Notes under the pieces: generated by a model | The model's input: only the letters and a program-made list of their open reading frames with translations | Databases searched by the model: none | What the model was told of the DNA's origin: nothing | Program-made: the position numbers and the translations under genes | IMG/VR virus record: IMGVR_UViG_3300045988_167502 | DNA length: 47,470 bases | From: a virus | Direction: 5' to 3' (one strand) | In this document: piece by piece, positions 1 through 47,470 of the stretch | Layout of the letters: the number at the start of each line of letters is the position of its first letter | Numbering within the stretch: position 1 is the first letter of the stretch

Positions 1-42
1 TTACGGCTCAGAAGGTTACAGGTTTGAATCCTGTCGAGGTCA
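1..42 (+). tRNA. 3' portion of host tRNA, probably tRNA-Arg(ACG); the 5' half lies upstream of the window
   Basis: 1..7 TTACGGC fits a 7-nt anticodon loop (U33, ACG, G37). 8..12 TCAGA is the anticodon-stem 3' strand and 13..17 AGGTT the variable loop. 18..34 is the T arm ACAGG/TTTGAAT/CCTGT, 35..41 the acceptor 3' strand, and A42 the discriminator. The pattern resembles known bacterial tRNA-Arg(ACG). Confidence 0.65.
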
Positions 43-43
43 C
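1..43 (+). repeat. attL core, 43-bp direct repeat identical to 47428..47470
   Basis: ttacggctcagaaggttacaggtttgaatcctgtcgaggtcac occurs exactly at both window ends. The integrase gene starts 113 bp inside. Confidence 0.9.
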
Positions 44-48
44 TAATA

Positions 49-87
49 GGTAACGCACTTCCACTCAAAGCGTTACCTTTTATTTTT
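49..87 (+). terminator. rho-independent terminator after the tRNA
   Basis: GGTAACGC (49..56) pairs with GCGTTACC (70..77), followed by TTTTATTTTT. Confidence 0.6.
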
Positions 88-120
88 AGTACGGTAATCC
101 CATTTGTAATTATTCAAAAA

Positions 121-132
121 CGACAAGGTAAA
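121..132 (+). repeat. CGACAAGGTAAA, 12-mer shared with the attR arm (47324..47335); candidate integrase arm-type site
   Basis: Exact 12-bp direct repeat present in both att arms. Confidence 0.35.
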
Positions 133-144
133 CGTCAATCTAAA

Positions 145-154
145 ATAATTACAT
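145..154 (+). promoter_or_regulatory. ATAATTACAT motif abutting the int start codon (related to the 27042..27104 sites)
   Basis: Same RTAATTACRT motif as the three copies in the 27.0-kb divergent promoter region. Confidence 0.3.
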
Positions 155-155
155 T

Positions 156-1319
156 ATGGTTACAAAAACAATGGACGGGTGTAGCTACTCCGAACTATGG
201 GTGTCCCCTGCCAACTGGCAAAAAGCTACTAAAAAAGACTTGGATAAAGATTGGTACGTGCAATGCGTTTTCTTTGACCCTCGTTTTGAAAAGAAATACC
301 CTAAGGGCTTCCCCTATCGAAAAAAGGCTAACAGACCTAATACTATAGAGGAACGAAAAGCGATGATTTCTTTTCTTCTTAAAAACATTCCTCATCAACT
401 TAATAATGGATTTAACCCGATATTAAAAAAGTACGTACAAGTTCACAAGGAGGGACTTTATCCTGAATTGCACTTTATTGAGGCTTTTAGGCGTGCATTG
501 GAAATAAAAGTAGGTACTAAAAAGCACCTATACGAAATACAATGCGCTATTAATAGACTTGAAAAGGCGTGTGAAGCCCTCGATTTGCAGACAGTTAAAA
601 TAAAGGACTTGCGCAGGGTAGATTTGAAGCGTATGCTCGACTGGTTGCGATTATCCGACAAATACTATAATAGGTTCGTGATATACTTTTCAAGTCTATA
701 CCGTGAGTTGATAGAGTACGAATGCTGCGAAAGTAATATCACAAGGGATATTTACCCTAAAAAGGTGATTAAAGAAGTCCGTACTATACTTACCGCTGAT
801 GAACTCATAAAAGTAAAAAACCACGTTCGATTTATTAATCCTGATTTTTATAGGTATATGATGATATTCCTATATTCAGGTGCACGTAATACCGAGCTTT
901 TCAGATTACAACGCAAAGATGTAGATTTGGACAAACAGGAGTTTGTAATACTGCTTGAAAAAGGCGGGCAGTACAAACGATGTACAAAGGTGATATTGTC
1001 TCCTGCATTAGAGTTTTGGAAAGAGATATGTAACAAGTGTAAAAGCGATAACGACTATCTTTTTGCACTTGATTTTGTTCCTAACAAGAAAATGGGTCAT
1101 ACCGAGATTGTTACCCGCTTTTGGAAGCGACACGTAAAGGATAAATTAGGCATTGAAGCTGATTTTTACGCCCTCAAACACTATATGCTTGATAACTTGG
1201 ACAGTGATACGGCTATGCTTTTAGCTTCGCACACTAACCAAAACACAACGGCTATATACCAAGTGAACAAAGCTAAAAGGGAGAGAGAGCGGCTGAAGCA
1301 GTTGGATATACAGATATAG
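156..1319 (+). CDS. int: tyrosine recombinase / phage integrase
   Basis: 387-aa ORF next to attL. Carries SGARNTELFRLQRKDVDL (Arg box) and a C-terminal HTNQNTTAIYQV (His...Tyr) motif. Confidence 0.9.
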   Translation: MVTKTMDGCSYSELWVSPANWQKATKKDLDKDWYVQCVFFDPRFEKKYPKGFPYRKKANRPNTIEERKAMISFLLKNIPHQLNNGFNPILKKYVQVHKEGLYPELHFIEAFRRALEIKVGTKKHLYEIQCAINRLEKACEALDLQTVKIKDLRRVDLKRMLDWLRLSDKYYNRFVIYFSSLYRELIEYECCESNITRDIYPKKVIKEVRTILTADELIKVKNHVRFINPDFYRYMMIFLYSGARNTELFRLQRKDVDLDKQEFVILLEKGGQYKRCTKVILSPALEFWKEICNKCKSDNDYLFALDFVPNKKMGHTEIVTRFWKRHVKDKLGIEADFYALKHYMLDNLDSDTAMLLASHTNQNTTAIYQVNKAKRERERLKQLDIQI

Positions 1320-1320
1320 A

Positions 1321-1344
1321 AAAAGCCCCAATTAAGGGGCTTTT
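1321..1344 (+). terminator. hairpin AAAAGCCCC-AATTAA-GGGGCTTTT
   Basis: 9-bp stem directly after the int stop. The same hairpin recurs at 13824..13851 and, inverted, at 25011..25033. Confidence 0.7.
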
Positions 1345-1401
1345 GTAGTATTTTTAGCAAGTATTTTTTACTTAGTATTTTGCCAAGTAAAAATATTTTT
1401 A

Positions 1402-1409
1402 TACTTTTG
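1402..1409 (+). promoter_or_regulatory. -7 box TACTTTTG (TAnnTTTG)
   Basis: Matches the Bacteroidota sigma-A -7 consensus, 27 nt upstream of the ATG at 1436. Confidence 0.55.
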
Positions 1410-1435
1410 CGCTATCAAATGAATGAATTATAACT

Positions 1436-1627
1436 ATGGATAAAAGGAGAAAAACAGCTGATAATGAGTTAAAAAACACTCAAAAAGACCATAAAACATC
1501 AGAAGGTACTACAAATGTAATGAAAGTATCTGTTACTTACAATGGTCAAGTATTCTCTAACCAAATCTCAATGGATAGTATAAAACAAGCGTATAGGAAA
1601 GCGTACGAAAAAGCTTATTCATTATGA
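1436..1627 (+). CDS. hypothetical small protein (63 aa; internal start possible)
   Basis: First ORF after the promoter. Its stop overlaps the next start (ATGA at 1624). Confidence 0.4.
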   Translation: MDKRRKTADNELKNTQKDHKTSEGTTNVMKVSVTYNGQVFSNQISMDSIKQAYRKAYEKAYSL

Positions 1628-2154
1628 GTAGAAAGTATAATTTTATATACTCTAAATTAGTAGAAGATAATGATGACGTTGTAGGGCATATAGCATATTC
1701 CCTGTATAAGAATGAAAAAATAGAGTTTATAGAAACTTTTAAAGAAAAACACGGAACCGAACCTACAGAATTAGATTTAGAACCTTTTCATATATCATCT
1801 TGTACTAATGGAAGTTTGGAGCGTTTTAAACGAATGGCTATTGTGATATTACAAGAGTTCACAAATGAATTGCTTGGAAGAACTATAAAAGATATAGAGC
1901 ATAATGTAATATCAAATCATAAGAAATACCTAAGAGAAACTGTAGATGAAATTAAACCTCCAAGCATAGGAATGTCTTATCTACACGGCATTTTACAAAG
2001 TGTTTTAGGTGCTTTTCTTTTTTTGTTACTTATGGCAGGAATTATATTTGCTTTTAATCTAAACAAAAAAGGAACTACTATATCTATTAATGATAGTAGT
2101 ATGAATGTAGAACAAACTACCATTAAGGATAGTATAAATGGCAATAAGAAATGA
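1624..2154 (+). CDS. hypothetical protein with C-terminal transmembrane anchor
   Basis: 176 aa with the hydrophobic stretch GILQSVLGAFLFLLLMAGIIFAF. ATGA overlaps on both sides. Confidence 0.55.
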   Translation: MSRKYNFIYSKLVEDNDDVVGHIAYSLYKNEKIEFIETFKEKHGTEPTELDLEPFHISSCTNGSLERFKRMAIVILQEFTNELLGRTIKDIEHNVISNHKKYLRETVDEIKPPSIGMSYLHGILQSVLGAFLFLLLMAGIIFAFNLNKKGTTISINDSSMNVEQTTIKDSINGNKK

Positions 2155-2618
2155 AAAAAATAGTATTATTACTGATTGCCCTGCTCGCTGTGGGGTGCTC
2201 GAAAAGTGAGGAGAAACAAGAAGATTTTAGCCAATATAAACTGAATGTACCTGAGTGGTTAGTTGGTAGGTGGGAATATAAAGAATATCTTATTGACTAT
2301 TCTTTTGAATTTACAAAAGATGATTATAGAGTATTTAAAAATAGTTATTTTGAGGCTCGACAATCGCGATTAGTTGAACAAAAAGAATACTCTTTTAAAT
2401 TTAAAGAAGATAATGTGCATACGTATTATTTTATAGAGTTTTTACCTAATAATGGTGAATATTACAAACATTATTACGAGTGGACAGAATGGAGCGCCCC
2501 CAGTTCATTTTTTGAGAACAAACAATCTTTTAAAATCGTTTATACACAAGTAGACAAGTATGGTTCAGACATAAAAGTTATATCAGAAAGGAAAAATTGG
2601 TATAAGAAAGTAAAATAA
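2151..2618 (+). CDS. putative lipoprotein
   Basis: Signal peptide MKKIVLLLIALLAVGC with a lipobox Cys. Translationally coupled to the upstream ORF. Confidence 0.6.
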   Translation: MKKIVLLLIALLAVGCSKSEEKQEDFSQYKLNVPEWLVGRWEYKEYLIDYSFEFTKDDYRVFKNSYFEARQSRLVEQKEYSFKFKEDNVHTYYFIEFLPNNGEYYKHYYEWTEWSAPSSFFENKQSFKIVYTQVDKYGSDIKVISERKNWYKKVK

Positions 2619-2641
2619 AAGCCCTCTCAACGAGGGCTTTT
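2617..2641. terminator. bidirectional terminator AAAAGCCCTC-TCAAC-GAGGGCTTTT
   Basis: 10-bp stem flanked by an A-run and a T-run, between convergent genes. Confidence 0.7.
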
Positions 2642-2642
2642 A

Positions 2643-5600
2643 TTATGTGCGTATTTTTATACCTTTGGTAGTGAGTTCATCTATCCCTCTTTTTACCCCT
2701 GCAAGGTCAGACTCCATTTTATGAAGTTTATAAGTATTTAACTCAATACCAGAAAGGTGTTTGAGTTGTTGAGCCGAGAATGTTTGTAAAAACTTGTGCA
2801 TTTCAGTAAACTCCTTGACGGTTTGTAACATCGCATTTTTACTTTCCGCACCTATTTGTGTGAGTAGCCTAAATTGTCCGTTCAATTCGTCTGCACTGTC
2901 TTGGCTCATTCGTGCAAATCCTTTTTCTACTGCGTTCCTACCATTTTTATCATCAAACATTTTAATACCTGATTGTTCCAAAGCGTCAAACATAGCTTTT
3001 GCCTTTTGTTCTCCTTTTTGAATTTCGGGTTTTATAATGTTATTTACAAATTCAACAGTTTTGTTTTTTACCTTTTCATACACTTGCTCATTGCTAAGTC
3101 CTATTGATGATGCGTATATGTTATCCACATCATTTTGGAACTTAGAAAAAATTTCTTTTATTTTCTCGGTAACTAACGTTTGTTTGATTACGTTTTTCAT
3201 TACACGGGCAACAGTTTGACCAAAATTTTCAAACGCATTATTTCCTTTTTCTACAGCTGAAAGAATGCTATCAGCAAAACCAGTCCCTAATTCACCAAAC
3301 GTTTGACTTGTATATTCAGAGATTGTTTTTTTGTATTCTTTTAATTGATTATACAAATCTTTCGCTTTTTGTATTTGTTCTCCTGCGTAGTCGATATTAT
3401 CACGTCCAAAAGACATTAAATTAGCATCTGCCTTACTAATTTTTTCTAAGAAATCATAATCAATGTTACCTAATTCATCAACGAAAGGTTTAATTTTGTC
3501 CTTAAACGCTTTTGTCATTTCTACTTTTTCTTCACCCCAAAAAGGAATACCCAAAGGACCCTTTTGCCAAACCCACCGTGTTCTATAACCGTCAAATACT
3601 TGTGTATTTTGTACATCTATAAGGTCGTTACGAAGTTTTTTTACTTTATCATTGTAGTTTTTAATAATGTCAAGTTGTTTCCCAATTTGATTAGTAGTCA
3701 AAGAATTAGAATGTTTTTCCCCTTTCAATATACGTTCATCATAAAGTTCATTTATTCTCTTTTCGTTCTGATATTGTTCTTGTTTCCACATTCTCTCCTT
3801 TTGACGGGCTCTTTCTTTATCACTCTCTATTTTCTGAACAAAACCATATACTGCTCCTATAATACCTCCAATTGCACCTCCTATGGGGCCGGCTGAACTT
3901 CCTATTTGGGCAAAAGAAATAGCCTTATTGACTATTTCTCCCATTTCTTTTATCCCTTTACCGAATTCTCTTAGTGAAGCGTTTCCTGTACTTTGTCCCA
4001 ATCGCTCAAATTCGTCCCCTAATTGAGAGAATTGTCCTGTGATTGATTGTGCCGACGACAACATACCGTTGAACGCTTCCTGCCATTCAGCGGTATTGGG
4101 TTTGGCTTTGAATAGATTTTTGATGTTTGTACCGAGTTTGCCAAAAACGGTATCGCTACGCTCGGCTGTCTCTCTTGTTTGTTCAAGTTGCTGGCGTAGG
4201 CTTTGGATATATTCTACATTGTCCTTATCGCCCATATCAAGGTTGCTCGCCAACCGGTCTATTTCAGCTTCTGCCTCTGCTATGGTTTGGCGTATTTCCT
4301 TGATGGTCTTTTTGCGCATATTCTCAAAGAGTTTAGCAATGGCTGTACCCTCTTTTTTGTAGAGTATATCCAACTTTTTGAGTTCTCGTGCTTTTTCATC
4401 TTGTGCTTTTTTGACTTGTGGAGCGTCTGCGCCTAATTTAGCTTGCAAAGCGGTAATATCGGCATTGTATTTCTCCTCAATAGCTTTACGTTGGTCGGTG
4501 TAGGTTTGGTACTTTTCTAATAAGTCCTTATACACTTGTTCTTGCTGTATACGTTGGTACTCGACATTGTCGGATAAAAGTGTCTTTTCATTTTCAGCAA
4601 GACGTGCTTTTTCGGCATTAATAGCTTCAGTATTGGTATCAAAGGCTTGTCCCTTTTTCCATTTGCCTTGTGCTTCTGCTTTTTGTTTTTCGGTTTCGAT
4701 GAATGCGTTTAGCTGGTCTTCTGAACGTCTTCTGATTTCCTCTTCTTGCTTGTCGTATTCTAATTGAATGATAGCAAGGCGTTTGTCTGCTCCGTCTTGC
4801 ATTATCTTAATGCGCGCTTCTTCTTGCGCAAAAAGGTCGTCTTGAACTTGGCGGTTGTGGTCTCTTTGGGCTTTATCAGTGTCGAACTCTGGGAGGGTGC
4901 TTTTAGTAGTTATTCTTTTCGTATTGCTTTTAGCTGATAAATCATCTCCTGTACCCTTTTTGTACTCTTCAAGAAGTGTTTTTAATTTAGCCCTTTTTTC
5001 GTCTAATTTATTTAATTCCTCAGTACTTATATTCGTGCCTCTTTTATTTCTTGCCTCTGCTTCATTTATCTGTTTTTGTAGAGCCAAAATCTCATTCTTC
5101 TTTGCAACAAAATCAGTAGTTTGGATTTTAGCTTGTTCAATCATTTTTATATGTTCTTTGTATGCCTGATTGAAACGTCCCAACTCGTTAAAGTTGTATT
5201 TAAGAAAAGGATTTTGAATATCGTCTGTTATTTTGAAATTACTACCTACTGATGGTGATTTTTTACTATTATATGCGTCATTGATTTGCTTTCTTATCTT
5301 GTCTAACTCTGCTTTGCTTTTGCCATTGAGAGAGTTTGCAAATTGACTCACATCAATACCTACTACCACATTTTGTTGTTTTTGGAGTACTAACTTATCT
5401 CTTTCAATTTCTTTTTTTAGACGGTCGATTTCTCTTTGAGTACTCATAGCAATTCGACTGTCAGACGCTTGCATTTTTACCAACTTTTCTATTTGGGACT
5501 CTTTGGCTTTGATAGCTTCTTGAGTTTTTCCTATTGCGTCACGAGACATATTTTCATTCATTGTCTCATAACGTCCGTTTAATTCTTTAAGTACTTGAGA

Positions 5601-6914
5601 CATTTCTCTCAATACTTGATTAAGAGATGTGTATTTATCAAGCACGCCACCTGTGCTACTTTTTAACGCTAAAAAAGCCTTATTCCTTTCGTCCCACGAT
5701 TTAGTTTCGTCTTGAATAGTAGATATTAGTCCACTAATTCTGTTTTTTTCGTCATCGATAAGGTTGGCTTGTTCCTTGCGTAATTGATTGTGTCTTTCAG
5801 TTGCTTCGGCATTAGCGTCGGTACTATCTTTGAGTGACCATAATGCAACAGCCAACCCTACCAATGCAGCTGCTGCAAGAGCATAAGGATTAGCAAGCAT
5901 TGTAAGATTAAGGAGTTTTTGTGCTTTTTCAACAAGCACCAACCACGTATAATGAGCCATTTCGGCAACAGTCATTCCTGCTGTACGTGTGGCTACTACT
6001 TGCTGTACAGCGGCTGTGGCAATGAGTGCCGCTCTATATGTACCATAAGAAGCTATAAGCCCAGCTATGAGTTTTCCAATGGTTTGATAGTTTTCGACTA
6101 AAAAAGCTACACCTTCAATTGCTCCTGACACAATACCCTCACTTGATTTTCCTATCTCATTAAGCATTTGGTCGAAATTATCACGCAAATTGGATATTTG
6201 ACCGCCTAATGATTTGCTTTGCTCTGCCATTAGGTTATAGAATAGACCGCCCTCATTGGTCATATTCTTGATAACGGCTTGTATTTCGGTAAATCCTATT
6301 TTGCCCGCAGAAACCATTTCTTTGATTTCAGTTTCGCTCTTGCCTACGACCTTGCTCAATTCGGCTATGATAGGAATACCAGCATTCATAAACTGATACA
6401 AGTCATTAGTGAGTAAACGCCCTTGTGCCTTCACCTGCCCGTATACGTGAATAAGTTGCCCCATAGGTACTCCAAGCCCTGAGGCTACATCTCCCATACG
6501 CCTAAGCGTTTCGGTTACTTCTTCAGCGGGTACTTGAAAAGCTAACAAACGTTTTGCACCCTCTGATACTTCTTGTAATCCGAAAGGGGTTTTAGCAGCA
6601 AGCTCTGTCATTTGTGACATTAGCGCATTAGCCTTTTCCTTGCTTTTGAGCATTGTGCCAAAAGATATTTCAAGTTGCTGGAATTGGGAGCGTACCTCGA
6701 TTACTTGATTGACAAAAGCCTTTGCTTGTGAAAAAGTAAAAAACGCTAATGCCCCCTTAGCGAGGGTATCAATAGACTGTTGTAGTTTATTGGTTTCTCG
6801 CTGTGAGCTTTGCATAGACTCATTGAAAAGTCGTTGCATTTTATTTAAATCACGTTCTAAATTATCAAGTCGCAAACGTGCCTCAAAATCCATAGTTCCA
6901 TTGCCGGTGTTCAT
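2643..6914 (-). CDS. tail tape measure protein
   Basis: 1423 aa and coiled-coil rich. The N-terminal region (FGTMLKSKEKANALMSQMTELAAKTPFGLQEV...GIPIIAELSK) resembles the TP901-family tape-measure core. Confidence 0.85.
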   Translation of the reverse strand: MNTGNGTMDFEARLRLDNLERDLNKMQRLFNESMQSSQRETNKLQQSIDTLAKGALAFFTFSQAKAFVNQVIEVRSQFQQLEISFGTMLKSKEKANALMSQMTELAAKTPFGLQEVSEGAKRLLAFQVPAEEVTETLRRMGDVASGLGVPMGQLIHVYGQVKAQGRLLTNDLYQFMNAGIPIIAELSKVVGKSETEIKEMVSAGKIGFTEIQAVIKNMTNEGGLFYNLMAEQSKSLGGQISNLRDNFDQMLNEIGKSSEGIVSGAIEGVAFLVENYQTIGKLIAGLIASYGTYRAALIATAAVQQVVATRTAGMTVAEMAHYTWLVLVEKAQKLLNLTMLANPYALAAAALVGLAVALWSLKDSTDANAEATERHNQLRKEQANLIDDEKNRISGLISTIQDETKSWDERNKAFLALKSSTGGVLDKYTSLNQVLREMSQVLKELNGRYETMNENMSRDAIGKTQEAIKAKESQIEKLVKMQASDSRIAMSTQREIDRLKKEIERDKLVLQKQQNVVVGIDVSQFANSLNGKSKAELDKIRKQINDAYNSKKSPSVGSNFKITDDIQNPFLKYNFNELGRFNQAYKEHIKMIEQAKIQTTDFVAKKNEILALQKQINEAEARNKRGTNISTEELNKLDEKRAKLKTLLEEYKKGTGDDLSAKSNTKRITTKSTLPEFDTDKAQRDHNRQVQDDLFAQEEARIKIMQDGADKRLAIIQLEYDKQEEEIRRRSEDQLNAFIETEKQKAEAQGKWKKGQAFDTNTEAINAEKARLAENEKTLLSDNVEYQRIQQEQVYKDLLEKYQTYTDQRKAIEEKYNADITALQAKLGADAPQVKKAQDEKARELKKLDILYKKEGTAIAKLFENMRKKTIKEIRQTIAEAEAEIDRLASNLDMGDKDNVEYIQSLRQQLEQTRETAERSDTVFGKLGTNIKNLFKAKPNTAEWQEAFNGMLSSAQSITGQFSQLGDEFERLGQSTGNASLREFGKGIKEMGEIVNKAISFAQIGSSAGPIGGAIGGIIGAVYGFVQKIESDKERARQKERMWKQEQYQNEKRINELYDERILKGEKHSNSLTTNQIGKQLDIIKNYNDKVKKLRNDLIDVQNTQVFDGYRTRWVWQKGPLGIPFWGEEKVEMTKAFKDKIKPFVDELGNIDYDFLEKISKADANLMSFGRDNIDYAGEQIQKAKDLYNQLKEYKKTISEYTSQTFGELGTGFADSILSAVEKGNNAFENFGQTVARVMKNVIKQTLVTEKIKEIFSKFQNDVDNIYASSIGLSNEQVYEKVKNKTVEFVNNIIKPEIQKGEQKAKAMFDALEQSGIKMFDDKNGRNAVEKGFARMSQDSADELNGQFRLLTQIGAESKNAMLQTVKEFTEMHKFLQTFSAQQLKHLSGIELNTYKLHKMESDLAGVKRGIDELTTKGIKIRT

Positions 6915-6937
6915 TGTTATAGTGTATTAAGGTTGTA

Positions 6938-6966
6938 GTAAAAACGCCCCTATAAAGAGGCGTTTC
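6938..6966 (-). terminator. weak terminator hairpin after the lysis cassette
   Basis: AAACGCC (6942..6948) pairs with GGCGTTT (6959..6965), with a short U-run on the minus strand. Confidence 0.35.
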
Positions 6967-6985
6967 TCGTGCAATTAAGAAAAAA

Positions 6986-7555
6986 TCACTTCAAAAAGCG
7001 TTTTAATTTGTCCCGTATAAAGTAAAAGACTACCAATAGTGCTATGATAATAGCAATAAGGTATAAATAGGAACTTTTTACATCTTTTGTTTTATGAGAA
7101 AAAGCCGTTGTGCTTTCTGTGGTTCGTAATTCATTATTAGTTGTGCTTATAGTATTTGTAAGGGTAGTATTCGCCACTATTTGGCTATTGGATAGGGCTC
7201 TCTTAGTCGTAATCTTCACCTTTCCACCTCTTACCCTTATAGTTTCATTATTGCCGTCACGAATTCGAGTATATGTAAGCTCCTTGCTGTTACCAAGACT
7301 ATCCTTGTCACTCTCTACTGTTACCTCGTACTCTTGTGAGGCGTGTGTATCGAGTTGCAAGGTTTGTTCGTTTTGCTGAAAAAGTGCCGTACTATCCTTG
7401 TACTTTATAATACGCTCTTTTTGTACCTGCTTTTGCTCGGTAGTGGCTACCTTACGAGTTCTGCAACCTAATAGACCAAGCAAAACAAGCACCAATCCGA
7501 TAACTCCGAAAGCTCTCAGTATTCTTATGTAATTATGCTTTCTCATAACTTTCAA
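6986..7555 (-). CDS. putative unimolecular spanin (lipoprotein signal plus C-terminal TM)
   Basis: N-terminal signal with lipobox LLGC and a C-terminal helix YLYLIAIIIALLVVFYFI. Overlaps the endolysin gene's 3' end. Confidence 0.45.
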   Translation of the reverse strand: MKVMRKHNYIRILRAFGVIGLVLVLLGLLGCRTRKVATTEQKQVQKERIIKYKDSTALFQQNEQTLQLDTHASQEYEVTVESDKDSLGNSKELTYTRIRDGNNETIRVRGGKVKITTKRALSNSQIVANTTLTNTISTTNNELRTTESTTAFSHKTKDVKSSYLYLIAIIIALLVVFYFIRDKLKRFLK

Positions 7556-8042
7556 TCGTTTTAATCACTTTCTTCAAACTATCAGCATAGTTGGTAGCGG
7601 TTGCATAGCCCGCTTTTGCCACCTCCTCAGCAAACTTGTAAGGGTCGCTTCTTACTAACAACGCCTTAGCATATCGTTTGTTTTTGAAAAAGAATTGCGC
7701 GTGGTCTGTAAAACATTCTTCGGGCGTGTCGTACTTTCTGAACCAGTCTTTGACTTCATACTTGTACTTACCATTAAGTAACTGATATATAGACATCACT
7801 TTCGGGAACTTATATCCTAAGTTTGGTGCATCAAGCACCTCAGTAGTGTTTAACAATTGTTTTTTGTTAGCAGGCGTGTCCTTGCCTGCTTTTACACCAA
7901 AAAACATATTGCCCGGCGCACTATTCCCCCAACCGCTCTCTAACGCCGCTTGCGCCAAAATAAAGAGATGAGAAATACCTGTTTTACGCTCTGTTTCAAG
8001 CGCAAATGGCTTGTATTGCTTTATAAATTCCTTCGGTGTCAT
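7533..8042 (-). CDS. endolysin, GH73 N-acetylglucosaminidase-like
   Basis: Motif ILAQAALESGWG...NMFFGVK is typical of the glucosaminidase family. Confidence 0.75.
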   Translation of the reverse strand: MTPKEFIKQYKPFALETERKTGISHLFILAQAALESGWGNSAPGNMFFGVKAGKDTPANKKQLLNTTEVLDAPNLGYKFPKVMSIYQLLNGKYKYEVKDWFRKYDTPEECFTDHAQFFFKNKRYAKALLVRSDPYKFAEEVAKAGYATATNYADSLKKVIKTIESYEKA

Positions 8043-8650
8043 TGTTGTTCGTCTGTTTTATCGTTGTCTAATTCGTTAGGAATAATACCGCTATTTACCT
8101 TCTCGTAAAACTCCCTCAACTTTCCGCTCTTTTCATAATTGTACAGGGTTCTCATAAAGAACTCTGGGGGAAACTTACCTTTTGAAAGCACGAAAACATT
8201 CTTTACAATATCCTTAACAGGGTATAATAAAGATATCATCTGTATAGTAATTTCAAATGCGTTGCCCCACCCAGACCTGCTCAATGGTATATTTAAAAGA
8301 GATAAAGATATAAAGGCTATTGTGATAAGTAACATCTTAGTAATTGTCCCTTTAAAAAGGTCTACAAAATCAAAATCTCCCTTCTTAAAGTGATACCAAG
8401 CACCAGCTAACATATCGAGGAGTAACAAAACCCCTATGCTCGCATAAAATATAGCATTTTGTTCTCTATCAGTCGAAAAATAAGCATACAACAACAGCAA
8501 CGGAATGCTCTTAAAGAAAGCAACAAAAAAATAGTACACCCTATCTCTTAGATGTATCTTATCATCAAAGTAGAAGAGCAAGACCAACGGCGTTGCCCAT
8601 ATTGCTATCTTTATTTTGGCTTTGAGCAGCCATTTTAGTAGTTTATTCAT
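8039..8650 (-). CDS. multi-pass membrane protein, putative holin
   Basis: 203 aa with 4-5 hydrophobic helices and a charged C-terminus, immediately upstream of the endolysin. Confidence 0.45.
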   Translation of the reverse strand: MNKLLKWLLKAKIKIAIWATPLVLLFYFDDKIHLRDRVYYFFVAFFKSIPLLLLYAYFSTDREQNAIFYASIGVLLLLDMLAGAWYHFKKGDFDFVDLFKGTITKMLLITIAFISLSLLNIPLSRSGWGNAFEITIQMISLLYPVKDIVKNVFVLSKGKFPPEFFMRTLYNYEKSGKLREFYEKVNSGIIPNELDNDKTDEQQ

Positions 8651-8653
8651 TTA

Positions 8654-9336
8654 TTAAGATTGATTTATTAGTTTTTCTAATTCTTTGTTATACTCAGGGC
8701 TTTTATCTGTAACAACCTTTCCTTTGTCCTTTTCATCGATAGAATAATATTCAGGTATTACACTATTGTAGAGCATTATATTAGCAAAGGATATTTCATA
8801 CAAAGCCTCATTAAAAGTTATATTAGGATATTGTTTTAGAAATCCACCGACTATTGCCCAGACACTGTCGTTTCGCTCACTTTCCTTGTCGGTTTTAGCA
8901 GATTCGCTTCGTTGAGGAAAGTGATAAGCATAAAAAAATCGGTAGTCTGCATTTTGCCAAGTTGATGAATTAAAAGTGTGCCTGTCTCTTGTATGCTTAG
9001 TTGATATAGTATTTTATTAGTGAGGACTTGAAGTTCTTTTTTGTGGTTGCTGAATAGTTTTTTGAGTCGTTCCCACAAGGTGATTTTAGGGTTGGGAGCT
9101 CCAAGTATCATTATAGCAAGAGCACGAGCGATGTGTTTCCCATATGGTGCTTTTTGAAAAGCTTCCCCTAATGCCTTTTCTCTATTGAGTTCTTCCATTG
9201 GTATATGGGAGATTTCCTGAGACACGAGAATAAGGGTTGCAAGGGTAGGTTGTGGTACGTGATAGGTGCTTCCTAATATAGTTATAGGTTGCGTTTGCTG
9301 TAGTATGGTTTCTGCAGTTTTTTGCTGTATGTCCAT
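8654..9336 (-). CDS. tail assembly chaperone, -1 frameshift fusion (GT-like, about 227 aa)
   Basis: The -1 frame is open for 92 codons from the U7 run to the TAA at 8654..8656. This region otherwise has no annotated ORF. Confidence 0.45.
8851..9336 (-). CDS. tail assembly chaperone (G-like, 0 frame)
   Basis: 161-aa ORF directly after the tail tube gene. Contains a U7 slippery run at 8932..8938. Confidence 0.5.
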   Translation of the reverse strand: MDIQQKTAETILQQTQPITILGSTYHVPQPTLATLILVSQEISHIPMEELNREKALGEAFQKAPYGKHIARALAIMILGAPNPKITLWERLKKLFSNHKKELQVLTNKILYQLSIQETGTLLIHQLGKMQTTDFFMLITFLNEANLLKPTRKVSETTVSGQ

Positions 9337-9403
9337 TGTTTAAGTGTGTTAGAGTAGGTTTTGGGGTTAGGTTTGTTACCTAACCCCTGTACCTAACGTT
9401 TGA

Positions 9404-9856
9404 TTATCCGTTATACTCTTTGAGCATTTTGCCTGTTTTGGGTTTGAGAGCCGTAAAGGTATATTTTATTTTACCTCCTATCTCACTGTCCCACGTTTTT
9501 ACAGACGAAACATTGGTTTTATCCATTATAAAACCTTTTGCGCTACTGTTTTCAGGTGAAAGTCTCACAGCATACTGGTCAAGGATAATACCATCTTCAT
9601 CTGGAATAGGTATAACAAGGTCGTCTGTTTCGTAGATTTCAAACTCCAACTTATACTTGCTGGCGTTCTTACGGGTAGCAATAATTTCACCACCTTCTAC
9701 TTTAGCTTCTTTGCTATCTCCTTCTTCTGTCTCTAACTTTGTCGAGTTTTCAACAGGTGTAGGAAACGCTTTCCAAGTGGGTGTTTGTGGCATTTCGCCA
9801 TTCTCCAACTTGACGTATTCTAATTTGGGTTTTCCCCAGCTTATAATATTTGCCAT
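9404..9856 (-). CDS. putative major tail tube protein
   Basis: 150 aa, positioned between the connector genes and the chaperone. Confidence 0.45.
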   Translation of the reverse strand: MANIISWGKPKLEYVKLENGEMPQTPTWKAFPTPVENSTKLETEEGDSKEAKVEGGEIIATRKNASKYKLEFEIYETDDLVIPIPDEDGIILDQYAVRLSPENSSAKGFIMDKTNVSSVKTWDSEIGGKIKYTFTALKPKTGKMLKEYNG

Positions 9857-9871
9857 AATGTTTTGTTTTTT

Positions 9872-10276
9872 TTAATTATTAATACTAAAACGTTTATAGA
9901 GGATTTGAGCATTTACAAGGTTTTGATTGCTATCTTCCTCAAAGCTATTGATAGTTTGTTCTTGTACAAAAAGATATTCATCAGGGGCGCGCTGTACGAG
10001 ACGGCTCATAAAATCTTCAATCTCTAAGATACGTGCAATATTTTTCACATTCTTTTGCGCTCCTATATTGATTTTAGGTACATAGAAGTTGATGTTTATT
10101 TTGCCTTGTTGTACATCATTATTGATACCCGTAAGATAGCCTATTACACAATCTTCCTTGTTAGAATTGTGAGGGCGTGTTCCTTGCAGATACACATCGC
10201 CTTTAATGAATCTTTTTATTTCGTCTTTGAATATGTCAAAGACGTCTTTTTCAATTTGTGTACCTCCTTTTTTCAT
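9872..10276 (-). CDS. putative tail completion/terminator protein
   Basis: Synteny only. Confidence 0.3.
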   Translation of the reverse strand: MKKGGTQIEKDVFDIFKDEIKRFIKGDVYLQGTRPHNSNKEDCVIGYLTGINNDVQQGKININFYVPKINIGAQKNVKNIARILEIEDFMSRLVQRAPDEYLFVQEQTINSFEEDSNQNLVNAQILYKRFSINN

Positions 10277-10656
10277 TATGAATAGAGTTTTGTTAAGATG
10301 TTTTTAGCTATTAGCTCGGCAGATGAAAGCACATTAAAACCCTTAGCTTCGACGTAAGCAGCGTAATTCATTCCTGCAACCACTATAAGCACCAAATCTT
10401 TAGGATATTTGCTTTTTAGCTCCTCAATAAGTTTTTGGTTGAGTGCAGAAATGTTGCTTTTAGATTTTTCTACACTATTAAGGAGTACTACATAACCTAC
10501 AGAATTGCGAAGGTTGCCCGTTCTATCGGTATATGCCCCATTATCTCGTGCTTCAATGATACATCGTTCGCCAACTTCAATGAATTTATTTGTAGCTTCA
10601 TTGATATACTTTTCTTTGATTTTATCAAAGGTAATGTTTAGCTTTCCTTCTATCAT
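10276..10656 (-). CDS. HK97 gp10-like head-tail joining protein
   Basis: TGNLRNSVGY motif plus position. Confidence 0.4.
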   Translation of the reverse strand: MIEGKLNITFDKIKEKYINEATNKFIEVGERCIIEARDNGAYTDRTGNLRNSVGYVVLLNSVEKSKSNISALNQKLIEELKSKYPKDLVLIVVAGMNYAAYVEAKGFNVLSSAELIAKNILTKLYS

Positions 10657-10976
10657 TATACAGTGATTTTGGTTCTACCCACTAAATCGGCGTGCTCAAT
10701 GCTTTGTACTTCAAACTCTCCTAATACCTCATTTTTGTTGTTAAAGAGACGTACCCTCTTGGCACTGAATACGTACAAACCATAATCAAACCACACAGTA
10801 AAAGAGCTTTGTGTAAAGGTACTATCTTTAAAGACACCTCGCTGATTAAGAGTGTTTGCTACAATATGGCAAGATATAGGCTCGCTCCATTCAGCTACCC
10901 CTGATTGAGGTATGCCGTCCACAAGTCCGCCTCCTACTATGGTTTGTACTTGTATTGTGCCATTATCTAATATCAT
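10656..10976 (-). CDS. putative head-tail adaptor
   Basis: Synteny only. Confidence 0.3.
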   Translation of the reverse strand: MILDNGTIQVQTIVGGGLVDGIPQSGVAEWSEPISCHIVANTLNQRGVFKDSTFTQSSFTVWFDYGLYVFSAKRVRLFNNKNEVLGEFEVQSIEHADLVGRTKITV

Positions 10977-11281
10977 AAAAATACCACTCTTGGTTTCTTA
11001 GAAAGTTCGTCTTTTAGTCCTAACCGCTTACATTCGTTACCATAGAATGCTATAATATCATCTTTGTTTGCTCGTGATATACTTGTGCCTCCTTCAGATA
11101 TTGAGGTTGGGTGCAAGAGTATTTGCGGTATAAACTTAATAAAAGCAATGTACATTTGTTCCTGCTCTTTGCTTTTAGCTTCGTCTTCTAAATTTGGGAC
11201 ATTTAAATCTAAAAGGTCAGCCTCAGTGAGAGAAAGCCCCAAAGAGGCAAACCTTTGACGGAAATAATCCTTTTTTGTCAT
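10973..11281 (-). CDS. hypothetical head-tail connector protein (start moved to the ATG at 11281)
   Basis: The track start at 11407 would overlap the capsid gene by 125 nt. The ATG at 11281 lies 1 nt after the capsid stop. Confidence 0.4.
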   Translation of the reverse strand: MTKKDYFRQRFASLGLSLTEADLLDLNVPNLEDEAKSKEQEQMYIAFIKFIPQILLHPTSISEGGTSISRANKDDIIAFYGNECKRLGLKDELSKKPRVVFL

Positions 11282-11282
11282 A

Positions 11283-12356
11283 TTATCCCATTTTAGAAGT
11301 GTTGATGATTGCCATACGCTGAGGAGCGGTGATGTTTGGTATCCACTCACAACCATATTCCACAAAACGACCTTCTTCTGTACGTTTAGTGGTGATAAAA
11401 TGACCACCCTCTAATACAGTGTAGGTTCTATCGGGAACACGGTCAACAAGCTCGTAAGGTTGATGCCACATCATCTTACCTATTTTTGCAGTAGGCAACA
11501 AGGCAATACGCTCATCGGCAAAGATGTTAGTACTTGTACCATCTTCTTTCACCACGTAGTCTTCTACAATATGAAGAGGAGGTAATCCTATACCGGTAAG
11601 TAATTGGTTCGCCATTGCTTCGGTAATGATACCCCCTGCAACGCCTATTTGTGCATTGCCTAATACCATTTTGTAGGTGTTTTTGAACTCATCAGAAGCT
11701 ACAATGCGCTTGTTGAAAGTGCTACGTGTCATTTCCATAAGAGCGAATGTACCTACTTTAGCACGAGTTTCTTCGACTATCTTTTGCAAGTAGGCGATGA
11801 AATTAGGTTTTTCGGCAGTTGTAGGGTCAAACTTCATTACAGGGAGTTCCATTTTCATAAGGGTAATACCCTCTTTGTTGTCGTCTAATTTGACCTCACC
11901 TACTCCTGTAGATATGAGTTGTCCCACAACATAGTCCATACGCTTATGAGGCGCAAGGGTACATTGACGAATGTCATCTGCAAGGTAGTTGATGATTTCG
12001 GTAAGTACAGCAGGTTGTCCTGCCCCTGCTTGGTTGTACTTGTCGATGAGTTGTTGCACGATACTAAGGCGTTCATTGTCCATTTGGAAAGAGTTCCCTA
12101 AGTCGGCAACCTCACCAGTACCACTGCCAAGCGTTTTGCGCTCACGGATAGGTTTGTTAGAGTTCTTGTCAATCACTGAACCCATAACCACACCCGTAAC
12201 GGTACCAAGATAGGTTTTGAACAAACGTGTTTTGGTTTCCTCAAAATCTAAATATCGTTTCCATACGATAGTGTCAAGGGTAGTTTGCATTACCCTATCA
12301 ATTACCGCCTTAATGATAAGTGGGCTGTTAAAAAGTTTTTCTAATGTTAAAATCAT
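11283..12356 (-). CDS. major capsid protein (lambda gpE-like class suspected)
   Basis: 357 aa, following the scaffold and decoration-like genes. Confidence 0.6.
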   Translation of the reverse strand: MILTLEKLFNSPLIIKAVIDRVMQTTLDTIVWKRYLDFEETKTRLFKTYLGTVTGVVMGSVIDKNSNKPIRERKTLGSGTGEVADLGNSFQMDNERLSIVQQLIDKYNQAGAGQPAVLTEIINYLADDIRQCTLAPHKRMDYVVGQLISTGVGEVKLDDNKEGITLMKMELPVMKFDPTTAEKPNFIAYLQKIVEETRAKVGTFALMEMTRSTFNKRIVASDEFKNTYKMVLGNAQIGVAGGIITEAMANQLLTGIGLPPLHIVEDYVVKEDGTSTNIFADERIALLPTAKIGKMMWHQPYELVDRVPDRTYTVLEGGHFITTKRTEEGRFVEYGCEWIPNITAPQRMAIINTSKMG

Positions 12357-12368
12357 AGTGTTTGAGTT

Positions 12369-12944
12369 TTAAATGAACATAAATCTTGCCCCAAGTGTTG
12401 CCTTATCTTGTTCCGATACGGGGGTGTAGAGCTTTTCTGTTTGGATTTCATACGCCTGGCCGAGAGCGGTAACAGTTGCCCCTGCTTCTTTCTTTACCCT
12501 TGCATAGTTAAGGAAATTAGCGGGATTTTTGACTTCTTTACCTGCTACAGTTTTGGCTTCAAAGAGGACATCTCCTGCTTTTACCCCGTCAATGGTAGCT
12601 GACAGGGTAAGGGTGTCGTAATTGGCATTGGTAGTGTCGATGGCTGAAATGGTTGCGCCTTTCGTACCGTTGCCAATGTGCATACCTTTTTTAACAAAGC
12701 TTCCCTTTTGGATTTTTAGGGTAGTATTGTCAATGTTTTCAGTAGCTTTTACAGCCTTTGATACTTTGGCAATATGGGTTTTAAAATCCACAGACAAAGG
12801 AGCTAATACAGGTACATAAGTACCCTCTGCTATATCATTGTCTTCAAGATTAAAACCTCCTGCCAATCGGTAGCCTGTTTTTACATTGTAGAGTTCTTTC
12901 TCTACTTCTTGACCTTTAAGGTCATACTTAATTCCTGCTGGCAT
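12369..12944 (-). CDS. head decoration/accessory protein (putative)
   Basis: 191 aa between scaffold and capsid. Confidence 0.35.
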   Translation of the reverse strand: MPAGIKYDLKGQEVEKELYNVKTGYRLAGGFNLEDNDIAEGTYVPVLAPLSVDFKTHIAKVSKAVKATENIDNTTLKIQKGSFVKKGMHIGNGTKGATISAIDTTNANYDTLTLSATIDGVKAGDVLFEAKTVAGKEVKNPANFLNYARVKKEAGATVTALGQAYEIQTEKLYTPVSEQDKATLGARFMFI

Positions 12945-12962
12945 TTTGTTTATTATTTAATG

Positions 12963-13661
12963 TTAGTGATTTGTAGCAGTTGCTTTTTTTTGAGCTTCCA
13001 CTATTTTTTGAGTGTCTTGCTCGATTTGTTTAGCAAGAGCCTCTTCCTCTTTAAGAGGAGTGTCTGGGTTGTCAGGAGCTTTAGAGTAAGAGAAACCTAA
13101 GTCAGCAAGTTCTTGTTTTTGCTTTTCAAAGCCGTTGCTTACTTCTATAGTAAGAGTTTCAACGGCAGTATTGTCAGCAAATTCACGCCCTGCGAGTGCT
13201 GGGGTGTAGTAGCTTTCGGGTATGTTTTTCTCTTTCATTGCCCTAACGAATTGTTCTTTGAGGGTTTCGGAGGTACGACCTTTTTGGAACTCTGCAAATG
13301 TGTCTTGCAGTGCGTTAAGTTTTTCGAGCACGGTGGCGAGTTCGGAATTAGGTTGTTGCTGATTGCCCCCTTGTGTAGGTTGCGGGTTAGCGGGCTCGTT
13401 ACCCTTTTCAAATTTAGCTTTCCAATCCTCAGCTTCTTTCTTATATTTTTCACTTTCGTTTTTGAAAGTGTTTACTCGACTATCAGCGAACGATTGGAGA
13501 TGTTTTAGCATAGATTCAGCCCCAGCAACAGCTGGTTCTACTTGTGCTTCTTCGGTTACGAAAGTACTTAAATTAGTAGCTACTCCTTCAAGCACTTGCG
13601 CGCTCAACCCTAATGCTGCATACTTAGTTTTGAGCAATTGGAGAATTTTTTCTTTAAACAT
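12963..13661 (-). CDS. scaffolding protein (putative)
   Basis: Acidic, helical 232 aa, first gene after the promoter at 13697..13704. Confidence 0.5.
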   Translation of the reverse strand: MFKEKILQLLKTKYAALGLSAQVLEGVATNLSTFVTEEAQVEPAVAGAESMLKHLQSFADSRVNTFKNESEKYKKEAEDWKAKFEKGNEPANPQPTQGGNQQQPNSELATVLEKLNALQDTFAEFQKGRTSETLKEQFVRAMKEKNIPESYYTPALAGREFADNTAVETLTIEVSNGFEKQKQELADLGFSYSKAPDNPDTPLKEEEALAKQIEQDTQKIVEAQKKATATNH

Positions 13662-13696
13662 AAAATATTGATTTTTAGTACTATTATTTTATAATG

Positions 13697-13704
13697 CAAA
13701 GATA
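13697..13704 (-). promoter_or_regulatory. -7 box (reverse complement TATCTTTG)
   Basis: 36 nt upstream of the scaffold start. Confidence 0.5.
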
Positions 13705-13724
13705 AGGGGGTAGGTGTTAGGTTG

Positions 13725-13732
13725 TATCTTTG
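13725..13732 (+). promoter_or_regulatory. -7 box TATCTTTG, divergent from 13697..13704
   Basis: Consensus match on the plus strand, opposite to all neighbouring genes. Confidence 0.4.
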
Positions 13733-13736
13733 TGTA

Positions 13737-13851
13737 TTGTGAAAAAGTTAGTATTTTTTTGTTATAGATAATTTTACAAGTTTTTCTATGGCTTAGACTG
13801 AAAAGGGCGTGCTATCATTCAATAAAAAAAGCCCCAATTAAGGGGCTTTTT
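13737..13851 (+). ncRNA. candidate small transcript 1 (promoter 13725..13732 to hairpin 13824..13851)
   Basis: About 115 nt between a consensus -7 box and the AAAAGCCCC/GGGGCTTTT terminator. The only ATG gives a 2-codon ORF. Confidence 0.3.
13824..13851 (+). terminator. hairpin AAAAAAAGCCCC-AATTAA-GGGGCTTTTT
   Basis: Same hairpin as 1321..1344. Confidence 0.6.
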
Positions 13852-13867
13852 AGTGAAAATATTTTTG

Positions 13868-13875
13868 TACCTTTG
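13868..13875 (+). promoter_or_regulatory. -7 box TACCTTTG
   Basis: The context AAATATTTTTGTACCTTTGC nearly duplicates 1391..1410. Confidence 0.45.
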
Positions 13876-13878
13876 CAA

Positions 13879-13996
13879 TGCAAAAGGGCTTAATTGAACT
13901 TTTGCAGGGGGCAACGCCCACCAGAGCGTAATGGCGGTATAGTATCCCGAAGCTCATTAACTACCTTGAATGTGCATAAATTCAGGGTAGTTTTTT
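13879..13996 (+). ncRNA. candidate small transcript 2 (or leaderless 17-codon ORF from the ATG at 13878)
   Basis: A -7 box is followed about 85 nt later by a 10-bp stem (CTACCTTGAA/TTCAGGGTAG, 13961..13990) plus TTTTTT. Confidence 0.3.
13961..13996 (+). terminator. plus-strand rho-independent terminator overlapping the MuF stop codon
   Basis: 10-bp stem including one G:U pair, a 10-nt loop, then T6. Confidence 0.55.
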
Positions 13997-14980
13997 CTTA
14001 GAAAAAAACTGTATTGCTTGTATAACCTTTTGCGAAACGCCCCTACTTTGGTTATCTACGCCCCATAGAAACATAGGCATACTCTTAGCGTTGGTTATTC
14101 TATTTTCGTTGTCTGATATCCACTCGGTGAGCTTGTTGTTTATGGTGATTTCTTTCCCTGCTATATCTTTTCTGAATACAGGGGTCATATAGCAACGGCA
14201 GTTTGGGTGATTACCTACCCATACGAAGCTCTTAGGGTATATACCTTTCATCATATCACATATTTCACAACCGTGAGGGTGCTTGCTTCGCTTGATTTCG
14301 TAGCCTACTATCATATCCATACTTTGCCAGCGTTCTATATCGGCGGTGCGATATGCTATGTTTATCTCTGTACGTGCCAAGCGTTCAGCATTCTTGTACG
14401 CACTCCTATATACTCCTTGTCCTGAGCGATATTCCTTTGCTCTTTGCGAGAATTGTAAAATACCGTTTTTATCTCGGTACTTTCTGAAAAGGGTATCAGG
14501 GTTTTGTAGGTACTTCTTTAGTACAGATGTGAGCTGATTAGCTGGTGTTCCCTCGTGTATGGCTACATCTAATGCCATTTCTATTTCAGTGCGATACTGT
14601 TGGGTTAAGTTCCACACCCTACCTGAAAGCATACGCTTCTTTTCTTTCATCACAAGGCTTTGTAGGGTATCTTCCTCCCCTTTTTGTGAATGATGAATGT
14701 TAGTAAACACATCTTTAAACTTGTCCTTAGATAGCTGGTAGTGCTTATCTATACAGTAATTCATCTTTTGAGAAAATACGTTGTTAAACTTTTCAAAGAG
14801 TGATTTTACCTTATTGTTCAGTACAGGGTACAAGGTAAAGGAAAAGAACTCCTCTTTAATAGTCTGTAGTCCATAGTACATCACTACCATTTTTAGCACC
14901 TCATCAAATAGATGAAGGAGCTTAGAAACGTCCCTTTCGGTTTGGTTCTGGTGATATTCATTCCACTTTTCTAAGTTCAT
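13982..14980 (-). CDS. head morphogenesis protein, Mu F / SPP1 gp7 family
   Basis: C-terminal HPHGCEICD...GNHPNCRCY motif. Follows the portal gene. Confidence 0.75.
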   Translation of the reverse strand: MNLEKWNEYHQNQTERDVSKLLHLFDEVLKMVVMYYGLQTIKEEFFSFTLYPVLNNKVKSLFEKFNNVFSQKMNYCIDKHYQLSKDKFKDVFTNIHHSQKGEEDTLQSLVMKEKKRMLSGRVWNLTQQYRTEIEMALDVAIHEGTPANQLTSVLKKYLQNPDTLFRKYRDKNGILQFSQRAKEYRSGQGVYRSAYKNAERLARTEINIAYRTADIERWQSMDMIVGYEIKRSKHPHGCEICDMMKGIYPKSFVWVGNHPNCRCYMTPVFRKDIAGKEITINNKLTEWISDNENRITNAKSMPMFLWGVDNQSRGVSQKVIQAIQFFSKKKLP

Positions 14981-14985
14981 TTTTG

Positions 14986-16374
14986 CTAATCCTTAAACAC
15001 TTCCTTTCCTTTTTCTTTCTCTATTTGAGCGAGTTCTTCATCTACGCGGTCAGTGATACCTGCCAAAATAACACCTTCTTTAAGTGAAGCTACCCCTCCT
15101 TGCACAGCGCTAACCGCGTCGGCTATCTTTTCGGTTAAGCTGTCAATCATATAAGGTACAATCTCTATACTGATTTGTGTTTGTTTGGCAATGCTGGCGT
15201 ATTTAGGGATAAGGCTTACTATTGCAGACAATAGGAAGTTGATACGGCGTTGTAAGAACTCTTCTACAGTCTCAGCGTGATTGCTCACTGCCATATGCGT
15301 ACCCATAAACATAAACTTAAATGCCTTACCGCTGAGGGCGTTGCCGATACCTTGTAAAGCTTCAAACGTAATTTGTGGGGTGTTAGTTAGTGCATAACAG
15401 CGGGAGGTGAGGTTATCAAACTCTAATTTTGCCATATCTGGGGACTGTTGCCAAGTGAGATAGGACACTTGTGCATCGTTTTCAAGTTGAATTATCTCGC
15501 TTCCCGTTCCTTTATTACGAGTGCCTTTCACATCGCCTGAAGCTACTAATTTGGGGTAGAAATTGTAGTCGAGACAATCGGCAAAGTTGGATAAGAGCAA
15601 CTCAAGGCGATTACGGAGTGTACGAATTTTATCGCACAATGGTCGTTCACGCTTCATATAGATAACAGGTATTTTGGAAAATCCGTGTTGATATTTCTCT
15701 TTTTGCGTGCCGTTGCTGTAAATTGTTACATTTTGGTTATCAATGACCATTAGGCGTGAGGTTTGTATGCCTTTGCTGTCCGTTTTGTTGTACTCACGGG
15801 AGAATGCTATAAGGTCGCCGTACTCATCGTAATATGGGTATAGGGTATCACCACGAAAGGGCGACCATATCATAGACTTAAGACGATAAGTAGGATTAGG
15901 GTCATCTTCCTTTGATGGTTTTACGTACCAATATTCAGCTACTTCGCATTCAGAGAACCAAGAGCGAACTATACGCTTGTTATCGTATTGTAGCTTGTTG
16001 CGCTTGTGTAGGTCAGTTAGAAGTTTAAATAATTCTTCTTGCTCTGTTTTATCGGTGTTTGCCGTGATTTTAGGAGGTGTACCTACCGTGAATGCGGTAT
16101 GAATATTGACAATATCCTGTTCTAATGGTAGAGCGAGGCGATTGACTTCTTCATCTTTGAATTTTGCTGGGGTATGAATTGTGCCGTCCTTATTATAGGT
16201 TGCCTCTTGGGTAAGCACCTTTCGTTTTGGTCGCAATTCAGGGTCGAAAATATCGTGCTTAGTATAGTCCCAATCTTTTAGGAGTAATTGTGTATCTGGG
16301 CGATTAGCTGGATATTTTTTGAGCTCGGCAATACGCGCGGCTTCGGGTAGTGCGAGTAGTTCTTGTAAGGTCAT
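14986..16374 (-). CDS. portal protein (SPP1 gp6-like size and position)
   Basis: 462 aa immediately upstream of the MuF-like gene. Confidence 0.65.
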   Translation of the reverse strand: MTLQELLALPEAARIAELKKYPANRPDTQLLLKDWDYTKHDIFDPELRPKRKVLTQEATYNKDGTIHTPAKFKDEEVNRLALPLEQDIVNIHTAFTVGTPPKITANTDKTEQEELFKLLTDLHKRNKLQYDNKRIVRSWFSECEVAEYWYVKPSKEDDPNPTYRLKSMIWSPFRGDTLYPYYDEYGDLIAFSREYNKTDSKGIQTSRLMVIDNQNVTIYSNGTQKEKYQHGFSKIPVIYMKRERPLCDKIRTLRNRLELLLSNFADCLDYNFYPKLVASGDVKGTRNKGTGSEIIQLENDAQVSYLTWQQSPDMAKLEFDNLTSRCYALTNTPQITFEALQGIGNALSGKAFKFMFMGTHMAVSNHAETVEEFLQRRINFLLSAIVSLIPKYASIAKQTQISIEIVPYMIDSLTEKIADAVSAVQGGVASLKEGVILAGITDRVDEELAQIEKEKGKEVFKD

Positions 16375-16441
16375 TTTTAGGTAAGATATAAGAGGTAAAA
16401 GGTAAGATTGTAATTGCCTACCTTTTACCTTGTGTTAATAA

Positions 16442-16723
16442 TTACTTTTGTTTCTCTGAACCATTAATAATGGCAACACAAGCCTCGTGAATGTGCTTGT
16501 AGAGTTCAATGTCTGTTCCTTGAAAATTGGAGTTTTGAACGTTAAAATCGTTAGCAGTAACTGTACCCTGAATTATTGGATAGTTAGATGACTGTTCACG
16601 AGTTGCTGAGAAAGCGACAGCTATAGGGTTGTTGTCATTTTCTGTTTCGTAAGAGTACATTATTGTAACTCCTTGCACGGTTTCTTGTGCTGTAATGCGG
16701 ATTGTTTTTTGAATGATTTGCAT
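16442..16723 (-). CDS. hypothetical structural protein
   Basis: 93-aa ORF in line with the late operon. Confidence 0.45.
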   Translation of the reverse strand: MQIIQKTIRITAQETVQGVTIMYSYETENDNNPIAVAFSATREQSSNYPIIQGTVTANDFNVQNSNFQGTDIELYKHIHEACVAIINGSEKQK

Positions 16724-16748
16724 AATGTTTATATTTGTATAGTTATTT

Positions 16749-19700
16749 TTAACTTCTATGACTTTTTATGTAATATGCAGCAGGACTACAAGCAAGTGTT
16801 AATACATCTCCACTTCCCATATCTATGTAACTTAAAATATCTCCATCATTGGTTATTAACCCTCCGCCTCCTGCTGACTCTATTTGTACACGTATTCTTT
16901 TATTCCCAACTTGGTCTTTATACGCCATTATTATTGTAAGTTCATAGTAAGGGTATAGCCTATTACGTGAGACAACGGGTATTCCCATTTTGTTTAACTT
17001 ATTAGCTATAGTATTATAGTTAGGCAACCATACTTCATTAAAGTTTGATAATACGTCAGTAAAAACGAACTTATGAGTAACACCTATCCAATCCATAATA
17101 GTGTCTCTTCCTGCTACTCCATAATATGAGTATTCAAAATGAGCGTTTGCACCAAATGATAATGTGTCACCATAAAGCGTTTGAGCCCGATTGTTTCTAT
17201 AACCAAAAAGAGTATCTGTTTCATCGTTAGGGTGAGGTGGTACTGATATTATTTGACCAGTGAAATTATTTAAATCTGAACTTGATTTTGGGTATTTAGC
17301 ATCTCTGTCTATTCTCATTAAAGCTCCATTAGCTCCAAATACAGAACCAGATATAGAACCGAACCTTGCCATTAGTCCATTAGGGTCATCACGATATATT
17401 AATCCAGTACCTCCAAACTTTGTTCCTCCTTTTACGTGATTCTTTTCTTTATCCCATTCTTTTGAATACAATCCTCCAGTAAAAACTAAATCACCACTTA
17501 TTTCTCCTCCTTTAGCTTTGATTTTGGATGTGAAAAGAACACCATCATCTTGGACTCTAAAAGGAGCTTCTTCTTTTTTGTCGTATCCACTTCCAGCAAA
17601 GAAACGTATAGACTCACCCGATAACCCTGCCCCATTAATACCAGCATTGCCTCCTAACGTATTACCAACAGTTAAAGCACCAGTAGTAATTGTATTTTTT
17701 ACTACCTCTGTGCCATTGATGTAGTCAGTGCCTTTGCTAAACATACCATTGATAAACTTAACGTTTGCTTTTTCGGCTTCTGTCAGGTTCATTGCATTTT
17801 TATCAATGATACCCAAATCTACCATTGTATACCATACGTCTTCTGGTGCAGGAGACCAATCAGTGGGTTTGTTGCCTCGTTCGAGTTTAATCCATTCTAT
17901 GGTGCTATCTACTACAATATTTGACTGATAAGTCCAAATCCACAAACTTTTATTTTTTGTGACACCAATCCTCCAAGAAAATGTATTTTGATATATACCA
18001 TTACCAACATCTTTCAAGGTGCTTATCTCAACACTATTACCACTATTATACAATGCAAATGCTACTTTCCCCGTGCCCAATTTACCTTTGATAGTTGCAG
18101 TTACTGTTTCCCCCTCTTTTAATTCTGTAGTAATATCATAAGTAGCAATGAGATAGTTATTATTTGTTATTTTTATGCCACTATTTTTTAACAAATTTCT
18201 TCCTCCAATATGAATATTGTTGATACTTGATTTTAGTCTATTCTTCAATGAAAGCAAATCAGGGCTTACAAGTTGTTTTATCTCGGTTTTATTACCATCT
18301 GTTATTTTAAGATTTGCTTTGATTTCTATATGGTCATCAAAGAGATGTATATACTGCTGTCCGTTCCCTGATGTTATTTTGTCAGTTTTGATTTGTCCGC
18401 CTGTGATTTCTGTAAATCCATTGAGTTTAGCAATACCTCTCTCACCTTCGTATTCTGAATTGACGGTGGCATATAGGAAATGATAAAAGCCCGCTTCTTG
18501 TTCTAAATCTATCTTGTTTTCTGATAGAATAAATTCAGCGATCTCATCGTTTTTGCTTGCTTTGATGTATAGGTAGTAGGTTTTGGCTTCATCGTCCAAA
18601 CGCCCTGATACGAAAGCAGGGATATTCCAATATTTATAGTCCGTAGCCGAATGATTAGGTTTAACATCGGAACTTCCTAATGTAAAATGTTTGAGCCAAC
18701 CGCTACCTGCATTGATTTGTTTGGTGTTTTTATCGAAATAGAGTGTGTGAGGTGCTTTTATAGGGTTTGTTTTAGATACAACAAAATCGAACTGGGTAGA
18801 TTTATTACCAATAAGAGCCATCATAGTTTGTACAGTGGCAGGAACAATGCTTTTGGTGTACTCAGGAAATGCCTTTTCTATTTGTTTTATAGTCTCTTGT
18901 GCGTCTCTCCAGCTTCGTTTAGTCTCAGATATAGTGCGCTTATTGAGTTCTCCAAAATATACTTCTTGGTTTTGGAGTTTGCGCATTTCAGAGGCGAAAG
19001 AATGCCCTTGTACCTTGTTGGATAGTTCTATTTGTGGACTATAAGGGTTGTTTACATATTCTTTTAGCCCGATGATACGAATTGGCACGGGTGTACGTTG
19101 GAACTCGGTATCGGAGAAATTGATATATGCGCCCATTTTGATTCGCCCGCCTATGTTTGCCCATTTCTTCTTTGCCCATATACCGTCTAAATCACCGGTG
19201 AATGTAAATAGGTCTGTGCGATTTTCATATAGGTATTTGCACGCTTCTTTCATCATCTCCCAACTTGCACCTGACTTGGTTGTGTTGTCGCTGATGTAGG
19301 CGTTGGGCATTTGCATATTATACACGGAATACTGGTCGCCTATGGCAGGTTTGAATATATCATTAGGCATAGTAACGCCGTCTTCTTCTTTTGGCACAAG
19401 CTGGAAACGTTTTTGTGAATGGTCGTATTTCTGTACCTCAAACTCTCTACCTGATAACATTCCGCTTTCAAAGTAGATAAGCATTTTTTCACCTTTGATT
19501 TGCATAGCATTGAAATCAAGGGCTTGTGGTATGGAAGTATCAGTAAAGTCGTAAAAGTGTTTGGCTTTATCGACTTCAAAGACTTCTGTAATTGTGCCTT
19601 TCCGTTTAGGATATATATGTGATAGGTCGAGGCTTTGCTCATTTACAAAGCCGTTATTTTGGGCGTTCTTAATTGCTATAGATAGCCCTTTGTCATCTGA

Positions 19701-20417
19701 AACGAATGTTACACCCTCGTAAACGTACTCTTGTGATTTAGGTAGTAATAATTCTTTATTGCCGTACTTGGAACGGTCGATATTGCGTTCGCCCCCTTGT
19801 ACATATAAGCGAGTGATACGACTTTGTTCAGTATTACGACTTACACCTGTCTTAAATCCCTTACCCTTGCCATATTGAAGTGGTAGGGGATTGTCTTTAA
19901 AATACTCTACCTTATGCAAATGAATGGTTTTGCCTATGATTTCGTATTCTGTTTCAAAGGCTTTGGCTATCATTTCCAACGCTTCGAGGCAGTTGTTATG
20001 GCTGTATGATACGAGCTTCTCAGAGGCTTCGATACAGTTACCTACTTGCCACCCGCTATCTATCATATTGAGGCAATCGACAAGGATTTGAACGTGATAG
20101 CGAGGTGAGGCGGTGAATGGGAATTTTAATGTCTTATCATTAGGATTCCGAAACTTGTAGTTTTTGAGGTTTGCACCCTCGCTGTCCATAGTGAGGGTGT
20201 ATTCAAAGTTGCGTGTGTTATGTTTTACGATTTTTGCAGGTTGGTTGAGTGTATAACGCTCATTAGCAAACTCGCACCACGCACCCGTAGGAATTTCGGT
20301 ATAGGTGGATAACGAAAAATATAAGGTAAGCGTATGCTCGCCCATTATAGAGCGGTAACGATAGCTCTCATCAGTAGGGAGAATATCTATATGGGTGGCG
20401 TTAAAATTGATTTGCAT
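16749..20417 (-). CDS. tail tip / Tal-like tail protein with C-terminal receptor-binding region (putative)
   Basis: 1222 aa. The N-terminal roughly 350 aa (ERYTLNQPAKIVKHN...GWQVGNC...CLEALEMIAKAFETEYEI) resembles siphovirus Tal/prophage-tail N-terminal domains. Confidence 0.55.
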   Translation of the reverse strand: MQINFNATHIDILPTDESYRYRSIMGEHTLTLYFSLSTYTEIPTGAWCEFANERYTLNQPAKIVKHNTRNFEYTLTMDSEGANLKNYKFRNPNDKTLKFPFTASPRYHVQILVDCLNMIDSGWQVGNCIEASEKLVSYSHNNCLEALEMIAKAFETEYEIIGKTIHLHKVEYFKDNPLPLQYGKGKGFKTGVSRNTEQSRITRLYVQGGERNIDRSKYGNKELLLPKSQEYVYEGVTFVSDDKGLSIAIKNAQNNGFVNEQSLDLSHIYPKRKGTITEVFEVDKAKHFYDFTDTSIPQALDFNAMQIKGEKMLIYFESGMLSGREFEVQKYDHSQKRFQLVPKEEDGVTMPNDIFKPAIGDQYSVYNMQMPNAYISDNTTKSGASWEMMKEACKYLYENRTDLFTFTGDLDGIWAKKKWANIGGRIKMGAYINFSDTEFQRTPVPIRIIGLKEYVNNPYSPQIELSNKVQGHSFASEMRKLQNQEVYFGELNKRTISETKRSWRDAQETIKQIEKAFPEYTKSIVPATVQTMMALIGNKSTQFDFVVSKTNPIKAPHTLYFDKNTKQINAGSGWLKHFTLGSSDVKPNHSATDYKYWNIPAFVSGRLDDEAKTYYLYIKASKNDEIAEFILSENKIDLEQEAGFYHFLYATVNSEYEGERGIAKLNGFTEITGGQIKTDKITSGNGQQYIHLFDDHIEIKANLKITDGNKTEIKQLVSPDLLSLKNRLKSSINNIHIGGRNLLKNSGIKITNNNYLIATYDITTELKEGETVTATIKGKLGTGKVAFALYNSGNSVEISTLKDVGNGIYQNTFSWRIGVTKNKSLWIWTYQSNIVVDSTIEWIKLERGNKPTDWSPAPEDVWYTMVDLGIIDKNAMNLTEAEKANVKFINGMFSKGTDYINGTEVVKNTITTGALTVGNTLGGNAGINGAGLSGESIRFFAGSGYDKKEEAPFRVQDDGVLFTSKIKAKGGEISGDLVFTGGLYSKEWDKEKNHVKGGTKFGGTGLIYRDDPNGLMARFGSISGSVFGANGALMRIDRDAKYPKSSSDLNNFTGQIISVPPHPNDETDTLFGYRNNRAQTLYGDTLSFGANAHFEYSYYGVAGRDTIMDWIGVTHKFVFTDVLSNFNEVWLPNYNTIANKLNKMGIPVVSRNRLYPYYELTIIMAYKDQVGNKRIRVQIESAGGGGLITNDGDILSYIDMGSGDVLTLACSPAAYYIKSHRS

Positions 20418-20436
20418 ATTATTTAGCTGTTAGTTG

Positions 20437-21228
20437 TTAGACAATTGTTAGTTGTAAGTCGAATTTGCACCATATTAGGGGTGTATCAATGTATAGTTCG
20501 GTTATTTTGCCGTCTTTATAGATACAAGGATATTCCTTGTTGTCGTATTTTAGGGTTCGGGCGTTGGGTCGCACTAAATTATAAAGTAGGGCGTAATACC
20601 CTTTGAGAAAGTCGGTAATAGGTAGGTATATAAAGCATTTGAGAGTAGCTGTTCGCTCCTGAATAGTAACAGGTGCATTCACTGAAACAAGTCCATTCAT
20701 TGTGCTGTTTTGTGCGGTGAAATACGTTTTGGCATTACCTGCTGTTATGATTTCCTGTTGAGTGCCTTCTAATAGGGTTATACCGTATTGAGTTAGATTT
20801 TTACCGTCAATATAGGTTTCTACATTGTGAGCGGTTAGGGTTGGGGCTTGGTAGGTGTAATTCTGTAACGGACTATCGTCTGAAAGACGAATATCGGCTA
20901 CTATATAATTACCATTAGTTTGTACTTTATTGAGACCTACGAGGCGGAGCTTGTAGGTATGCTGTAACTGCTTAAAGGTATAATCGGCATACGTATTAGC
21001 AGTAAGGAGCGTTACTAACTGGCTGTATTTACTTTCAGGCAGTAATAGTTGTAGAGTGAGCTCCTTTGCCGACAGTTGGGGACTGGCAAGGTCATACTCT
21101 GTACCGTTTTCCTCTGCCCAATCATTTTTATTGGGTATTTTGAGGGCGGGGTATGAGAGGAGGCTTGCGATTGAACCTTCTACAAGTTTAGCATTTATGG
21201 TTTGTATGTCGGTATTATTGATTTTCAT
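20437..21228 (-). CDS. distal tail protein-like (putative)
   Basis: 263 aa directly upstream of the Tal-like gene. Confidence 0.35.
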   Translation of the reverse strand: MKINNTDIQTINAKLVEGSIASLLSYPALKIPNKNDWAEENGTEYDLASPQLSAKELTLQLLLPESKYSQLVTLLTANTYADYTFKQLQHTYKLRLVGLNKVQTNGNYIVADIRLSDDSPLQNYTYQAPTLTAHNVETYIDGKNLTQYGITLLEGTQQEIITAGNAKTYFTAQNSTMNGLVSVNAPVTIQERTATLKCFIYLPITDFLKGYYALLYNLVRPNARTLKYDNKEYPCIYKDGKITELYIDTPLIWCKFDLQLTIV

Positions 21229-22400
21229 TAGTAAAATATACCAGTTAGGTCTTTAGGTTTGCGGTTGCGCCCTAATATTTCTTCTAAGAATACATACCTT
21301 GTGGCATCGATAGCGTGGTTAAAGGTGTCAATAGGCACGTTAAGGAAAGCTCCACTTTTATCCTGTGCATAGGTGTAATTCTTAAACTCTTTGATAATGT
21401 TTTCGCTTCGGCGGGTGATACATATTTCGTACTCTAACATTTTGGTTAGCCCTTCCATTACCGAACCTTGTCCTTTGGTTACCGCCACAATACTATAATC
21501 AGCATTTTTTATTTCTTTCACTAATCGAGGGTCGGCACTTTCGGAAATGATTTTGTAGTTACGATAAGGTCGAAGGGCTTCGATAATGTCAGTGGTGAGC
21601 ATTTGCGTTTGGTAGCATATTTCATCAATATATACCTTGTTATCCAAAAAAGCTACTTCCACAATAGCGGTAGGGTCGTGAGTAAAACCAAAGTCGAGCC
21701 CTATAAAACGTTTCTTTGCCCAAATAGGGATTTCGTCAATAAGGGTAACCTTTTCAAAGATGAGCCCCTCTATCATCGCTTGTTGTCCTAATCCGTATAC
21801 CTGCCAAAGTGATTTGTTCTTGTGCTGTAAGCTCTCAATCTCATCAATAATCGTTTGTTCCAAAAAAGGGTTATCCTTATAGGTGGAAATGAAATGATAG
21901 GTACGAGAGTCTTTGTTGAGTTCACACAGCCAATGGTCATCGGAAAATGAGGGGTTATAATCGACAATAGTGAATTGGGTAGTACGCATTTTTAGCTGTT
22001 GAAACTCGATAAACTTGAGTTCGTTGGCTTCATTGACGTACAATATATCGCGCTTACGACCCCTTAACTTTTGTTCGCTATCGGTCGAAAAGAACTCTAC
22101 CCACGAGCCGTTAGGAAAGGTGTATATCATTTCGGACTTATTGAGGCAGGATTCATCGAATACATTTAACTTGTATAGTATTTCCTTAAAGTCAATAAAT
22201 ACCGAGCCTTTGATTGCTGGTAGTGTGGCACGGACGATAGAAAGGCGTGTCTTATGGTGCGATAAGCAATAGACGATAAGCCAAATAAGGATATTGTAGG
22301 TTTTCGAGCTACGGCTGGAGCCTTGTGCTGATACAGTGGTATAACCCTTTTTAATAGCTTTATCAACTTGTGCATATATGTTAGTTGTTTGTATCGTCAT
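21228..22400 (-). CDS. terL: terminase large subunit (PBSX/terminase_3-like)
   Basis: Walker A-like GSSRSSKT. 20-nt overlap with the small subunit gene. Confidence 0.85.
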   Translation of the reverse strand: MTIQTTNIYAQVDKAIKKGYTTVSAQGSSRSSKTYNILIWLIVYCLSHHKTRLSIVRATLPAIKGSVFIDFKEILYKLNVFDESCLNKSEMIYTFPNGSWVEFFSTDSEQKLRGRKRDILYVNEANELKFIEFQQLKMRTTQFTIVDYNPSFSDDHWLCELNKDSRTYHFISTYKDNPFLEQTIIDEIESLQHKNKSLWQVYGLGQQAMIEGLIFEKVTLIDEIPIWAKKRFIGLDFGFTHDPTAIVEVAFLDNKVYIDEICYQTQMLTTDIIEALRPYRNYKIISESADPRLVKEIKNADYSIVAVTKGQGSVMEGLTKMLEYEICITRRSENIIKEFKNYTYAQDKSGAFLNVPIDTFNHAIDATRYVFLEEILGRNRKPKDLTGIFY

Positions 22401-22863
22401 CGTCGGTGCGTACTTGTTCGCGTTTGTCGATTATCTCGATGTTGATGTTTGATGATAGGGGGTTGCCAGCGGTGGTAAGGTCGAGCTTGTCGGTTATACC
22501 ATCTTCTACTCGGAAAGTGCTCATTATACTTTGCATTGCTTGCATACGTGTTTTGTAATCAACAGTCACTTCACGGAATTTGCCTTGTATTACAGTGCCG
22601 TCTTCATCGGTGAGAGGCTCTTTAATAATTCCTGCCATAGCAATAAGGGTCATTGTATTAGCAACTTCGTTAAACACACGTGCTCGATATGCTTTTTGGA
22701 CTTCCAATAGTTCAGGTTTTTTGCGAGTGCGACTATATACAGATGAATAAGTAACGCCAAGTATTTCAGCTGCCTTAGTAGGTTGTCCGTTGGCTTGTAT
22801 TAATGCTTGTTTGAGTTCCTCATCGGTGTATTTTTCGTTATCTATTTTCTTACGGGGTTTCAT
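22381..22863 (-). CDS. terS: terminase small subunit (HTH)
   Basis: HTH KAAEILGVTYSSVYSRTRK, immediately upstream of terL. Confidence 0.6.
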   Translation of the reverse strand: MKPRKKIDNEKYTDEELKQALIQANGQPTKAAEILGVTYSSVYSRTRKKPELLEVQKAYRARVFNEVANTMTLIAMAGIIKEPLTDEDGTVIQGKFREVTVDYKTRMQAMQSIMSTFRVEDGITDKLDLTTAGNPLSSNINIEIIDKREQVRTDDDDTNN

Positions 22864-22884
22864 ATCAAAAGTTATTAAATGTTA

Positions 22885-23634
22885 TTAGTCTATGCGTTCT
22901 ACCTTTGCCGATAGTGTTTCTCCTTTTATCATTTTAAATTCAGGGTCAAACCCCATACGGAGCATAAAGGCTTCTTTGTTTTTCCAGTTATCAAAGGAAA
23001 GCGTTACATAGGCGTCTAAGTTTTGGGCTTTTTCAATAGCTTGTTGTTTAATAGCTTCTTTTGTTTCTTTAACTTGCTGCTTTTTCTCTTCATTGGATAT
23101 TTCTCGCTCAATGTCTTTTTCCTGCTTTATGGGGGCATATGTTTCTTCTATGGCTTGTGATAAGTTGGGCACTTCAAAGCTGGAATAATCAACAGCATAT
23201 AGGTTAAGGTCATAATCGTCAAGCCCCGCATTGAGGTAATCAATATCAGGAATGAGTGAGCGCATTAGCTCTTCGTCAAGTTCGGTACGTGAGCGTGTCT
23301 GAAATATATTTTGTTCCTTTTCTGTTTTAAGGTCAAAAGACACTTTTTCTACTTTGATTGTGTAGTCAGTAGCAGGTGTACCATCGTACTTGTGGATAAT
23401 ATCAAGGGACATTACCCGCTTATGTCCATCTACAAGGTTTGAGGTTTGCTCATTCCAAATTATGCCACCTAAAAATCCTACGTTTTTGATGTTTTTACGC
23501 ATTTGTGCGATTTGCTCATCTGTATGCTTTTTAGGATTGAAAGGAGCAAAGTTTATTTGTGAGCGGTGTATGGTGACGGTCTCACTTTGCTTGTATAGTT
23601 CCTTTGGTGTTTTTGTTTTTTTGGTCATAGTCAA
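22885..23634 (-). CDS. ParB/sulfiredoxin-like nuclease-domain protein (IbrB-like)
   Basis: ParB N-terminal domain motif NLVDGHKRV. Confidence 0.7.
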   Translation of the reverse strand: MTMTKKTKTPKELYKQSETVTIHRSQINFAPFNPKKHTDEQIAQMRKNIKNVGFLGGIIWNEQTSNLVDGHKRVMSLDIIHKYDGTPATDYTIKVEKVSFDLKTEKEQNIFQTRSRTELDEELMRSLIPDIDYLNAGLDDYDLNLYAVDYSSFEVPNLSQAIEETYAPIKQEKDIEREISNEEKKQQVKETKEAIKQQAIEKAQNLDAYVTLSFDNWKNKEAFMLRMGFDPEFKMIKGETLSAKVERID

Positions 23635-24280
23635 ATAGTATTTTCTCAGATAAAGGATAAACGTCTAATATTTTTTGCAAATCATTGGGGTAATGCTCGC
23701 GTAGGTATAGATATACATCGAGGTCAAAAGTTATCCCATTACTTTTTTTGTTGCTGTACTGTATCGGTTTAGGTAATCGGTTATTACTGATGTATCGAAG
23801 TACATCTTTGTCTTTCCATAGAGAAAATGGATATACGAGATTTGTAGGTGAAATAGCTTGCAATTCGTATTGTCGTAACATTATACGTCTATTCATACTA
23901 TCAGACTGTTTCATTCCTAAAAACACGTACTCGATTTGTGTTTCAATGCGTACCGATTGTATAATGTCTGATAGTTTGAGTATGCGTGTATTTTGGGGAG
24001 TACAAAATAATCCTGACTTATTGATGTAAGTAAGGGCGTAATGAGGACGCTGTATAAATGAAATATTAGGATATTGTTTTTTTGAGAAGTTAATAAACTT
24101 ATTGATATGCTCTAAATCTTTCACAAAATACATAAACACACACACAACCTCGCTGAAGTTTTTAGCGCACCAGTGTAATAATGCGATACTGTCTTTTCCA
24201 CAGGAGTAAAATAGCAAAACACGGTTAGTTTTTTTTCTAACCGTGTCTATAACTCGCTGTGTGTGTTGGTAGATATTCAT
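23582..24280 (-). CDS. PAPS reductase / PP-loop ATPase family protein (IbrA/DndC-like)
   Basis: PP-loop motif FYSCGKDS. Overlaps the ParB-like gene by 53 nt. Confidence 0.75.
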   Translation of the reverse strand: MNIYQHTQRVIDTVRKKTNRVLLFYSCGKDSIALLHWCAKNFSEVVCVFMYFVKDLEHINKFINFSKKQYPNISFIQRPHYALTYINKSGLFCTPQNTRILKLSDIIQSVRIETQIEYVFLGMKQSDSMNRRIMLRQYELQAISPTNLVYPFSLWKDKDVLRYISNNRLPKPIQYSNKKSNGITFDLDVYLYLREHYPNDLQKILDVYPLSEKILFDYDQKNKNTKGTIQAK

Positions 24281-24381
24281 AGGTTAGCCTGCTGAAAGCC
24301 CTGCTTGTTTTCGCAAGGCTGCATATACATTTCGTCTACGTTGTCGCACAGACAACGCTTGACCTTTCTGATTTCTACCAT
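24277..24381 (-). CDS. candidate 34-aa Cys-containing peptide MVEIRKVKRCLCDNVDEMYMQPCENKQGFQQANL
   Basis: ATG-initiated ORF whose TGA overlaps the ATG of the PAPS-reductase gene (ATGA). Not in the ORF track because it is under 60 aa. Confidence 0.25.
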   Translation of the reverse strand: MVEIRKVKRCLCDNVDEMYMQPCENKQGFQQANL

Positions 24382-24469
24382 ATCGGGCTACTCTACTGAT
24401 ACCCGACGTTCTGTTGATTTGTTTTTGGATTTGTGTTTTTCTAACTCAGCTGAATGTTTTAAAAGGTTA

Positions 24470-24826
24470 TTAAATATTTTTAGTATTCAACACTTTACCC
24501 AATGTATACACTATTTGGGATTCGATGTACTCTTCGCCATCTTCTTCGTAGGTGATATACTCATCGTTTTCATCTACTGAAAGCTCAATGCGAGTGTCTT
24601 TAATTTCGACAAGTGCTTCAGGTCGGTCGGTTGCATAACCGTTGAAAAACCTAATAGCATCATATTTTACTGGTTGAAGCCACTGGTCTTCATCTTCTGC
24701 ATCTGGATTTTGGACAACGTACTTGTCGGCATTCTTTGGACGTATTTCACGATACTCTTCGGTTTTCTCGCCCGATAGTATAGCCTCTAAATAAGGGCGT
24801 TTGATTTGTAATGTTAATATTTTCAT
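24470..24826 (-). CDS. ASCH/PUA-like domain protein (paralog of 32158..32451)
   Basis: N-terminal LSGEKTEEYREIRP and C-terminal LGKVLNTKNI are shared with the 97-aa ORF. Confidence 0.5.
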   Translation of the reverse strand: MKILTLQIKRPYLEAILSGEKTEEYREIRPKNADKYVVQNPDAEDEDQWLQPVKYDAIRFFNGYATDRPEALVEIKDTRIELSVDENDEYITYEEDGEEYIESQIVYTLGKVLNTKNI

Positions 24827-24844
24827 ATTGTAATATTTTATTAG

Positions 24845-24918
24845 TTGCGGGGGAAGGGCTCGAACCTTCGACCTCGTGCAAGTTAAACACGCAAGCTACC
24901 CAACTGCTCTACCCCGCT
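24845..24918 (-). tRNA. phage tRNA, initiator-like scaffold, anticodon loop UUAACUU (formal anticodon AAC)
   Basis: 74-nt cloverleaf. Acceptor G2-G7/C66-C71 with an A1xA72 mismatch and A73. D stem GAGC/GCTT with A11:U24. Anticodon stem CGTGT/GCACG. T arm GAAGG-TTCGAGC-CCTTC. Confidence 0.7.
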
Positions 24919-24925
24919 GGTAGGG

Positions 24926-24933
24926 CAAAGGTA
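24926..24933 (-). promoter_or_regulatory. -7 box (reverse complement TACCTTTG), 7 nt upstream of the tRNA 5' end
   Basis: Consensus match. Follows the terminator at 25011..25033. Confidence 0.5.
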
Positions 24934-25010
24934 CGGCGACTATTGCTATATAGTGCTCTTCGTGTTTAGTAAAAAGTTAGTAATTATTTAGTAATTGATA
25001 TTTTTTAAAT

Positions 25011-25033
25011 AAAGCCCCTTAATTGGGGCTTTT
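25011..25033 (-). terminator. hairpin AAAGCCCC-AATTAA-GGGGCTTT (minus-strand reading)
   Basis: Third copy of the conserved hairpin, directly after the stop of 25035..25751. Confidence 0.55.
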
Positions 25034-25034
25034 A

Positions 25035-25751
25035 TTATTGAATTATTGAGTGTATAAACTCACGACCTTTTTCAGTCCAAACAGTGGAGGAACTTGTACG
25101 GGTCTCACCTTGACTATCTGTATAAGTATGGGTAACCGTTTTTGTGTAGCCTTTATCTTGGTGGTGATGATACAACAACCATTGACCGCCTTGCTTGTAC
25201 TGCACTTTTAATTCGTGTAGCCTCTTATTGAGCGTTACAGCACTCATACCAAGTTCTTTTGCGATTTGGTTAGCGTTGTAGGTGCTTTTAGACGTTAAAA
25301 CATCTTCATAATACGCAACCTTTGGGGCTTGCTTTTGCAACTCGACACGCTGTAAGTCATTTTGCGCTTGTAGTCGTTCTTTGGCTTCTACTTCTTCTAA
25401 AAGAGACTGTAACGCCTCTTTATAGGTAGTAGGTAACGCAAACTTACCGTTTCTTAATTGCTTTTCACACTCAATAAAATACTGGCGAGCCATTTTGCCC
25501 CTTTCAGAGCGTTGCAACATTGAAATTTCTTTTGCACAATCAAGGGTAAGGGCATAGTCTATAAGTGCTTGATTTGCAAGGGTGTTAAAAAATTCACACC
25601 CTTGATAATCAATATTTTCAGTAAAACCATACTGTAACATTCTTTCGAACCAACTACTAAACCTTTCAGTAATTTCTAAGAATTTGTGTAATTCCCTTGC
25701 TGATACTGCTTGATTGCCGTTTTGTTCGGTGATTTTTATTAACTCTTTCAT
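25035..25751 (-). CDS. antirepressor-like protein (AntA/BRO-type N-terminus plus KilA-C domain)
   Basis: AVSARELHKFLE...FSSWFERMLQYGF, then APKVAYYEDVL...IAKELGMSAVTLNK. Confidence 0.7.
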   Translation of the reverse strand: MKELIKITEQNGNQAVSARELHKFLEITERFSSWFERMLQYGFTENIDYQGCEFFNTLANQALIDYALTLDCAKEISMLQRSERGKMARQYFIECEKQLRNGKFALPTTYKEALQSLLEEVEAKERLQAQNDLQRVELQKQAPKVAYYEDVLTSKSTYNANQIAKELGMSAVTLNKRLHELKVQYKQGGQWLLYHHHQDKGYTKTVTHTYTDSQGETRTSSSTVWTEKGREFIHSIIQ

Positions 25752-25753
25752 AG

Positions 25754-26146
25754 CTACGCACTTTTTTTAGTTAATAATTTATCACAAACTAAGGTAACGC
25801 TTTGAAAGTAGTCGCTGTCTTCGGGTAACAAGCCTACTAACATCTCAAAGAGTGCCATTACTTTATTGCTTTGGTTTAGCAAGTAGTTACGAGGCTCATC
25901 TTCATTAATACCGTCGTGAAGCGTTTCGAGGCTGTCTCTTAATACCTCTATTAGGTGCTTTAACTTGTAATCTAACAAGTCGTCAGCTGGTTTGATTGAC
26001 CTTAATAAGGTCGCAAACTTTTGGCTTTGCGCTGCGCTACTATTGTTCACGCTTTGCGCTTGTGTTGAAGGTTTGAACATAATTTGTAAAATTAACGGCG
26101 TGGGTAGGTGTTGTTCAAACCTTGCTTTTGCAAATTTGCTATACAT
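25754..26146 (-). CDS. hypothetical protein
   Basis: 130-aa ORF. Its 5' end carries two copies of a 12-bp repeat. Confidence 0.5.
   Translation of the reverse strand: MYSKFAKARFEQHLPTPLILQIMFKPSTQAQSVNNSSAAQSQKFATLLRSIKPADDLLDYKLKHLIEVLRDSLETLHDGINEDEPRNYLLNQSNKVMALFEMLVGLLPEDSDYFQSVTLVCDKLLTKKSA
26068..26079 (+). repeat. AAGGTTTGAACA copy 1
   Basis: Exact 12-mer, also at 26225..26236 and inverted at 26112..26123. Confidence 0.8.
26112..26123 (-). repeat. AAGGTTTGAACA copy 2 (inverted)
   Basis: The plus strand reads TGTTCAAACCTT. Confidence 0.8.
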
Positions 26147-26224
26147 TACTATATAGCTACACCTTCACGCCGTGAGATATGAAAATAATATATTTACTAA
26201 TATATTAAGGTATAATTACCTTAC

Positions 26225-26236
26225 AAGGTTTGAACA
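26225..26236 (+). repeat. AAGGTTTGAACA copy 3, adjacent to the -7 box
   Basis: Ends 3 nt before the -7 box at 26240..26247. Confidence 0.8.
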
Positions 26237-26239
26237 CTG

Positions 26240-26247
26240 CAAAGGTA
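26240..26247 (-). promoter_or_regulatory. -7 box (reverse complement TACCTTTG)
   Basis: Upstream of 25754..26146. Confidence 0.5.
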
Positions 26248-26298
26248 CGATAAATTTTTGAAAGTGCAAGTAATTTGCGTACTTTTTTTTGATTTTTT

Positions 26299-26613
26299 TT
26301 ACATAGGTAATAGATTGAACTTTTTAAAGCAACGGAACTCGTGGCTCTCGGTATCAAAGTATATTTGTACGGTGTCATTGCTTTTGCGGTTATGCTGGGT
26401 AGGAGGTATCAAATCGGGGCGTAATGTACCCCACGCTTCACGGGTTGAGCCGTCTACTTTTTGAAAATAAAAGCGTACTATCTGGGTGCTCATTTTGGAT
26501 TTGAGTTTGATATTTGCCCACGCTTTTTTGAGGCATTCACTGAATGATAGCCCCGTTTGGCGTGCAAACTGCCAAGCAAGGTAAAAGACTGTTTTTTTAT
26601 CGGTATTTTTCAT
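26299..26613 (-). CDS. DUF2693-like (SH3 beta-barrel) phage protein
   Basis: The pattern FYFQKVDGSTREAWGTL...IYFD...FRCF resembles DUF2693 (from memory). Confidence 0.4.
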   Translation of the reverse strand: MKNTDKKTVFYLAWQFARQTGLSFSECLKKAWANIKLKSKMSTQIVRFYFQKVDGSTREAWGTLRPDLIPPTQHNRKSNDTVQIYFDTESHEFRCFKKFNLLPM

Positions 26614-26680
26614 TTTGATATAGGTTTTAAGGTTATTACTAAGATTTTGAGCCTTTTTGCGCCTTGCTCAGGGCGTTTGA

Positions 26681-26992
26681 TTAAATACTTAGAATACTTA
26701 CATAATTGTTGTACTCTTTTTGCAAGAAAGAAAAGTATTTAATAAATTTCTTTTCATTCTCTTTTGTGAATGTACCTTCAATTTTAGGGCACTTAACATT
26801 AATTTTAAGAGCTGTAAGAAGGCAGTTTGTAAGGTTTTGTAACTTTTCATTTAGAACATTCATAGCCTCGTTGCTACCATATTCATAAACGCCCTCTTTT
26901 AGATTTTCAAGTACTTGTTCAATTGGTTTTACAAAGCCTATTTGTAAACCAAGATAAAGGTATAATTCTTCTTTTTTGTCTGTTGCATTCAT
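26681..26992 (-). CDS. hypothetical protein
   Basis: First ORF after the promoter at 27037..27044. Confidence 0.5.
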   Translation of the reverse strand: MNATDKKEELYLYLGLQIGFVKPIEQVLENLKEGVYEYGSNEAMNVLNEKLQNLTNCLLTALKINVKCPKIEGTFTKENEKKFIKYFSFLQKEYNNYVSILSI

Positions 26993-27036
26993 TTTTGATA
27001 TTGTTTTAAAGTGTTATTACTTATTGTTTGACGATG

Positions 27037-27044
27037 CAAAGGTA
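27037..27044 (-). promoter_or_regulatory. -7 box (reverse complement TACCTTTG)
   Basis: Overlaps the GTAATTAC palindrome at 27042..27049. Confidence 0.5.
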
Positions 27045-27104
27045 ATTACATTTATAATTACGTGCAAATATTTTGTGTTAAATTTTTGTTAAATGTAATT
27101 ACAT
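27042..27104. promoter_or_regulatory. three RTAATTACRT sites (27042..27051, 27054..27063, 27095..27104); candidate operators
   Basis: GTAATTAC is an 8-bp perfect palindrome. Its two perfect copies are 53 bp apart, between divergent -7 boxes. Confidence 0.4.
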
Positions 27105-27130
27105 AGGTTATTTTATTGGGTATTGCTTTG

Positions 27131-27138
27131 TATCTTTG
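27131..27138 (+). promoter_or_regulatory. -7 box TATCTTTG
   Basis: Upstream of the RHH gene. Confidence 0.5.
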
Positions 27139-27162
27139 CAACGGAATATAATGCTTAACATT

Positions 27163-27354
27163 ATGGCGCGTATAAAAGATAAAGTTTTTCAGATAAGAGC
27201 TTCAGAAACATTCTTGATGCTCCTCAAAGAATTAGCGGACAAAAAAGGAATGTCGCAAGCGAACCTTATTGAGTACCTCGTACGCAAGGAGGCGGATAGT
27301 ATGCAGATGAAAGAACAGTTTCAGCAGGAGGAGACAAAAGAGATTGAAAAATAA
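27163..27354 (+). CDS. ribbon-helix-helix (CopG/Arc/MetJ-like) DNA-binding protein
   Basis: A beta-strand KVFQIRASE followed by two helices. The track TTG start at 27136 lies inside the -7 box, so the ATG at 27163 (or 27151) is preferred. Confidence 0.6.
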   Translation: MARIKDKVFQIRASETFLMLLKELADKKGMSQANLIEYLVRKEADSMQMKEQFQQEETKEIEK

Positions 27355-27366
27355 AACAATTTTAAT

Positions 27367-28269
27367 ATGGAAAATAAACATAACATATCTCACGAAGGTA
27401 TTTTAAATTTAGGAGGTATTTCTATACCTTGCTATGTACTTCAAGACGGTACAAGGGTATTGTCAGGGCGTGGTATGCAAGAAGCTTTAAAAATGGTAGA
27501 TGAGTCGGAAGATGGTAAGCAAACAGCAGGGACACGATTAAACAGATATTTGAATCAAAAAAGCCTTAATCCTTTCATTTACAAGGGTAAGGAGCCGGAC
27601 CACTTTAATCCTATAATTTGCTATAAGGGTACTCAAAAAATCAATGGATATGAGGCTACTATTTTAGCGGATATATGTGAGGCTTTTCTTGAAGCTCGTA
27701 ACTATATAGAGCTTTCTACACGACAAAGAGTTATAGCTGACCAATGTGAAATTCTTATTAGAGGTTTTGCAAGGGTAGGGATTACTGCTCTTGTTGATGA
27801 GGCTACAGGTTATCAGTATGAAAGGGAACGGGATGCTTTGCAATCTATCTTAAAAGCATATATAAATGAGGAGCTTCTAAAATGGCAAAAGTTATTTCCT
27901 GATATTTTTTATTATGAAATATTCCGATTAAATAATTGGGATTATACTGTAAAAGGGATTCAAAAGCGTCCAGGTGTAATAGGAAAATGGACAAATGAGC
28001 TTATATACAAACAGTTGCCAAAAGGTGTATTAGAAGAGTTGAAAAATAGGACTCCTAAAAGTTCAGAGGGTAATTATACAGCTCGTTTCTTTCAAAGTTT
28101 AACACCTGATATAGGGCACCCTGCTTTGACTGCACAAATTTATAAGGTAATTGGTTTGATGAATATTTCTAAAAATTGGAGTGAATTCAAAAGCAATTTC
28201 AATAAAATGGTCAATAGAAATAATGGTCAAACTGAAATAGACTTTGATAGTGTAGAAGAGGATTTATAA
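27367..28269 (+). CDS. P63C-domain-like phage protein
   Basis: HEGILNLGGISIPCYVLQDGTRVLSGRGMQEAL resembles P63C-family proteins (from memory, not searched). Confidence 0.5.
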   Translation: MENKHNISHEGILNLGGISIPCYVLQDGTRVLSGRGMQEALKMVDESEDGKQTAGTRLNRYLNQKSLNPFIYKGKEPDHFNPIICYKGTQKINGYEATILADICEAFLEARNYIELSTRQRVIADQCEILIRGFARVGITALVDEATGYQYERERDALQSILKAYINEELLKWQKLFPDIFYYEIFRLNNWDYTVKGIQKRPGVIGKWTNELIYKQLPKGVLEELKNRTPKSSEGNYTARFFQSLTPDIGHPALTAQIYKVIGLMNISKNWSEFKSNFNKMVNRNNGQTEIDFDSVEEDL

Positions 28270-28280
28270 AGTCATTTAGT

Positions 28281-28317
28281 AAAAACTACCGCCTCCAACA
28301 TTCGTTAGAGGCGGTAG
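28281..28317. terminator. hairpin CTACCGCCTC/GAGGCGGTAG preceded by an A5 run
   Basis: 10-bp stem between convergent genes. The U-tract is on the minus-strand side only. Confidence 0.6.
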
Positions 28318-28351
28318 CAAAACCAAATGAAGAAATTATTAATGAAAGAGA

Positions 28352-28612
28352 CTATTGGCAACGATGAATAAGGTCAGCTTCTATTTGTTTGAACACGTAA
28401 CTATATCCTATAGTTTTGCTCAATATTGCGTGCTGTTTGAGGTAATAAGATATATTAGAAAGGGGAATTTGTAAATATTCTGCTATCTTGGATTGAGAGG
28501 CGTTATCGTGCTTTCTTGCCAATCCGCAAAATATTTTTTTATTATCAAGGCTACCCTTCAAAGGTTCTCCTGTCACAGCTTCAATAGATTGTTGAATTTC
28601 TTTTAAAATCAT
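28352..28612 (-). CDS. small HTH protein
   Basis: SQSKIAEYLQIPLSNISYYLKQ is helix-turn-helix-like. Confidence 0.45.
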   Translation of the reverse strand: MILKEIQQSIEAVTGEPLKGSLDNKKIFCGLARKHDNASQSKIAEYLQIPLSNISYYLKQHAILSKTIGYSYVFKQIEADLIHRCQ

Positions 28613-28637
28613 AGTATTATAAATTAGGGGTTATACA

Positions 28638-29021
28638 TTATCTTCTTCCTTTAAAGCCCTCAATCTTTGGGGCAAAATAGTCGTGTATGCTGATGAAATC
28701 TTCTATTACTTTCTGAAACTCCTCAAAGGTATAGCACACGGCGTAGGTATGCCCTAATGTGGTTACTTTCTTCTGAAACTCTTTTTGGTTGTCGGTTTGT
28801 CGGTTACCTTTTACTTTCATCTCGATATATAGGCTCTTCCCTTGTGGGAGTAGAACTACCAAGTCAGCCACCCCTGCTAATACCCCCTCTGCTTTAAGCC
28901 GTTGTGCTTCACGCACGTTGCGACTTCCACCATTAGGAACTGCATAGATTACAAGGTGCGGATATTGGTATCTGAACCAACGCACACAGGAGGATTGAAG
29001 TGTACTTTCTTGGAGTTTCAT
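28638..29021 (-). CDS. VRR-NUC domain nuclease
   Basis: PD-(D/E)XK signature GVADLVV...LYIEMKV. Confidence 0.75.
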   Translation of the reverse strand: MKLQESTLQSSCVRWFRYQYPHLVIYAVPNGGSRNVREAQRLKAEGVLAGVADLVVLLPQGKSLYIEMKVKGNRQTDNQKEFQKKVTTLGHTYAVCYTFEEFQKVIEDFISIHDYFAPKIEGFKGRR

Positions 29022-29044
29022 TTTTTATGTTTAAATCTATGCTG

Positions 29045-29052
29045 CAAAGGTA
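29045..29052 (-). promoter_or_regulatory. -7 box (reverse complement TACCTTTG)
   Basis: 24 nt upstream of the start at 29021. Confidence 0.5.
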
Positions 29053-29114
29053 CAAAACATATTAAATAATTCCTAATATTTTTTGTTGTAACTTTTTGTT
29101 AATCAAAGTTTTGC

Positions 29115-29132
29115 AACGTTAAAAGTAACGTT
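29115..29132. promoter_or_regulatory. palindromic operator candidate AACGTTA-AAAG-TAACGTT
   Basis: Perfect 7-bp inverted repeat with a 4-bp spacer. The flank TTTTGCAACGTTAA is shared with 44444..44461. Confidence 0.5.
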
Positions 29133-29180
29133 ATGTTTTGATGTTTGTTAAAGTCAAAGTGCTGAATATCAAAACGCCCA

Positions 29181-29211
29181 AAAACAAAAAAGACGAGCAA
29201 AAGCCCGTCTT
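29181..29211 (-). terminator. rho-independent terminator after 29237..29437
   Basis: AGACGAGC/GCCCGTCT stem with one mismatch. The A-run on the plus strand gives a U-tract on the minus strand. Confidence 0.55.
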
Positions 29212-29236
29212 ATTGGTGAAAAATATTTTGTTATAT

Positions 29237-29437
29237 TTATAACATTTCTATTTTTCTGAGTTTTTCGAGGTAGAAATCACGAATCCGTTGGTAATCTTCC
29301 TCAGTGAACTTGTTATCTCTTAATCGTAGTCGCTTGTGCGTCGCCGTTGATACACTCTTCTGTATCGCACGTGCTACCTTGCTATCGGATATCTCCAATT
29401 GCTGAATGATGTATATTACTTTGTCGTGCGGTGTCAT
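29237..29437 (-). CDS. hypothetical small protein
   Basis: 66-aa ORF in the operon. Confidence 0.45.
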   Translation of the reverse strand: MTPHDKVIYIIQQLEISDSKVARAIQKSVSTATHKRLRLRDNKFTEEDYQRIRDFYLEKLRKIEML

Positions 29438-29439
29438 AA

Positions 29440-29784
29440 TTATCCTTGTGTTATCATATTAGTATTATACCATTCCCACGCTTCATCTAAGAATTGTGTT
29501 TCGGATATTTTGGGGGCTAATTCCCCTCCTGTTATCTTTACGTTATTCTGAATTATTATGAGTTTAAACTTCTCATATTCATTGAATACATATAACTTCT
29601 GAGGCTTATCCTTTAATTTTCTGTTAAGAACTATCTGCTGTGTGCGCTCTCTAATTACCAATATCAGAGATAAGTAGAGAGGTGAGTAGATGAAGTGAAA
29701 GTTATTAGGCAAATGCTCAGGCTCGGGCTGTAATGCCAATAAGAATTTTGGCATTTTGAATTCAAAAAGTTTGTTATTGTCCAT
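29440..29784 (-). CDS. hypothetical protein
   Basis: 114-aa ORF in the operon. Confidence 0.5.
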   Translation of the reverse strand: MDNNKLFEFKMPKFLLALQPEPEHLPNNFHFIYSPLYLSLILVIRERTQQIVLNRKLKDKPQKLYVFNEYEKFKLIIIQNNVKITGGELAPKISETQFLDEAWEWYNTNMITQG

Positions 29785-29886
29785 ATTATTTTGTATTTTT
29801 GCCCCTCATTTCTAAGGATTTTTAAATCGTTAGACTTGTTTTAATTTTACAAGTAAGCCCCTAATGTAGTGTTAGGGGCTTTTAAT

Positions 29887-30459
29887 TTATCTAATAAAGC
29901 GATACTTAGGCAATAAATTGCGACTGCCCCCTACTTTGAATTTACTAACCATTTCGCCATAATAGTTAATAGGTTCATCAAGGCTAATTGTGGTAACATT
30001 GCGCCCATTGTAATCGTATTGGTGCGCACTGTAACCTACTGACATATTTGGTAATCGCCATACCCCCCAATTCATAGAGTTAAGATAATACAATATTCTT
30101 CTGATATTATCTATATTAGCCTCGAATACTTTACCTTCTTTTATTTCATTTTCGAGAATGCGAAAGTCAGCTTCTAAATCTTGCTCTTCTTTCTCATTCT
30201 GAATTTTCTTTGCTTCGTTTTTTCTCTTGCAGAAATTGCAGAATTTAGTGTACGCTTCATTCAAATTTTCGTTGGTAATTTCACCATCTACATCAATGAA
30301 TGTTACAAAGTATGGTTTTTCGGTGAAATTTTGTTCCTCTACCTTTTCATAAGGCACTTCATTAACTTGTGGGTAACCTTGCTCTTTCTTTTTGAAAGTA
30401 ACATTACCTGCTACAATATAGGTGTAGCGCTTTGTGGTGTAAAATTCTAATTTCATCAT
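29887..30459 (-). CDS. hypothetical protein
   Basis: 190-aa ORF. Confidence 0.5.
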   Translation of the reverse strand: MMKLEFYTTKRYTYIVAGNVTFKKKEQGYPQVNEVPYEKVEEQNFTEKPYFVTFIDVDGEITNENLNEAYTKFCNFCKRKNEAKKIQNEKEEQDLEADFRILENEIKEGKVFEANIDNIRRILYYLNSMNWGVWRLPNMSVGYSAHQYDYNGRNVTTISLDEPINYYGEMVSKFKVGGSRNLLPKYRFIR

Positions 30460-30483
30460 TCTAAATGTTTTAAATGTTAATGC

Positions 30484-30981
30484 TTATTTTAAATTTACAA
30501 ATTCGGTTGCACTCTCTAAGGTGAATTTTTTAGAATAAAATTCTTTTGAGTATTTTTTGTTTTTCTTTACGAAAGCGTAATAATCTTTCAAAAGTTTTTT
30601 GCTTGATTTCACAAAGTTTAATACTTCTTGGCTTGCTTCTTTGTTAGCGTTCAATTTTGCTTTACTTGCTGCTGCTTTGGCTTCTGCTCTTCTTTCTTCA
30701 TCTTCTAATTCTGCTTGTAACTTAGCAACGTATTCAGCATTCTTCTGTAATTCGTAAGCAATTACCCACATTTGTTTTTCACTGAAAAAATCTTTTAAAT
30801 TTTCAGAAATAATCTTGTAAGCTAATGATGATGTAGGTAAGAATGCCATTAATTTACTTCTGAAAGAATTAGCAACTTGGCGATTATTTTCTTCTACAAA
30901 ACTACCAATAGAGCTGACAGTTGATACACTTGGGTTGATGTAAGATACTTGGTTGTAGATGTCTTTAACTGTAACTTTCAT
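30484..30981 (-). CDS. hypothetical protein (start moved to the ATG at 30981)
   Basis: The -7 box at 31033..31040 lies inside the track ORF extension. Confidence 0.5.
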   Translation of the reverse strand: MKVTVKDIYNQVSYINPSVSTVSSIGSFVEENNRQVANSFRSKLMAFLPTSSLAYKIISENLKDFFSEKQMWVIAYELQKNAEYVAKLQAELEDEERRAEAKAAASKAKLNANKEASQEVLNFVKSSKKLLKDYYAFVKKNKKYSKEFYSKKFTLESATEFVNLK

Positions 30982-31032
30982 TTTCTTTGAGTTTTTAATG
31001 TTAATAATTGTTCTTATTTTAATTTTACGGTA

Positions 31033-31040
31033 CAAAGATA
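31033..31040 (-). promoter_or_regulatory. -7 box (reverse complement TATCTTTG)
   Basis: The context TTTTACGGTACAAAGATAC is nearly identical to 44465..44483. Confidence 0.5.
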
Positions 31041-31160
31041 CGGCAACGTTTTTAATTGCGCAAGTTTTTTGCATATTTTTTTTCATTTTATTTTGTTATA
31101 TCTGTAACAAAAGTATATAACTGTTATATAATCAGCGTTTTACGTATAATATTTTTTTGC

Positions 31161-31200
31161 AAAAAAAAGAGGCAAAGAATGAAAAAATGTCTTTGCCTCT
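31161..31200 (-). terminator. rho-independent terminator after 31208..31453
   Basis: AGAGGCAAAGA/TCTTTGCCTCT 11-bp stem. An A8 run on the plus strand gives the U-tract. Confidence 0.7.
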
Positions 31201-31207
31201 CGAAAAA

Positions 31208-31453
31208 TTACAGGAATTCCTCCCAATTAATCTTTGGAATCGTAACTCTACAAGTAAAGGTGGGTTTTCTTTCAATTAGTCTTGTATAATTTGCTAATGA
31301 TATCAGAGGCTCATCTTCACTTAAAGAAATTAGGAATGCCTTTAAGGCTTTTCCTTGCTCTTCTGATAATAGCAAGGGAGAAAAAGTATTATCTTCTTCC
31401 TTCTTGCACAGAATGAGAGAGCCTTCTTTTAATTCGCTTAACTTTGTAATCAT
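31208..31453 (-). CDS. hypothetical protein
   Basis: 81-aa ORF with a 4-nt overlap with the upstream gene. Confidence 0.5.
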   Translation of the reverse strand: MITKLSELKEGSLILCKKEEDNTFSPLLLSEEQGKALKAFLISLSEDEPLISLANYTRLIERKPTFTCRVTIPKINWEEFL

Positions 31454-31920
31454 TTTAATCTATCTTTATTTTCTTTGAATATTTTTATCAATTCTTCTAC
31501 GCACGCCTCACGAGCTTCTTCGTAAGTATCGCGATTACCGCACCCTTTATCCCAGTTGCAATTATCTATGATGTGGAAAGAGTAGGTAACAGGACATATA
31601 AGGTAGCGAATAGAGCAATGCAATCCACGCTCTCTGAACCAAGAAAAAACTTGTTCCCAAGTGGGGAGTGAGCAAGCGTAAGAATAGTGTTTCCCTACTT
31701 CAAGGATGTCTTTTCCCATTTCAGAATTCGTTCTTTGACTGCAAATTGAGAGTTCTGCATAATAGTAGCAATAATCATCACCCTCAAATGAGATGAATAT
31801 CATTTCTTCGTCAAAAACTTCGTGGTAAACAAACAAACAAGGTTCATCAAAGCCTATTTCTTTGAGTTCTTTGGCTATATCTAAGGGGACAAGCCAAGTG
31901 GGGTAATTCAATTTATTCAT
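31450..31920 (-). CDS. hypothetical protein
   Basis: 156-aa Cys-rich ORF. Confidence 0.5.
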   Translation of the reverse strand: MNKLNYPTWLVPLDIAKELKEIGFDEPCLFVYHEVFDEEMIFISFEGDDYCYYYAELSICSQRTNSEMGKDILEVGKHYSYACSLPTWEQVFSWFRERGLHCSIRYLICPVTYSFHIIDNCNWDKGCGNRDTYEEAREACVEELIKIFKENKDRLK

Positions 31921-31924
31921 TTTA

Positions 31925-32161
31925 TCAGGCTTCTAAAATTTCAATTTCATATTCAAGATCTTCACTATCCTCTTCTTCAACATGGTTAATTAACCATTGT
32001 TCTAATTTCGGATATTGTAATGGTCTCCATAGACAAATTCTTTCTCTTCTATCATATGCTTGCTCCATTTGTTTAGCAATTTCTTCTGGTATTTCTACCT
32101 CTGAAAGGTCTACAGAGTATGTAACCTTTATTGATAATTCTTTAAAAGTTTTTGTTCTCAT
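31925..32161 (-). CDS. hypothetical acidic protein
   Basis: 78-aa ORF. Confidence 0.45.
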   Translation of the reverse strand: MRTKTFKELSIKVTYSVDLSEVEIPEEIAKQMEQAYDRRERICLWRPLQYPKLEQWLINHVEEEDSEDLEYEIEILEA

Positions 32162-32451
32162 TTGTCGATATTTTTAGTGTTAATAATCTTACCTAAATAT
32201 AGCACGAAGTACTTTTTATTGGCTTCTGCGCCCCATTCGGGTTTGCCTGTACCAAAACGTATTGCTTTTAATTCTATGGTGAGGCTTGGAGCATCACGAG
32301 CATAGCCATTGCGAAAGCAGATGTAATGGTACCTTTTTGAGTAAAACCGCTTTGTCCAATAGGGTTTGATTTCTCGATACTCTTCTGTTTTTATTCCTGA
32401 TAGTATCATATCAAACCATTGCTTTTTTAGTGTTAAATGTAAAGTATTCAT
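32158..32451 (-). CDS. ASCH/PUA-like domain protein (paralog of 24470..24826)
   Basis: LSGIKTEEYREIKP and LGKIINTKNI are shared with the 118-aa ORF. Confidence 0.5.
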   Translation of the reverse strand: MNTLHLTLKKQWFDMILSGIKTEEYREIKPYWTKRFYSKRYHYICFRNGYARDAPSLTIELKAIRFGTGKPEWGAEANKKYFVLYLGKIINTKNIDK

Positions 32452-32455
32452 TATA

Positions 32456-32767
32456 TCACTTCTTTTTAGTTATTAATTCTTCTCTCATTCCCATACAATA
32501 GGAGCGGTAATTGATGTTGGACTCTTTCATTAGTACATAATCGTACCATTGCAGTATCTTGCCCTTCGGCTTATCGTTCTTCATATCAAAGTAGATGTCC
32601 TCGATGTTAAAGAAATAATCCGATAAGCATATAATTCCTATACCTACATCGTAATTGTCGAATTCAAATTGTAGTTCTTGCTTGTCGCAAAATTCCTTGA
32701 TAAGGTTACGTGCAGCGTACTCGAATAATTCTACTGCTTCTCGTTCTTTTGGTGATTGTTTTTTCAT
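32456..32767 (-). CDS. hypothetical protein
   Basis: 103-aa ORF. Confidence 0.5.
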   Translation of the reverse strand: MKKQSPKEREAVELFEYAARNLIKEFCDKQELQFEFDNYDVGIGIICLSDYFFNIEDIYFDMKNDKPKGKILQWYDYVLMKESNINYRSYCMGMREELITKKK

Positions 32768-32964
32768 TGTTTTGTTATTTTTTCTAAATTGGACACAGTT
32801 ACTGGAGTAGTGTATTTACCAACCCTTACTCTATATGTACAGTTTTCGTAAATCATATTAACGCTATCAACGCTAATAATAACACCTTCTATATTCTTAG
32901 AGATTATTCTTACTTTGTCGCCTTCTTTAAAGCGAACTTCTTTTCTTTTTTTTGTTTTTTTCAT
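32764..32964 (-). CDS. hypothetical small protein
   Basis: 66-aa ORF with 4-nt overlaps on both sides. Confidence 0.45.
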   Translation of the reverse strand: MKKTKKRKEVRFKEGDKVRIISKNIEGVIISVDSVNMIYENCTYRVRVGKYTTPVTVSNLEKITKQ

Positions 32965-33854
32965 TGTTCTGTAAATTTTATTTTTTTTGCTATTAATTCT
33001 ACTATATCCACTGTTACGGCATTACCAATGAGCTTGTAGCGTTGTGTCTTAGCAATAGACTTTACCGTGCCGTCATAGTCGCCGTATTGTGTATAGTTAT
33101 CTGGAAAACCTTGCAAGCGTTCACATTCAATTTCCGTAAGACGGCGTACGCCATTCTTTCTAATCACAGGCATACCACTGCCGTCTTCCCTTGCTCTTGC
33201 CTGGATAGTAGGGGCAATATTGCTTTTTACTTCTCTAAATCCCTTACCGTCGTTGTGAGTGCGATATGTGCCTACTTGTATGTGGGTGTCATTCGGTGTA
33301 TTTAATCTTCCTTTGATGTCATTTTCTGTGATAGGAAATACTCCGCACTCACTTCTTCCTGCAAGATGTCCGATAAGGTATATTCGCTCTCGATTTTGGG
33401 GTAGTAGCCAGCTTGTATTAAGCAATTGCCATTCAAGTCGATAACCCCCAATTTTGGCAAACGCTTGGAGAATTGCCCAAAAGTCTGCACGAGCATTTGA
33501 GGAGAATGCTCCTTTAACATTTTCCCAGATAAAAACACTTGGTCTGATGTCAGCAATGAGGGCAATTGCGTACGTGATAAGGCTACTTTTGCTTCCTTTA
33601 AGCCCTGCGCGCTTTCCAGCAAGGCTGAAATCTTGGCAAGGCGAACCGAAAGTGATAATGTCTGCTCCTGCAATGTCTGCGGGCTGAATAGTTGTAATAT
33701 CTCCGATGTGTTTTGCATTTGGAAAATTGTTTTTATAGTTTGCGATTGCGTGTTTATCTATTTCGCTGAAATAATGCTCTGTAAAGTGGTAGCCAGCCCG
33801 CTGAAATCCGAGCGAAAAACCACCAATACCGCTGAATAGGTCTATGATTTTCAT
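32961..33854 (-). CDS. dcm: DNA (cytosine-5)-methyltransferase
   Basis: Motifs FSGIGG (I), GSPCQDFS (IV), ENV (VI), QNRERIYLIG (VIII) and GNAVTV (X). Confidence 0.9.
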   Translation of the reverse strand: MKIIDLFSGIGGFSLGFQRAGYHFTEHYFSEIDKHAIANYKNNFPNAKHIGDITTIQPADIAGADIITFGSPCQDFSLAGKRAGLKGSKSSLITYAIALIADIRPSVFIWENVKGAFSSNARADFWAILQAFAKIGGYRLEWQLLNTSWLLPQNRERIYLIGHLAGRSECGVFPITENDIKGRLNTPNDTHIQVGTYRTHNDGKGFREVKSNIAPTIQARAREDGSGMPVIRKNGVRRLTEIECERLQGFPDNYTQYGDYDGTVKSIAKTQRYKLIGNAVTVDIVELIAKKIKFTEQ

Positions 33855-33866
33855 TGTTTCAAATCT

Positions 33867-34838
33867 TTAAAAAAGCACCCCGTTATCAGGTTCATTGCCA
33901 AATGCCTCACTTGGCGACGCTGCAGGTATGGCATTATTACTTCGCTCTTGTATTGGTTCTCTTGGTATATTCCCCATAGGCTTAGCCATTTGCCCTGTAA
34001 ATTCATCATAAAAGTAAATTGTAAAATCATTACTATCAACCATAAACTTAAACGAATCAAAAGGGTATCCACGTGTATATTGTGGGAGAACTTCCACGAT
34101 GTTTTTATCATTATCATCAACTTTTAATAAGAAAACAGTCTCTGCCTTCTTAGTTACCGCACTACCTAAGTGACCAGTGGCTTTGGTAACGCCATATGCT
34201 ACGTGAATAATTGTGCATATATGTATCTTATAATCGTCCGCCCATTTAATAAGTTTATGCACTATTTGGTTACTCCATTCAAGATTATTTACATCGTTCA
34301 TCAAGTCGGCTATACCATCAATAAACACTAATTTGACTTTCCCCTTAAATCGCTCCAATACTTTCTCTATGAACGCTACACGCTCTTCGGCAGATAGGTG
34401 ACATATTTTGAACGTTAAATACTGAGGATATATTGTGCCTACTATATCAGCAACAGATTTAAACGTACGCTGAGCATAGTATTCAGATTGCTCGGTGTCA
34501 AAGTCTAAGATATAATAATCTTCTCTACGATGTGAGTGTATGTTTGGGAATCTATAAGAAGCATTACCTCCAATATAGGTTGCACAAAGTTGCGTTTTGA
34601 AAAGCGTTTTTTTGCTTTTCGAAGGCGCAGCTATCACGCTAAAACTCCCCGCTGTCATTACAGTTGTAGGATAACAATTCCCCTTAAATTGGTGTTCTCC
34701 AATGCTGATGAGAGTTTCTGGCGGAGGTAAGGGTTTGTCAAGAGGAATGTATGCCCTTTCATATTCTCGTGCAAACCACAAATCGTCAAAGGGAGAAATC
34801 TCTATATCTTCTCTTACTTCTTCTAATTTCAATGGCAT
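33867..34838 (-). CDS. RecA-superfamily ATPase, putative replicative helicase or loader (AAA_25/RepA-like)
   Basis: Walker A APSKSKKT and Walker B KLVFIDGIAD. Confidence 0.45.
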   Translation of the reverse strand: MPLKLEEVREDIEISPFDDLWFAREYERAYIPLDKPLPPPETLISIGEHQFKGNCYPTTVMTAGSFSVIAAPSKSKKTLFKTQLCATYIGGNASYRFPNIHSHRREDYYILDFDTEQSEYYAQRTFKSVADIVGTIYPQYLTFKICHLSAEERVAFIEKVLERFKGKVKLVFIDGIADLMNDVNNLEWSNQIVHKLIKWADDYKIHICTIIHVAYGVTKATGHLGSAVTKKAETVFLLKVDDNDKNIVEVLPQYTRGYPFDSFKFMVDSNDFTIYFYDEFTGQMAKPMGNIPREPIQERSNNAIPAASPSEAFGNEPDNGVLF

Positions 34839-35413
34839 AGTAGTGACAGTTTAGTTATTTCTGATTTGATGAAATATTCTATATCCTCTTGTTTATATTC
34901 CTTAGTAAGTGCTGTTATTGCGTCTTTCATTTTCTCGTCAATAATTTTTCCCCTCTCCTTGATAACTCTCGTAATATCATCTGGACGGTATTCATCTTTC
35001 AAACTTGTGCTTTCCTCTGCGGGTGTTTTGTTTGCTTCGGCTATCCTTTTTGCTTCACGAAGTCCCCGTTCATAATCCTTATACGCCACCTCATAACGAA
35101 GCATTTTACTCTCGAAAGCAATATCATCAATCCACCATTCAAGAGGCTTCTGTATAACTTCGTATATATGTCCCAAGATAGTATTCGCTGTTATATTCTC
35201 ACCTTCTTGTTGTGCAAATCTGAAGCGCGCAAGAAATATATAACAAAATAGCCTTGACAAAAGGGGGTATTTATCAGTTTGATATTCCTGAGTGGTTCTC
35301 AAGAACTTCACAACTGAGTTATACGCCTCTTTATCGTCAATATTTCCCTTTCGCTTTACTAAATATGACAATCTTCGCATTGCCACATCTACATCTAATA
35401 AATTTTTAGCCAT
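34829..35413 (-). CDS. hypothetical protein
   Basis: 194-aa ORF. Confidence 0.5.
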   Translation of the reverse strand: MAKNLLDVDVAMRRLSYLVKRKGNIDDKEAYNSVVKFLRTTQEYQTDKYPLLSRLFCYIFLARFRFAQQEGENITANTILGHIYEVIQKPLEWWIDDIAFESKMLRYEVAYKDYERGLREAKRIAEANKTPAEESTSLKDEYRPDDITRVIKERGKIIDEKMKDAITALTKEYKQEDIEYFIKSEITKLSLLCH

Positions 35414-35443
35414 TGCTTTTTTTTCTTTTAGTTGTTAGTTAAA

Positions 35444-36262
35444 TCACAAATCTCCAATATTACGCACCACCCCCGATTTGCCACCCTTCTGCCCCTTCTG
35501 TGGGGTTTCTGTATAGAGTTGGGTATCTGTTAGTCCGGCATTATAAAACGTGCTAAAATGGTCAGGCTCTAACATTTTATCAGGAGATAGTGTGAATTGC
35601 GGGTAAATCTGCTTCTGAATGAACACGCCTTTTATTGCTAAATCGATTTCTCCTTGCGTGTAGTTCTTAGCAACTTCGATGAGATTCATCTTAGCATTCC
35701 CTAATATCACCACATTGCCTATTGCGCCAACATTATAATGTCGCTTAGCGTCATTCCAACGTTTAGCGAGCCACGCTGCCAGCGCTATGGTATCTCCTTT
35801 AAAATCGTCATAGGCTTTTAAAGTCGATTTTGCCTCTTTCGGTTTTTCCTCGTGCGTGTGCGTGTTTGTTTGTTTGTTTATATTATTATAAACATTATCA
35901 TTATCATTATCATTAGGGTTATCTTCGGTTATGTTGGGTAATGTTGGGTTATCTTCGGTTATCTTTGGGTTATCTTTTTTCTCGTAATAAGGATTAGATT
36001 TTCCTTTCGCAAAATTCGGATTACCTCCCTTCTTCCCATTCTCTTTATTAACCGCTAATTTCTTTTGATAACTTTCAGAAAACGCATCTAAATCTAATTT
36101 GATAAATTCAAAAGCCATTTCAACTTTATCGTCTGTTGAGCCTGCATTTGCCCCGTTCTCCACATATTCGAATAACATTTTGAAAAGAACGCCTGCCTGC
36201 TTGTCGGACAATTTATTGACCACACTTCCGTATTTAGTCTTTAGAATAAATGTATCTTTCAT
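35444..36262 (-). CDS. putative replication initiator/organiser with internal iterons
   Basis: The N-terminus KLSDKQAGVLFKMLFEYVENG resembles DUF6291-type phage replication proteins. The central low-complexity ITEDNP repeats are encoded by DNA iterons. Confidence 0.35.
   Translation of the reverse strand: MKDTFILKTKYGSVVNKLSDKQAGVLFKMLFEYVENGANAGSTDDKVEMAFEFIKLDLDAFSESYQKKLAVNKENGKKGGNPNFAKGKSNPYYEKKDNPKITEDNPTLPNITEDNPNDNDNDNVYNNINKQTNTHTHEEKPKEAKSTLKAYDDFKGDTIALAAWLAKRWNDAKRHYNVGAIGNVVILGNAKMNLIEVAKNYTQGEIDLAIKGVFIQKQIYPQFTLSPDKMLEPDHFSTFYNAGLTDTQLYTETPQKGQKGGKSGVVRNIGDL
35916..35976. repeat. iteron-like repeats: GGGTTATCTTCGGTTAT x2 (35916, 35946), GGGTTATCTT (35967), GGGTAAT (35936)
   Basis: Direct repeats next to the AT-rich (ATCATT)3 tract at 35897..35914 and a GT-rich tract at 35861..35880. 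Confidence 0.5.
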
Positions 36263-36282
36263 AGTTGCATATTTATTAGTTT

Positions 36283-36319
36283 AAAAAACACCCCCTCACC
36301 CTCGACAAGCAAGGGGGTG
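36283..36319 (-). terminator. rho-independent terminator after the amino-MTase gene
   Basis: CACCCCCT/AGGGGGTG stem. An A6 run on the plus strand gives the U-tract. Confidence 0.65.
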
Positions 36320-36335
36320 AAAAATGAATGAGTTA

Positions 36336-37211
36336 TTAGAATAACGTTGTTTGATTAAGATCATCAATCATTCGTTTCAAGTTTCTTTGCATTTGGTTGT
36401 AATATGAGGGTTTTAATTCTATCCCTATAAAGTTGCGTTTTAGTCTCAAACTCTCGTGTCCTTCACTGCCTATGCCACCAAATGGACTTAATACTGTTTC
36501 ACCCTCATTACTCCATAAGTGCAAACAACGTCTAATCGTCTCCAATTGTAACGGACAAATATGCTTTTCGTCCTTCTCATCACGAGCACTGGTGTATTGC
36601 AAGGTATCGGAGTAATTGATGTCATACCATACTGGCTCGGCATACTTTTGCCATAAAGTTACGGGGAGGTAATTCTCTTGTTTCTCATCAGTATCTTGGT
36701 GTGTGATCGGTACAAGATTATCACCTGCATTGCGAAATACTAAGATATAATCAGGAATACCCGTGCGAGACATACTACTGTCTTTTTTGATCGTTTTATG
36801 AAGCAACCCGATAGACTTGGTGCGGGTCATCTCTACCACTGGGCTTTTCCAAATTGTTATTCTATCGTGGTAAATAAACCCCTCTTTTTGGAATGATTGA
36901 ATGATCATTCCTGAAAAGTCTTTAAGACCTATATACCCATCTTTGCTTTTCATTGCCGGTAAGTCCATACAATGTACGGCTACCAATCGCCCGCTCTTTA
37001 CTACCCTTGCTAATTCTTTTACAAGGAATTGAAAATGTACAAAGAACTCTTCGTAATCTTGGCAGTTACCCATATCACGAATATCATCTGAATAAACGTA
37101 CAACTCGGCAAATGGGGGACTGAATATTGAGAAATCTATACTATCAGTAGGGAGTTTTGCTACCTCCTCTACGCAATCGCCGTGTATGGCTCTGAATGTA
37201 GGTGTTTGCAT
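36336..37211 (-). CDS. DNA N6-adenine/N4-cytosine methyltransferase (beta class)
   Basis: SPPF (motif IV) near the N-terminus and SPFGGIGSEG (motif I) near the C-terminus. Confidence 0.8.
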   Translation of the reverse strand: MQTPTFRAIHGDCVEEVAKLPTDSIDFSIFSPPFAELYVYSDDIRDMGNCQDYEEFFVHFQFLVKELARVVKSGRLVAVHCMDLPAMKSKDGYIGLKDFSGMIIQSFQKEGFIYHDRITIWKSPVVEMTRTKSIGLLHKTIKKDSSMSRTGIPDYILVFRNAGDNLVPITHQDTDEKQENYLPVTLWQKYAEPVWYDINYSDTLQYTSARDEKDEKHICPLQLETIRRCLHLWSNEGETVLSPFGGIGSEGHESLRLKRNFIGIELKPSYYNQMQRNLKRMIDDLNQTTLF

Positions 37212-38509
37212 ACTTCTTGGTTTTTAATCATTAATTTTTGCATTTGTTTGAATTGTGTCTCCTTCTCTCTTATCGTGCTCATAACGTTCTGCATTGTGTC
37301 GGTAGTGATGATATTCACTGTTACATCACCTTTTTTTCCAAAACGATGTGATCGTCTTACTGCTTGGTAAAAGCCTTCAAATGAGAAGTCAGGGCTCATA
37401 AAAGTTTGATGCAGGCAGTGCTGAAAGTTTAGCCCGTATTTTGCTATCTGCGGTTTTGTTACTAATACTCTGTATTTACCGTCTACAAAATCTAACAGCT
37501 TTTGCGCTTTATCCTCTGGGGTATCACTTCCTGATACTTCTACTGCTCCACGAATACCAGCTGTTACTTCCTTACTTTCGTCATTATGTTTCACCCATAC
37601 GATATGAGGATCATCATCGGCATTAGCAATCTCAATAGCCTTAGCGATACGTTGTTCTTTGGTGCGCCTCAACTCTTTGTTAAAATCAGTAGCCGACACT
37701 GCCATATCGGGGAATAACAAACCATTGCTGAAATCATTTTGTGTAATAATTTGGTGTTCCTTGTAAATCACATCTGATAAATCATACCCTTGCATTGGGT
37801 AACCTATATCAGCAGGGTTGGTAAGCATTATCGCCCAACTCGATACGAACTGGTAGAACTTCTCTACTGCGTGTCCTTTTAGTCGCCATTTGCTCGTGTG
37901 ATCTTGATCGTTGATGAAGTAAGTAGCAAGCATTCCTAATCTACTTTGATAACCCAAAAACTCTGAATGGTTTGCCAGCTCCATAGGATCGTTAGGCGAA
38001 GGTGTTGCGGTAAACGCAAACTTATAAGGAGTATTGTGGAAATACTCAAATAGTTGCTTTTTGATTTGCCCTTCAAAGTTTTTCATTATCGAACTTTCAT
38101 CGACGATCAGCCCTGCATACTCTTGTGGGTTGATGTTGTGTAAATTCTCAAAATTGGTGATCGTTACCTTATCAAGGTCAAAACCAAACTTTTCTGCTTC
38201 CCTTTTGGTTTGTGCTACCACTACCAAAGGGGCAATGATTAACACGGGCTTATTAGTGTGCCTTACGATTTGGCTCGCTGTTTCAAGTTCCATTACTGTC
38301 TTACCCAGACCGCAATCAGCAAATACAGCGTGTTTGCCTTTCATAATGTTTTGGGCAACGATATACTGCTGAAAGGGAAATAGTTTAGGGTTCATCGGTA
38401 GTGGGGTAAATCCCTTATGCTCCTTTGCCTTTTGCTTTTGTTGCAAAAATTTCTGATATTCATTCATTTTTGATTTGAAATTAGAGATTTGATAAAGATT
38501 TATGCGCAC
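37169..38509 (-). CDS. SNF2/DEAD-like helicase
   Basis: GLGKT, DESS and QAVRRSHRFGKKG motifs. The track start is GTG; the first ATG is at 38467. Confidence 0.8.
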   Translation of the reverse strand: MRINLYQISNFKSKMNEYQKFLQQKQKAKEHKGFTPLPMNPKLFPFQQYIVAQNIMKGKHAVFADCGLGKTVMELETASQIVRHTNKPVLIIAPLVVVAQTKREAEKFGFDLDKVTITNFENLHNINPQEYAGLIVDESSIMKNFEGQIKKQLFEYFHNTPYKFAFTATPSPNDPMELANHSEFLGYQSRLGMLATYFINDQDHTSKWRLKGHAVEKFYQFVSSWAIMLTNPADIGYPMQGYDLSDVIYKEHQIITQNDFSNGLLFPDMAVSATDFNKELRRTKEQRIAKAIEIANADDDPHIVWVKHNDESKEVTAGIRGAVEVSGSDTPEDKAQKLLDFVDGKYRVLVTKPQIAKYGLNFQHCLHQTFMSPDFSFEGFYQAVRRSHRFGKKGDVTVNIITTDTMQNVMSTIREKETQFKQMQKLMIKNQEVCKHLHSEPYTAIA

Positions 38510-38536
38510 TCAATCTCCTTCAAATCAGGTTGTTAA

Positions 38537-39016
38537 TTATTGTTTTAGTAATTCGGGGTTGTCGTGAATGTTTCCGATTACTTTTATTTCTTCTCTATCT
38601 ATATCCATTTCAGAAAGACTTATTAAACCATCTCTTGTACCCTTTTTCTTTATATAAAGTCTACAAAATCCAGCAAAACATTCAGAGTATACAATCTTAA
38701 ATCTATGACTACTAATTATATTATTTACTGCTTTTTCAACGATATCACCTTCATAGATTTCTTTGCCATCTATATCATACAGTCCTGTAAATTGTCCTAA
38801 TGTTTCCTCTTGAATATCTAACACTCTTACATTATAATTATTCTGAAATAGGAATTCAGGATTGTTGGGGTCATCTCCTTTTTTTGTACTTATAAAATGT
38901 GATATAGAAGGGCTGTTGTATTCAGGGTCTACATATATACCTGTTACATAATCTCCATATACCCACTCACTACCCATTGCAGGGTGTAATTTTGCTCTAA
39001 ATTTGATTGTTCTCAT
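38537..39016 (-). CDS. YopX family protein
   Basis: N-terminal IKFRAK...WVYGDY and C-terminal VIGNIHDNPELL. Confidence 0.7.
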   Translation of the reverse strand: MRTIKFRAKLHPAMGSEWVYGDYVTGIYVDPEYNSPSISHFISTKKGDDPNNPEFLFQNNYNVRVLDIQEETLGQFTGLYDIDGKEIYEGDIVEKAVNNIISSHRFKIVYSECFAGFCRLYIKKKGTRDGLISLSEMDIDREEIKVIGNIHDNPELLKQ

Positions 39017-39037
39017 TACTTTTTGATTTTAAATTTA

Positions 39038-39082
39038 GCCCCCGCTCACGGCTCGAACGTGAGTGCTTGCCTATCGGGGTGC
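39038..39082 (-). ncRNA. truncated tRNA-like element (acceptor-like stem plus T arm, no D or anticodon arm)
   Basis: GC(A)CCCCG-ATAGGCAAGCA-CTCACG-TTCGAGC-CGTGAG-CGGGGGC. The T loop matches the TTCRANN consensus with a G53:C61 pair. Confidence 0.4.
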
Positions 39083-39105
39083 ACGATGGCTACATTACAA
39101 TTCTT

Positions 39106-39828
39106 TTATATTGTTTTAAGAAACTTATTAACAAAATAAACTTGCCCCTTACCCGTTACCTTAGGTGTAATTGTGGTGTGCATTACGCCACCATTACCTG
39201 AGCGTGTACCTTTCTTTAATTCAAATAGTCCTTGCTCAATGTATTGTTGATTAGGAATATTGTAGTACTCACCTCGTGTACCTAAGTAGTGGTTTTCTCG
39301 TAACCATTTAAATAACCTCTTTTCTCCTATCTCATAGCCTTTTTGAGTTATGAGTTTTGCCAATTCACCAATAAGGCAAGACGATTGAGAGCCTATTACT
39401 GTATCGGCAAATAATACCTTAGGTGCTTGTGCTTGCAGTTGCTTTTGTTGTGCTTCTATCTTCTCTGCTTGTTCGGCTGCTAATCGCAATGCTTCTGAAA
39501 ATGATTGGGGAATTTGTTGGTGCGCTTGTTCTTTTGCCTCCAATTCTGCCCAACGGCGATTTACTTTAATACGCAACTCGGCACTATATCCTGTCATTAG
39601 GTCGAATGTTTGCATTTTGGTAAGGCGGTACTCTCGGTGTTGTTGGTTACCCGTGTTTGGGTGGGTATAATACCCCTCCCCAATTTTGGGGAAGCCCATT
39701 TTTTCGTAATTTTCATTAAGAGCGTCACAATCTCTTAATACGTGGTCGTGTCTTTTGCCTGTTAGGTCGGCAATCTCACGGCTTGACATTGTTTGTCCCA
39801 TTTTGTTAATTGTTGTTATTTCGTACAT
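39106..39828 (-). CDS. Rha-family regulatory protein with KilA-C (antirepressor) domain
   Basis: SSREIADLTGKRHDHVLRD (pRha-like) and APKVLFADTV...ELAKLITQKGYEIG (KilA-C-like). Confidence 0.7.
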   Translation of the reverse strand: MYEITTINKMGQTMSSREIADLTGKRHDHVLRDCDALNENYEKMGFPKIGEGYYTHPNTGNQQHREYRLTKMQTFDLMTGYSAELRIKVNRRWAELEAKEQAHQQIPQSFSEALRLAAEQAEKIEAQQKQLQAQAPKVLFADTVIGSQSSCLIGELAKLITQKGYEIGEKRLFKWLRENHYLGTRGEYYNIPNQQYIEQGLFELKKGTRSGNGGVMHTTITPKVTGKGQVYFVNKFLKTI

Positions 39829-39839
39829 ATTTCAATTTT

Positions 39840-40283
39840 TTAATAATATTTTCCTTGTAAATTATTCACTTGCTTTTCTATCTCATTGAGATACACCAAA
39901 TCATCAGGCGTTGGTAGGTATATACCCGCTTCCTTGCTGGCATAATCTCTGAAATTATCAATGGCGGTTGTCATCTCCTTCGTGTCCAAACTTGCTGTAC
40001 TTCGCCACGCTTCACGTATCTCACCAGTTTTACAGTTAGCATATTCAGTTCTGAATATCTGAGGGTTTACAATTTTCTTGAACATCTCTTGCTTAACATA
40101 TTCGGGAGTCTCGCCATATTCTAATGCAAACCACGCAAAGAGGAGGTGTATGTAATTATTCTGTGAGTAGGTGCGTTTAGGCTTCTTTTCGGTGATTTCA
40201 AAAGTCTTTTTCTTCTCAATAAGATACCCTAATCGCTCTTTTGCTCTTTGTATATCAAACTCGTTGCTTGCGTTGAAAATCAT
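39840..40283 (-). CDS. NinB/Orf-like recombination mediator (tentative)
   Basis: The RTYSQNNYIHLLFAWFA motif is reminiscent of NinB. Adjacent to the SSB and recombinase genes. Confidence 0.3.
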   Translation of the reverse strand: MIFNASNEFDIQRAKERLGYLIEKKKTFEITEKKPKRTYSQNNYIHLLFAWFALEYGETPEYVKQEMFKKIVNPQIFRTEYANCKTGEIREAWRSTASLDTKEMTTAIDNFRDYASKEAGIYLPTPDDLVYLNEIEKQVNNLQGKYY

Positions 40284-40298
40284 ACTTTATTGTCTTTG

Positions 40299-40347
40299 AA
40301 AGCAAGGCAGGACTCGAACCTGCTACTATCCCGATTGATACTTGCTT
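40299..40347 (-). ncRNA. truncated tRNA-like element (7-bp acceptor stem, mini-hairpin, T arm)
   Basis: AAGCAAG-TATCAATCGGGATAGTA-GCAGG-TTCGAGT-CCTGC-CTTGCTT-T. Confidence 0.4.
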
Positions 40348-40358
40348 TTTGTTTTACC

Positions 40359-40820
40359 TTAAAAGGGCATTCCGTCATCTTCTTGTGCCGGTGCTTGTCC
40401 CATATTATTAAACATTTGCCCCTGCTGATATTGCGGTTGCCCTTGTTGCGTTACTTGCGCTGGGGGTGTATATCCCTGTGGTGCTTGTGCGTAACCTTGT
40501 GGTGCTTGCTGGTACTGTTGTGTTTGTTGCGCTACATTCGTAGTTTGAATAAGTTCAATTTTCCAACCTACAACCGTATTGAAGTACTTAATATCTCCTT
40601 GCTGACTTATCCATTCACGACCTTGCAGGTTAAAGTGTATCTTAACTATTTGACCTATACGCAAGTTGTCTAACAATGCGCAATTGCCTTGTGCAAATTG
40701 AATGATAATATCTTGTGGATATTGCCCATCGGTGGTGATAACCAAATCACGCTTTTGAAAGCCATTTTGTCCTACTGTTTCAGTAGCAAATATTACTTTA
40801 ATTTGTCCTTGTATTTCCAT
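40359..40820 (-). CDS. SSB-like OB-fold protein (DUF3127-like)
   Basis: Q/P-rich linker and an acidic tail EDDGMPF like SSB C-termini. Confidence 0.55.
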   Translation of the reverse strand: MEIQGQIKVIFATETVGQNGFQKRDLVITTDGQYPQDIIIQFAQGNCALLDNLRIGQIVKIHFNLQGREWISQQGDIKYFNTVVGWKIELIQTTNVAQQTQQYQQAPQGYAQAPQGYTPPAQVTQQGQPQYQQGQMFNNMGQAPAQEDDGMPF

Positions 40821-41199
40821 TATTTTTTAATTTAAATTCAATTCCTTCAGATTTATAATCACATAATTTGTAAACAATGGCGAGTAAATCGTATAGTTTT
40901 TGATTTATCTGCTTCTTTTCTACTTCCTCTGGTAAAAACATTCTTTCAAAAATTTCAAGCAGACGAGCTTCCTCATAAGTGGCAGATATGTTATTTTTAC
41001 CCTTTATCTCATACCCTTCATAACCTTTCCACTTGTCGTTAAAAACAATAGGTCTTTCGTGGTCTAATTCTCTTATCTTTACAATAGAGTGCCTTATTCT
41101 CATCCTATCATCTATGGAAATTCCTTTGTCTTTCAGAAATTCCATTATCTCGGATAGAATTTTATTTTTTTTAGTTTCTCTTTCTTTTGCTGTGTCCAT
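40798..41199 (-). CDS. hypothetical protein
   Basis: 133-aa ORF. Confidence 0.5.
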   Translation of the reverse strand: MDTAKERETKKNKILSEIMEFLKDKGISIDDRMRIRHSIVKIRELDHERPIVFNDKWKGYEGYEIKGKNNISATYEEARLLEIFERMFLPEEVEKKQINQKLYDLLAIVYKLCDYKSEGIEFKLKNNGNTRTN

Positions 41200-41233
41200 A
41201 TTCCATATATTTTACTTATAAAAACTTCTACTT

Positions 41234-42001
41234 TTATGCAGTTTGTTCATTAAATATTTTCTTGTCAGTAATGAGTTCTCTGTTACCTTCCAAAAACTCA
41301 ATGAACCGCTCGCATACCTCCCTTAATTGTGGTATATCTAACTTAGGCATATAAGCGTAATTCTCTTTATACACACTCTTAAAATCGGTGACTAAATATT
41401 CAAAATCGGTCATCTCAATACCTTGCTGATTTAAGCAGTAAGGATATACTATGTGTTGCCAATTGTTGCGGTACTTGAAAGCATTGTATTTGCCTGTTGT
41501 CTTTAAATCGACAATCTTGAATGGCAGTAAGTAGTCTAAGTACCCGTACAAAAAGACTTCACCATATTGAGTACTAATAGTTCCTTCTACTCGGTATTGA
41601 GTAAGCGCATTATCCTCTTTCAAAGGAGTTGCTATACTCTTAGCAAGTTCCTTTGAAAAAGCGAACTGCCTGCCATTGATTATTGCCATTATTACCTCGC
41701 CCTCGCTGTGAATATCTATCTTAGTGGTCTTGCGCCCCTCAACTATGCAATCTATCACCTCATTGAATGCTGTTCCCTTGTCAGCGGCTTCACTCTCGAA
41801 TGGCACTCTATTAATACGGTTAATGAGTTCTTGGAAGGCTTGACGCTCGTACTCCTCCTCTGTCAGCGTTGGGGCTTCTGATGAGCCCCAAAACTGCTGA
41901 TAGATTACCGATGAATTAAGGTAGTTCGTAAAACTATCCAACAACGTAGGATATATGTTATACTGCTTCATACTGCTTGCTTTCTTTGTTGAATTTCGCA
42001 T
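41234..42001 (-). CDS. PD-(D/E)XK nuclease (Cas4/RecB-like exonuclease)
   Basis: YGYLDYL...KIVDLKTT motif. Overlaps the ATPase gene. Confidence 0.55.
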   Translation of the reverse strand: MRNSTKKASSMKQYNIYPTLLDSFTNYLNSSVIYQQFWGSSEAPTLTEEEYERQAFQELINRINRVPFESEAADKGTAFNEVIDCIVEGRKTTKIDIHSEGEVIMAIINGRQFAFSKELAKSIATPLKEDNALTQYRVEGTISTQYGEVFLYGYLDYLLPFKIVDLKTTGKYNAFKYRNNWQHIVYPYCLNQQGIEMTDFEYLVTDFKSVYKENYAYMPKLDIPQLREVCERFIEFLEGNRELITDKKIFNEQTA

Positions 42002-42902
42002 TCAAAGTCGCCGCTTTCTCATTGAGTTTGCGGCCCGCCACTATCTTAGAGTTGCCGATATGTTGCCACTCCTGTATTCGTTGAGCAGTTTCATTAAGGC
42101 TGTCTATATCTGTGATAACCGCTATATTGTCGTCAATCTCTTTAATGAGCTTTTGGTATGCTTCATTAGCCTTGCGGTGTTGTTCTAACCTCGCATTATA
42201 CGCCTCAATTACGTGCGTTGTGAAGAAGTCGTTAGGTGCGGTAGGGTTGCCCTGCTCATCGATGATAGTAGGTATCTTGAACAACGGAGGTAAGTTGCAC
42301 GAGTTCTTACCGTCATTACGTGAGGTAGGGTCAAAGGTGATAGTACGCTCACGCCCTTGCGCTTCTACATACCCTACAAGGTCTAACTCTGTCACAAGGT
42401 TGTCATAGTTTGTGCCTCCGAATTGAGGAATGTAGCGAGTGTCGTCGCCTTCTGTTTTTGTTTCCCTATGAGCGACGAATACCACGTGCTTGTTCATTAT
42501 GCTAATACGTTTTACAAGTGCTGAAAACATCATCTTACGTTCTCCAAAGCCTTGTAGTGTTAGCATACCATTTGCTTTTCCCATTTTGGGGTTATTCTTA
42601 ATGATATACTCGCCCATAAAGTCTAACATCTTTCCTCCTGTATCAATAACAAAGGTTTCATAAGGAGTTAGATTTTCATTCACAAGCACGTCCAAGAAGT
42701 CTTGATAAGAGCGATTCTGTACAGTGTCCACATCTTGTAAGTGTGCAAAGTTCACACGGTGCACTCCATTGTCAAAGTCAAAAAGTAATGGCTTTGGTGA
42801 TGATAGCGCAAGGGTAGTCTTCCCTGTTCCAGCTTGCCCATAGATAAGGGCTTTAATTTTAGTCTGAATTGTAAGCTCGTTCGCTTTTTTTATTAAACTC
42901 AT
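41958..42902 (-). CDS. AAA_24/Sak4-like recombination ATPase
   Basis: Walker A GQAGTGKTT and synteny with the nuclease and SSB genes. Confidence 0.65.
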   Translation of the reverse strand: MSLIKKANELTIQTKIKALIYGQAGTGKTTLALSSPKPLLFDFDNGVHRVNFAHLQDVDTVQNRSYQDFLDVLVNENLTPYETFVIDTGGKMLDFMGEYIIKNNPKMGKANGMLTLQGFGERKMMFSALVKRISIMNKHVVFVAHRETKTEGDDTRYIPQFGGTNYDNLVTELDLVGYVEAQGRERTITFDPTSRNDGKNSCNLPPLFKIPTIIDEQGNPTAPNDFFTTHVIEAYNARLEQHRKANEAYQKLIKEIDDNIAVITDIDSLNETAQRIQEWQHIGNSKIVAGRKLNEKAATLNAKFNKESKQYEAV

Positions 42903-43026
42903 TCTTCTGTATATTTAATTGTTAATTATTATTCTTAAAGAAAGTGCCGTGCGTTGTTGTGATGAATTATGTACAGATTTAAGGATAACACGACACTTTT
43001 CTACGTGTATGAATTAATTAAATGAT

Positions 43027-43251
43027 TTATTCTTCTCTTAATAGGTAGTCGGTGGCTGCTTTTTTAGTATCGAATATTTCGCCCTCATCAAAGTTGTTAT
43101 ACTCGCCACTCTCGAACTTCAGCCCGTAGGATATTTGCTTATTTTTCTCCCACGCTTCTACCATTATACACTCTACCTTTGCAAGGGCTATCTTGTTGCC
43201 ACATATAGTATATACATTGTTACCGATATCGTATTTAATCTGTAATTTCAT
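43027..43251 (-). CDS. hypothetical protein
   Basis: 74-aa ORF. Confidence 0.45.
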   Translation of the reverse strand: MKLQIKYDIGNNVYTICGNKIALAKVECIMVEAWEKNKQISYGLKFESGEYNNFDEGEIFDTKKAATDYLLREE

Positions 43252-43263
43252 AGTGGTAAGAAT

Positions 43264-43872
43264 TTAAAGTGTTAAACTGTGCCAATCATTAGTAAGGTTA
43301 TCCATATTATGAGCGTACGCCATTGCTCTTTCAGTTTCGTAGTAATCAGCTCTGCGCTCTTCTTCTGCTTCTTTATCAAGCCTCTGATACTCTTCATTGA
43401 GCAAGTCTGTTAGTACTTCTATTTGCTCATTTGAAAATTGCAAATCGTAATACTCGCCCTTGTACAATACATAACTCTCATTGTACACTATCTGAATAGT
43501 TGAGCGGTGAGTACCCTTATCAAACACCCACGCACCTCGTATGGATAACTCATATACCCCGTGCTTAGCCTCGATACCAAACTCATCAATATTACTATCT
43601 TCAATGCTGTGTATCTTGCTCACTAAGCAATCAAACATTGCCTTGCTTACCTTACCACTGGGGGTGTAATTCTCTTTTGTCATTGTAAAAACATTTACAG
43701 GAAGTCTGCGTTTCTTACTGCCTCGCACCACGTGCAGAGCCTCGTTAAACGCCTCTTTTTCAAACGGCACGCACTCTTCATAACGCTTGCCGTTCATCGT
43801 TACATAGCCACCAATTAGAAGAATTTGGCTATTTTGTTTTGCTGTTTCCATTTTTTGTTGTAATTTTGCCAT
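43264..43872 (-). CDS. hypothetical protein
   Basis: 202-aa ORF. Confidence 0.5.
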   Translation of the reverse strand: MAKLQQKMETAKQNSQILLIGGYVTMNGKRYEECVPFEKEAFNEALHVVRGSKKRRLPVNVFTMTKENYTPSGKVSKAMFDCLVSKIHSIEDSNIDEFGIEAKHGVYELSIRGAWVFDKGTHRSTIQIVYNESYVLYKGEYYDLQFSNEQIEVLTDLLNEEYQRLDKEAEEERRADYYETERAMAYAHNMDNLTNDWHSLTL

Positions 43873-43941
43873 CGTAAAAAATTTTTAGAATTATTAAATT
43901 AATATTTAGTTAAGGCGACGCTGTGAAGTGTCGCTTTTTTG

Positions 43942-44181
43942 TTAGCTGTTTTGTCGGTAGCGTTCGCACTCGGCAAAGAATTGAGCCTCATACTTTGATA
44001 TATCTACCACTTTCTTTTGTCTTTTAGAAGACGGCTTGCTACCTTCCACAATAGCAAGCTCGTCATTGGTACGAATAATCTCATTTGTGAGAGTTCTTAT
44101 TGTTGATTCAAGACATAGCTTTGTAGTCTCTAATTCTTTTATCTTACTCTTTAATTGTCGTATGTGCTGTTGCTTGTTCAT
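43942..44181 (-). CDS. hypothetical coiled-coil protein
   Basis: 79-aa ORF. Confidence 0.45.
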   Translation of the reverse strand: MNKQQHIRQLKSKIKELETTKLCLESTIRTLTNEIIRTNDELAIVEGSKPSSKRQKKVVDISKYEAQFFAECERYRQNS

Positions 44182-44425
44182 ATCTCAACGTTCTATACTT
44201 ACTAAGTAGTGTTTCTTTTTCTTCTTCACTTTCAAACTCGAACAAATCATCTATATTGTCGGTTTGAACGAATTTCTTTAAAGGGATGTAATTTTCTATC
44301 TTCAAAAACATATAAGGACGCCTATACAGCCAGTGGCTAATAGTTACAGGCTGCTTACCCACCTCGATAGAGAAGTCAGCTATACGATTTACAATAATAC
44401 TTCTTGCTTCGCTTGTTAATCTCAT
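44144..44425 (-). CDS. first early gene, possible Cro-like HTH
   Basis: IADFSIEVGKQPVTISHWLYRR is HTH-like. Sits directly downstream of the operator and promoter. Confidence 0.3.
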   Translation of the reverse strand: MRLTSEARSIIVNRIADFSIEVGKQPVTISHWLYRRPYMFLKIENYIPLKKFVQTDNIDDLFEFESEEEKETLLSKYRTLRYEQATAHTTIKE

Positions 44426-44434
44426 ATTATTTAT

Positions 44435-44442
44435 TACTTTTG
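44435..44442 (+). promoter_or_regulatory. -7 box TACTTTTG facing the DUF4041/T5orf172 gene
   Basis: The only consensus match upstream of 44580. Confidence 0.4.
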
Positions 44443-44443
44443 C

Positions 44444-44461
44444 AACGTTAATTCTAACGTT
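44444..44461. promoter_or_regulatory. palindromic operator candidate AACGTTA-ATTC-TAACGTT
   Basis: Perfect inverted repeat between back-to-back -7 boxes (44435..44442 plus strand, 44476..44483 minus strand). Confidence 0.55.
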
Positions 44462-44475
44462 TTAGTTTTACGGTG

Positions 44476-44483
44476 CAAAGATA
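44476..44483 (-). promoter_or_regulatory. -7 box (reverse complement TATCTTTG), early leftward promoter
   Basis: Consensus match 51 nt upstream of the start at 44425. Confidence 0.55.
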
Positions 44484-44579
44484 CAAACATTTACTAACAT
44501 AACAAATATTTTTTACAAAAATGTTAGTTTTTATTTGTTATATTTTTTTTAATTAATTGATTTTTAAATAAATAGAAAT

Positions 44580-45950
44580 ATGAGTTTTTTTGATTTTTTG
44601 AAGAAAAAAGAGTTAGAAAGAATAAAATACTTAGAAAATAAGGTGAAAGATTTAGAAACCCAAACCGATTATTTGTCTAAATCTCTAACAAAGTATTCTC
44701 CATTAATAGATTTAGAAAGGGAAGCTCAGAAATTGCAGGATGATATAAATAAGATAGAGAAAGATAAAATATTAATTCTAAATCAATATGAACAACTAAA
44801 AAAACAATACCAAACGGCTCTTGTAACTTATGAGGAATTAAAAAAGAAAATAAGTGTATTTGAAGAAGACTTAGAAATGGCAGAGTATGGAGTTTATCAA
44901 CCTCACTTCAGTTTTGATACTTCTGAGGAGTATAAACAGAAAATACTTTTTTATAGGAATGAGGCTAAAGCTATGATAAAAGAGGATACTGCTGTAAACG
45001 GTGGTCATAATATCACTTGGAATGGTAGCCTTTCAAAAGGACAAGCTATGGTGAAAAGGGAAAAACAACTGATGTTGCGCGCTTTTAACGGCGAAACAGA
45101 TAGTTTTATAGCTAATGTAGATTGGAATAATATTCTAAAACTGGAAGAGCGATTGAATAAATCATTTGAAGCTATAAATAAGGTATATAAGGAACAAGGA
45201 TTAGCTATTTCTGAAGCGTATAAAAGTTATAAAGTATGGGAACTACAACTAACTTATGAATATAAAAAGAAGTTACAAGAAGAACGGGAAGAACAAAGGG
45301 CTATTCGAGAACAAATGAGAGAGGAGGAACGTGCTGAAAAAGAACTTGAAGCAGCAAGAATAAAGGCTGAAAAAGAGGAAATTATGTATATAAAAGCCCT
45401 CGAAAAGGCACGTAAAGAAGTAGGAACTGCCATAGGCAAAAAACAAGAGGAATTATTACAAAGAATAGCGGAACTTGAGGCTGGGCTTTCAGGGGTTGAA
45501 ACCTTGAAACAAAAAGCTATATCAATGGCACAGCAAACAAAAATGGGTTATGTTTATGTAATTTCTAATATAGGTGCTTTTGGTGATGATGTATATAAAA
45601 TAGGGATGACACGTAGGATTGAACCTACAGACAGAGTAAAAGAACTTGGTGATGCAAGTGTCCCTTTTCCATTTGATATTCACGCTATGATTTTTTCAGA
45701 AAACGCTCCAGAACTTGAAACAAAGCTGCATAACATTTTCGTAGACAATCGAGTGAATATGACTAACTATAAAAGGGAGTTTTTTAATATTTCATTAGAA
45801 CGGATAGAAGAAGAGGCTAAAAAATTAGGCGCAAAGGTAGAATTTACTAAACTTGCAGAAGCAAAAGAATATAGAGAAACACAAGCGTTGAAAAAACAAC
45901 TCTCACATCCAATAAAAGATGAAAAAACAGAGTTTCCTAAAACCATTTAG
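44580..45950 (+). CDS. DUF4041-like plus T5orf172 (GIY-YIG-superfamily) domain protein
   Basis: YGVYQPHFSFDTSEEYK...LRAFNGETDSFIANVDWNN, an E/K/R coiled coil, and a C-terminal GYVYVISN...VYKIGMTRR...RVKELG...PFPFD...KLHN. Confidence 0.75.
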   Translation: MSFFDFLKKKELERIKYLENKVKDLETQTDYLSKSLTKYSPLIDLEREAQKLQDDINKIEKDKILILNQYEQLKKQYQTALVTYEELKKKISVFEEDLEMAEYGVYQPHFSFDTSEEYKQKILFYRNEAKAMIKEDTAVNGGHNITWNGSLSKGQAMVKREKQLMLRAFNGETDSFIANVDWNNILKLEERLNKSFEAINKVYKEQGLAISEAYKSYKVWELQLTYEYKKKLQEEREEQRAIREQMREEERAEKELEAARIKAEKEEIMYIKALEKARKEVGTAIGKKQEELLQRIAELEAGLSGVETLKQKAISMAQQTKMGYVYVISNIGAFGDDVYKIGMTRRIEPTDRVKELGDASVPFPFDIHAMIFSENAPELETKLHNIFVDNRVNMTNYKREFFNISLERIEEEAKKLGAKVEFTKLAEAKEYRETQALKKQLSHPIKDEKTEFPKTI

Positions 45951-46025
45951 AAATATATGGGAAACACTATATTGGGGGAATGATATCTACTTAAAAAATA
46001 ATAGGAAAGATGTAGCAATTTTCTT

Positions 46026-46169
46026 TTAACAGCCTCTTATTAGTTGTACAATTACTAATATAGAAAAAACAATACTAAAAAATGATGCACAAAGTACAAA
46101 TATAACCATTGCTATATTTAGTATCCTTTCTATTTTATCATCATCTATGAACGGTGCTTTATTACTCAT
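46026..46169 (-). CDS. 47-aa single-pass membrane protein MSNKAPFIDDDKIERILNIAMVIFVLCASFFSIVFSILVIVQLIRGC
   Basis: The track start (TTG at 46232) lies upstream of the -7 box at 46198..46205. The ATG at 46169 fits that promoter. Confidence 0.45.
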   Translation of the reverse strand: MSNKAPFIDDDKIERILNIAMVIFVLCASFFSIVFSILVIVQLIRGC

Positions 46170-46197
46170 AACAACGTAATGTTTAATTTTTAAAGTG

Positions 46198-46205
46198 CAA
46201 AGGTA
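46198..46205 (-). promoter_or_regulatory. -7 box (reverse complement TACCTTTG) abutting the repressor ATG
   Basis: Consensus match. Overlaps the first base of the ATG at 46205. Confidence 0.45.
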
Positions 46206-47155
46206 TGGAAAATAATTCAAAAAAACAAACAAATGTTAGTACTGGAAGTTCTAAGAGATTAGAAGAACTATTATTACATTTGAAAATGAGTTATAATAAG
46301 TTTGCGAAGGAAATAGGGCTAAAAGATAATGTTAAAGTCTATCACATAAAAAATGGTAGAAACGAGATAAGTGCCGATTTAGCAAATGCCATTACTGCAA
46401 CTTTCCCTCAAATTAGTTATCAATGGCTTCTTACTGGCAACGGTGAAATGCTCGTACAAAATACTCTTAAAGAAGAACCCGAAGAAGAAGAGGAAACATA
46501 CCTAAGAGCCGAGCGTAACAGATATGCCTTATCCTTGCAACGCATTCAAGAACTCACCAACTTACCTATGAAAAAACTCAAAGCCTACGACAATGGCGAT
46601 GAGAATATACCTGATGATATATTGGAAGCTTTTGAGAACCTTTTTCAGAGGATAGAAAACGAATATAACGAGAGTGAGGAACAAGACGACTCTTTACCAG
46701 TGCTTATAACTGATGATATGGTTTCCAATGTAAAAGTACCTTTCTATGAGGTAGATTTTGCAGGAGGCTTTAATTCCCCTGAAATGTTTTCACAAGTGAA
46801 ACCTTCGTTTGTTATCAGCTCTCCAAGTTTTGCGGGGGCAGACTTCGCTTGTGTGCTCACAGGAAACTCAATGTCAAAACGCATAAAAAGTGGTTCTGTA
46901 ATAGGTCTTAAAGAAATTAAAGAATGGTGGGAGTATTTCCCTACTAATGAAATATACGCCATAGTAACCAAAAATGGGTTACGAACTGTAAAAATTGTAA
47001 AAAGAAGTAAGAAAGAAGGGTATATAGACCTTATACCAGACCCATTACCTGAATTTAATAATCCTTCGTTTGAAATGGAAACTATACGAATGAATTATGT
47101 AATAGGATTTTATCAGGTAATAGCACACGCATTCTATGAAAGAATGGCTTTTTAG
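46205..47155 (+). CDS. CI/LexA-type repressor (phage CI HTH plus S24 peptidase)
   Basis: N-terminal FAKEIGLKDNVKVYHIKNGRNEIS...WLLTGNGEM. C-terminal VDFAGGF (Ala-Gly site), TGNSM (Ser) and VKIVKR (Lys). Confidence 0.8.
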   Translation: MENNSKKQTNVSTGSSKRLEELLLHLKMSYNKFAKEIGLKDNVKVYHIKNGRNEISADLANAITATFPQISYQWLLTGNGEMLVQNTLKEEPEEEEETYLRAERNRYALSLQRIQELTNLPMKKLKAYDNGDENIPDDILEAFENLFQRIENEYNESEEQDDSLPVLITDDMVSNVKVPFYEVDFAGGFNSPEMFSQVKPSFVISSPSFAGADFACVLTGNSMSKRIKSGSVIGLKEIKEWWEYFPTNEIYAIVTKNGLRTVKIVKRSKKEGYIDLIPDPLPEFNNPSFEMETIRMNYVIGFYQVIAHAFYERMAF

Positions 47156-47323
47156 ATAGATTTTAACCAATAAATATTAAAACCAATGGAAATAGAAGTA
47201 GAACTCTCATAGACTCATTAGACGATATATACACCTATAAGGAACGACTATTACATACAATAGAAAATTACGATTAATAAGCGTGTAATGTATTTTCATA
47301 CAATAAGTTATATATGAACTTAC

Positions 47324-47335
47324 CGACAAGGTAAA
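47324..47335 (+). repeat. CGACAAGGTAAA, second copy (attR arm)
   Basis: Exact match to 121..132. Confidence 0.35.
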
Positions 47336-47427
47336 ATATAGACAAAATAGCTAAAATCATACTTTTGACGTTTTAAAAGTCACTGAAAATAAGAATGTTA
47401 TAAAATGAGATTTTTGTCCGTTTCCGT

Positions 47428-47470
47428 TTACGGCTCAGAAGGTTACAGGTTTGAATCCTGTCGAGGTCAC
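47428..47470 (+). repeat. attR core, partial tRNA 3' copy
   Basis: Identical to 1..43. The upstream sequence TCCGT cannot form the anticodon stem, so this copy is not a full tRNA. Confidence 0.9.

What the first reader, a model, noticed from the sequence alone, without database searches (positions are those of the whole stretch)
27131..28317. Inverted two-gene module: ribbon-helix-helix protein plus P63C-like protein
Two plus-strand ORFs (63-aa RHH, 300-aa P63C-like, 12-nt gap) are embedded among minus-strand early units. They have their own -7 box and a downstream 10-bp hairpin. A small RHH DNA-binding protein followed by a larger effector-like protein has the same architecture as type II toxin-antitoxin and several two-gene defence loci. 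The P63C domain has no established biochemical role. The module sits at a divergent promoter region carrying three palindromic GTAATTAC-type sites.
Basis: partly seen in the sequence, partly recalled or inferred. Interest (0 to 1): 0.65.

Follow-up and report, generated by a model that had tools for sequence, protein, structure and literature searches.

The report
Phage repressor gene with hitch-hiking P63C cargo
The two genes are real, but they are not a toxin-antitoxin-style pair: the small one is a core Arc-like repressor of this Capnocytophaga-type prophage with its own operators, and the P63C gene is an optional, widely travelling cargo gene of unknown function slotted in behind it.

Summary
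The "two-gene TA/defence module" reading fails its own refutation test, because the pair is not co-conserved.

- **RHH is core and works alone.** In about 60 related phage loci the RHH gene is a solo plus-strand gene in the same place. Only 3 loci carry P63C.
- **P63C is an insertion.** It lies exactly between the RHH stop codon and a conserved hairpin. Near-isogenic phages lack it.
- **The slot takes other cargo.** One example is a PD-Lambda-2_B-like protein.
- **RHH reads the palindromes.** Its DNA-reading beta-strand covaries perfectly with the upstream palindrome (VFQIRAS with GTAATTAC, xLNIRVS with GTATATAC). The sites overlap a consensus Bacteroidetes promoter for the divergent operon (WYL_2, Ant, towards terminase).
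- **P63C travels widely.** Relatives sit behind unrelated regulators (CI-like, HTH_3, another RHH), in the Stx-phage nin region, and as the passenger gene of IS1595 insertion sequences.
- **P63C fold.** The model shows a Bro-N/KilA-N-like N-domain plus the P63C domain.

P63C function is untested. My best guess is a repressor-co-transcribed DNA-binding exclusion factor analogous to BstA.

The parts
27037..27068 (-). Consensus Bacteroidetes-type promoter P(-): TTTG-N20-TAccTTTG. The -7 box is at 27037-27044 and the -33 TTTG at 27065-27068. It heads the divergent minus-strand operon.
   Evidence: Pattern scan: 15 matches in the window against 3.95 expected. This one lies in the intergenic region upstream of the 26992 start.
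27042..27049 (.). Operator O1, the perfect palindrome GTAATTAC. It overlaps the -7 box of P(-).
   Evidence: It covaries with the RHH beta-strand in 62 of 63 typed loci.
27054..27061 (.). Operator subsite O1' (ATAATTAC, 7/8). It lies 12 bp centre-to-centre from O1, inside the P(-) spacer.
   Evidence: Sequence. The homologous position changes together with the O1 type in relatives.
27095..27102 (.). Operator O2, the perfect palindrome GTAATTAC. It lies about 30 nt upstream of the plus-strand -7 box.
27131..27138 (+). -7 box TAtcTTTG of the RHH promoter P(+).
   Evidence: Sequence. It is conserved as TA(t/c)cTTTG in relatives. No canonical -33 TTTG lies at 17-23 nt.
27163..27354 (+). RHH (Arc/CopG-like) repressor gene, 63 aa. 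It is a core gene of this phage group.
   Evidence: It is solo in relatives.
27367..28269 (+). P63C-family cargo gene, 300 aa: a Bro-N/KilA-N-like N-domain, a long helix bearing the ALVDEATGYQ motif, and the P63C domain.
   Evidence: Insertion boundaries are shown.
28285..28318 (-). Conserved GC-rich hairpin. It is terminator-like for the convergent minus-strand early operon and is also the 3' boundary of the RHH/P63C unit.
   Evidence: In relatives without cargo it lies 25-43 nt after the RHH stop.
25035..26992 (-). First genes of the divergent operon presumably under RHH control: 103 aa (26681-26992), WYL_2 (26299-26613), 130 aa (25754-26146) and Ant with AntA+KilAC domains (25035-25751).
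   Evidence: In relatives the synteny continues to PAPS_reduct and terminase.
28352..28612 (-). Last gene of the convergent early operon (86 aa). It marks the right border of the cargo slot.

Best explanation
The locus combines two independent things.

**(1) A core phage regulator.** A 63-aa Arc/CopG-type RHH repressor is transcribed against the flow of the lytic genes from its own Bacteroidetes-type promoter.
- It recognises the 8-bp palindromes GTAATTAC: O1 plus a 7/8 subsite one helical turn away, and O2 53 bp further on.
- O1 and O1' lie in the -7 box and spacer of a consensus minus-strand promoter. That promoter heads the operon 103aa-WYL_2-130aa-Ant, which continues towards terminase.
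- A bound RHH should therefore shut that promoter and probably tune its own.
- The early minus-strand operon ends at the hairpin at 28285-28318, and the CI-like repressor sits 19 kb away. The RHH is therefore most likely a second, Mnt/Arc-like immunity repressor that is active in the lysogen. This step is an inference.

**(2) A cargo gene ('moron').** The P63C ORF has been inserted between the RHH stop codon and the hairpin, so it is read from the repressor's transcript.
- It does not need this RHH as a partner.
- The protein has a Bro-N/KilA-N-like N-domain plus a P63C C-domain, and is probably DNA-binding.
- The most likely function, inferred and about 35% likely, is a single-gene exclusion or abortive-infection factor made whenever the repressor is made. 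This is the niche and architecture class of BstA.
For: **Shown**
- RHH is solo at the same position in most of about 60 related loci. The RHH-to-next-gene gap is about 110 nt, against 1004 nt in the window.
- Near-isogenic phages L039 and L040 (RHH 94-97% identical, right flank identical) lack P63C. The indel runs from the RHH stop to about 15 nt before the hairpin.
- The same slot holds other cargo. L068 has an HTH+M78 protein (PD-Lambda-2_B, E=1.6e-19) plus a 167-aa protein. L082, L085 and L087 share a gap of about 910 nt; L082 was read and holds a 259-aa protein. L055 has 110-aa and 157-aa proteins.
- Covariation is perfect. The VFQIRAS strand goes with GTAATTAC in 28/28 loci. The xLNIRVS strand goes with GTATATAC in 34/35 loci. 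The types never cross, and this includes L081 on a divergent backbone.
- The varying residues align with positions equivalent to Arc Q9 and N11. That those Arc residues contact bases is from my own knowledge of Arc.
- The P(-) promoter matches the consensus and overlaps O1 and O1'.
- The RHH fold is supported.
- P63C homologues sit behind other regulators: cI in ST104, a repressor in Javan515, CI-like HTH-S24 proteins in L011 and L012 (read by eye, no Pfam run), HTH_3 in L008, and an unrelated RHH_1 in L007. L007 and L008 are syntenic relatives.
- There is no conserved neighbour in 74 genomic loci other than IS1595 transposase, found at 23 of 71.
- Bro-N, KilA and Mx8 p63 are the structural matches.
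- BstA occupies the same cI-N slot as ST104 orf23 (PMC8585504).

**Inferred:** lysogenic expression of RHH, repression of P(-), and the function of P63C.
Against: - There is no expression or binding data, so the timing of RHH expression (lysogen or early lytic, as for P22 arc) is unknown.
- P(+) lacks a canonical -33 element.
- P63C has no PADLOC hit. Similarity to BstA is only marginal: hhalign probability 18% over the N-domain, and no BstA_C domain.
- In phage 933W the homologue lies in the nin region among lytic genes.
- In cellular genomes it is an IS1595 passenger with overlapping stop and start codons. This points as much to a role in element DNA transactions as to defence.
- The covariation counts are not phylogenetically independent.
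Confidence: 0.6

Rival explanations
1. An arc-ant-like unit. The RHH is an Arc analogue that autoregulates an operon whose second gene is an antirepressor-type protein, the P63C protein, of the Bro-N/KilA-N class. That protein would inactivate a repressor, either the phage's own CI-like protein or those of competing prophages, or otherwise reprogramme transcription.
For: - The gene order, RHH first and then a roughly 300-aa Bro-N-class protein from one promoter, is that of P22 Pant-arc-ant. That order is from my own knowledge of P22.
- The best structural match of the RHH is Arc, at 33% identity.
- There is a weak PHROG 'anti-repressor Ant' hit at 1.3e-7.
- Mx8 p63 is annotated as a potential antirepressor.
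- BFVD matches include 'antirepressor' and 'repressor domain' proteins.
- The 933W homologue lies next to roi.
Against: - The protein has no ANT, KilAC or AntA domain and no profile similarity to the window's own Ant.
- The phage already encodes a canonical Ant in the divergent operon.
- Placement directly behind CI-type repressors in many prophages would co-express a repressor with an antirepressor.
- 'Antirepressor' annotations of Bro-N proteins are mostly untested.
Confidence: 0.2
2. The P63C protein is an accessory DNA-binding factor for mobile-element DNA transactions: transposition, integration/excision, or control of element replication. It would then not be a defence or regulatory effector.
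For: - In 23 of 71 genomic loci the gene lies directly downstream of an IS1595/ISXO2-like transposase. In many of these the stop and start codons overlap by 3-7 nt.
- Terminal inverted repeats enclose both genes in L100, L110 and L121.
- In streptococcal prophages and satellites, L009 and Gordonia phage Petra it lies next to integrases.
- The top PDB fold match is the DNA-break-binding protein DdrC, but only weakly (E=0.02).
Against: - In the window and in ST104 it is far from any recombinase.
- No IS remnant flanks it in the window.
- IS passenger genes are often unrelated to transposition.
- TM-scores to DdrC are low, at 0.25-0.31.
Confidence: 0.15
3. One reading: a type II toxin-antitoxin-like or two-gene defence module in which the RHH is the cognate antidote and regulator of a toxic P63C effector.
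For: - The order is a small RHH first and a larger protein second, with a 12-nt gap and palindromes at the promoter.
- RHH folds also match the antitoxins TacA, ParD, CopA and MazE.
- The RHH has a roughly 20-residue acidic C-terminal tail.
Against: - RHH occurs without P63C in about 90% of related phages, and the tail is conserved there.
- P63C occurs with unrelated regulators, with transposases or alone, and has no conserved small partner in 74 genomic loci.
- There is no match to toxin or defence families.
- The RHH operators overlap the promoter of a different, divergent operon.
Confidence: 0.05

Closest known systems
P22 immI region (Mnt and Arc RHH repressors controlling Pant/ant)
   Same: - A small RHH repressor lies inside a block of oppositely oriented phage genes, apart from the main CI-type repressor.
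- It has tandem palindromic operator subsites about one helical turn apart that overlap a divergent promoter.
- An Ant gene is under that control region.
- Arc is the best structural match, and the alignment is in register at the DNA-reading strand.
   Different: - There is one RHH gene here, not two.
- Sequence similarity to Arc is not significant (E about 1).
- The controlled operon runs on towards terminase and late genes in relatives.
- The gene behind the RHH is P63C, not an ANT-family protein.
- The host is Bacteroidota, with TTTG/TAnnTTTG promoters.
BstA (prophage BTP1 abortive-infection protein; PMC8585504)
   Same: - Both are single proteins of about 300 aa with an N-terminal KilA-N/Bro-N-class domain and a distinct C-domain.
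- Both are encoded immediately downstream of a prophage repressor and share its promoter.
- The P63C homologue ST104 orf23 occupies the same cI-N slot as bstA in BTP1.
   Different: - The window protein has no BstA_C (PF26567) domain.
- Profile-profile similarity is only marginal: probability 18%, E=1.4e-3, N-domain only.
- No phenotype and no aba-like self-immunity element is known for P63C proteins.
Mx8 p63 and Bro-N/KilA-N domain proteins (Iyer, Koonin and Aravind 2002 class; from memory, also cited in PMC8585504)
   Same: - Both carry the P63C C-terminal domain, with Pfam E=5e-30 in the window protein.
- Whole-model Foldseek match to Mx8 p63 at E=1.3e-8, followed by many Bro-N, KilA and 'repressor domain' proteins.
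   Different: - The N-domain of the window protein is too diverged for Pfam Bro-N to detect.
- tblastn similarity to Mx8 p63 is confined to residues 159-279, at 34% identity.
Type II toxin-antitoxin modules with RHH antitoxins (ParDE, TacAT, CopG-type)
   Same: Small RHH gene first, larger gene second, with palindromes at the promoter.
   Different: - The pair is not co-conserved.
- The second protein belongs to no toxin family.
- The RHH is a stand-alone core phage gene whose operators sit on another operon's promoter.
IS1595-family insertion sequences with passenger genes
   Same: The closest non-Capnocytophaga relatives of the window's P63C protein (up to 66% identity) are passenger genes inside IS1595/ISXO2-like elements in Bacteroidota and other phyla.
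   Different: The window copy has no transposase and no terminal inverted repeats. Only the ORF is present.

Membership tests
Ribbon-helix-helix (Arc/MetJ/CopG) repressors | Strand-helix-helix topology of about 45 residues | tested here: met
   AF2 model: extended residues 1-14, helix 15-28, helix 32-62, pLDDT 83.5. Top Foldseek hits are Arc, CopG, TacA and ParD, with probability 0.8-0.93 and TM(target) up to 0.78.
Ribbon-helix-helix (Arc/MetJ/CopG) repressors | Significant sequence match to an RHH family model | tested here: inconclusive
   Pfam RHH_5, RHH_1 and RHH_4 at E 0.015-0.12, all below gathering scores. PHROG Arc-like repressor at 1.1e-3. The PDB profile hit to Arc is at E=0.94 but in register.
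Ribbon-helix-helix (Arc/MetJ/CopG) repressors | Binds short palindromic or tandem operator subsites through the N-terminal beta-strand | tested here: met
   The evidence is indirect. There is perfect covariation of beta-strand residues with the palindrome type across 63 loci. Binding itself cannot be tested with these tools.
Type II toxin-antitoxin module | Antitoxin and toxin genes co-occur as an obligate pair | tested here: not met
   RHH is solo in most of about 60 related loci. P63C lies behind unrelated regulators or transposases, or has no conserved partner.
Type II toxin-antitoxin module | Second gene belongs to a recognised toxin family | tested here: not met
   Pfam gives only P63C. 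NCBIfam and PADLOC give no hit.
Type II toxin-antitoxin module | Toxicity of the second protein, neutralised by binding to the first | not testable with these tools
   This needs expression assays. No complex prediction tool was available.
P63C domain proteins (PF10546) | Match to the P63C model above the gathering score | tested here: met
   104.4 bits against a cut-off of 26.1, residues 161-254. All 61 aligned relatives match.
Bro-N / KilA-N domain proteins | N-terminal Bro-N/KilA-N fold | tested here: inconclusive
   No Pfam Bro-N or KilA-N hit. The AF2 model matches many Bro-N, KilA and 'repressor domain' viral proteins at E 1e-3 to 1e-2 with probability up to 1.0. The APSES protein PCG2 is a weak PDB hit.
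BstA abortive-infection proteins | BstA-like C-terminal domain (PF26567) | tested here: not met
   No PF26567 hit at E<=1. hhalign aligns only the N-terminal 114 columns, with probability 18%.
BstA abortive-infection proteins | Gene immediately downstream of, and co-directional with, a prophage repressor | tested here: met
   This holds in the window (behind the RHH) and in ST104, Javan515, L008, L011 and L012. BTP1 is the reference case.
BstA abortive-infection proteins | Abortive-infection phenotype with a DNA-based self-immunity element | not testable with these tools
   This needs phage challenge experiments.
P22-type arc-ant operon | Second gene is an ANT/KilAC/AntA-family antirepressor | tested here: not met
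   None of these domains is present in the P63C protein. There is no profile similarity to the window's own Ant.
Known anti-phage defence systems (PADLOC-DB v2) | Match of either protein to a defence-system model | tested here: not met
   No hit at E<=0.01 for RHH or P63C.
IS1595-family element with passenger gene | Adjacent DDE_Tnp_IS1595 transposase and flanking terminal inverted repeats | tested here: not met
   This is met in relatives L100, L110 and L121. In the window there is no transposase and no IR-like sequence at up to 3 mismatches.

The most novel reading that the evidence does not exclude
Full-length P63C proteins (Bro-N-like N-domain plus P63C) would be a new, very widespread family of single-gene exclusion or abortive-infection effectors. 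The family has about 2,900 clusters at 50% identity across many phyla. These genes would spread by riding on prophage repressor transcripts and as passengers of IS1595 insertion sequences. An insertion sequence would then be a vehicle for a phage-defence gene.
Probability: 0.25. Interest if true: 0.7.

Novelty: new member of a known kind. Interest (0 to 1): 0.42.

Why it matters
**The regulator.** The RHH gives a clean, testable example of immunity-type switching in a Bacteroidota phage. Two or three beta-strand residues change together with the central base pairs of an 8-bp operator that sits on a consensus TTTG/TAnnTTTG promoter. Few Bacteroidota phage regulatory circuits have been characterised.

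**The cargo.** The P63C gene marks a variable slot behind a repressor, the type of site where prophage defence genes such as rexAB and bstA are found. The family is large, highly conserved across phyla and uncharacterised. Its double life as a repressor-linked phage moron and an IS1595 passenger makes it a reasonable candidate for functional screening.

**The correction.** The locus should not be annotated as a toxin-antitoxin pair.

Tried and rejected
- **Nucleotide search.** Megablast of 26000-30000 against GenBank phages found no match.
- **Literature.** Searches for 'P63C', 'P63C domain' with phage, 'PF10546', and P63C with defence or antirepressor terms found no functional study. A search on IS1595 passenger genes found nothing specific to this gene.
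- **Defence and family models.** PADLOC and NCBIfam gave nothing for either protein.
- **Solved structures by sequence.** The P63C profile against the PDB gave only a marginal hit to the Trichomonas IBP39 DNA-binding domain (E=0.025). I did not rely on it.
- **Solved structures by fold.** Foldseek against the PDB with the whole P63C model gave only a weak hit to DdrC (E=0.02, TM 0.25-0.31). The multi-domain model (pTM 0.51) limits whole-chain matching. I had no prediction jobs left for separate domains.
- **RHH as the main lysogeny repressor.** Rejected, because a CI-like HTH+S24 protein is encoded at 46205-47155.
- **P63C as an Ant homologue.** Rejected.
- **Conserved downstream partner of P63C.** Rejected: 70 downstream neighbours hit 40 different Pfam families, and none recurs more than twice.
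- **IS remnants around the window copy.** None found.
- **Sigma-70 promoter scan.** Uninformative for this host type.
Full report
**1. What is there.**

The window is a complete contig of about 47.5 kb from a temperate phage of the Capnocytophaga (Bacteroidota) type.
- An integrase lies at 156-1319 (+).
- Almost all genes from 2643 to 44425 are on the minus strand.
- At the right end are a PD-Lambda-1 homologue at 44580-45950 (+) (PADLOC E=1.5e-159) and a CI-like HTH+Peptidase_S24 protein at 46205-47155 (+).

Inside the minus-strand block sit two plus-strand ORFs.
- The first is 27136/27163..27354. All homologues begin MAR..., so the conserved start is ATG 27163, giving 63 aa.
- The second is 27367..28269 (300 aa), 12 nt further on.

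**2. The two proteins.**

The 300-aa protein matches Pfam P63C at 5e-30 (residues 161-254) and PHROG 2384 at 3e-100.

The 63-aa protein is only weakly RHH by sequence.
- Its AlphaFold model has an extended N-terminus and two helices.
- Its structural neighbours are nearly all RHH proteins, led by P22 Arc and CopG.
- A profile search of the PDB aligns it in register with Arc.

The hairpin at 28285-28318 is real and very stable. It has a T-run only on the minus strand. It is thus primarily the terminator of the convergent early operon.

**3. The pair is not a unit.**

The RHH family is narrow: 196 clusters, all at least about 75% identical and from Capnocytophaga-type phages.

I looked up contigs for two RHH variants and scanned IMG/VR. 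In about 60 loci the RHH gene is a solo plus-strand gene between WYL_2-side genes and the 86-aa/VRR_NUC genes.
- The conserved hairpin lies 25-43 nt after its stop.
- The gap to the next gene is about 110 nt.
- Only the window, L038 (the same phage as L004) and L063 (the same as L006) carry P63C. There the gap is 1004 nt.

Alignments show the P63C ORF inserted between the RHH stop and the hairpin. Near-isogenic phages L039 and L040 have 94-97% identical RHH and an identical right flank, and they lack it.

Other phages carry other cargo in the same slot.
- L068 has a 421-aa HTH+M78 peptidase that matches PD-Lambda-2_B (E=1.6e-19), plus a 167-aa protein.
- L082 holds a 259-aa protein. L085 and L087 have a gap of the same size but were not read.
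- L055 has two small proteins of 110 and 157 aa.

In more distant but syntenic phages, P63C genes 77-80% identical to the window's sit behind an unrelated RHH_1 protein (L007) or an HTH_3 protein (L008).

**4. What the RHH does.**

GTAATTAC occurs only twice in the window, at 27042 and 27095. A 7/8 copy at 27054 lies 12 bp from the first.

Across 63 loci the RHH beta-strand comes in two types. K-VFQIRAS always goes with GTAATTAC (28/28). K-[T/S/A]LNIRVS goes with GTATATAC (34/35). The types never cross. L081 has a VFQIRAS strand on the otherwise xLNIRVS-type divergent backbone, and it also has GTAATTAC. The varying residues align with positions equivalent to Arc Q9 and N11. That those Arc residues contact bases is from my own knowledge of Arc. 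This is strong comparative evidence that the palindromes are the RHH's operators.

A scan for the Bacteroidetes promoter consensus TTTG-N17-23-TAnnTTTG finds 15 sites against 3.95 expected. One is on the minus strand at 27037-27068. O1 overlaps its -7 box and O1' lies in its spacer.

That promoter heads the 103aa-WYL_2-130aa-Ant genes. In relatives these continue to PAPS_reduct and terminase.

I infer that RHH represses this promoter and autoregulates from O2 near its own -7 box (27131-27138).
- The early operon terminates at the hairpin, and the CI-like repressor acts 19 kb away.
- A consensus promoter in front of Ant and the genes that lead on to terminase would need its own repressor in the lysogen.
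- The other plus-strand genes with an assigned function are lysogeny-type genes: int, CI and PD-Lambda-1.
- Lysogenic expression is therefore plausible but not shown.

**5. What the P63C protein is.**

The family is large: 2883 representative clusters at E<=1e-3. It is strongly conserved across phyla, at 40-66% identity between Bacteroidota, Cyanobacteria, Proteobacteria, Planctomycetota and others. It has an almost invariant motif, ALVDEATGYQxxR, plus R30.

The AlphaFold model (pLDDT 82, pTM 0.51) has three parts:
- a beta-rich N-domain (1-96);
- a long helix ending in the motif;
- the helical P63C domain.

Against viral models it matches Mx8 p63 (1.3e-8) and then many Bro-N, KilA and 'repressor domain' proteins. 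Against the PDB only DdrC appears, and weakly. There is no PADLOC, NCBIfam or second Pfam domain hit.

**6. Where P63C genes live.**

In prophages they often lie directly behind the repressor:
- ST104 orf23 lies between cI and gene 24;
- Javan515 and satellite Javan441 have it between a repressor and int;
- L011 and L012 have it behind proteins I read by eye as CI-like HTH-S24 repressors;
- Gordonia phage Petra has it in the lysogeny region.

In 933W the gene is in the nin region next to roi.

In cellular genomes, 23 of 71 upstream neighbours are IS1595/ISXO2-like transposases, and many of them overlap the P63C start. Terminal inverted repeats enclose transposase plus P63C in L100, L110 and L121. 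The gene is therefore an IS passenger. Downstream neighbours show no recurrent partner. The window copy has no IS remnants.

**7. Comparison with known systems.**

The RHH works like P22 Mnt or Arc, and its fold places it in the RHH superfamily. Sequence membership in any named RHH family is not significant.

The closest functional analogue of the P63C gene is BstA. BstA is a single KilA-N-class protein of about 300 aa, co-transcribed with a prophage repressor, that causes abortive infection (PMC8585504). In BTP1, bstA occupies the very slot that P63C occupies in ST104.

A profile-profile comparison of the two families aligns only the N-domains, with probability 18% and E=1.4e-3. The BstA C-domain is absent. 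The window protein is therefore not a BstA family member.

The arc-ant analogy, a role in element DNA transactions, and the TA reading are kept as rivals at about 0.20, 0.15 and 0.05.

**8. Verdict.**

The interpretation as a cognate two-gene TA or defence module is not supported. The locus is a core Arc-like repressor with a well-defined operator and promoter arrangement, plus an optional cargo gene of a widespread, uncharacterised mobile-element family.

This is a new member of known kinds. The open point of moderate interest is what P63C proteins do.

Noticed in passing
window 44580-45950 (+), with 46205-47155 (+): A 456-aa DUF4041+T5orf172 protein matches the PD-Lambda-1 defence protein almost full length (PADLOC E=1.5e-159). 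It lies between the early minus-strand promoter (44476-44506) and the CI-like HTH+S24 repressor. This looks like a prophage-borne defence gene in the immunity region.
   Followed up: partly
L100, L110, L121 (about 1960-4080); also L096, L101, L103, L106, L116, L117, L120, L130, L135 and others: Full-length P63C genes are passenger genes of IS1595/ISXO2-like insertion sequences in many phyla. The transposase stop overlaps or abuts the P63C start. Inverted repeats of 26-46 nt (core GGTAACTA...TTTACAC) enclose both genes, giving an element of about 2 kb.
   Followed up: partly
L068 2695-4466; L082 2724-3503; L055 2785-3637: The slot just downstream of the RHH gene is a variable cargo site in this phage group. 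It holds an HTH+M78 peptidase resembling PD-Lambda-2_B plus a 167-aa protein (L068), a 259-aa unknown protein (L082), or two small proteins (L055).
   Followed up: partly
window 25035-25751 (-): A canonical antirepressor (AntA + KilAC domains, PHROG 63 E=1e-62) is the fourth gene of the operon that diverges from the RHH control region. It is detected in only some relatives (about 7 of 64 loci by tblastn, several of them weak partial matches), so it is variable cargo.
   Followed up: partly
window 26299-26613 (-) and homologues in L007, L008, L028-L090: A WYL_2 (Sm-like SH3) protein of about 104 aa is conserved next to the RHH control region across the whole phage group, including distant relatives with different regulators. 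Its function is unknown.
   Followed up: no
L013 2272-2829 (Streptococcus prophage): A 185-aa ORF between the repressor and the P63C gene looks RelA/SpoT-like (small alarmone synthetase or toxSAS-like) by eye. It was not tested against any profile library.
   Followed up: no
L177 4113-5036 (BTP1 bstA) compared with L001 3809-4888 (ST104 orf23): In two P22-like Salmonella phages the same cI-to-N slot holds either bstA or a P63C gene. Both are proteins with a KilA-N/Bro-N-class N-domain, about 307 and 359 aa as annotated.
   Followed up: partly
window, whole: The Bacteroidetes promoter pattern TTTG-N17-23-TAnnTTTG occurs 15 times against 3.95 expected. One site lies at 44476-44506 (-), in front of the early operon, and one at 1379-1409 (+), after the integrase.
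   Followed up: no

Follow-up and report, generated by a model that had tools for sequence, protein, structure and literature searches.

The PD-λ-1 system of E. coli, now called SNIPE, was discovered by Vassallo et al. in 2022 (PMC9519451), and its mechanism was reported by Saxton et al. in Nature in 2026 (PMC13190303). E. coli SNIPE, a GIY-YIG nuclease anchored in the membrane, cuts the DNA of siphoviruses while it is being injected; its DUF4041 domain binds DNA and the tape-measure protein, its N-terminus gives membrane localization, and an E414A substitution abolishes defence (PMC13190303). The enzyme avoids cutting the chromosome through its transmembrane (TM) anchor, and a form lacking the TM segment is toxic and cuts the nucleoid (PMC13190303). 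In the published survey a TM anchor was present in 66% of homologues; among the TM-less remainder (34%), membrane-associating N-terminal modules were found (PMC13190303). A defence phenotype against siphoviruses was shown independently for homologues of S. thermophilus (PMC12322248).

Here we describe a relative of this system in a 47,470-nucleotide stretch of viral DNA (the window), which is a complete siphovirus-type prophage with an integrase, a TMP_3 tape-measure protein, an SPP1-type portal and att repeats. The 43-bp att repeat has exact matches in at least 120 Flavobacteriales contigs, Capnocytophaga included, and the match in C. sputigena is the 3′ end of tRNA-Arg(ACG). We place the host in the Flavobacteriales, possibly in Capnocytophaga. 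Among GTDB representative genomes no match to the repressor was found, and megablast of positions 41000-47470 against cultured phage genomes yielded none.

Our analysis indicated that the gene at 44580..45950 probably encodes a defence nuclease of the SNIPE (PD-λ-1) family and is accessory cargo of a temperate siphovirus that has integrated at the tRNA-Arg of a Flavobacteriales host (Table 1). The gene belongs to the SNIPE family, retains the conserved catalytic and DUF4041 residues, lies in a prophage and behaves as cargo; it would presumably defend its Flavobacteriales host.

Table 1. Features of the SNIPE locus and of the prophage ends in the window
Feature	Position	Strand	Basis or remark
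attL, 43-bp direct repeat	1..43		100% identical to 47428-47470
First gene of leftward early operon, 93 aa	44144..44425	-	ORF, conserved in relatives
Switch region, early operon to cargo gene	44426..44579		17% GC
Putative rightward TAnnTTTG box TACTTTTG	44435..44442	+	Motif
18-bp palindrome AACGTTAATTCTAACGTT	44444..44461		Sequence
Putative leftward TAnnTTTG box	44476-44483	-	Motif
Repressor-type-variable elements	~44486-44500 and ~44513-44528		Comparison of related loci
Second putative rightward -7-like box TTTATTTG, near-consensus	44530..44537	+	Motif
SNIPE / PD-λ-1 family gene	44580..45950	+	456-aa ORF, ATG start
Conserved N-terminal motif MSFFDFLKKKELERI, aa 1-15	44580..44624	+	Candidate peripheral membrane-targeting sequence
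Variable N-terminal coiled coil, aa 6-102	44595..44885	+	AlphaFold2 helices 6-37, 40-102
DUF4041 core (PF13250), aa 164-217	45069..45230	+	Pfam
Long charged α-helical linker, aa 212-321	45213..45542	+	AlphaFold2 helices 212-283, 287-321
GIY-YIG nuclease domain (T5orf172 / MUG113), aa 323-415	45546..45824	+	Pfam
Predicted catalytic Glu E380 codon	45717-45719	+	Aligns with SNIPE E414
Small ORF between SNIPE and repressor	46026..46232	-	ORF
CI/LexA-type repressor (HTH + Peptidase_S24)	46205..47155	+	Pfam, PHROG
attR, 43-bp direct repeat	47428..47470		Matches tRNA-Arg(ACG) 3′ end in Flavobacteriales

Family membership and domain architecture

The first-pass annotation, made from the sequence, had reported a 456-aa plus-strand ORF running against the early operon, between a CI-type repressor and the early promoter, and the ORF coordinates confirmed this arrangement. 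An N-terminal extension of the ORF is impossible because an in-frame stop lies 4 codons upstream, and its GC content (0.326) is lower than the ORF mean (0.383). When the protein was searched with PADLOC, a full-length match to PD-Lambda-1 (PDLC03976) was obtained (E = 1.5e-159, 530 bits), with aa 10-455 aligned to profile positions 51-490 of 491; PDLC03977 (E = 4.3e-156) and PHROG 1847 (E = 3e-143) matched as well. The DUF4041 and T5orf172 domains named in the first pass were both recovered above their Pfam gathering scores, PF13250 with 65.9 bits against a gathering score of 27 (E = 2.9e-18) and PF10544 with 57.6 bits (E = 2e-15). MUG113 (PF13455), at aa 339-415, likewise exceeded its gathering score (67.8 bits, E = 1.3e-18), and PF13250 is now called 'SNIPE' in the precomputed Pfam annotation of the sequence collection. 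Pfam detected nothing beyond DUF4041 and the GIY-YIG module, with ATPase, helicase and HTH domains undetected, and NCBIfam gave no family match to the protein. Another PADLOC family with a T5orf172 protein, PDC-S57, was rejected because the match (aa 320-435 against positions 3-112 of 212, E = 2.5e-21) covers the shared nuclease domain and not the whole profile. By its sequence, then, the product is a new TM-less member of the already characterized SNIPE anti-phage nuclease family.

For the comparison with E. coli SNIPE we used the PhiR26_1 'PD-lambda-1' protein, which has each of the nine wild-type residues that the SNIPE paper names. The two proteins share 44-49% identity over aa 66-438 of the window protein and the same domain order, that is, an N-terminal localization region, DUF4041, a helical linker and a C-terminal GIY-YIG (T5orf172) domain. 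Identity to SNIPE amounts to 55% in the linker (aa 231-321) and just 22% in the N-terminal 100 aa. The catalytic E414 of E. coli SNIPE corresponds to E380, and the GIY, YIG and Arg motifs are kept as GYVY (323-326), YKIG (339-342) and R345/R346/R352. All of these residues, together with N396, E400 and the R167-A-F-N-G-E172 core of DUF4041, are invariant in 68 homologues. Both are single-gene systems; E. coli SNIPE is often phage-borne, and the PhiR26_1 copy sits between ren and rha. These data support the earlier proposal of a prophage-borne, single-gene nuclease with an anti-phage or exclusion role. The accompanying view that no function could be read from the sequence is outdated, the family having a published mechanism (PMC13190303).

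Differences from the E. coli protein were found as well. Eight DUF4041 and linker positions were mutated in the SNIPE paper, comprising seven Bas14-defence-enhancing substitutions and the crosslinking site N250. Seven of the eight differ in the window protein (for example, W257 is Q223 and E264 is K230) and E223 (E189 here) is the only one shared, which suggests a tape-measure specificity different from that of E. coli SNIPE. The host belongs to the Bacteroidota, and a ManYZ-type partner is not implied here, unlike for E. coli SNIPE.

An AlphaFold2 model (mean pLDDT 79) agrees with the long charged helical region seen in the first pass, in that the two linker helices listed in Table 1 are followed by an α/β domain at 323-441. 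Its elongated, helical shape with a C-terminal α/β domain matches the published description of SNIPE. Foldseek of the whole model against the PDB returned no significant match and only weak alignments to Slx1, a GIY-YIG protein (E = 0.8-2.9, best probability 0.54); this weakness may stem from querying with the complete model, which is elongated and mostly helical. A profile search of PDB sequences gave coiled-coil noise only, from which we conclude that a solved SNIPE structure is absent from the PDB.

Predicted action at the membrane and the TM-less N-terminus

By homology with E. coli SNIPE, the protein would be located in the lysogen at the inner face of the cytoplasmic membrane, where, on superinfection by another siphovirus, DUF4041 would bind the tape-measure protein and the DNA as it enters, and the C-terminal GIY-YIG domain, with E380 as its predicted catalytic residue, would cut the phage genome during injection. 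The chromosome and the resident prophage would escape cleavage, as neither is presented where injection takes place. For its Flavobacteriales host, the prophage probably provides protection against other siphoviruses. The vague 'sensor' to which the first pass saw the nuclease fused can be replaced by more definite roles, since in SNIPE DNA and the tape-measure protein are bound by DUF4041 and the N-terminus localizes the protein to the membrane (PMC13190303).

The window protein differs from E. coli SNIPE in having no TM helix, and the PD-Lambda-1 profile aligned to it only from position 51. A TM segment was found in 0 of its 120 closest homologues, and an N-terminal TM anchor in 126 of the 150 family representatives examined. 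None of the 120 reached a 19-residue Kyte-Doolittle mean of 1.0 (E. coli SNIPE, 3.4), and the highest such mean in the first 120 residues was about 0 in the four closest homologues sharing the N-terminus of the window protein. The absence of a TM segment is compatible with SNIPE membership because the SNIPE paper accepts TM-less members (PMC13190303). Some alternative localization or inhibition would nevertheless be needed for safety, given that the window protein has no TM segment and TM-less E. coli SNIPE is toxic.

In place of the anchor, the clade carries a conserved N-terminus, M-G/S-F-F-D-F-L-K-K-K-E (MSFFDFLKKKE in the window protein), followed by the coiled coil. Its strict form occurs in 97 of the 120 closest homologues. 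Column conservation in 68 homologues is 0.76 for aa 1-15 versus 0.40 for aa 16-100; the motif is as conserved as the catalytic domain, and the coiled coil is the least conserved part of the protein. In an alignment of eight sequences, the motif lines up with the TM segments of E. coli SNIPE and ES18 gp19. The TM-less clade is spread throughout the Bacteroidota; the motif also occurs in TM-less homologues of other phyla, and look-alikes are found in Firmicutes phages.

The motif resembles the membrane-targeting sequence of E. coli MinE (MALLDFFLSRKK, MinE residues 2-12), the common pattern being M-x-Φ-Φ-D-Φ-Φ followed by a basic cluster; F3, F4, F6 and L7 of the window protein correspond to L3, L4, F6 and F7 of MinE, and one homologue (P0070) begins with MALLDFIKKKE. 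Glu substitution of these MinE residues disrupts membrane binding. The likeness covers this short motif only, the rest of the SNIPE protein being without MinE homology, and is an analogy rather than a family assignment. An amphipathic helix was also considered and was not supported: the hydrophobic moment (0.27-0.39) was equalled by 61% of shuffles, and only the resemblance of a hydrophobic cluster plus basic residues was kept. The MinE sequence likewise scores low on hydrophobic moment. When three N-terminal regions were scanned with Pfam at E values up to 10, only generic coiled-coil matches below cutoff were obtained, with DivIC and PspA_IM30 far below their cutoffs and DivIVA not among the matches listed; the N-terminus was thus given no family. 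We infer that the motif and the coiled coil may together replace the TM anchor as a device for peripheral membrane targeting and oligomerization. A broader proposal, which we put forward tentatively, is that the TM-less clade swapped its anchor for the MinE-like M-G-Φ-F-D-F-L-K-K-K motif and that the gene occupies a two-position hotspot and is expressed in the lysogen if transcribed rightward. If so, membrane binding would be peripheral and possibly reversible or conditional, and instead of a permanent tether the nuclease would rely on recruitment, either to the membrane or to injection sites.

The same TM-less N-terminus, with its unexceptional hydrophobic moment, would also fit a cytoplasmic SNIPE-family nuclease whose activity is blocked, for example by the coiled coil or a partner, until infection sets it free to degrade DNA, either in abortive infection or after injection, and auto-inhibition has been stated even for membrane-bound SNIPE (PMC13190303). 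We consider this improbable: the first 15 residues are strongly conserved exactly where other members have the TM segment, the survey found membrane-associating modules in TM-less homologues, loss of the anchor makes the E. coli protein toxic (PMC13190303), and around the present gene a conserved partner is absent and the neighbours vary. This large, natural, anchor-less clade with its short conserved N-terminal motif offers a handle on self-sparing in TM-less SNIPE variants.

Switch region and cargo slot

The cargo gene is opposite in orientation to the leftward early operon; it shares its strand with the repressor gene, which follows downstream. The repressor matched Peptidase_S24 (E = 1.7e-7) and PHROG 4, 'transcriptional repressor' (E = 1.2e-16), with HTH matches below cutoff. 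The first gene of the early operon shows 73-88% identity in related prophages, and a divergent type with 44-46% identity occurs in loci L008, L009, L011 and L027. For the small minus-strand ORF the most likely start is the ATG at 46169, from which a 47-aa protein with a single hydrophobic helix would be made; a -7 box (TACCTTTG) lies ahead of it at 46198-46205 on the minus strand, and searches of Pfam, PHROG, PADLOC and NCBIfam found no family match to this ORF.

Seventeen switch sequences were compared, those of the window and of 16 related loci. On its own, TAnnTTTG is about as frequent in the window as chance predicts (69 found versus 64.6 expected). At 44435..44442, however, all 17 sequences share TA and TTTG and vary at the two middle bases. 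The first pass took this box as the only consensus promoter of the gene; it is not the only candidate, a near-consensus box being present at 44530..44537; in locus L021 this second box is a perfect TATTTTTG. A σ70-type scan gave 13 promoter-like sites versus 14.6 expected, with a model that does not fit Bacteroidota promoters, and a terminator scan found none after the cargo gene. The palindrome said to follow the first box is real and lies directly after it; the window has 2 copies versus 0.04 expected, both of the form AACGTTA-N4-TAACGTT, at 44444-44461 and 29115-29132. The suggested co-regulation is not supported in the form of repressor control: we reject the palindrome as the immunity operator, since it stays the same with five different repressor HTH types. 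What differs from one repressor type to another is found at ~44486-44528. In L008 and L027, the two divergent-type loci whose switch region was compared, the palindrome is absent. As an RNA hairpin it is weak (-5.4 kcal/mol, z = -1.5). From this layout, the lytic and lysogenic promoters would stand face to face in the switch region, and lysogen expression of the cargo gene would be expected, perhaps from one rightward transcript shared with the repressor.

Related prophages (n = 15) were collected via repressor similarity. In 8 of them SNIPE occupies the slot that separates the repressor from the first early gene, and in the others this slot is filled by unrelated membrane proteins (440, 197 and 150 aa). 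SNIPE was found with three repressor specificities and with three unrelated small neighbours (47/68 aa, 72 aa and 84 aa), which led us to regard it as an independent single-gene cargo in a hotspot. A second cargo position, from SNIPE to the repressor, is also variable and holds 72-aa or 84-aa genes in SNIPE-carrying relatives. An obligate partner is absent, the small neighbours being variable and the family occurring also beside integrase and alone among chromosomal housekeeping genes. The variable occupancy bears out the moron or immunity-region slot assumed in the first pass, and in this prophage lineage the slot is a recombination hotspot. PADLOC gave no credible match for the alternative cargo proteins or for the plus-strand genes adjoining the integrase. 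New exclusion or defence functions could reasonably be sought among these other occupants of the slot and the small minus-strand genes. To our knowledge, few such systems have been tested so far in the Bacteroidota.

Phage homing endonucleases often carry T5orf172 and GIY-YIG domains, and the low GC of the gene and its patchy presence in the slot could reflect the mobility of a selfish, homing-endonuclease-like nuclease gene rather than selection for defence. We regard this as very unlikely. The full-length combination of DUF4041, linker and nuclease is the architecture of a validated defence protein, an additional sequence-specific DNA-binding module was undetected by Pfam, the SNIPE-less slots hold unrelated non-nuclease cargo instead of an empty target site, and family members also stand alone among housekeeping genes. 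Membership in an I-TevI-like homing endonuclease group was rejected, neither the extra DNA-binding module nor an empty target allele being found. Hardly any weight can be given to a phage-intrinsic role in the lysis-lysogeny switch, replication or segregation, which would suit the position between the switch promoters and the repressor and homologue labels such as 'putative regulatory protein', 'chromosome segregation ATPase', 'replication' and 'helicase', since those labels are uncurated and mutually inconsistent, Pfam detected no ATPase, helicase or HTH domain, and the gene is dispensable for the phage life cycle, close relatives with the same switch and repressor types lacking it. The annotation 'DUF4041 hypothetical protein' can be replaced by SNIPE (PD-λ-1) family defence nuclease.

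Comparison with other temperate-phage systems

DUF4041 homologues of the same family (36-43% identity) are found in other temperate phages, namely ES18 (gp19), Streptococcus Javan prophages, C. difficile phage CDMH1 and Corynebacterium phage Poushou. They are morons or lysogeny-module genes adjoining the repressor or integrase, although they come from other host phyla and differ in where they sit along the phage genome. A TM segment is present in ES18 gp19 and in the CDMH1 protein, unlike in the window protein; TM-less homologues start, as it does, with hydrophobic and then basic residues (Javan180, MGLFNFGKIK; PLE3, MGILDIFKSNEF).

In λ, the defence genes rexAB are co-transcribed with cI and expressed in the lysogen. 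The present locus resembles this arrangement in that a defence gene and the repressor gene are neighbours on one strand, and expression of the former would be expected in the lysogen. It differs from λ in that the cargo is upstream of the repressor and not downstream, co-transcription is only presumed and the proteins are unrelated; furthermore, rexAB acts by abortive infection, whereas direct cleavage of the genome at entry is proposed for SNIPE.

A SNIPE (PD-λ-1) family protein

The 456-aa ORF that runs against the leftward early operon, which the first-pass annotation had read as a DUF4041/T5orf172 gene, is real: it starts with ATG, and a stop codon in the same frame, four codons before it, excludes a longer N-terminus. 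Both domains were confirmed by the Pfam search which that annotation had proposed, and the related family MUG113 (PF13455) matched as well (E = 1.3e-18). For the "long charged coiled coil", the AlphaFold2 counterparts are helices 212-283 and 287-321. The PADLOC PD-Lambda-1 model, which describes a single-gene defence system, matched the protein nearly end to end (aa 10-455 against profile positions 51-490 of 491; E = 1.5e-159), and PF13250 is now called "SNIPE" in the precomputed Pfam annotation of the collection.

PD-λ-1 came from a functional selection in E. coli (PMC9519451), and a 2026 study of its mechanism gave it the new name SNIPE (PMC13190303). There, an N-terminal transmembrane (TM) helix tethers SNIPE to the inner membrane. 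DUF4041, on the cytoplasmic side, binds DNA and forms crosslinks with the tape-measure protein, and the C-terminal GIY-YIG nuclease cuts siphovirus DNA during injection; E414A abolishes defence, the resident prophage is unharmed upon induction, and SNIPE deprived of its TM helix is toxic and cleaves the nucleoid (PMC13190303). In S. thermophilus, a homologue protects against several siphovirus genera (PMC12322248).

One gene of Escherichia phage PhiR26_1 is annotated "PD-lambda-1", and since its product has each of the nine wild-type residues that the SNIPE paper names, it is SNIPE or near-identical to it. The window protein shares 44-49% identity with this product over aa 66-438; by region, identity reaches 56% for the nuclease, 55% for the linker and 45% for the DUF4041 region, but falls to 22% over the 100 N-terminal residues. 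E380 is aligned with E414 of SNIPE and is invariant in 68 homologues, as are G323, Y326, K340-I341-G342, R345, R346, R352, N396 and E400. The family comprises at least 7,992 proteins at E ≤ 1e-10 in a 90%-identity collection, and 4,322 representatives at E ≤ 1e-3 in a 50%-identity collection. We regard the window protein as very probably a new member of the SNIPE/PD-λ-1 family.

Features of the prophage and of the slot in related loci (window positions unless a locus is named)
Feature	Position (strand)	Detail
Direct repeats	1-43; 47428-47470	43 bp, identical
Tyrosine integrase	156..1319	
Hairpin then T-run	1316-1344; 6937-6965; 13822-13850; 25005-25033	GC-rich, AAAAAGCCCCAATTAAGGGGCTTTT
Two genes	1624-2154; 2151-2618 (+)	No PADLOC match for either
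TMP_3 tape-measure protein	2643..6914	1,422 aa
SPP1-type portal	14986..16374	
tRNA-Val(AAC)	24844-24918 (-)	Between structural and other genes
P63C-domain gene	27367-28269 (+)	300 aa, E = 5e-30
Palindrome, second exact copy	29115-29132	
Overlapping repeats	35916-35968	Four ~23-nt units, 10-bp spacing, GGGTTATCTTCGGTTATGTTGGG-like; within ORF 35444..36262
First early gene	44144..44425 (-)	93 aa
Candidate -7 box	44435-44442 (+)	TACTTTTG
Palindrome	44444-44461	AACGTTAATTCTAACGTT, 18 bp
Candidate -7 box	44476-44483 (-)	TAnnTTTG
Repressor-type elements	~44486-44500; ~44513-44528	~15 bp each
Candidate second rightward -7 box	44530-44537 (+)	Nearer start codon
SNIPE-family ORF	44580..45950 (+)	456 aa
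DUF4041 (PF13250)	aa 164-217	Pfam, E = 2.9e-18, 65.9 bits versus cutoff 27
T5orf172 (PF10544)	aa 323-415	Pfam, E = 2e-15
Small ORF	46026-46232 (-)	47 aa from the likely start, ATG at 46169; one hydrophobic helix
Box by small ORF	46198-46205 (-)	TACCTTTG
Repressor	46205..47155 (+)	316 aa, HTH + Peptidase_S24
Slot cargo	L015:4393-5715 (+)	440-aa coiled-coil protein, two C-terminal hydrophobic helices
Slot cargo	L017:4949-5542 (+)	197 aa, N-terminal TM
Slot cargo	L017:5478-5897 (-)	139 aa, C-terminal TM
Slot cargo	L026:5270-5722 (+)	150 aa
Small gene	L026:5706-5924 (-)	72 aa

The prophage and its cargo slot

The window is exactly one whole prophage, because perfect 43-bp repeats bound both ends. 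At least 120 contigs contain an exact match of the repeat, and nearly all the listed ones belong to Flavobacteriales, Capnocytophaga among them; the match in C. sputigena is the 3' end of tRNA-Arg(ACG), a sequence conserved in this order, Capnocytophaga included. Sister prophages that share the lysogeny module have other host genes past the repressor end (rsmH-ftsL-PBP; FtsX-RbfA; CBS-PhoH), and this difference suggests integration at other sites. Elsewhere in the prophage, a tRNA gene was seen, the overlapping repeats are iteron-like and could mark a replication origin, and the P63C-domain gene, a second one counter to the minus-strand gene flow, may be another moron. The hairpins stand at or slightly past the ends of neighbouring ORFs and are probably intrinsic terminators with one common sequence. 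The opposite end of the prophage is likewise a usual place for cargo, and two genes separate the integrase from the tape-measure gene there.

To compare the slot between first early gene and repressor, IMG/VR was searched with the repressor as query, which is blind to the presence of SNIPE. Sixteen related prophage fragments were retrieved, 15 of which cover the slot. SNIPE (91-99% identical) lies there in eight, and the other seven hold different cargo: the 440-aa protein in L015, the 197-aa membrane protein with the 139-aa minus-strand gene in L017, L020 and L021, and the 150-aa protein in L019, L023 and L026. PADLOC gave no credible match for these occupants or for the 72-aa product, and the alternative occupants may be uncharacterised genes for exclusion or defence.

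A second variable position, on the minus strand and adjoining the repressor, holds a 47/68-aa, 72-aa, 84-aa or 139-aa gene. SNIPE occurs with three of these four types and with three repressor N-terminal (HTH) types, and so acts as an independent one-gene module within a recombination hotspot. Across the window and loci L007-L029, cargo genes have been reshuffled without regard to repressor type. The small ORF of the window is convergent with SNIPE, overlaps the repressor start and has no family match, and unrelated small genes stand at its position in sister prophages. GC of the SNIPE gene is 0.326, third lowest among 37 ORFs (mean 0.383, sd 0.032).

More distant homologues occupy similar sites: they were found beside an integrase and tape-measure gene, immediately 3' of an HTH-S24 repressor, at a prophage edge and alone amid housekeeping genes. 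One lambdoid phage has its homologue between ren and rha, ES18 has one annotated "possible moron", and temperate phages of Streptococcus, Clostridioides and Corynebacterium carry theirs between repressor and integrase or adjoining the integrase. The moron position proposed in the first-pass annotation is borne out by the variable cargo, and its core reading, a prophage defence gene in that slot, is supported by the SNIPE family match together with the variable slot.

The switch region

A candidate promoter box followed by an 18-bp palindrome was located between early operon and cargo gene, just where the initial reading had placed them. TAnnTTTG by itself is not above chance frequency in the window. 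In 17 sequences (window plus 16 related loci), TA and TTTG of the rightward box never change and its middle two bases vary (CT, AT, TC, TT); the minus-strand box shows the same invariance. This pattern fits real Bacteroidota -7 boxes, face to face and ~40 bp apart. Such an arrangement is known in coliphages 186 and P2, whose switches have facing promoters like the candidate boxes on opposite strands here.

The palindrome as an immunity operator was rejected, because it is unchanged across five repressor HTH types. A first early gene of a divergent type (44-46% identity) occurs in L008, L009, L011 and L027; the switch comparison covered L008 and L027 of these four, and both lack the palindrome. 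A second exact copy occurs in the window, with 0.04 matches expected by chance, and as an RNA hairpin the palindrome is weak. Both copies (AACGTTA-N4-TAACGTT) are preceded by TTTTGC. The palindrome may be a binding site for the 93-aa early protein, which would then act like Cro, Cox or Apl, or for another phage regulator. Two further elements, one on either side of the presumed -33 element of the leftward promoter, vary in step with the five HTH types. Since neither a consensus plus-strand -7 box between SNIPE and the repressor start nor a terminator-like site 3' of SNIPE was found, the two genes could share one lysogenic transcript.

An N-terminus without a transmembrane helix

By the highest 19-residue Kyte-Doolittle mean, E. 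coli SNIPE, ES18 gp19, a Klebsiella phage homologue and the CDMH1 protein bear a TM helix (2.1-3.4), and the value stays below 1.0 in all 120 closest homologues of the window protein. Among the best 150 representatives in the 50%-identity collection, a TM-like segment is present in 126 and absent from 24; a published survey gave 66% with and 34% without the helix, the TM-less N-termini being classed as coiled-coil, DivIVA, DUF2510, T3SS-ATPase and PH-like (PMC13190303).

The TM-less Bacteroidota clade starts with M-[GSA]-[FL]-F-D-F-[LI]-K-[KR]-K-E-x-x-x-I. Conservation of residues 1-15 is 0.76, as high as in the nuclease domain and well over the 0.40 found for residues 16-100, and when aligned with E. 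coli SNIPE, the motif stands at the TM helix position, right before a shared R-I-K segment. Similar starts were found in TM-less homologues from other phyla: PLE3 (MGILDIFKSNEF), Javan180 (MGLFNFGKIK) and further representatives (MGLFNKKE, MGIFDKSKRR, MALFDFFKKAE). The motif resembles the membrane-targeting sequence MALLDFFLSRKK of E. coli MinE, whose L3, L4, F6 and F7 correspond to F3, F4, F6 and L7 of the window protein; L3E, L4E, F6E and F7E disrupt membrane binding by MinE (PMC5473585). The helical hydrophobic moment of the N-terminal motif is unremarkable, no Pfam family accounts for the region, and the words "amphipathic" and "MinE" are absent from the text of the SNIPE paper (PMC13190303). 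Putative MinE-like membrane targeting is a lead from sequence likeness.

The most likely reading, which we consider probable by homology, is that the published SNIPE mechanism as a whole applies to the window protein, so that incoming siphovirus DNA would be cleaved at the membrane. The step in question is the route of a TM-less variant to the membrane or its sparing of the chromosome. The system is already known and not new; the window protein belongs to its less-studied class without a TM helix, whereas E. coli SNIPE possesses one.
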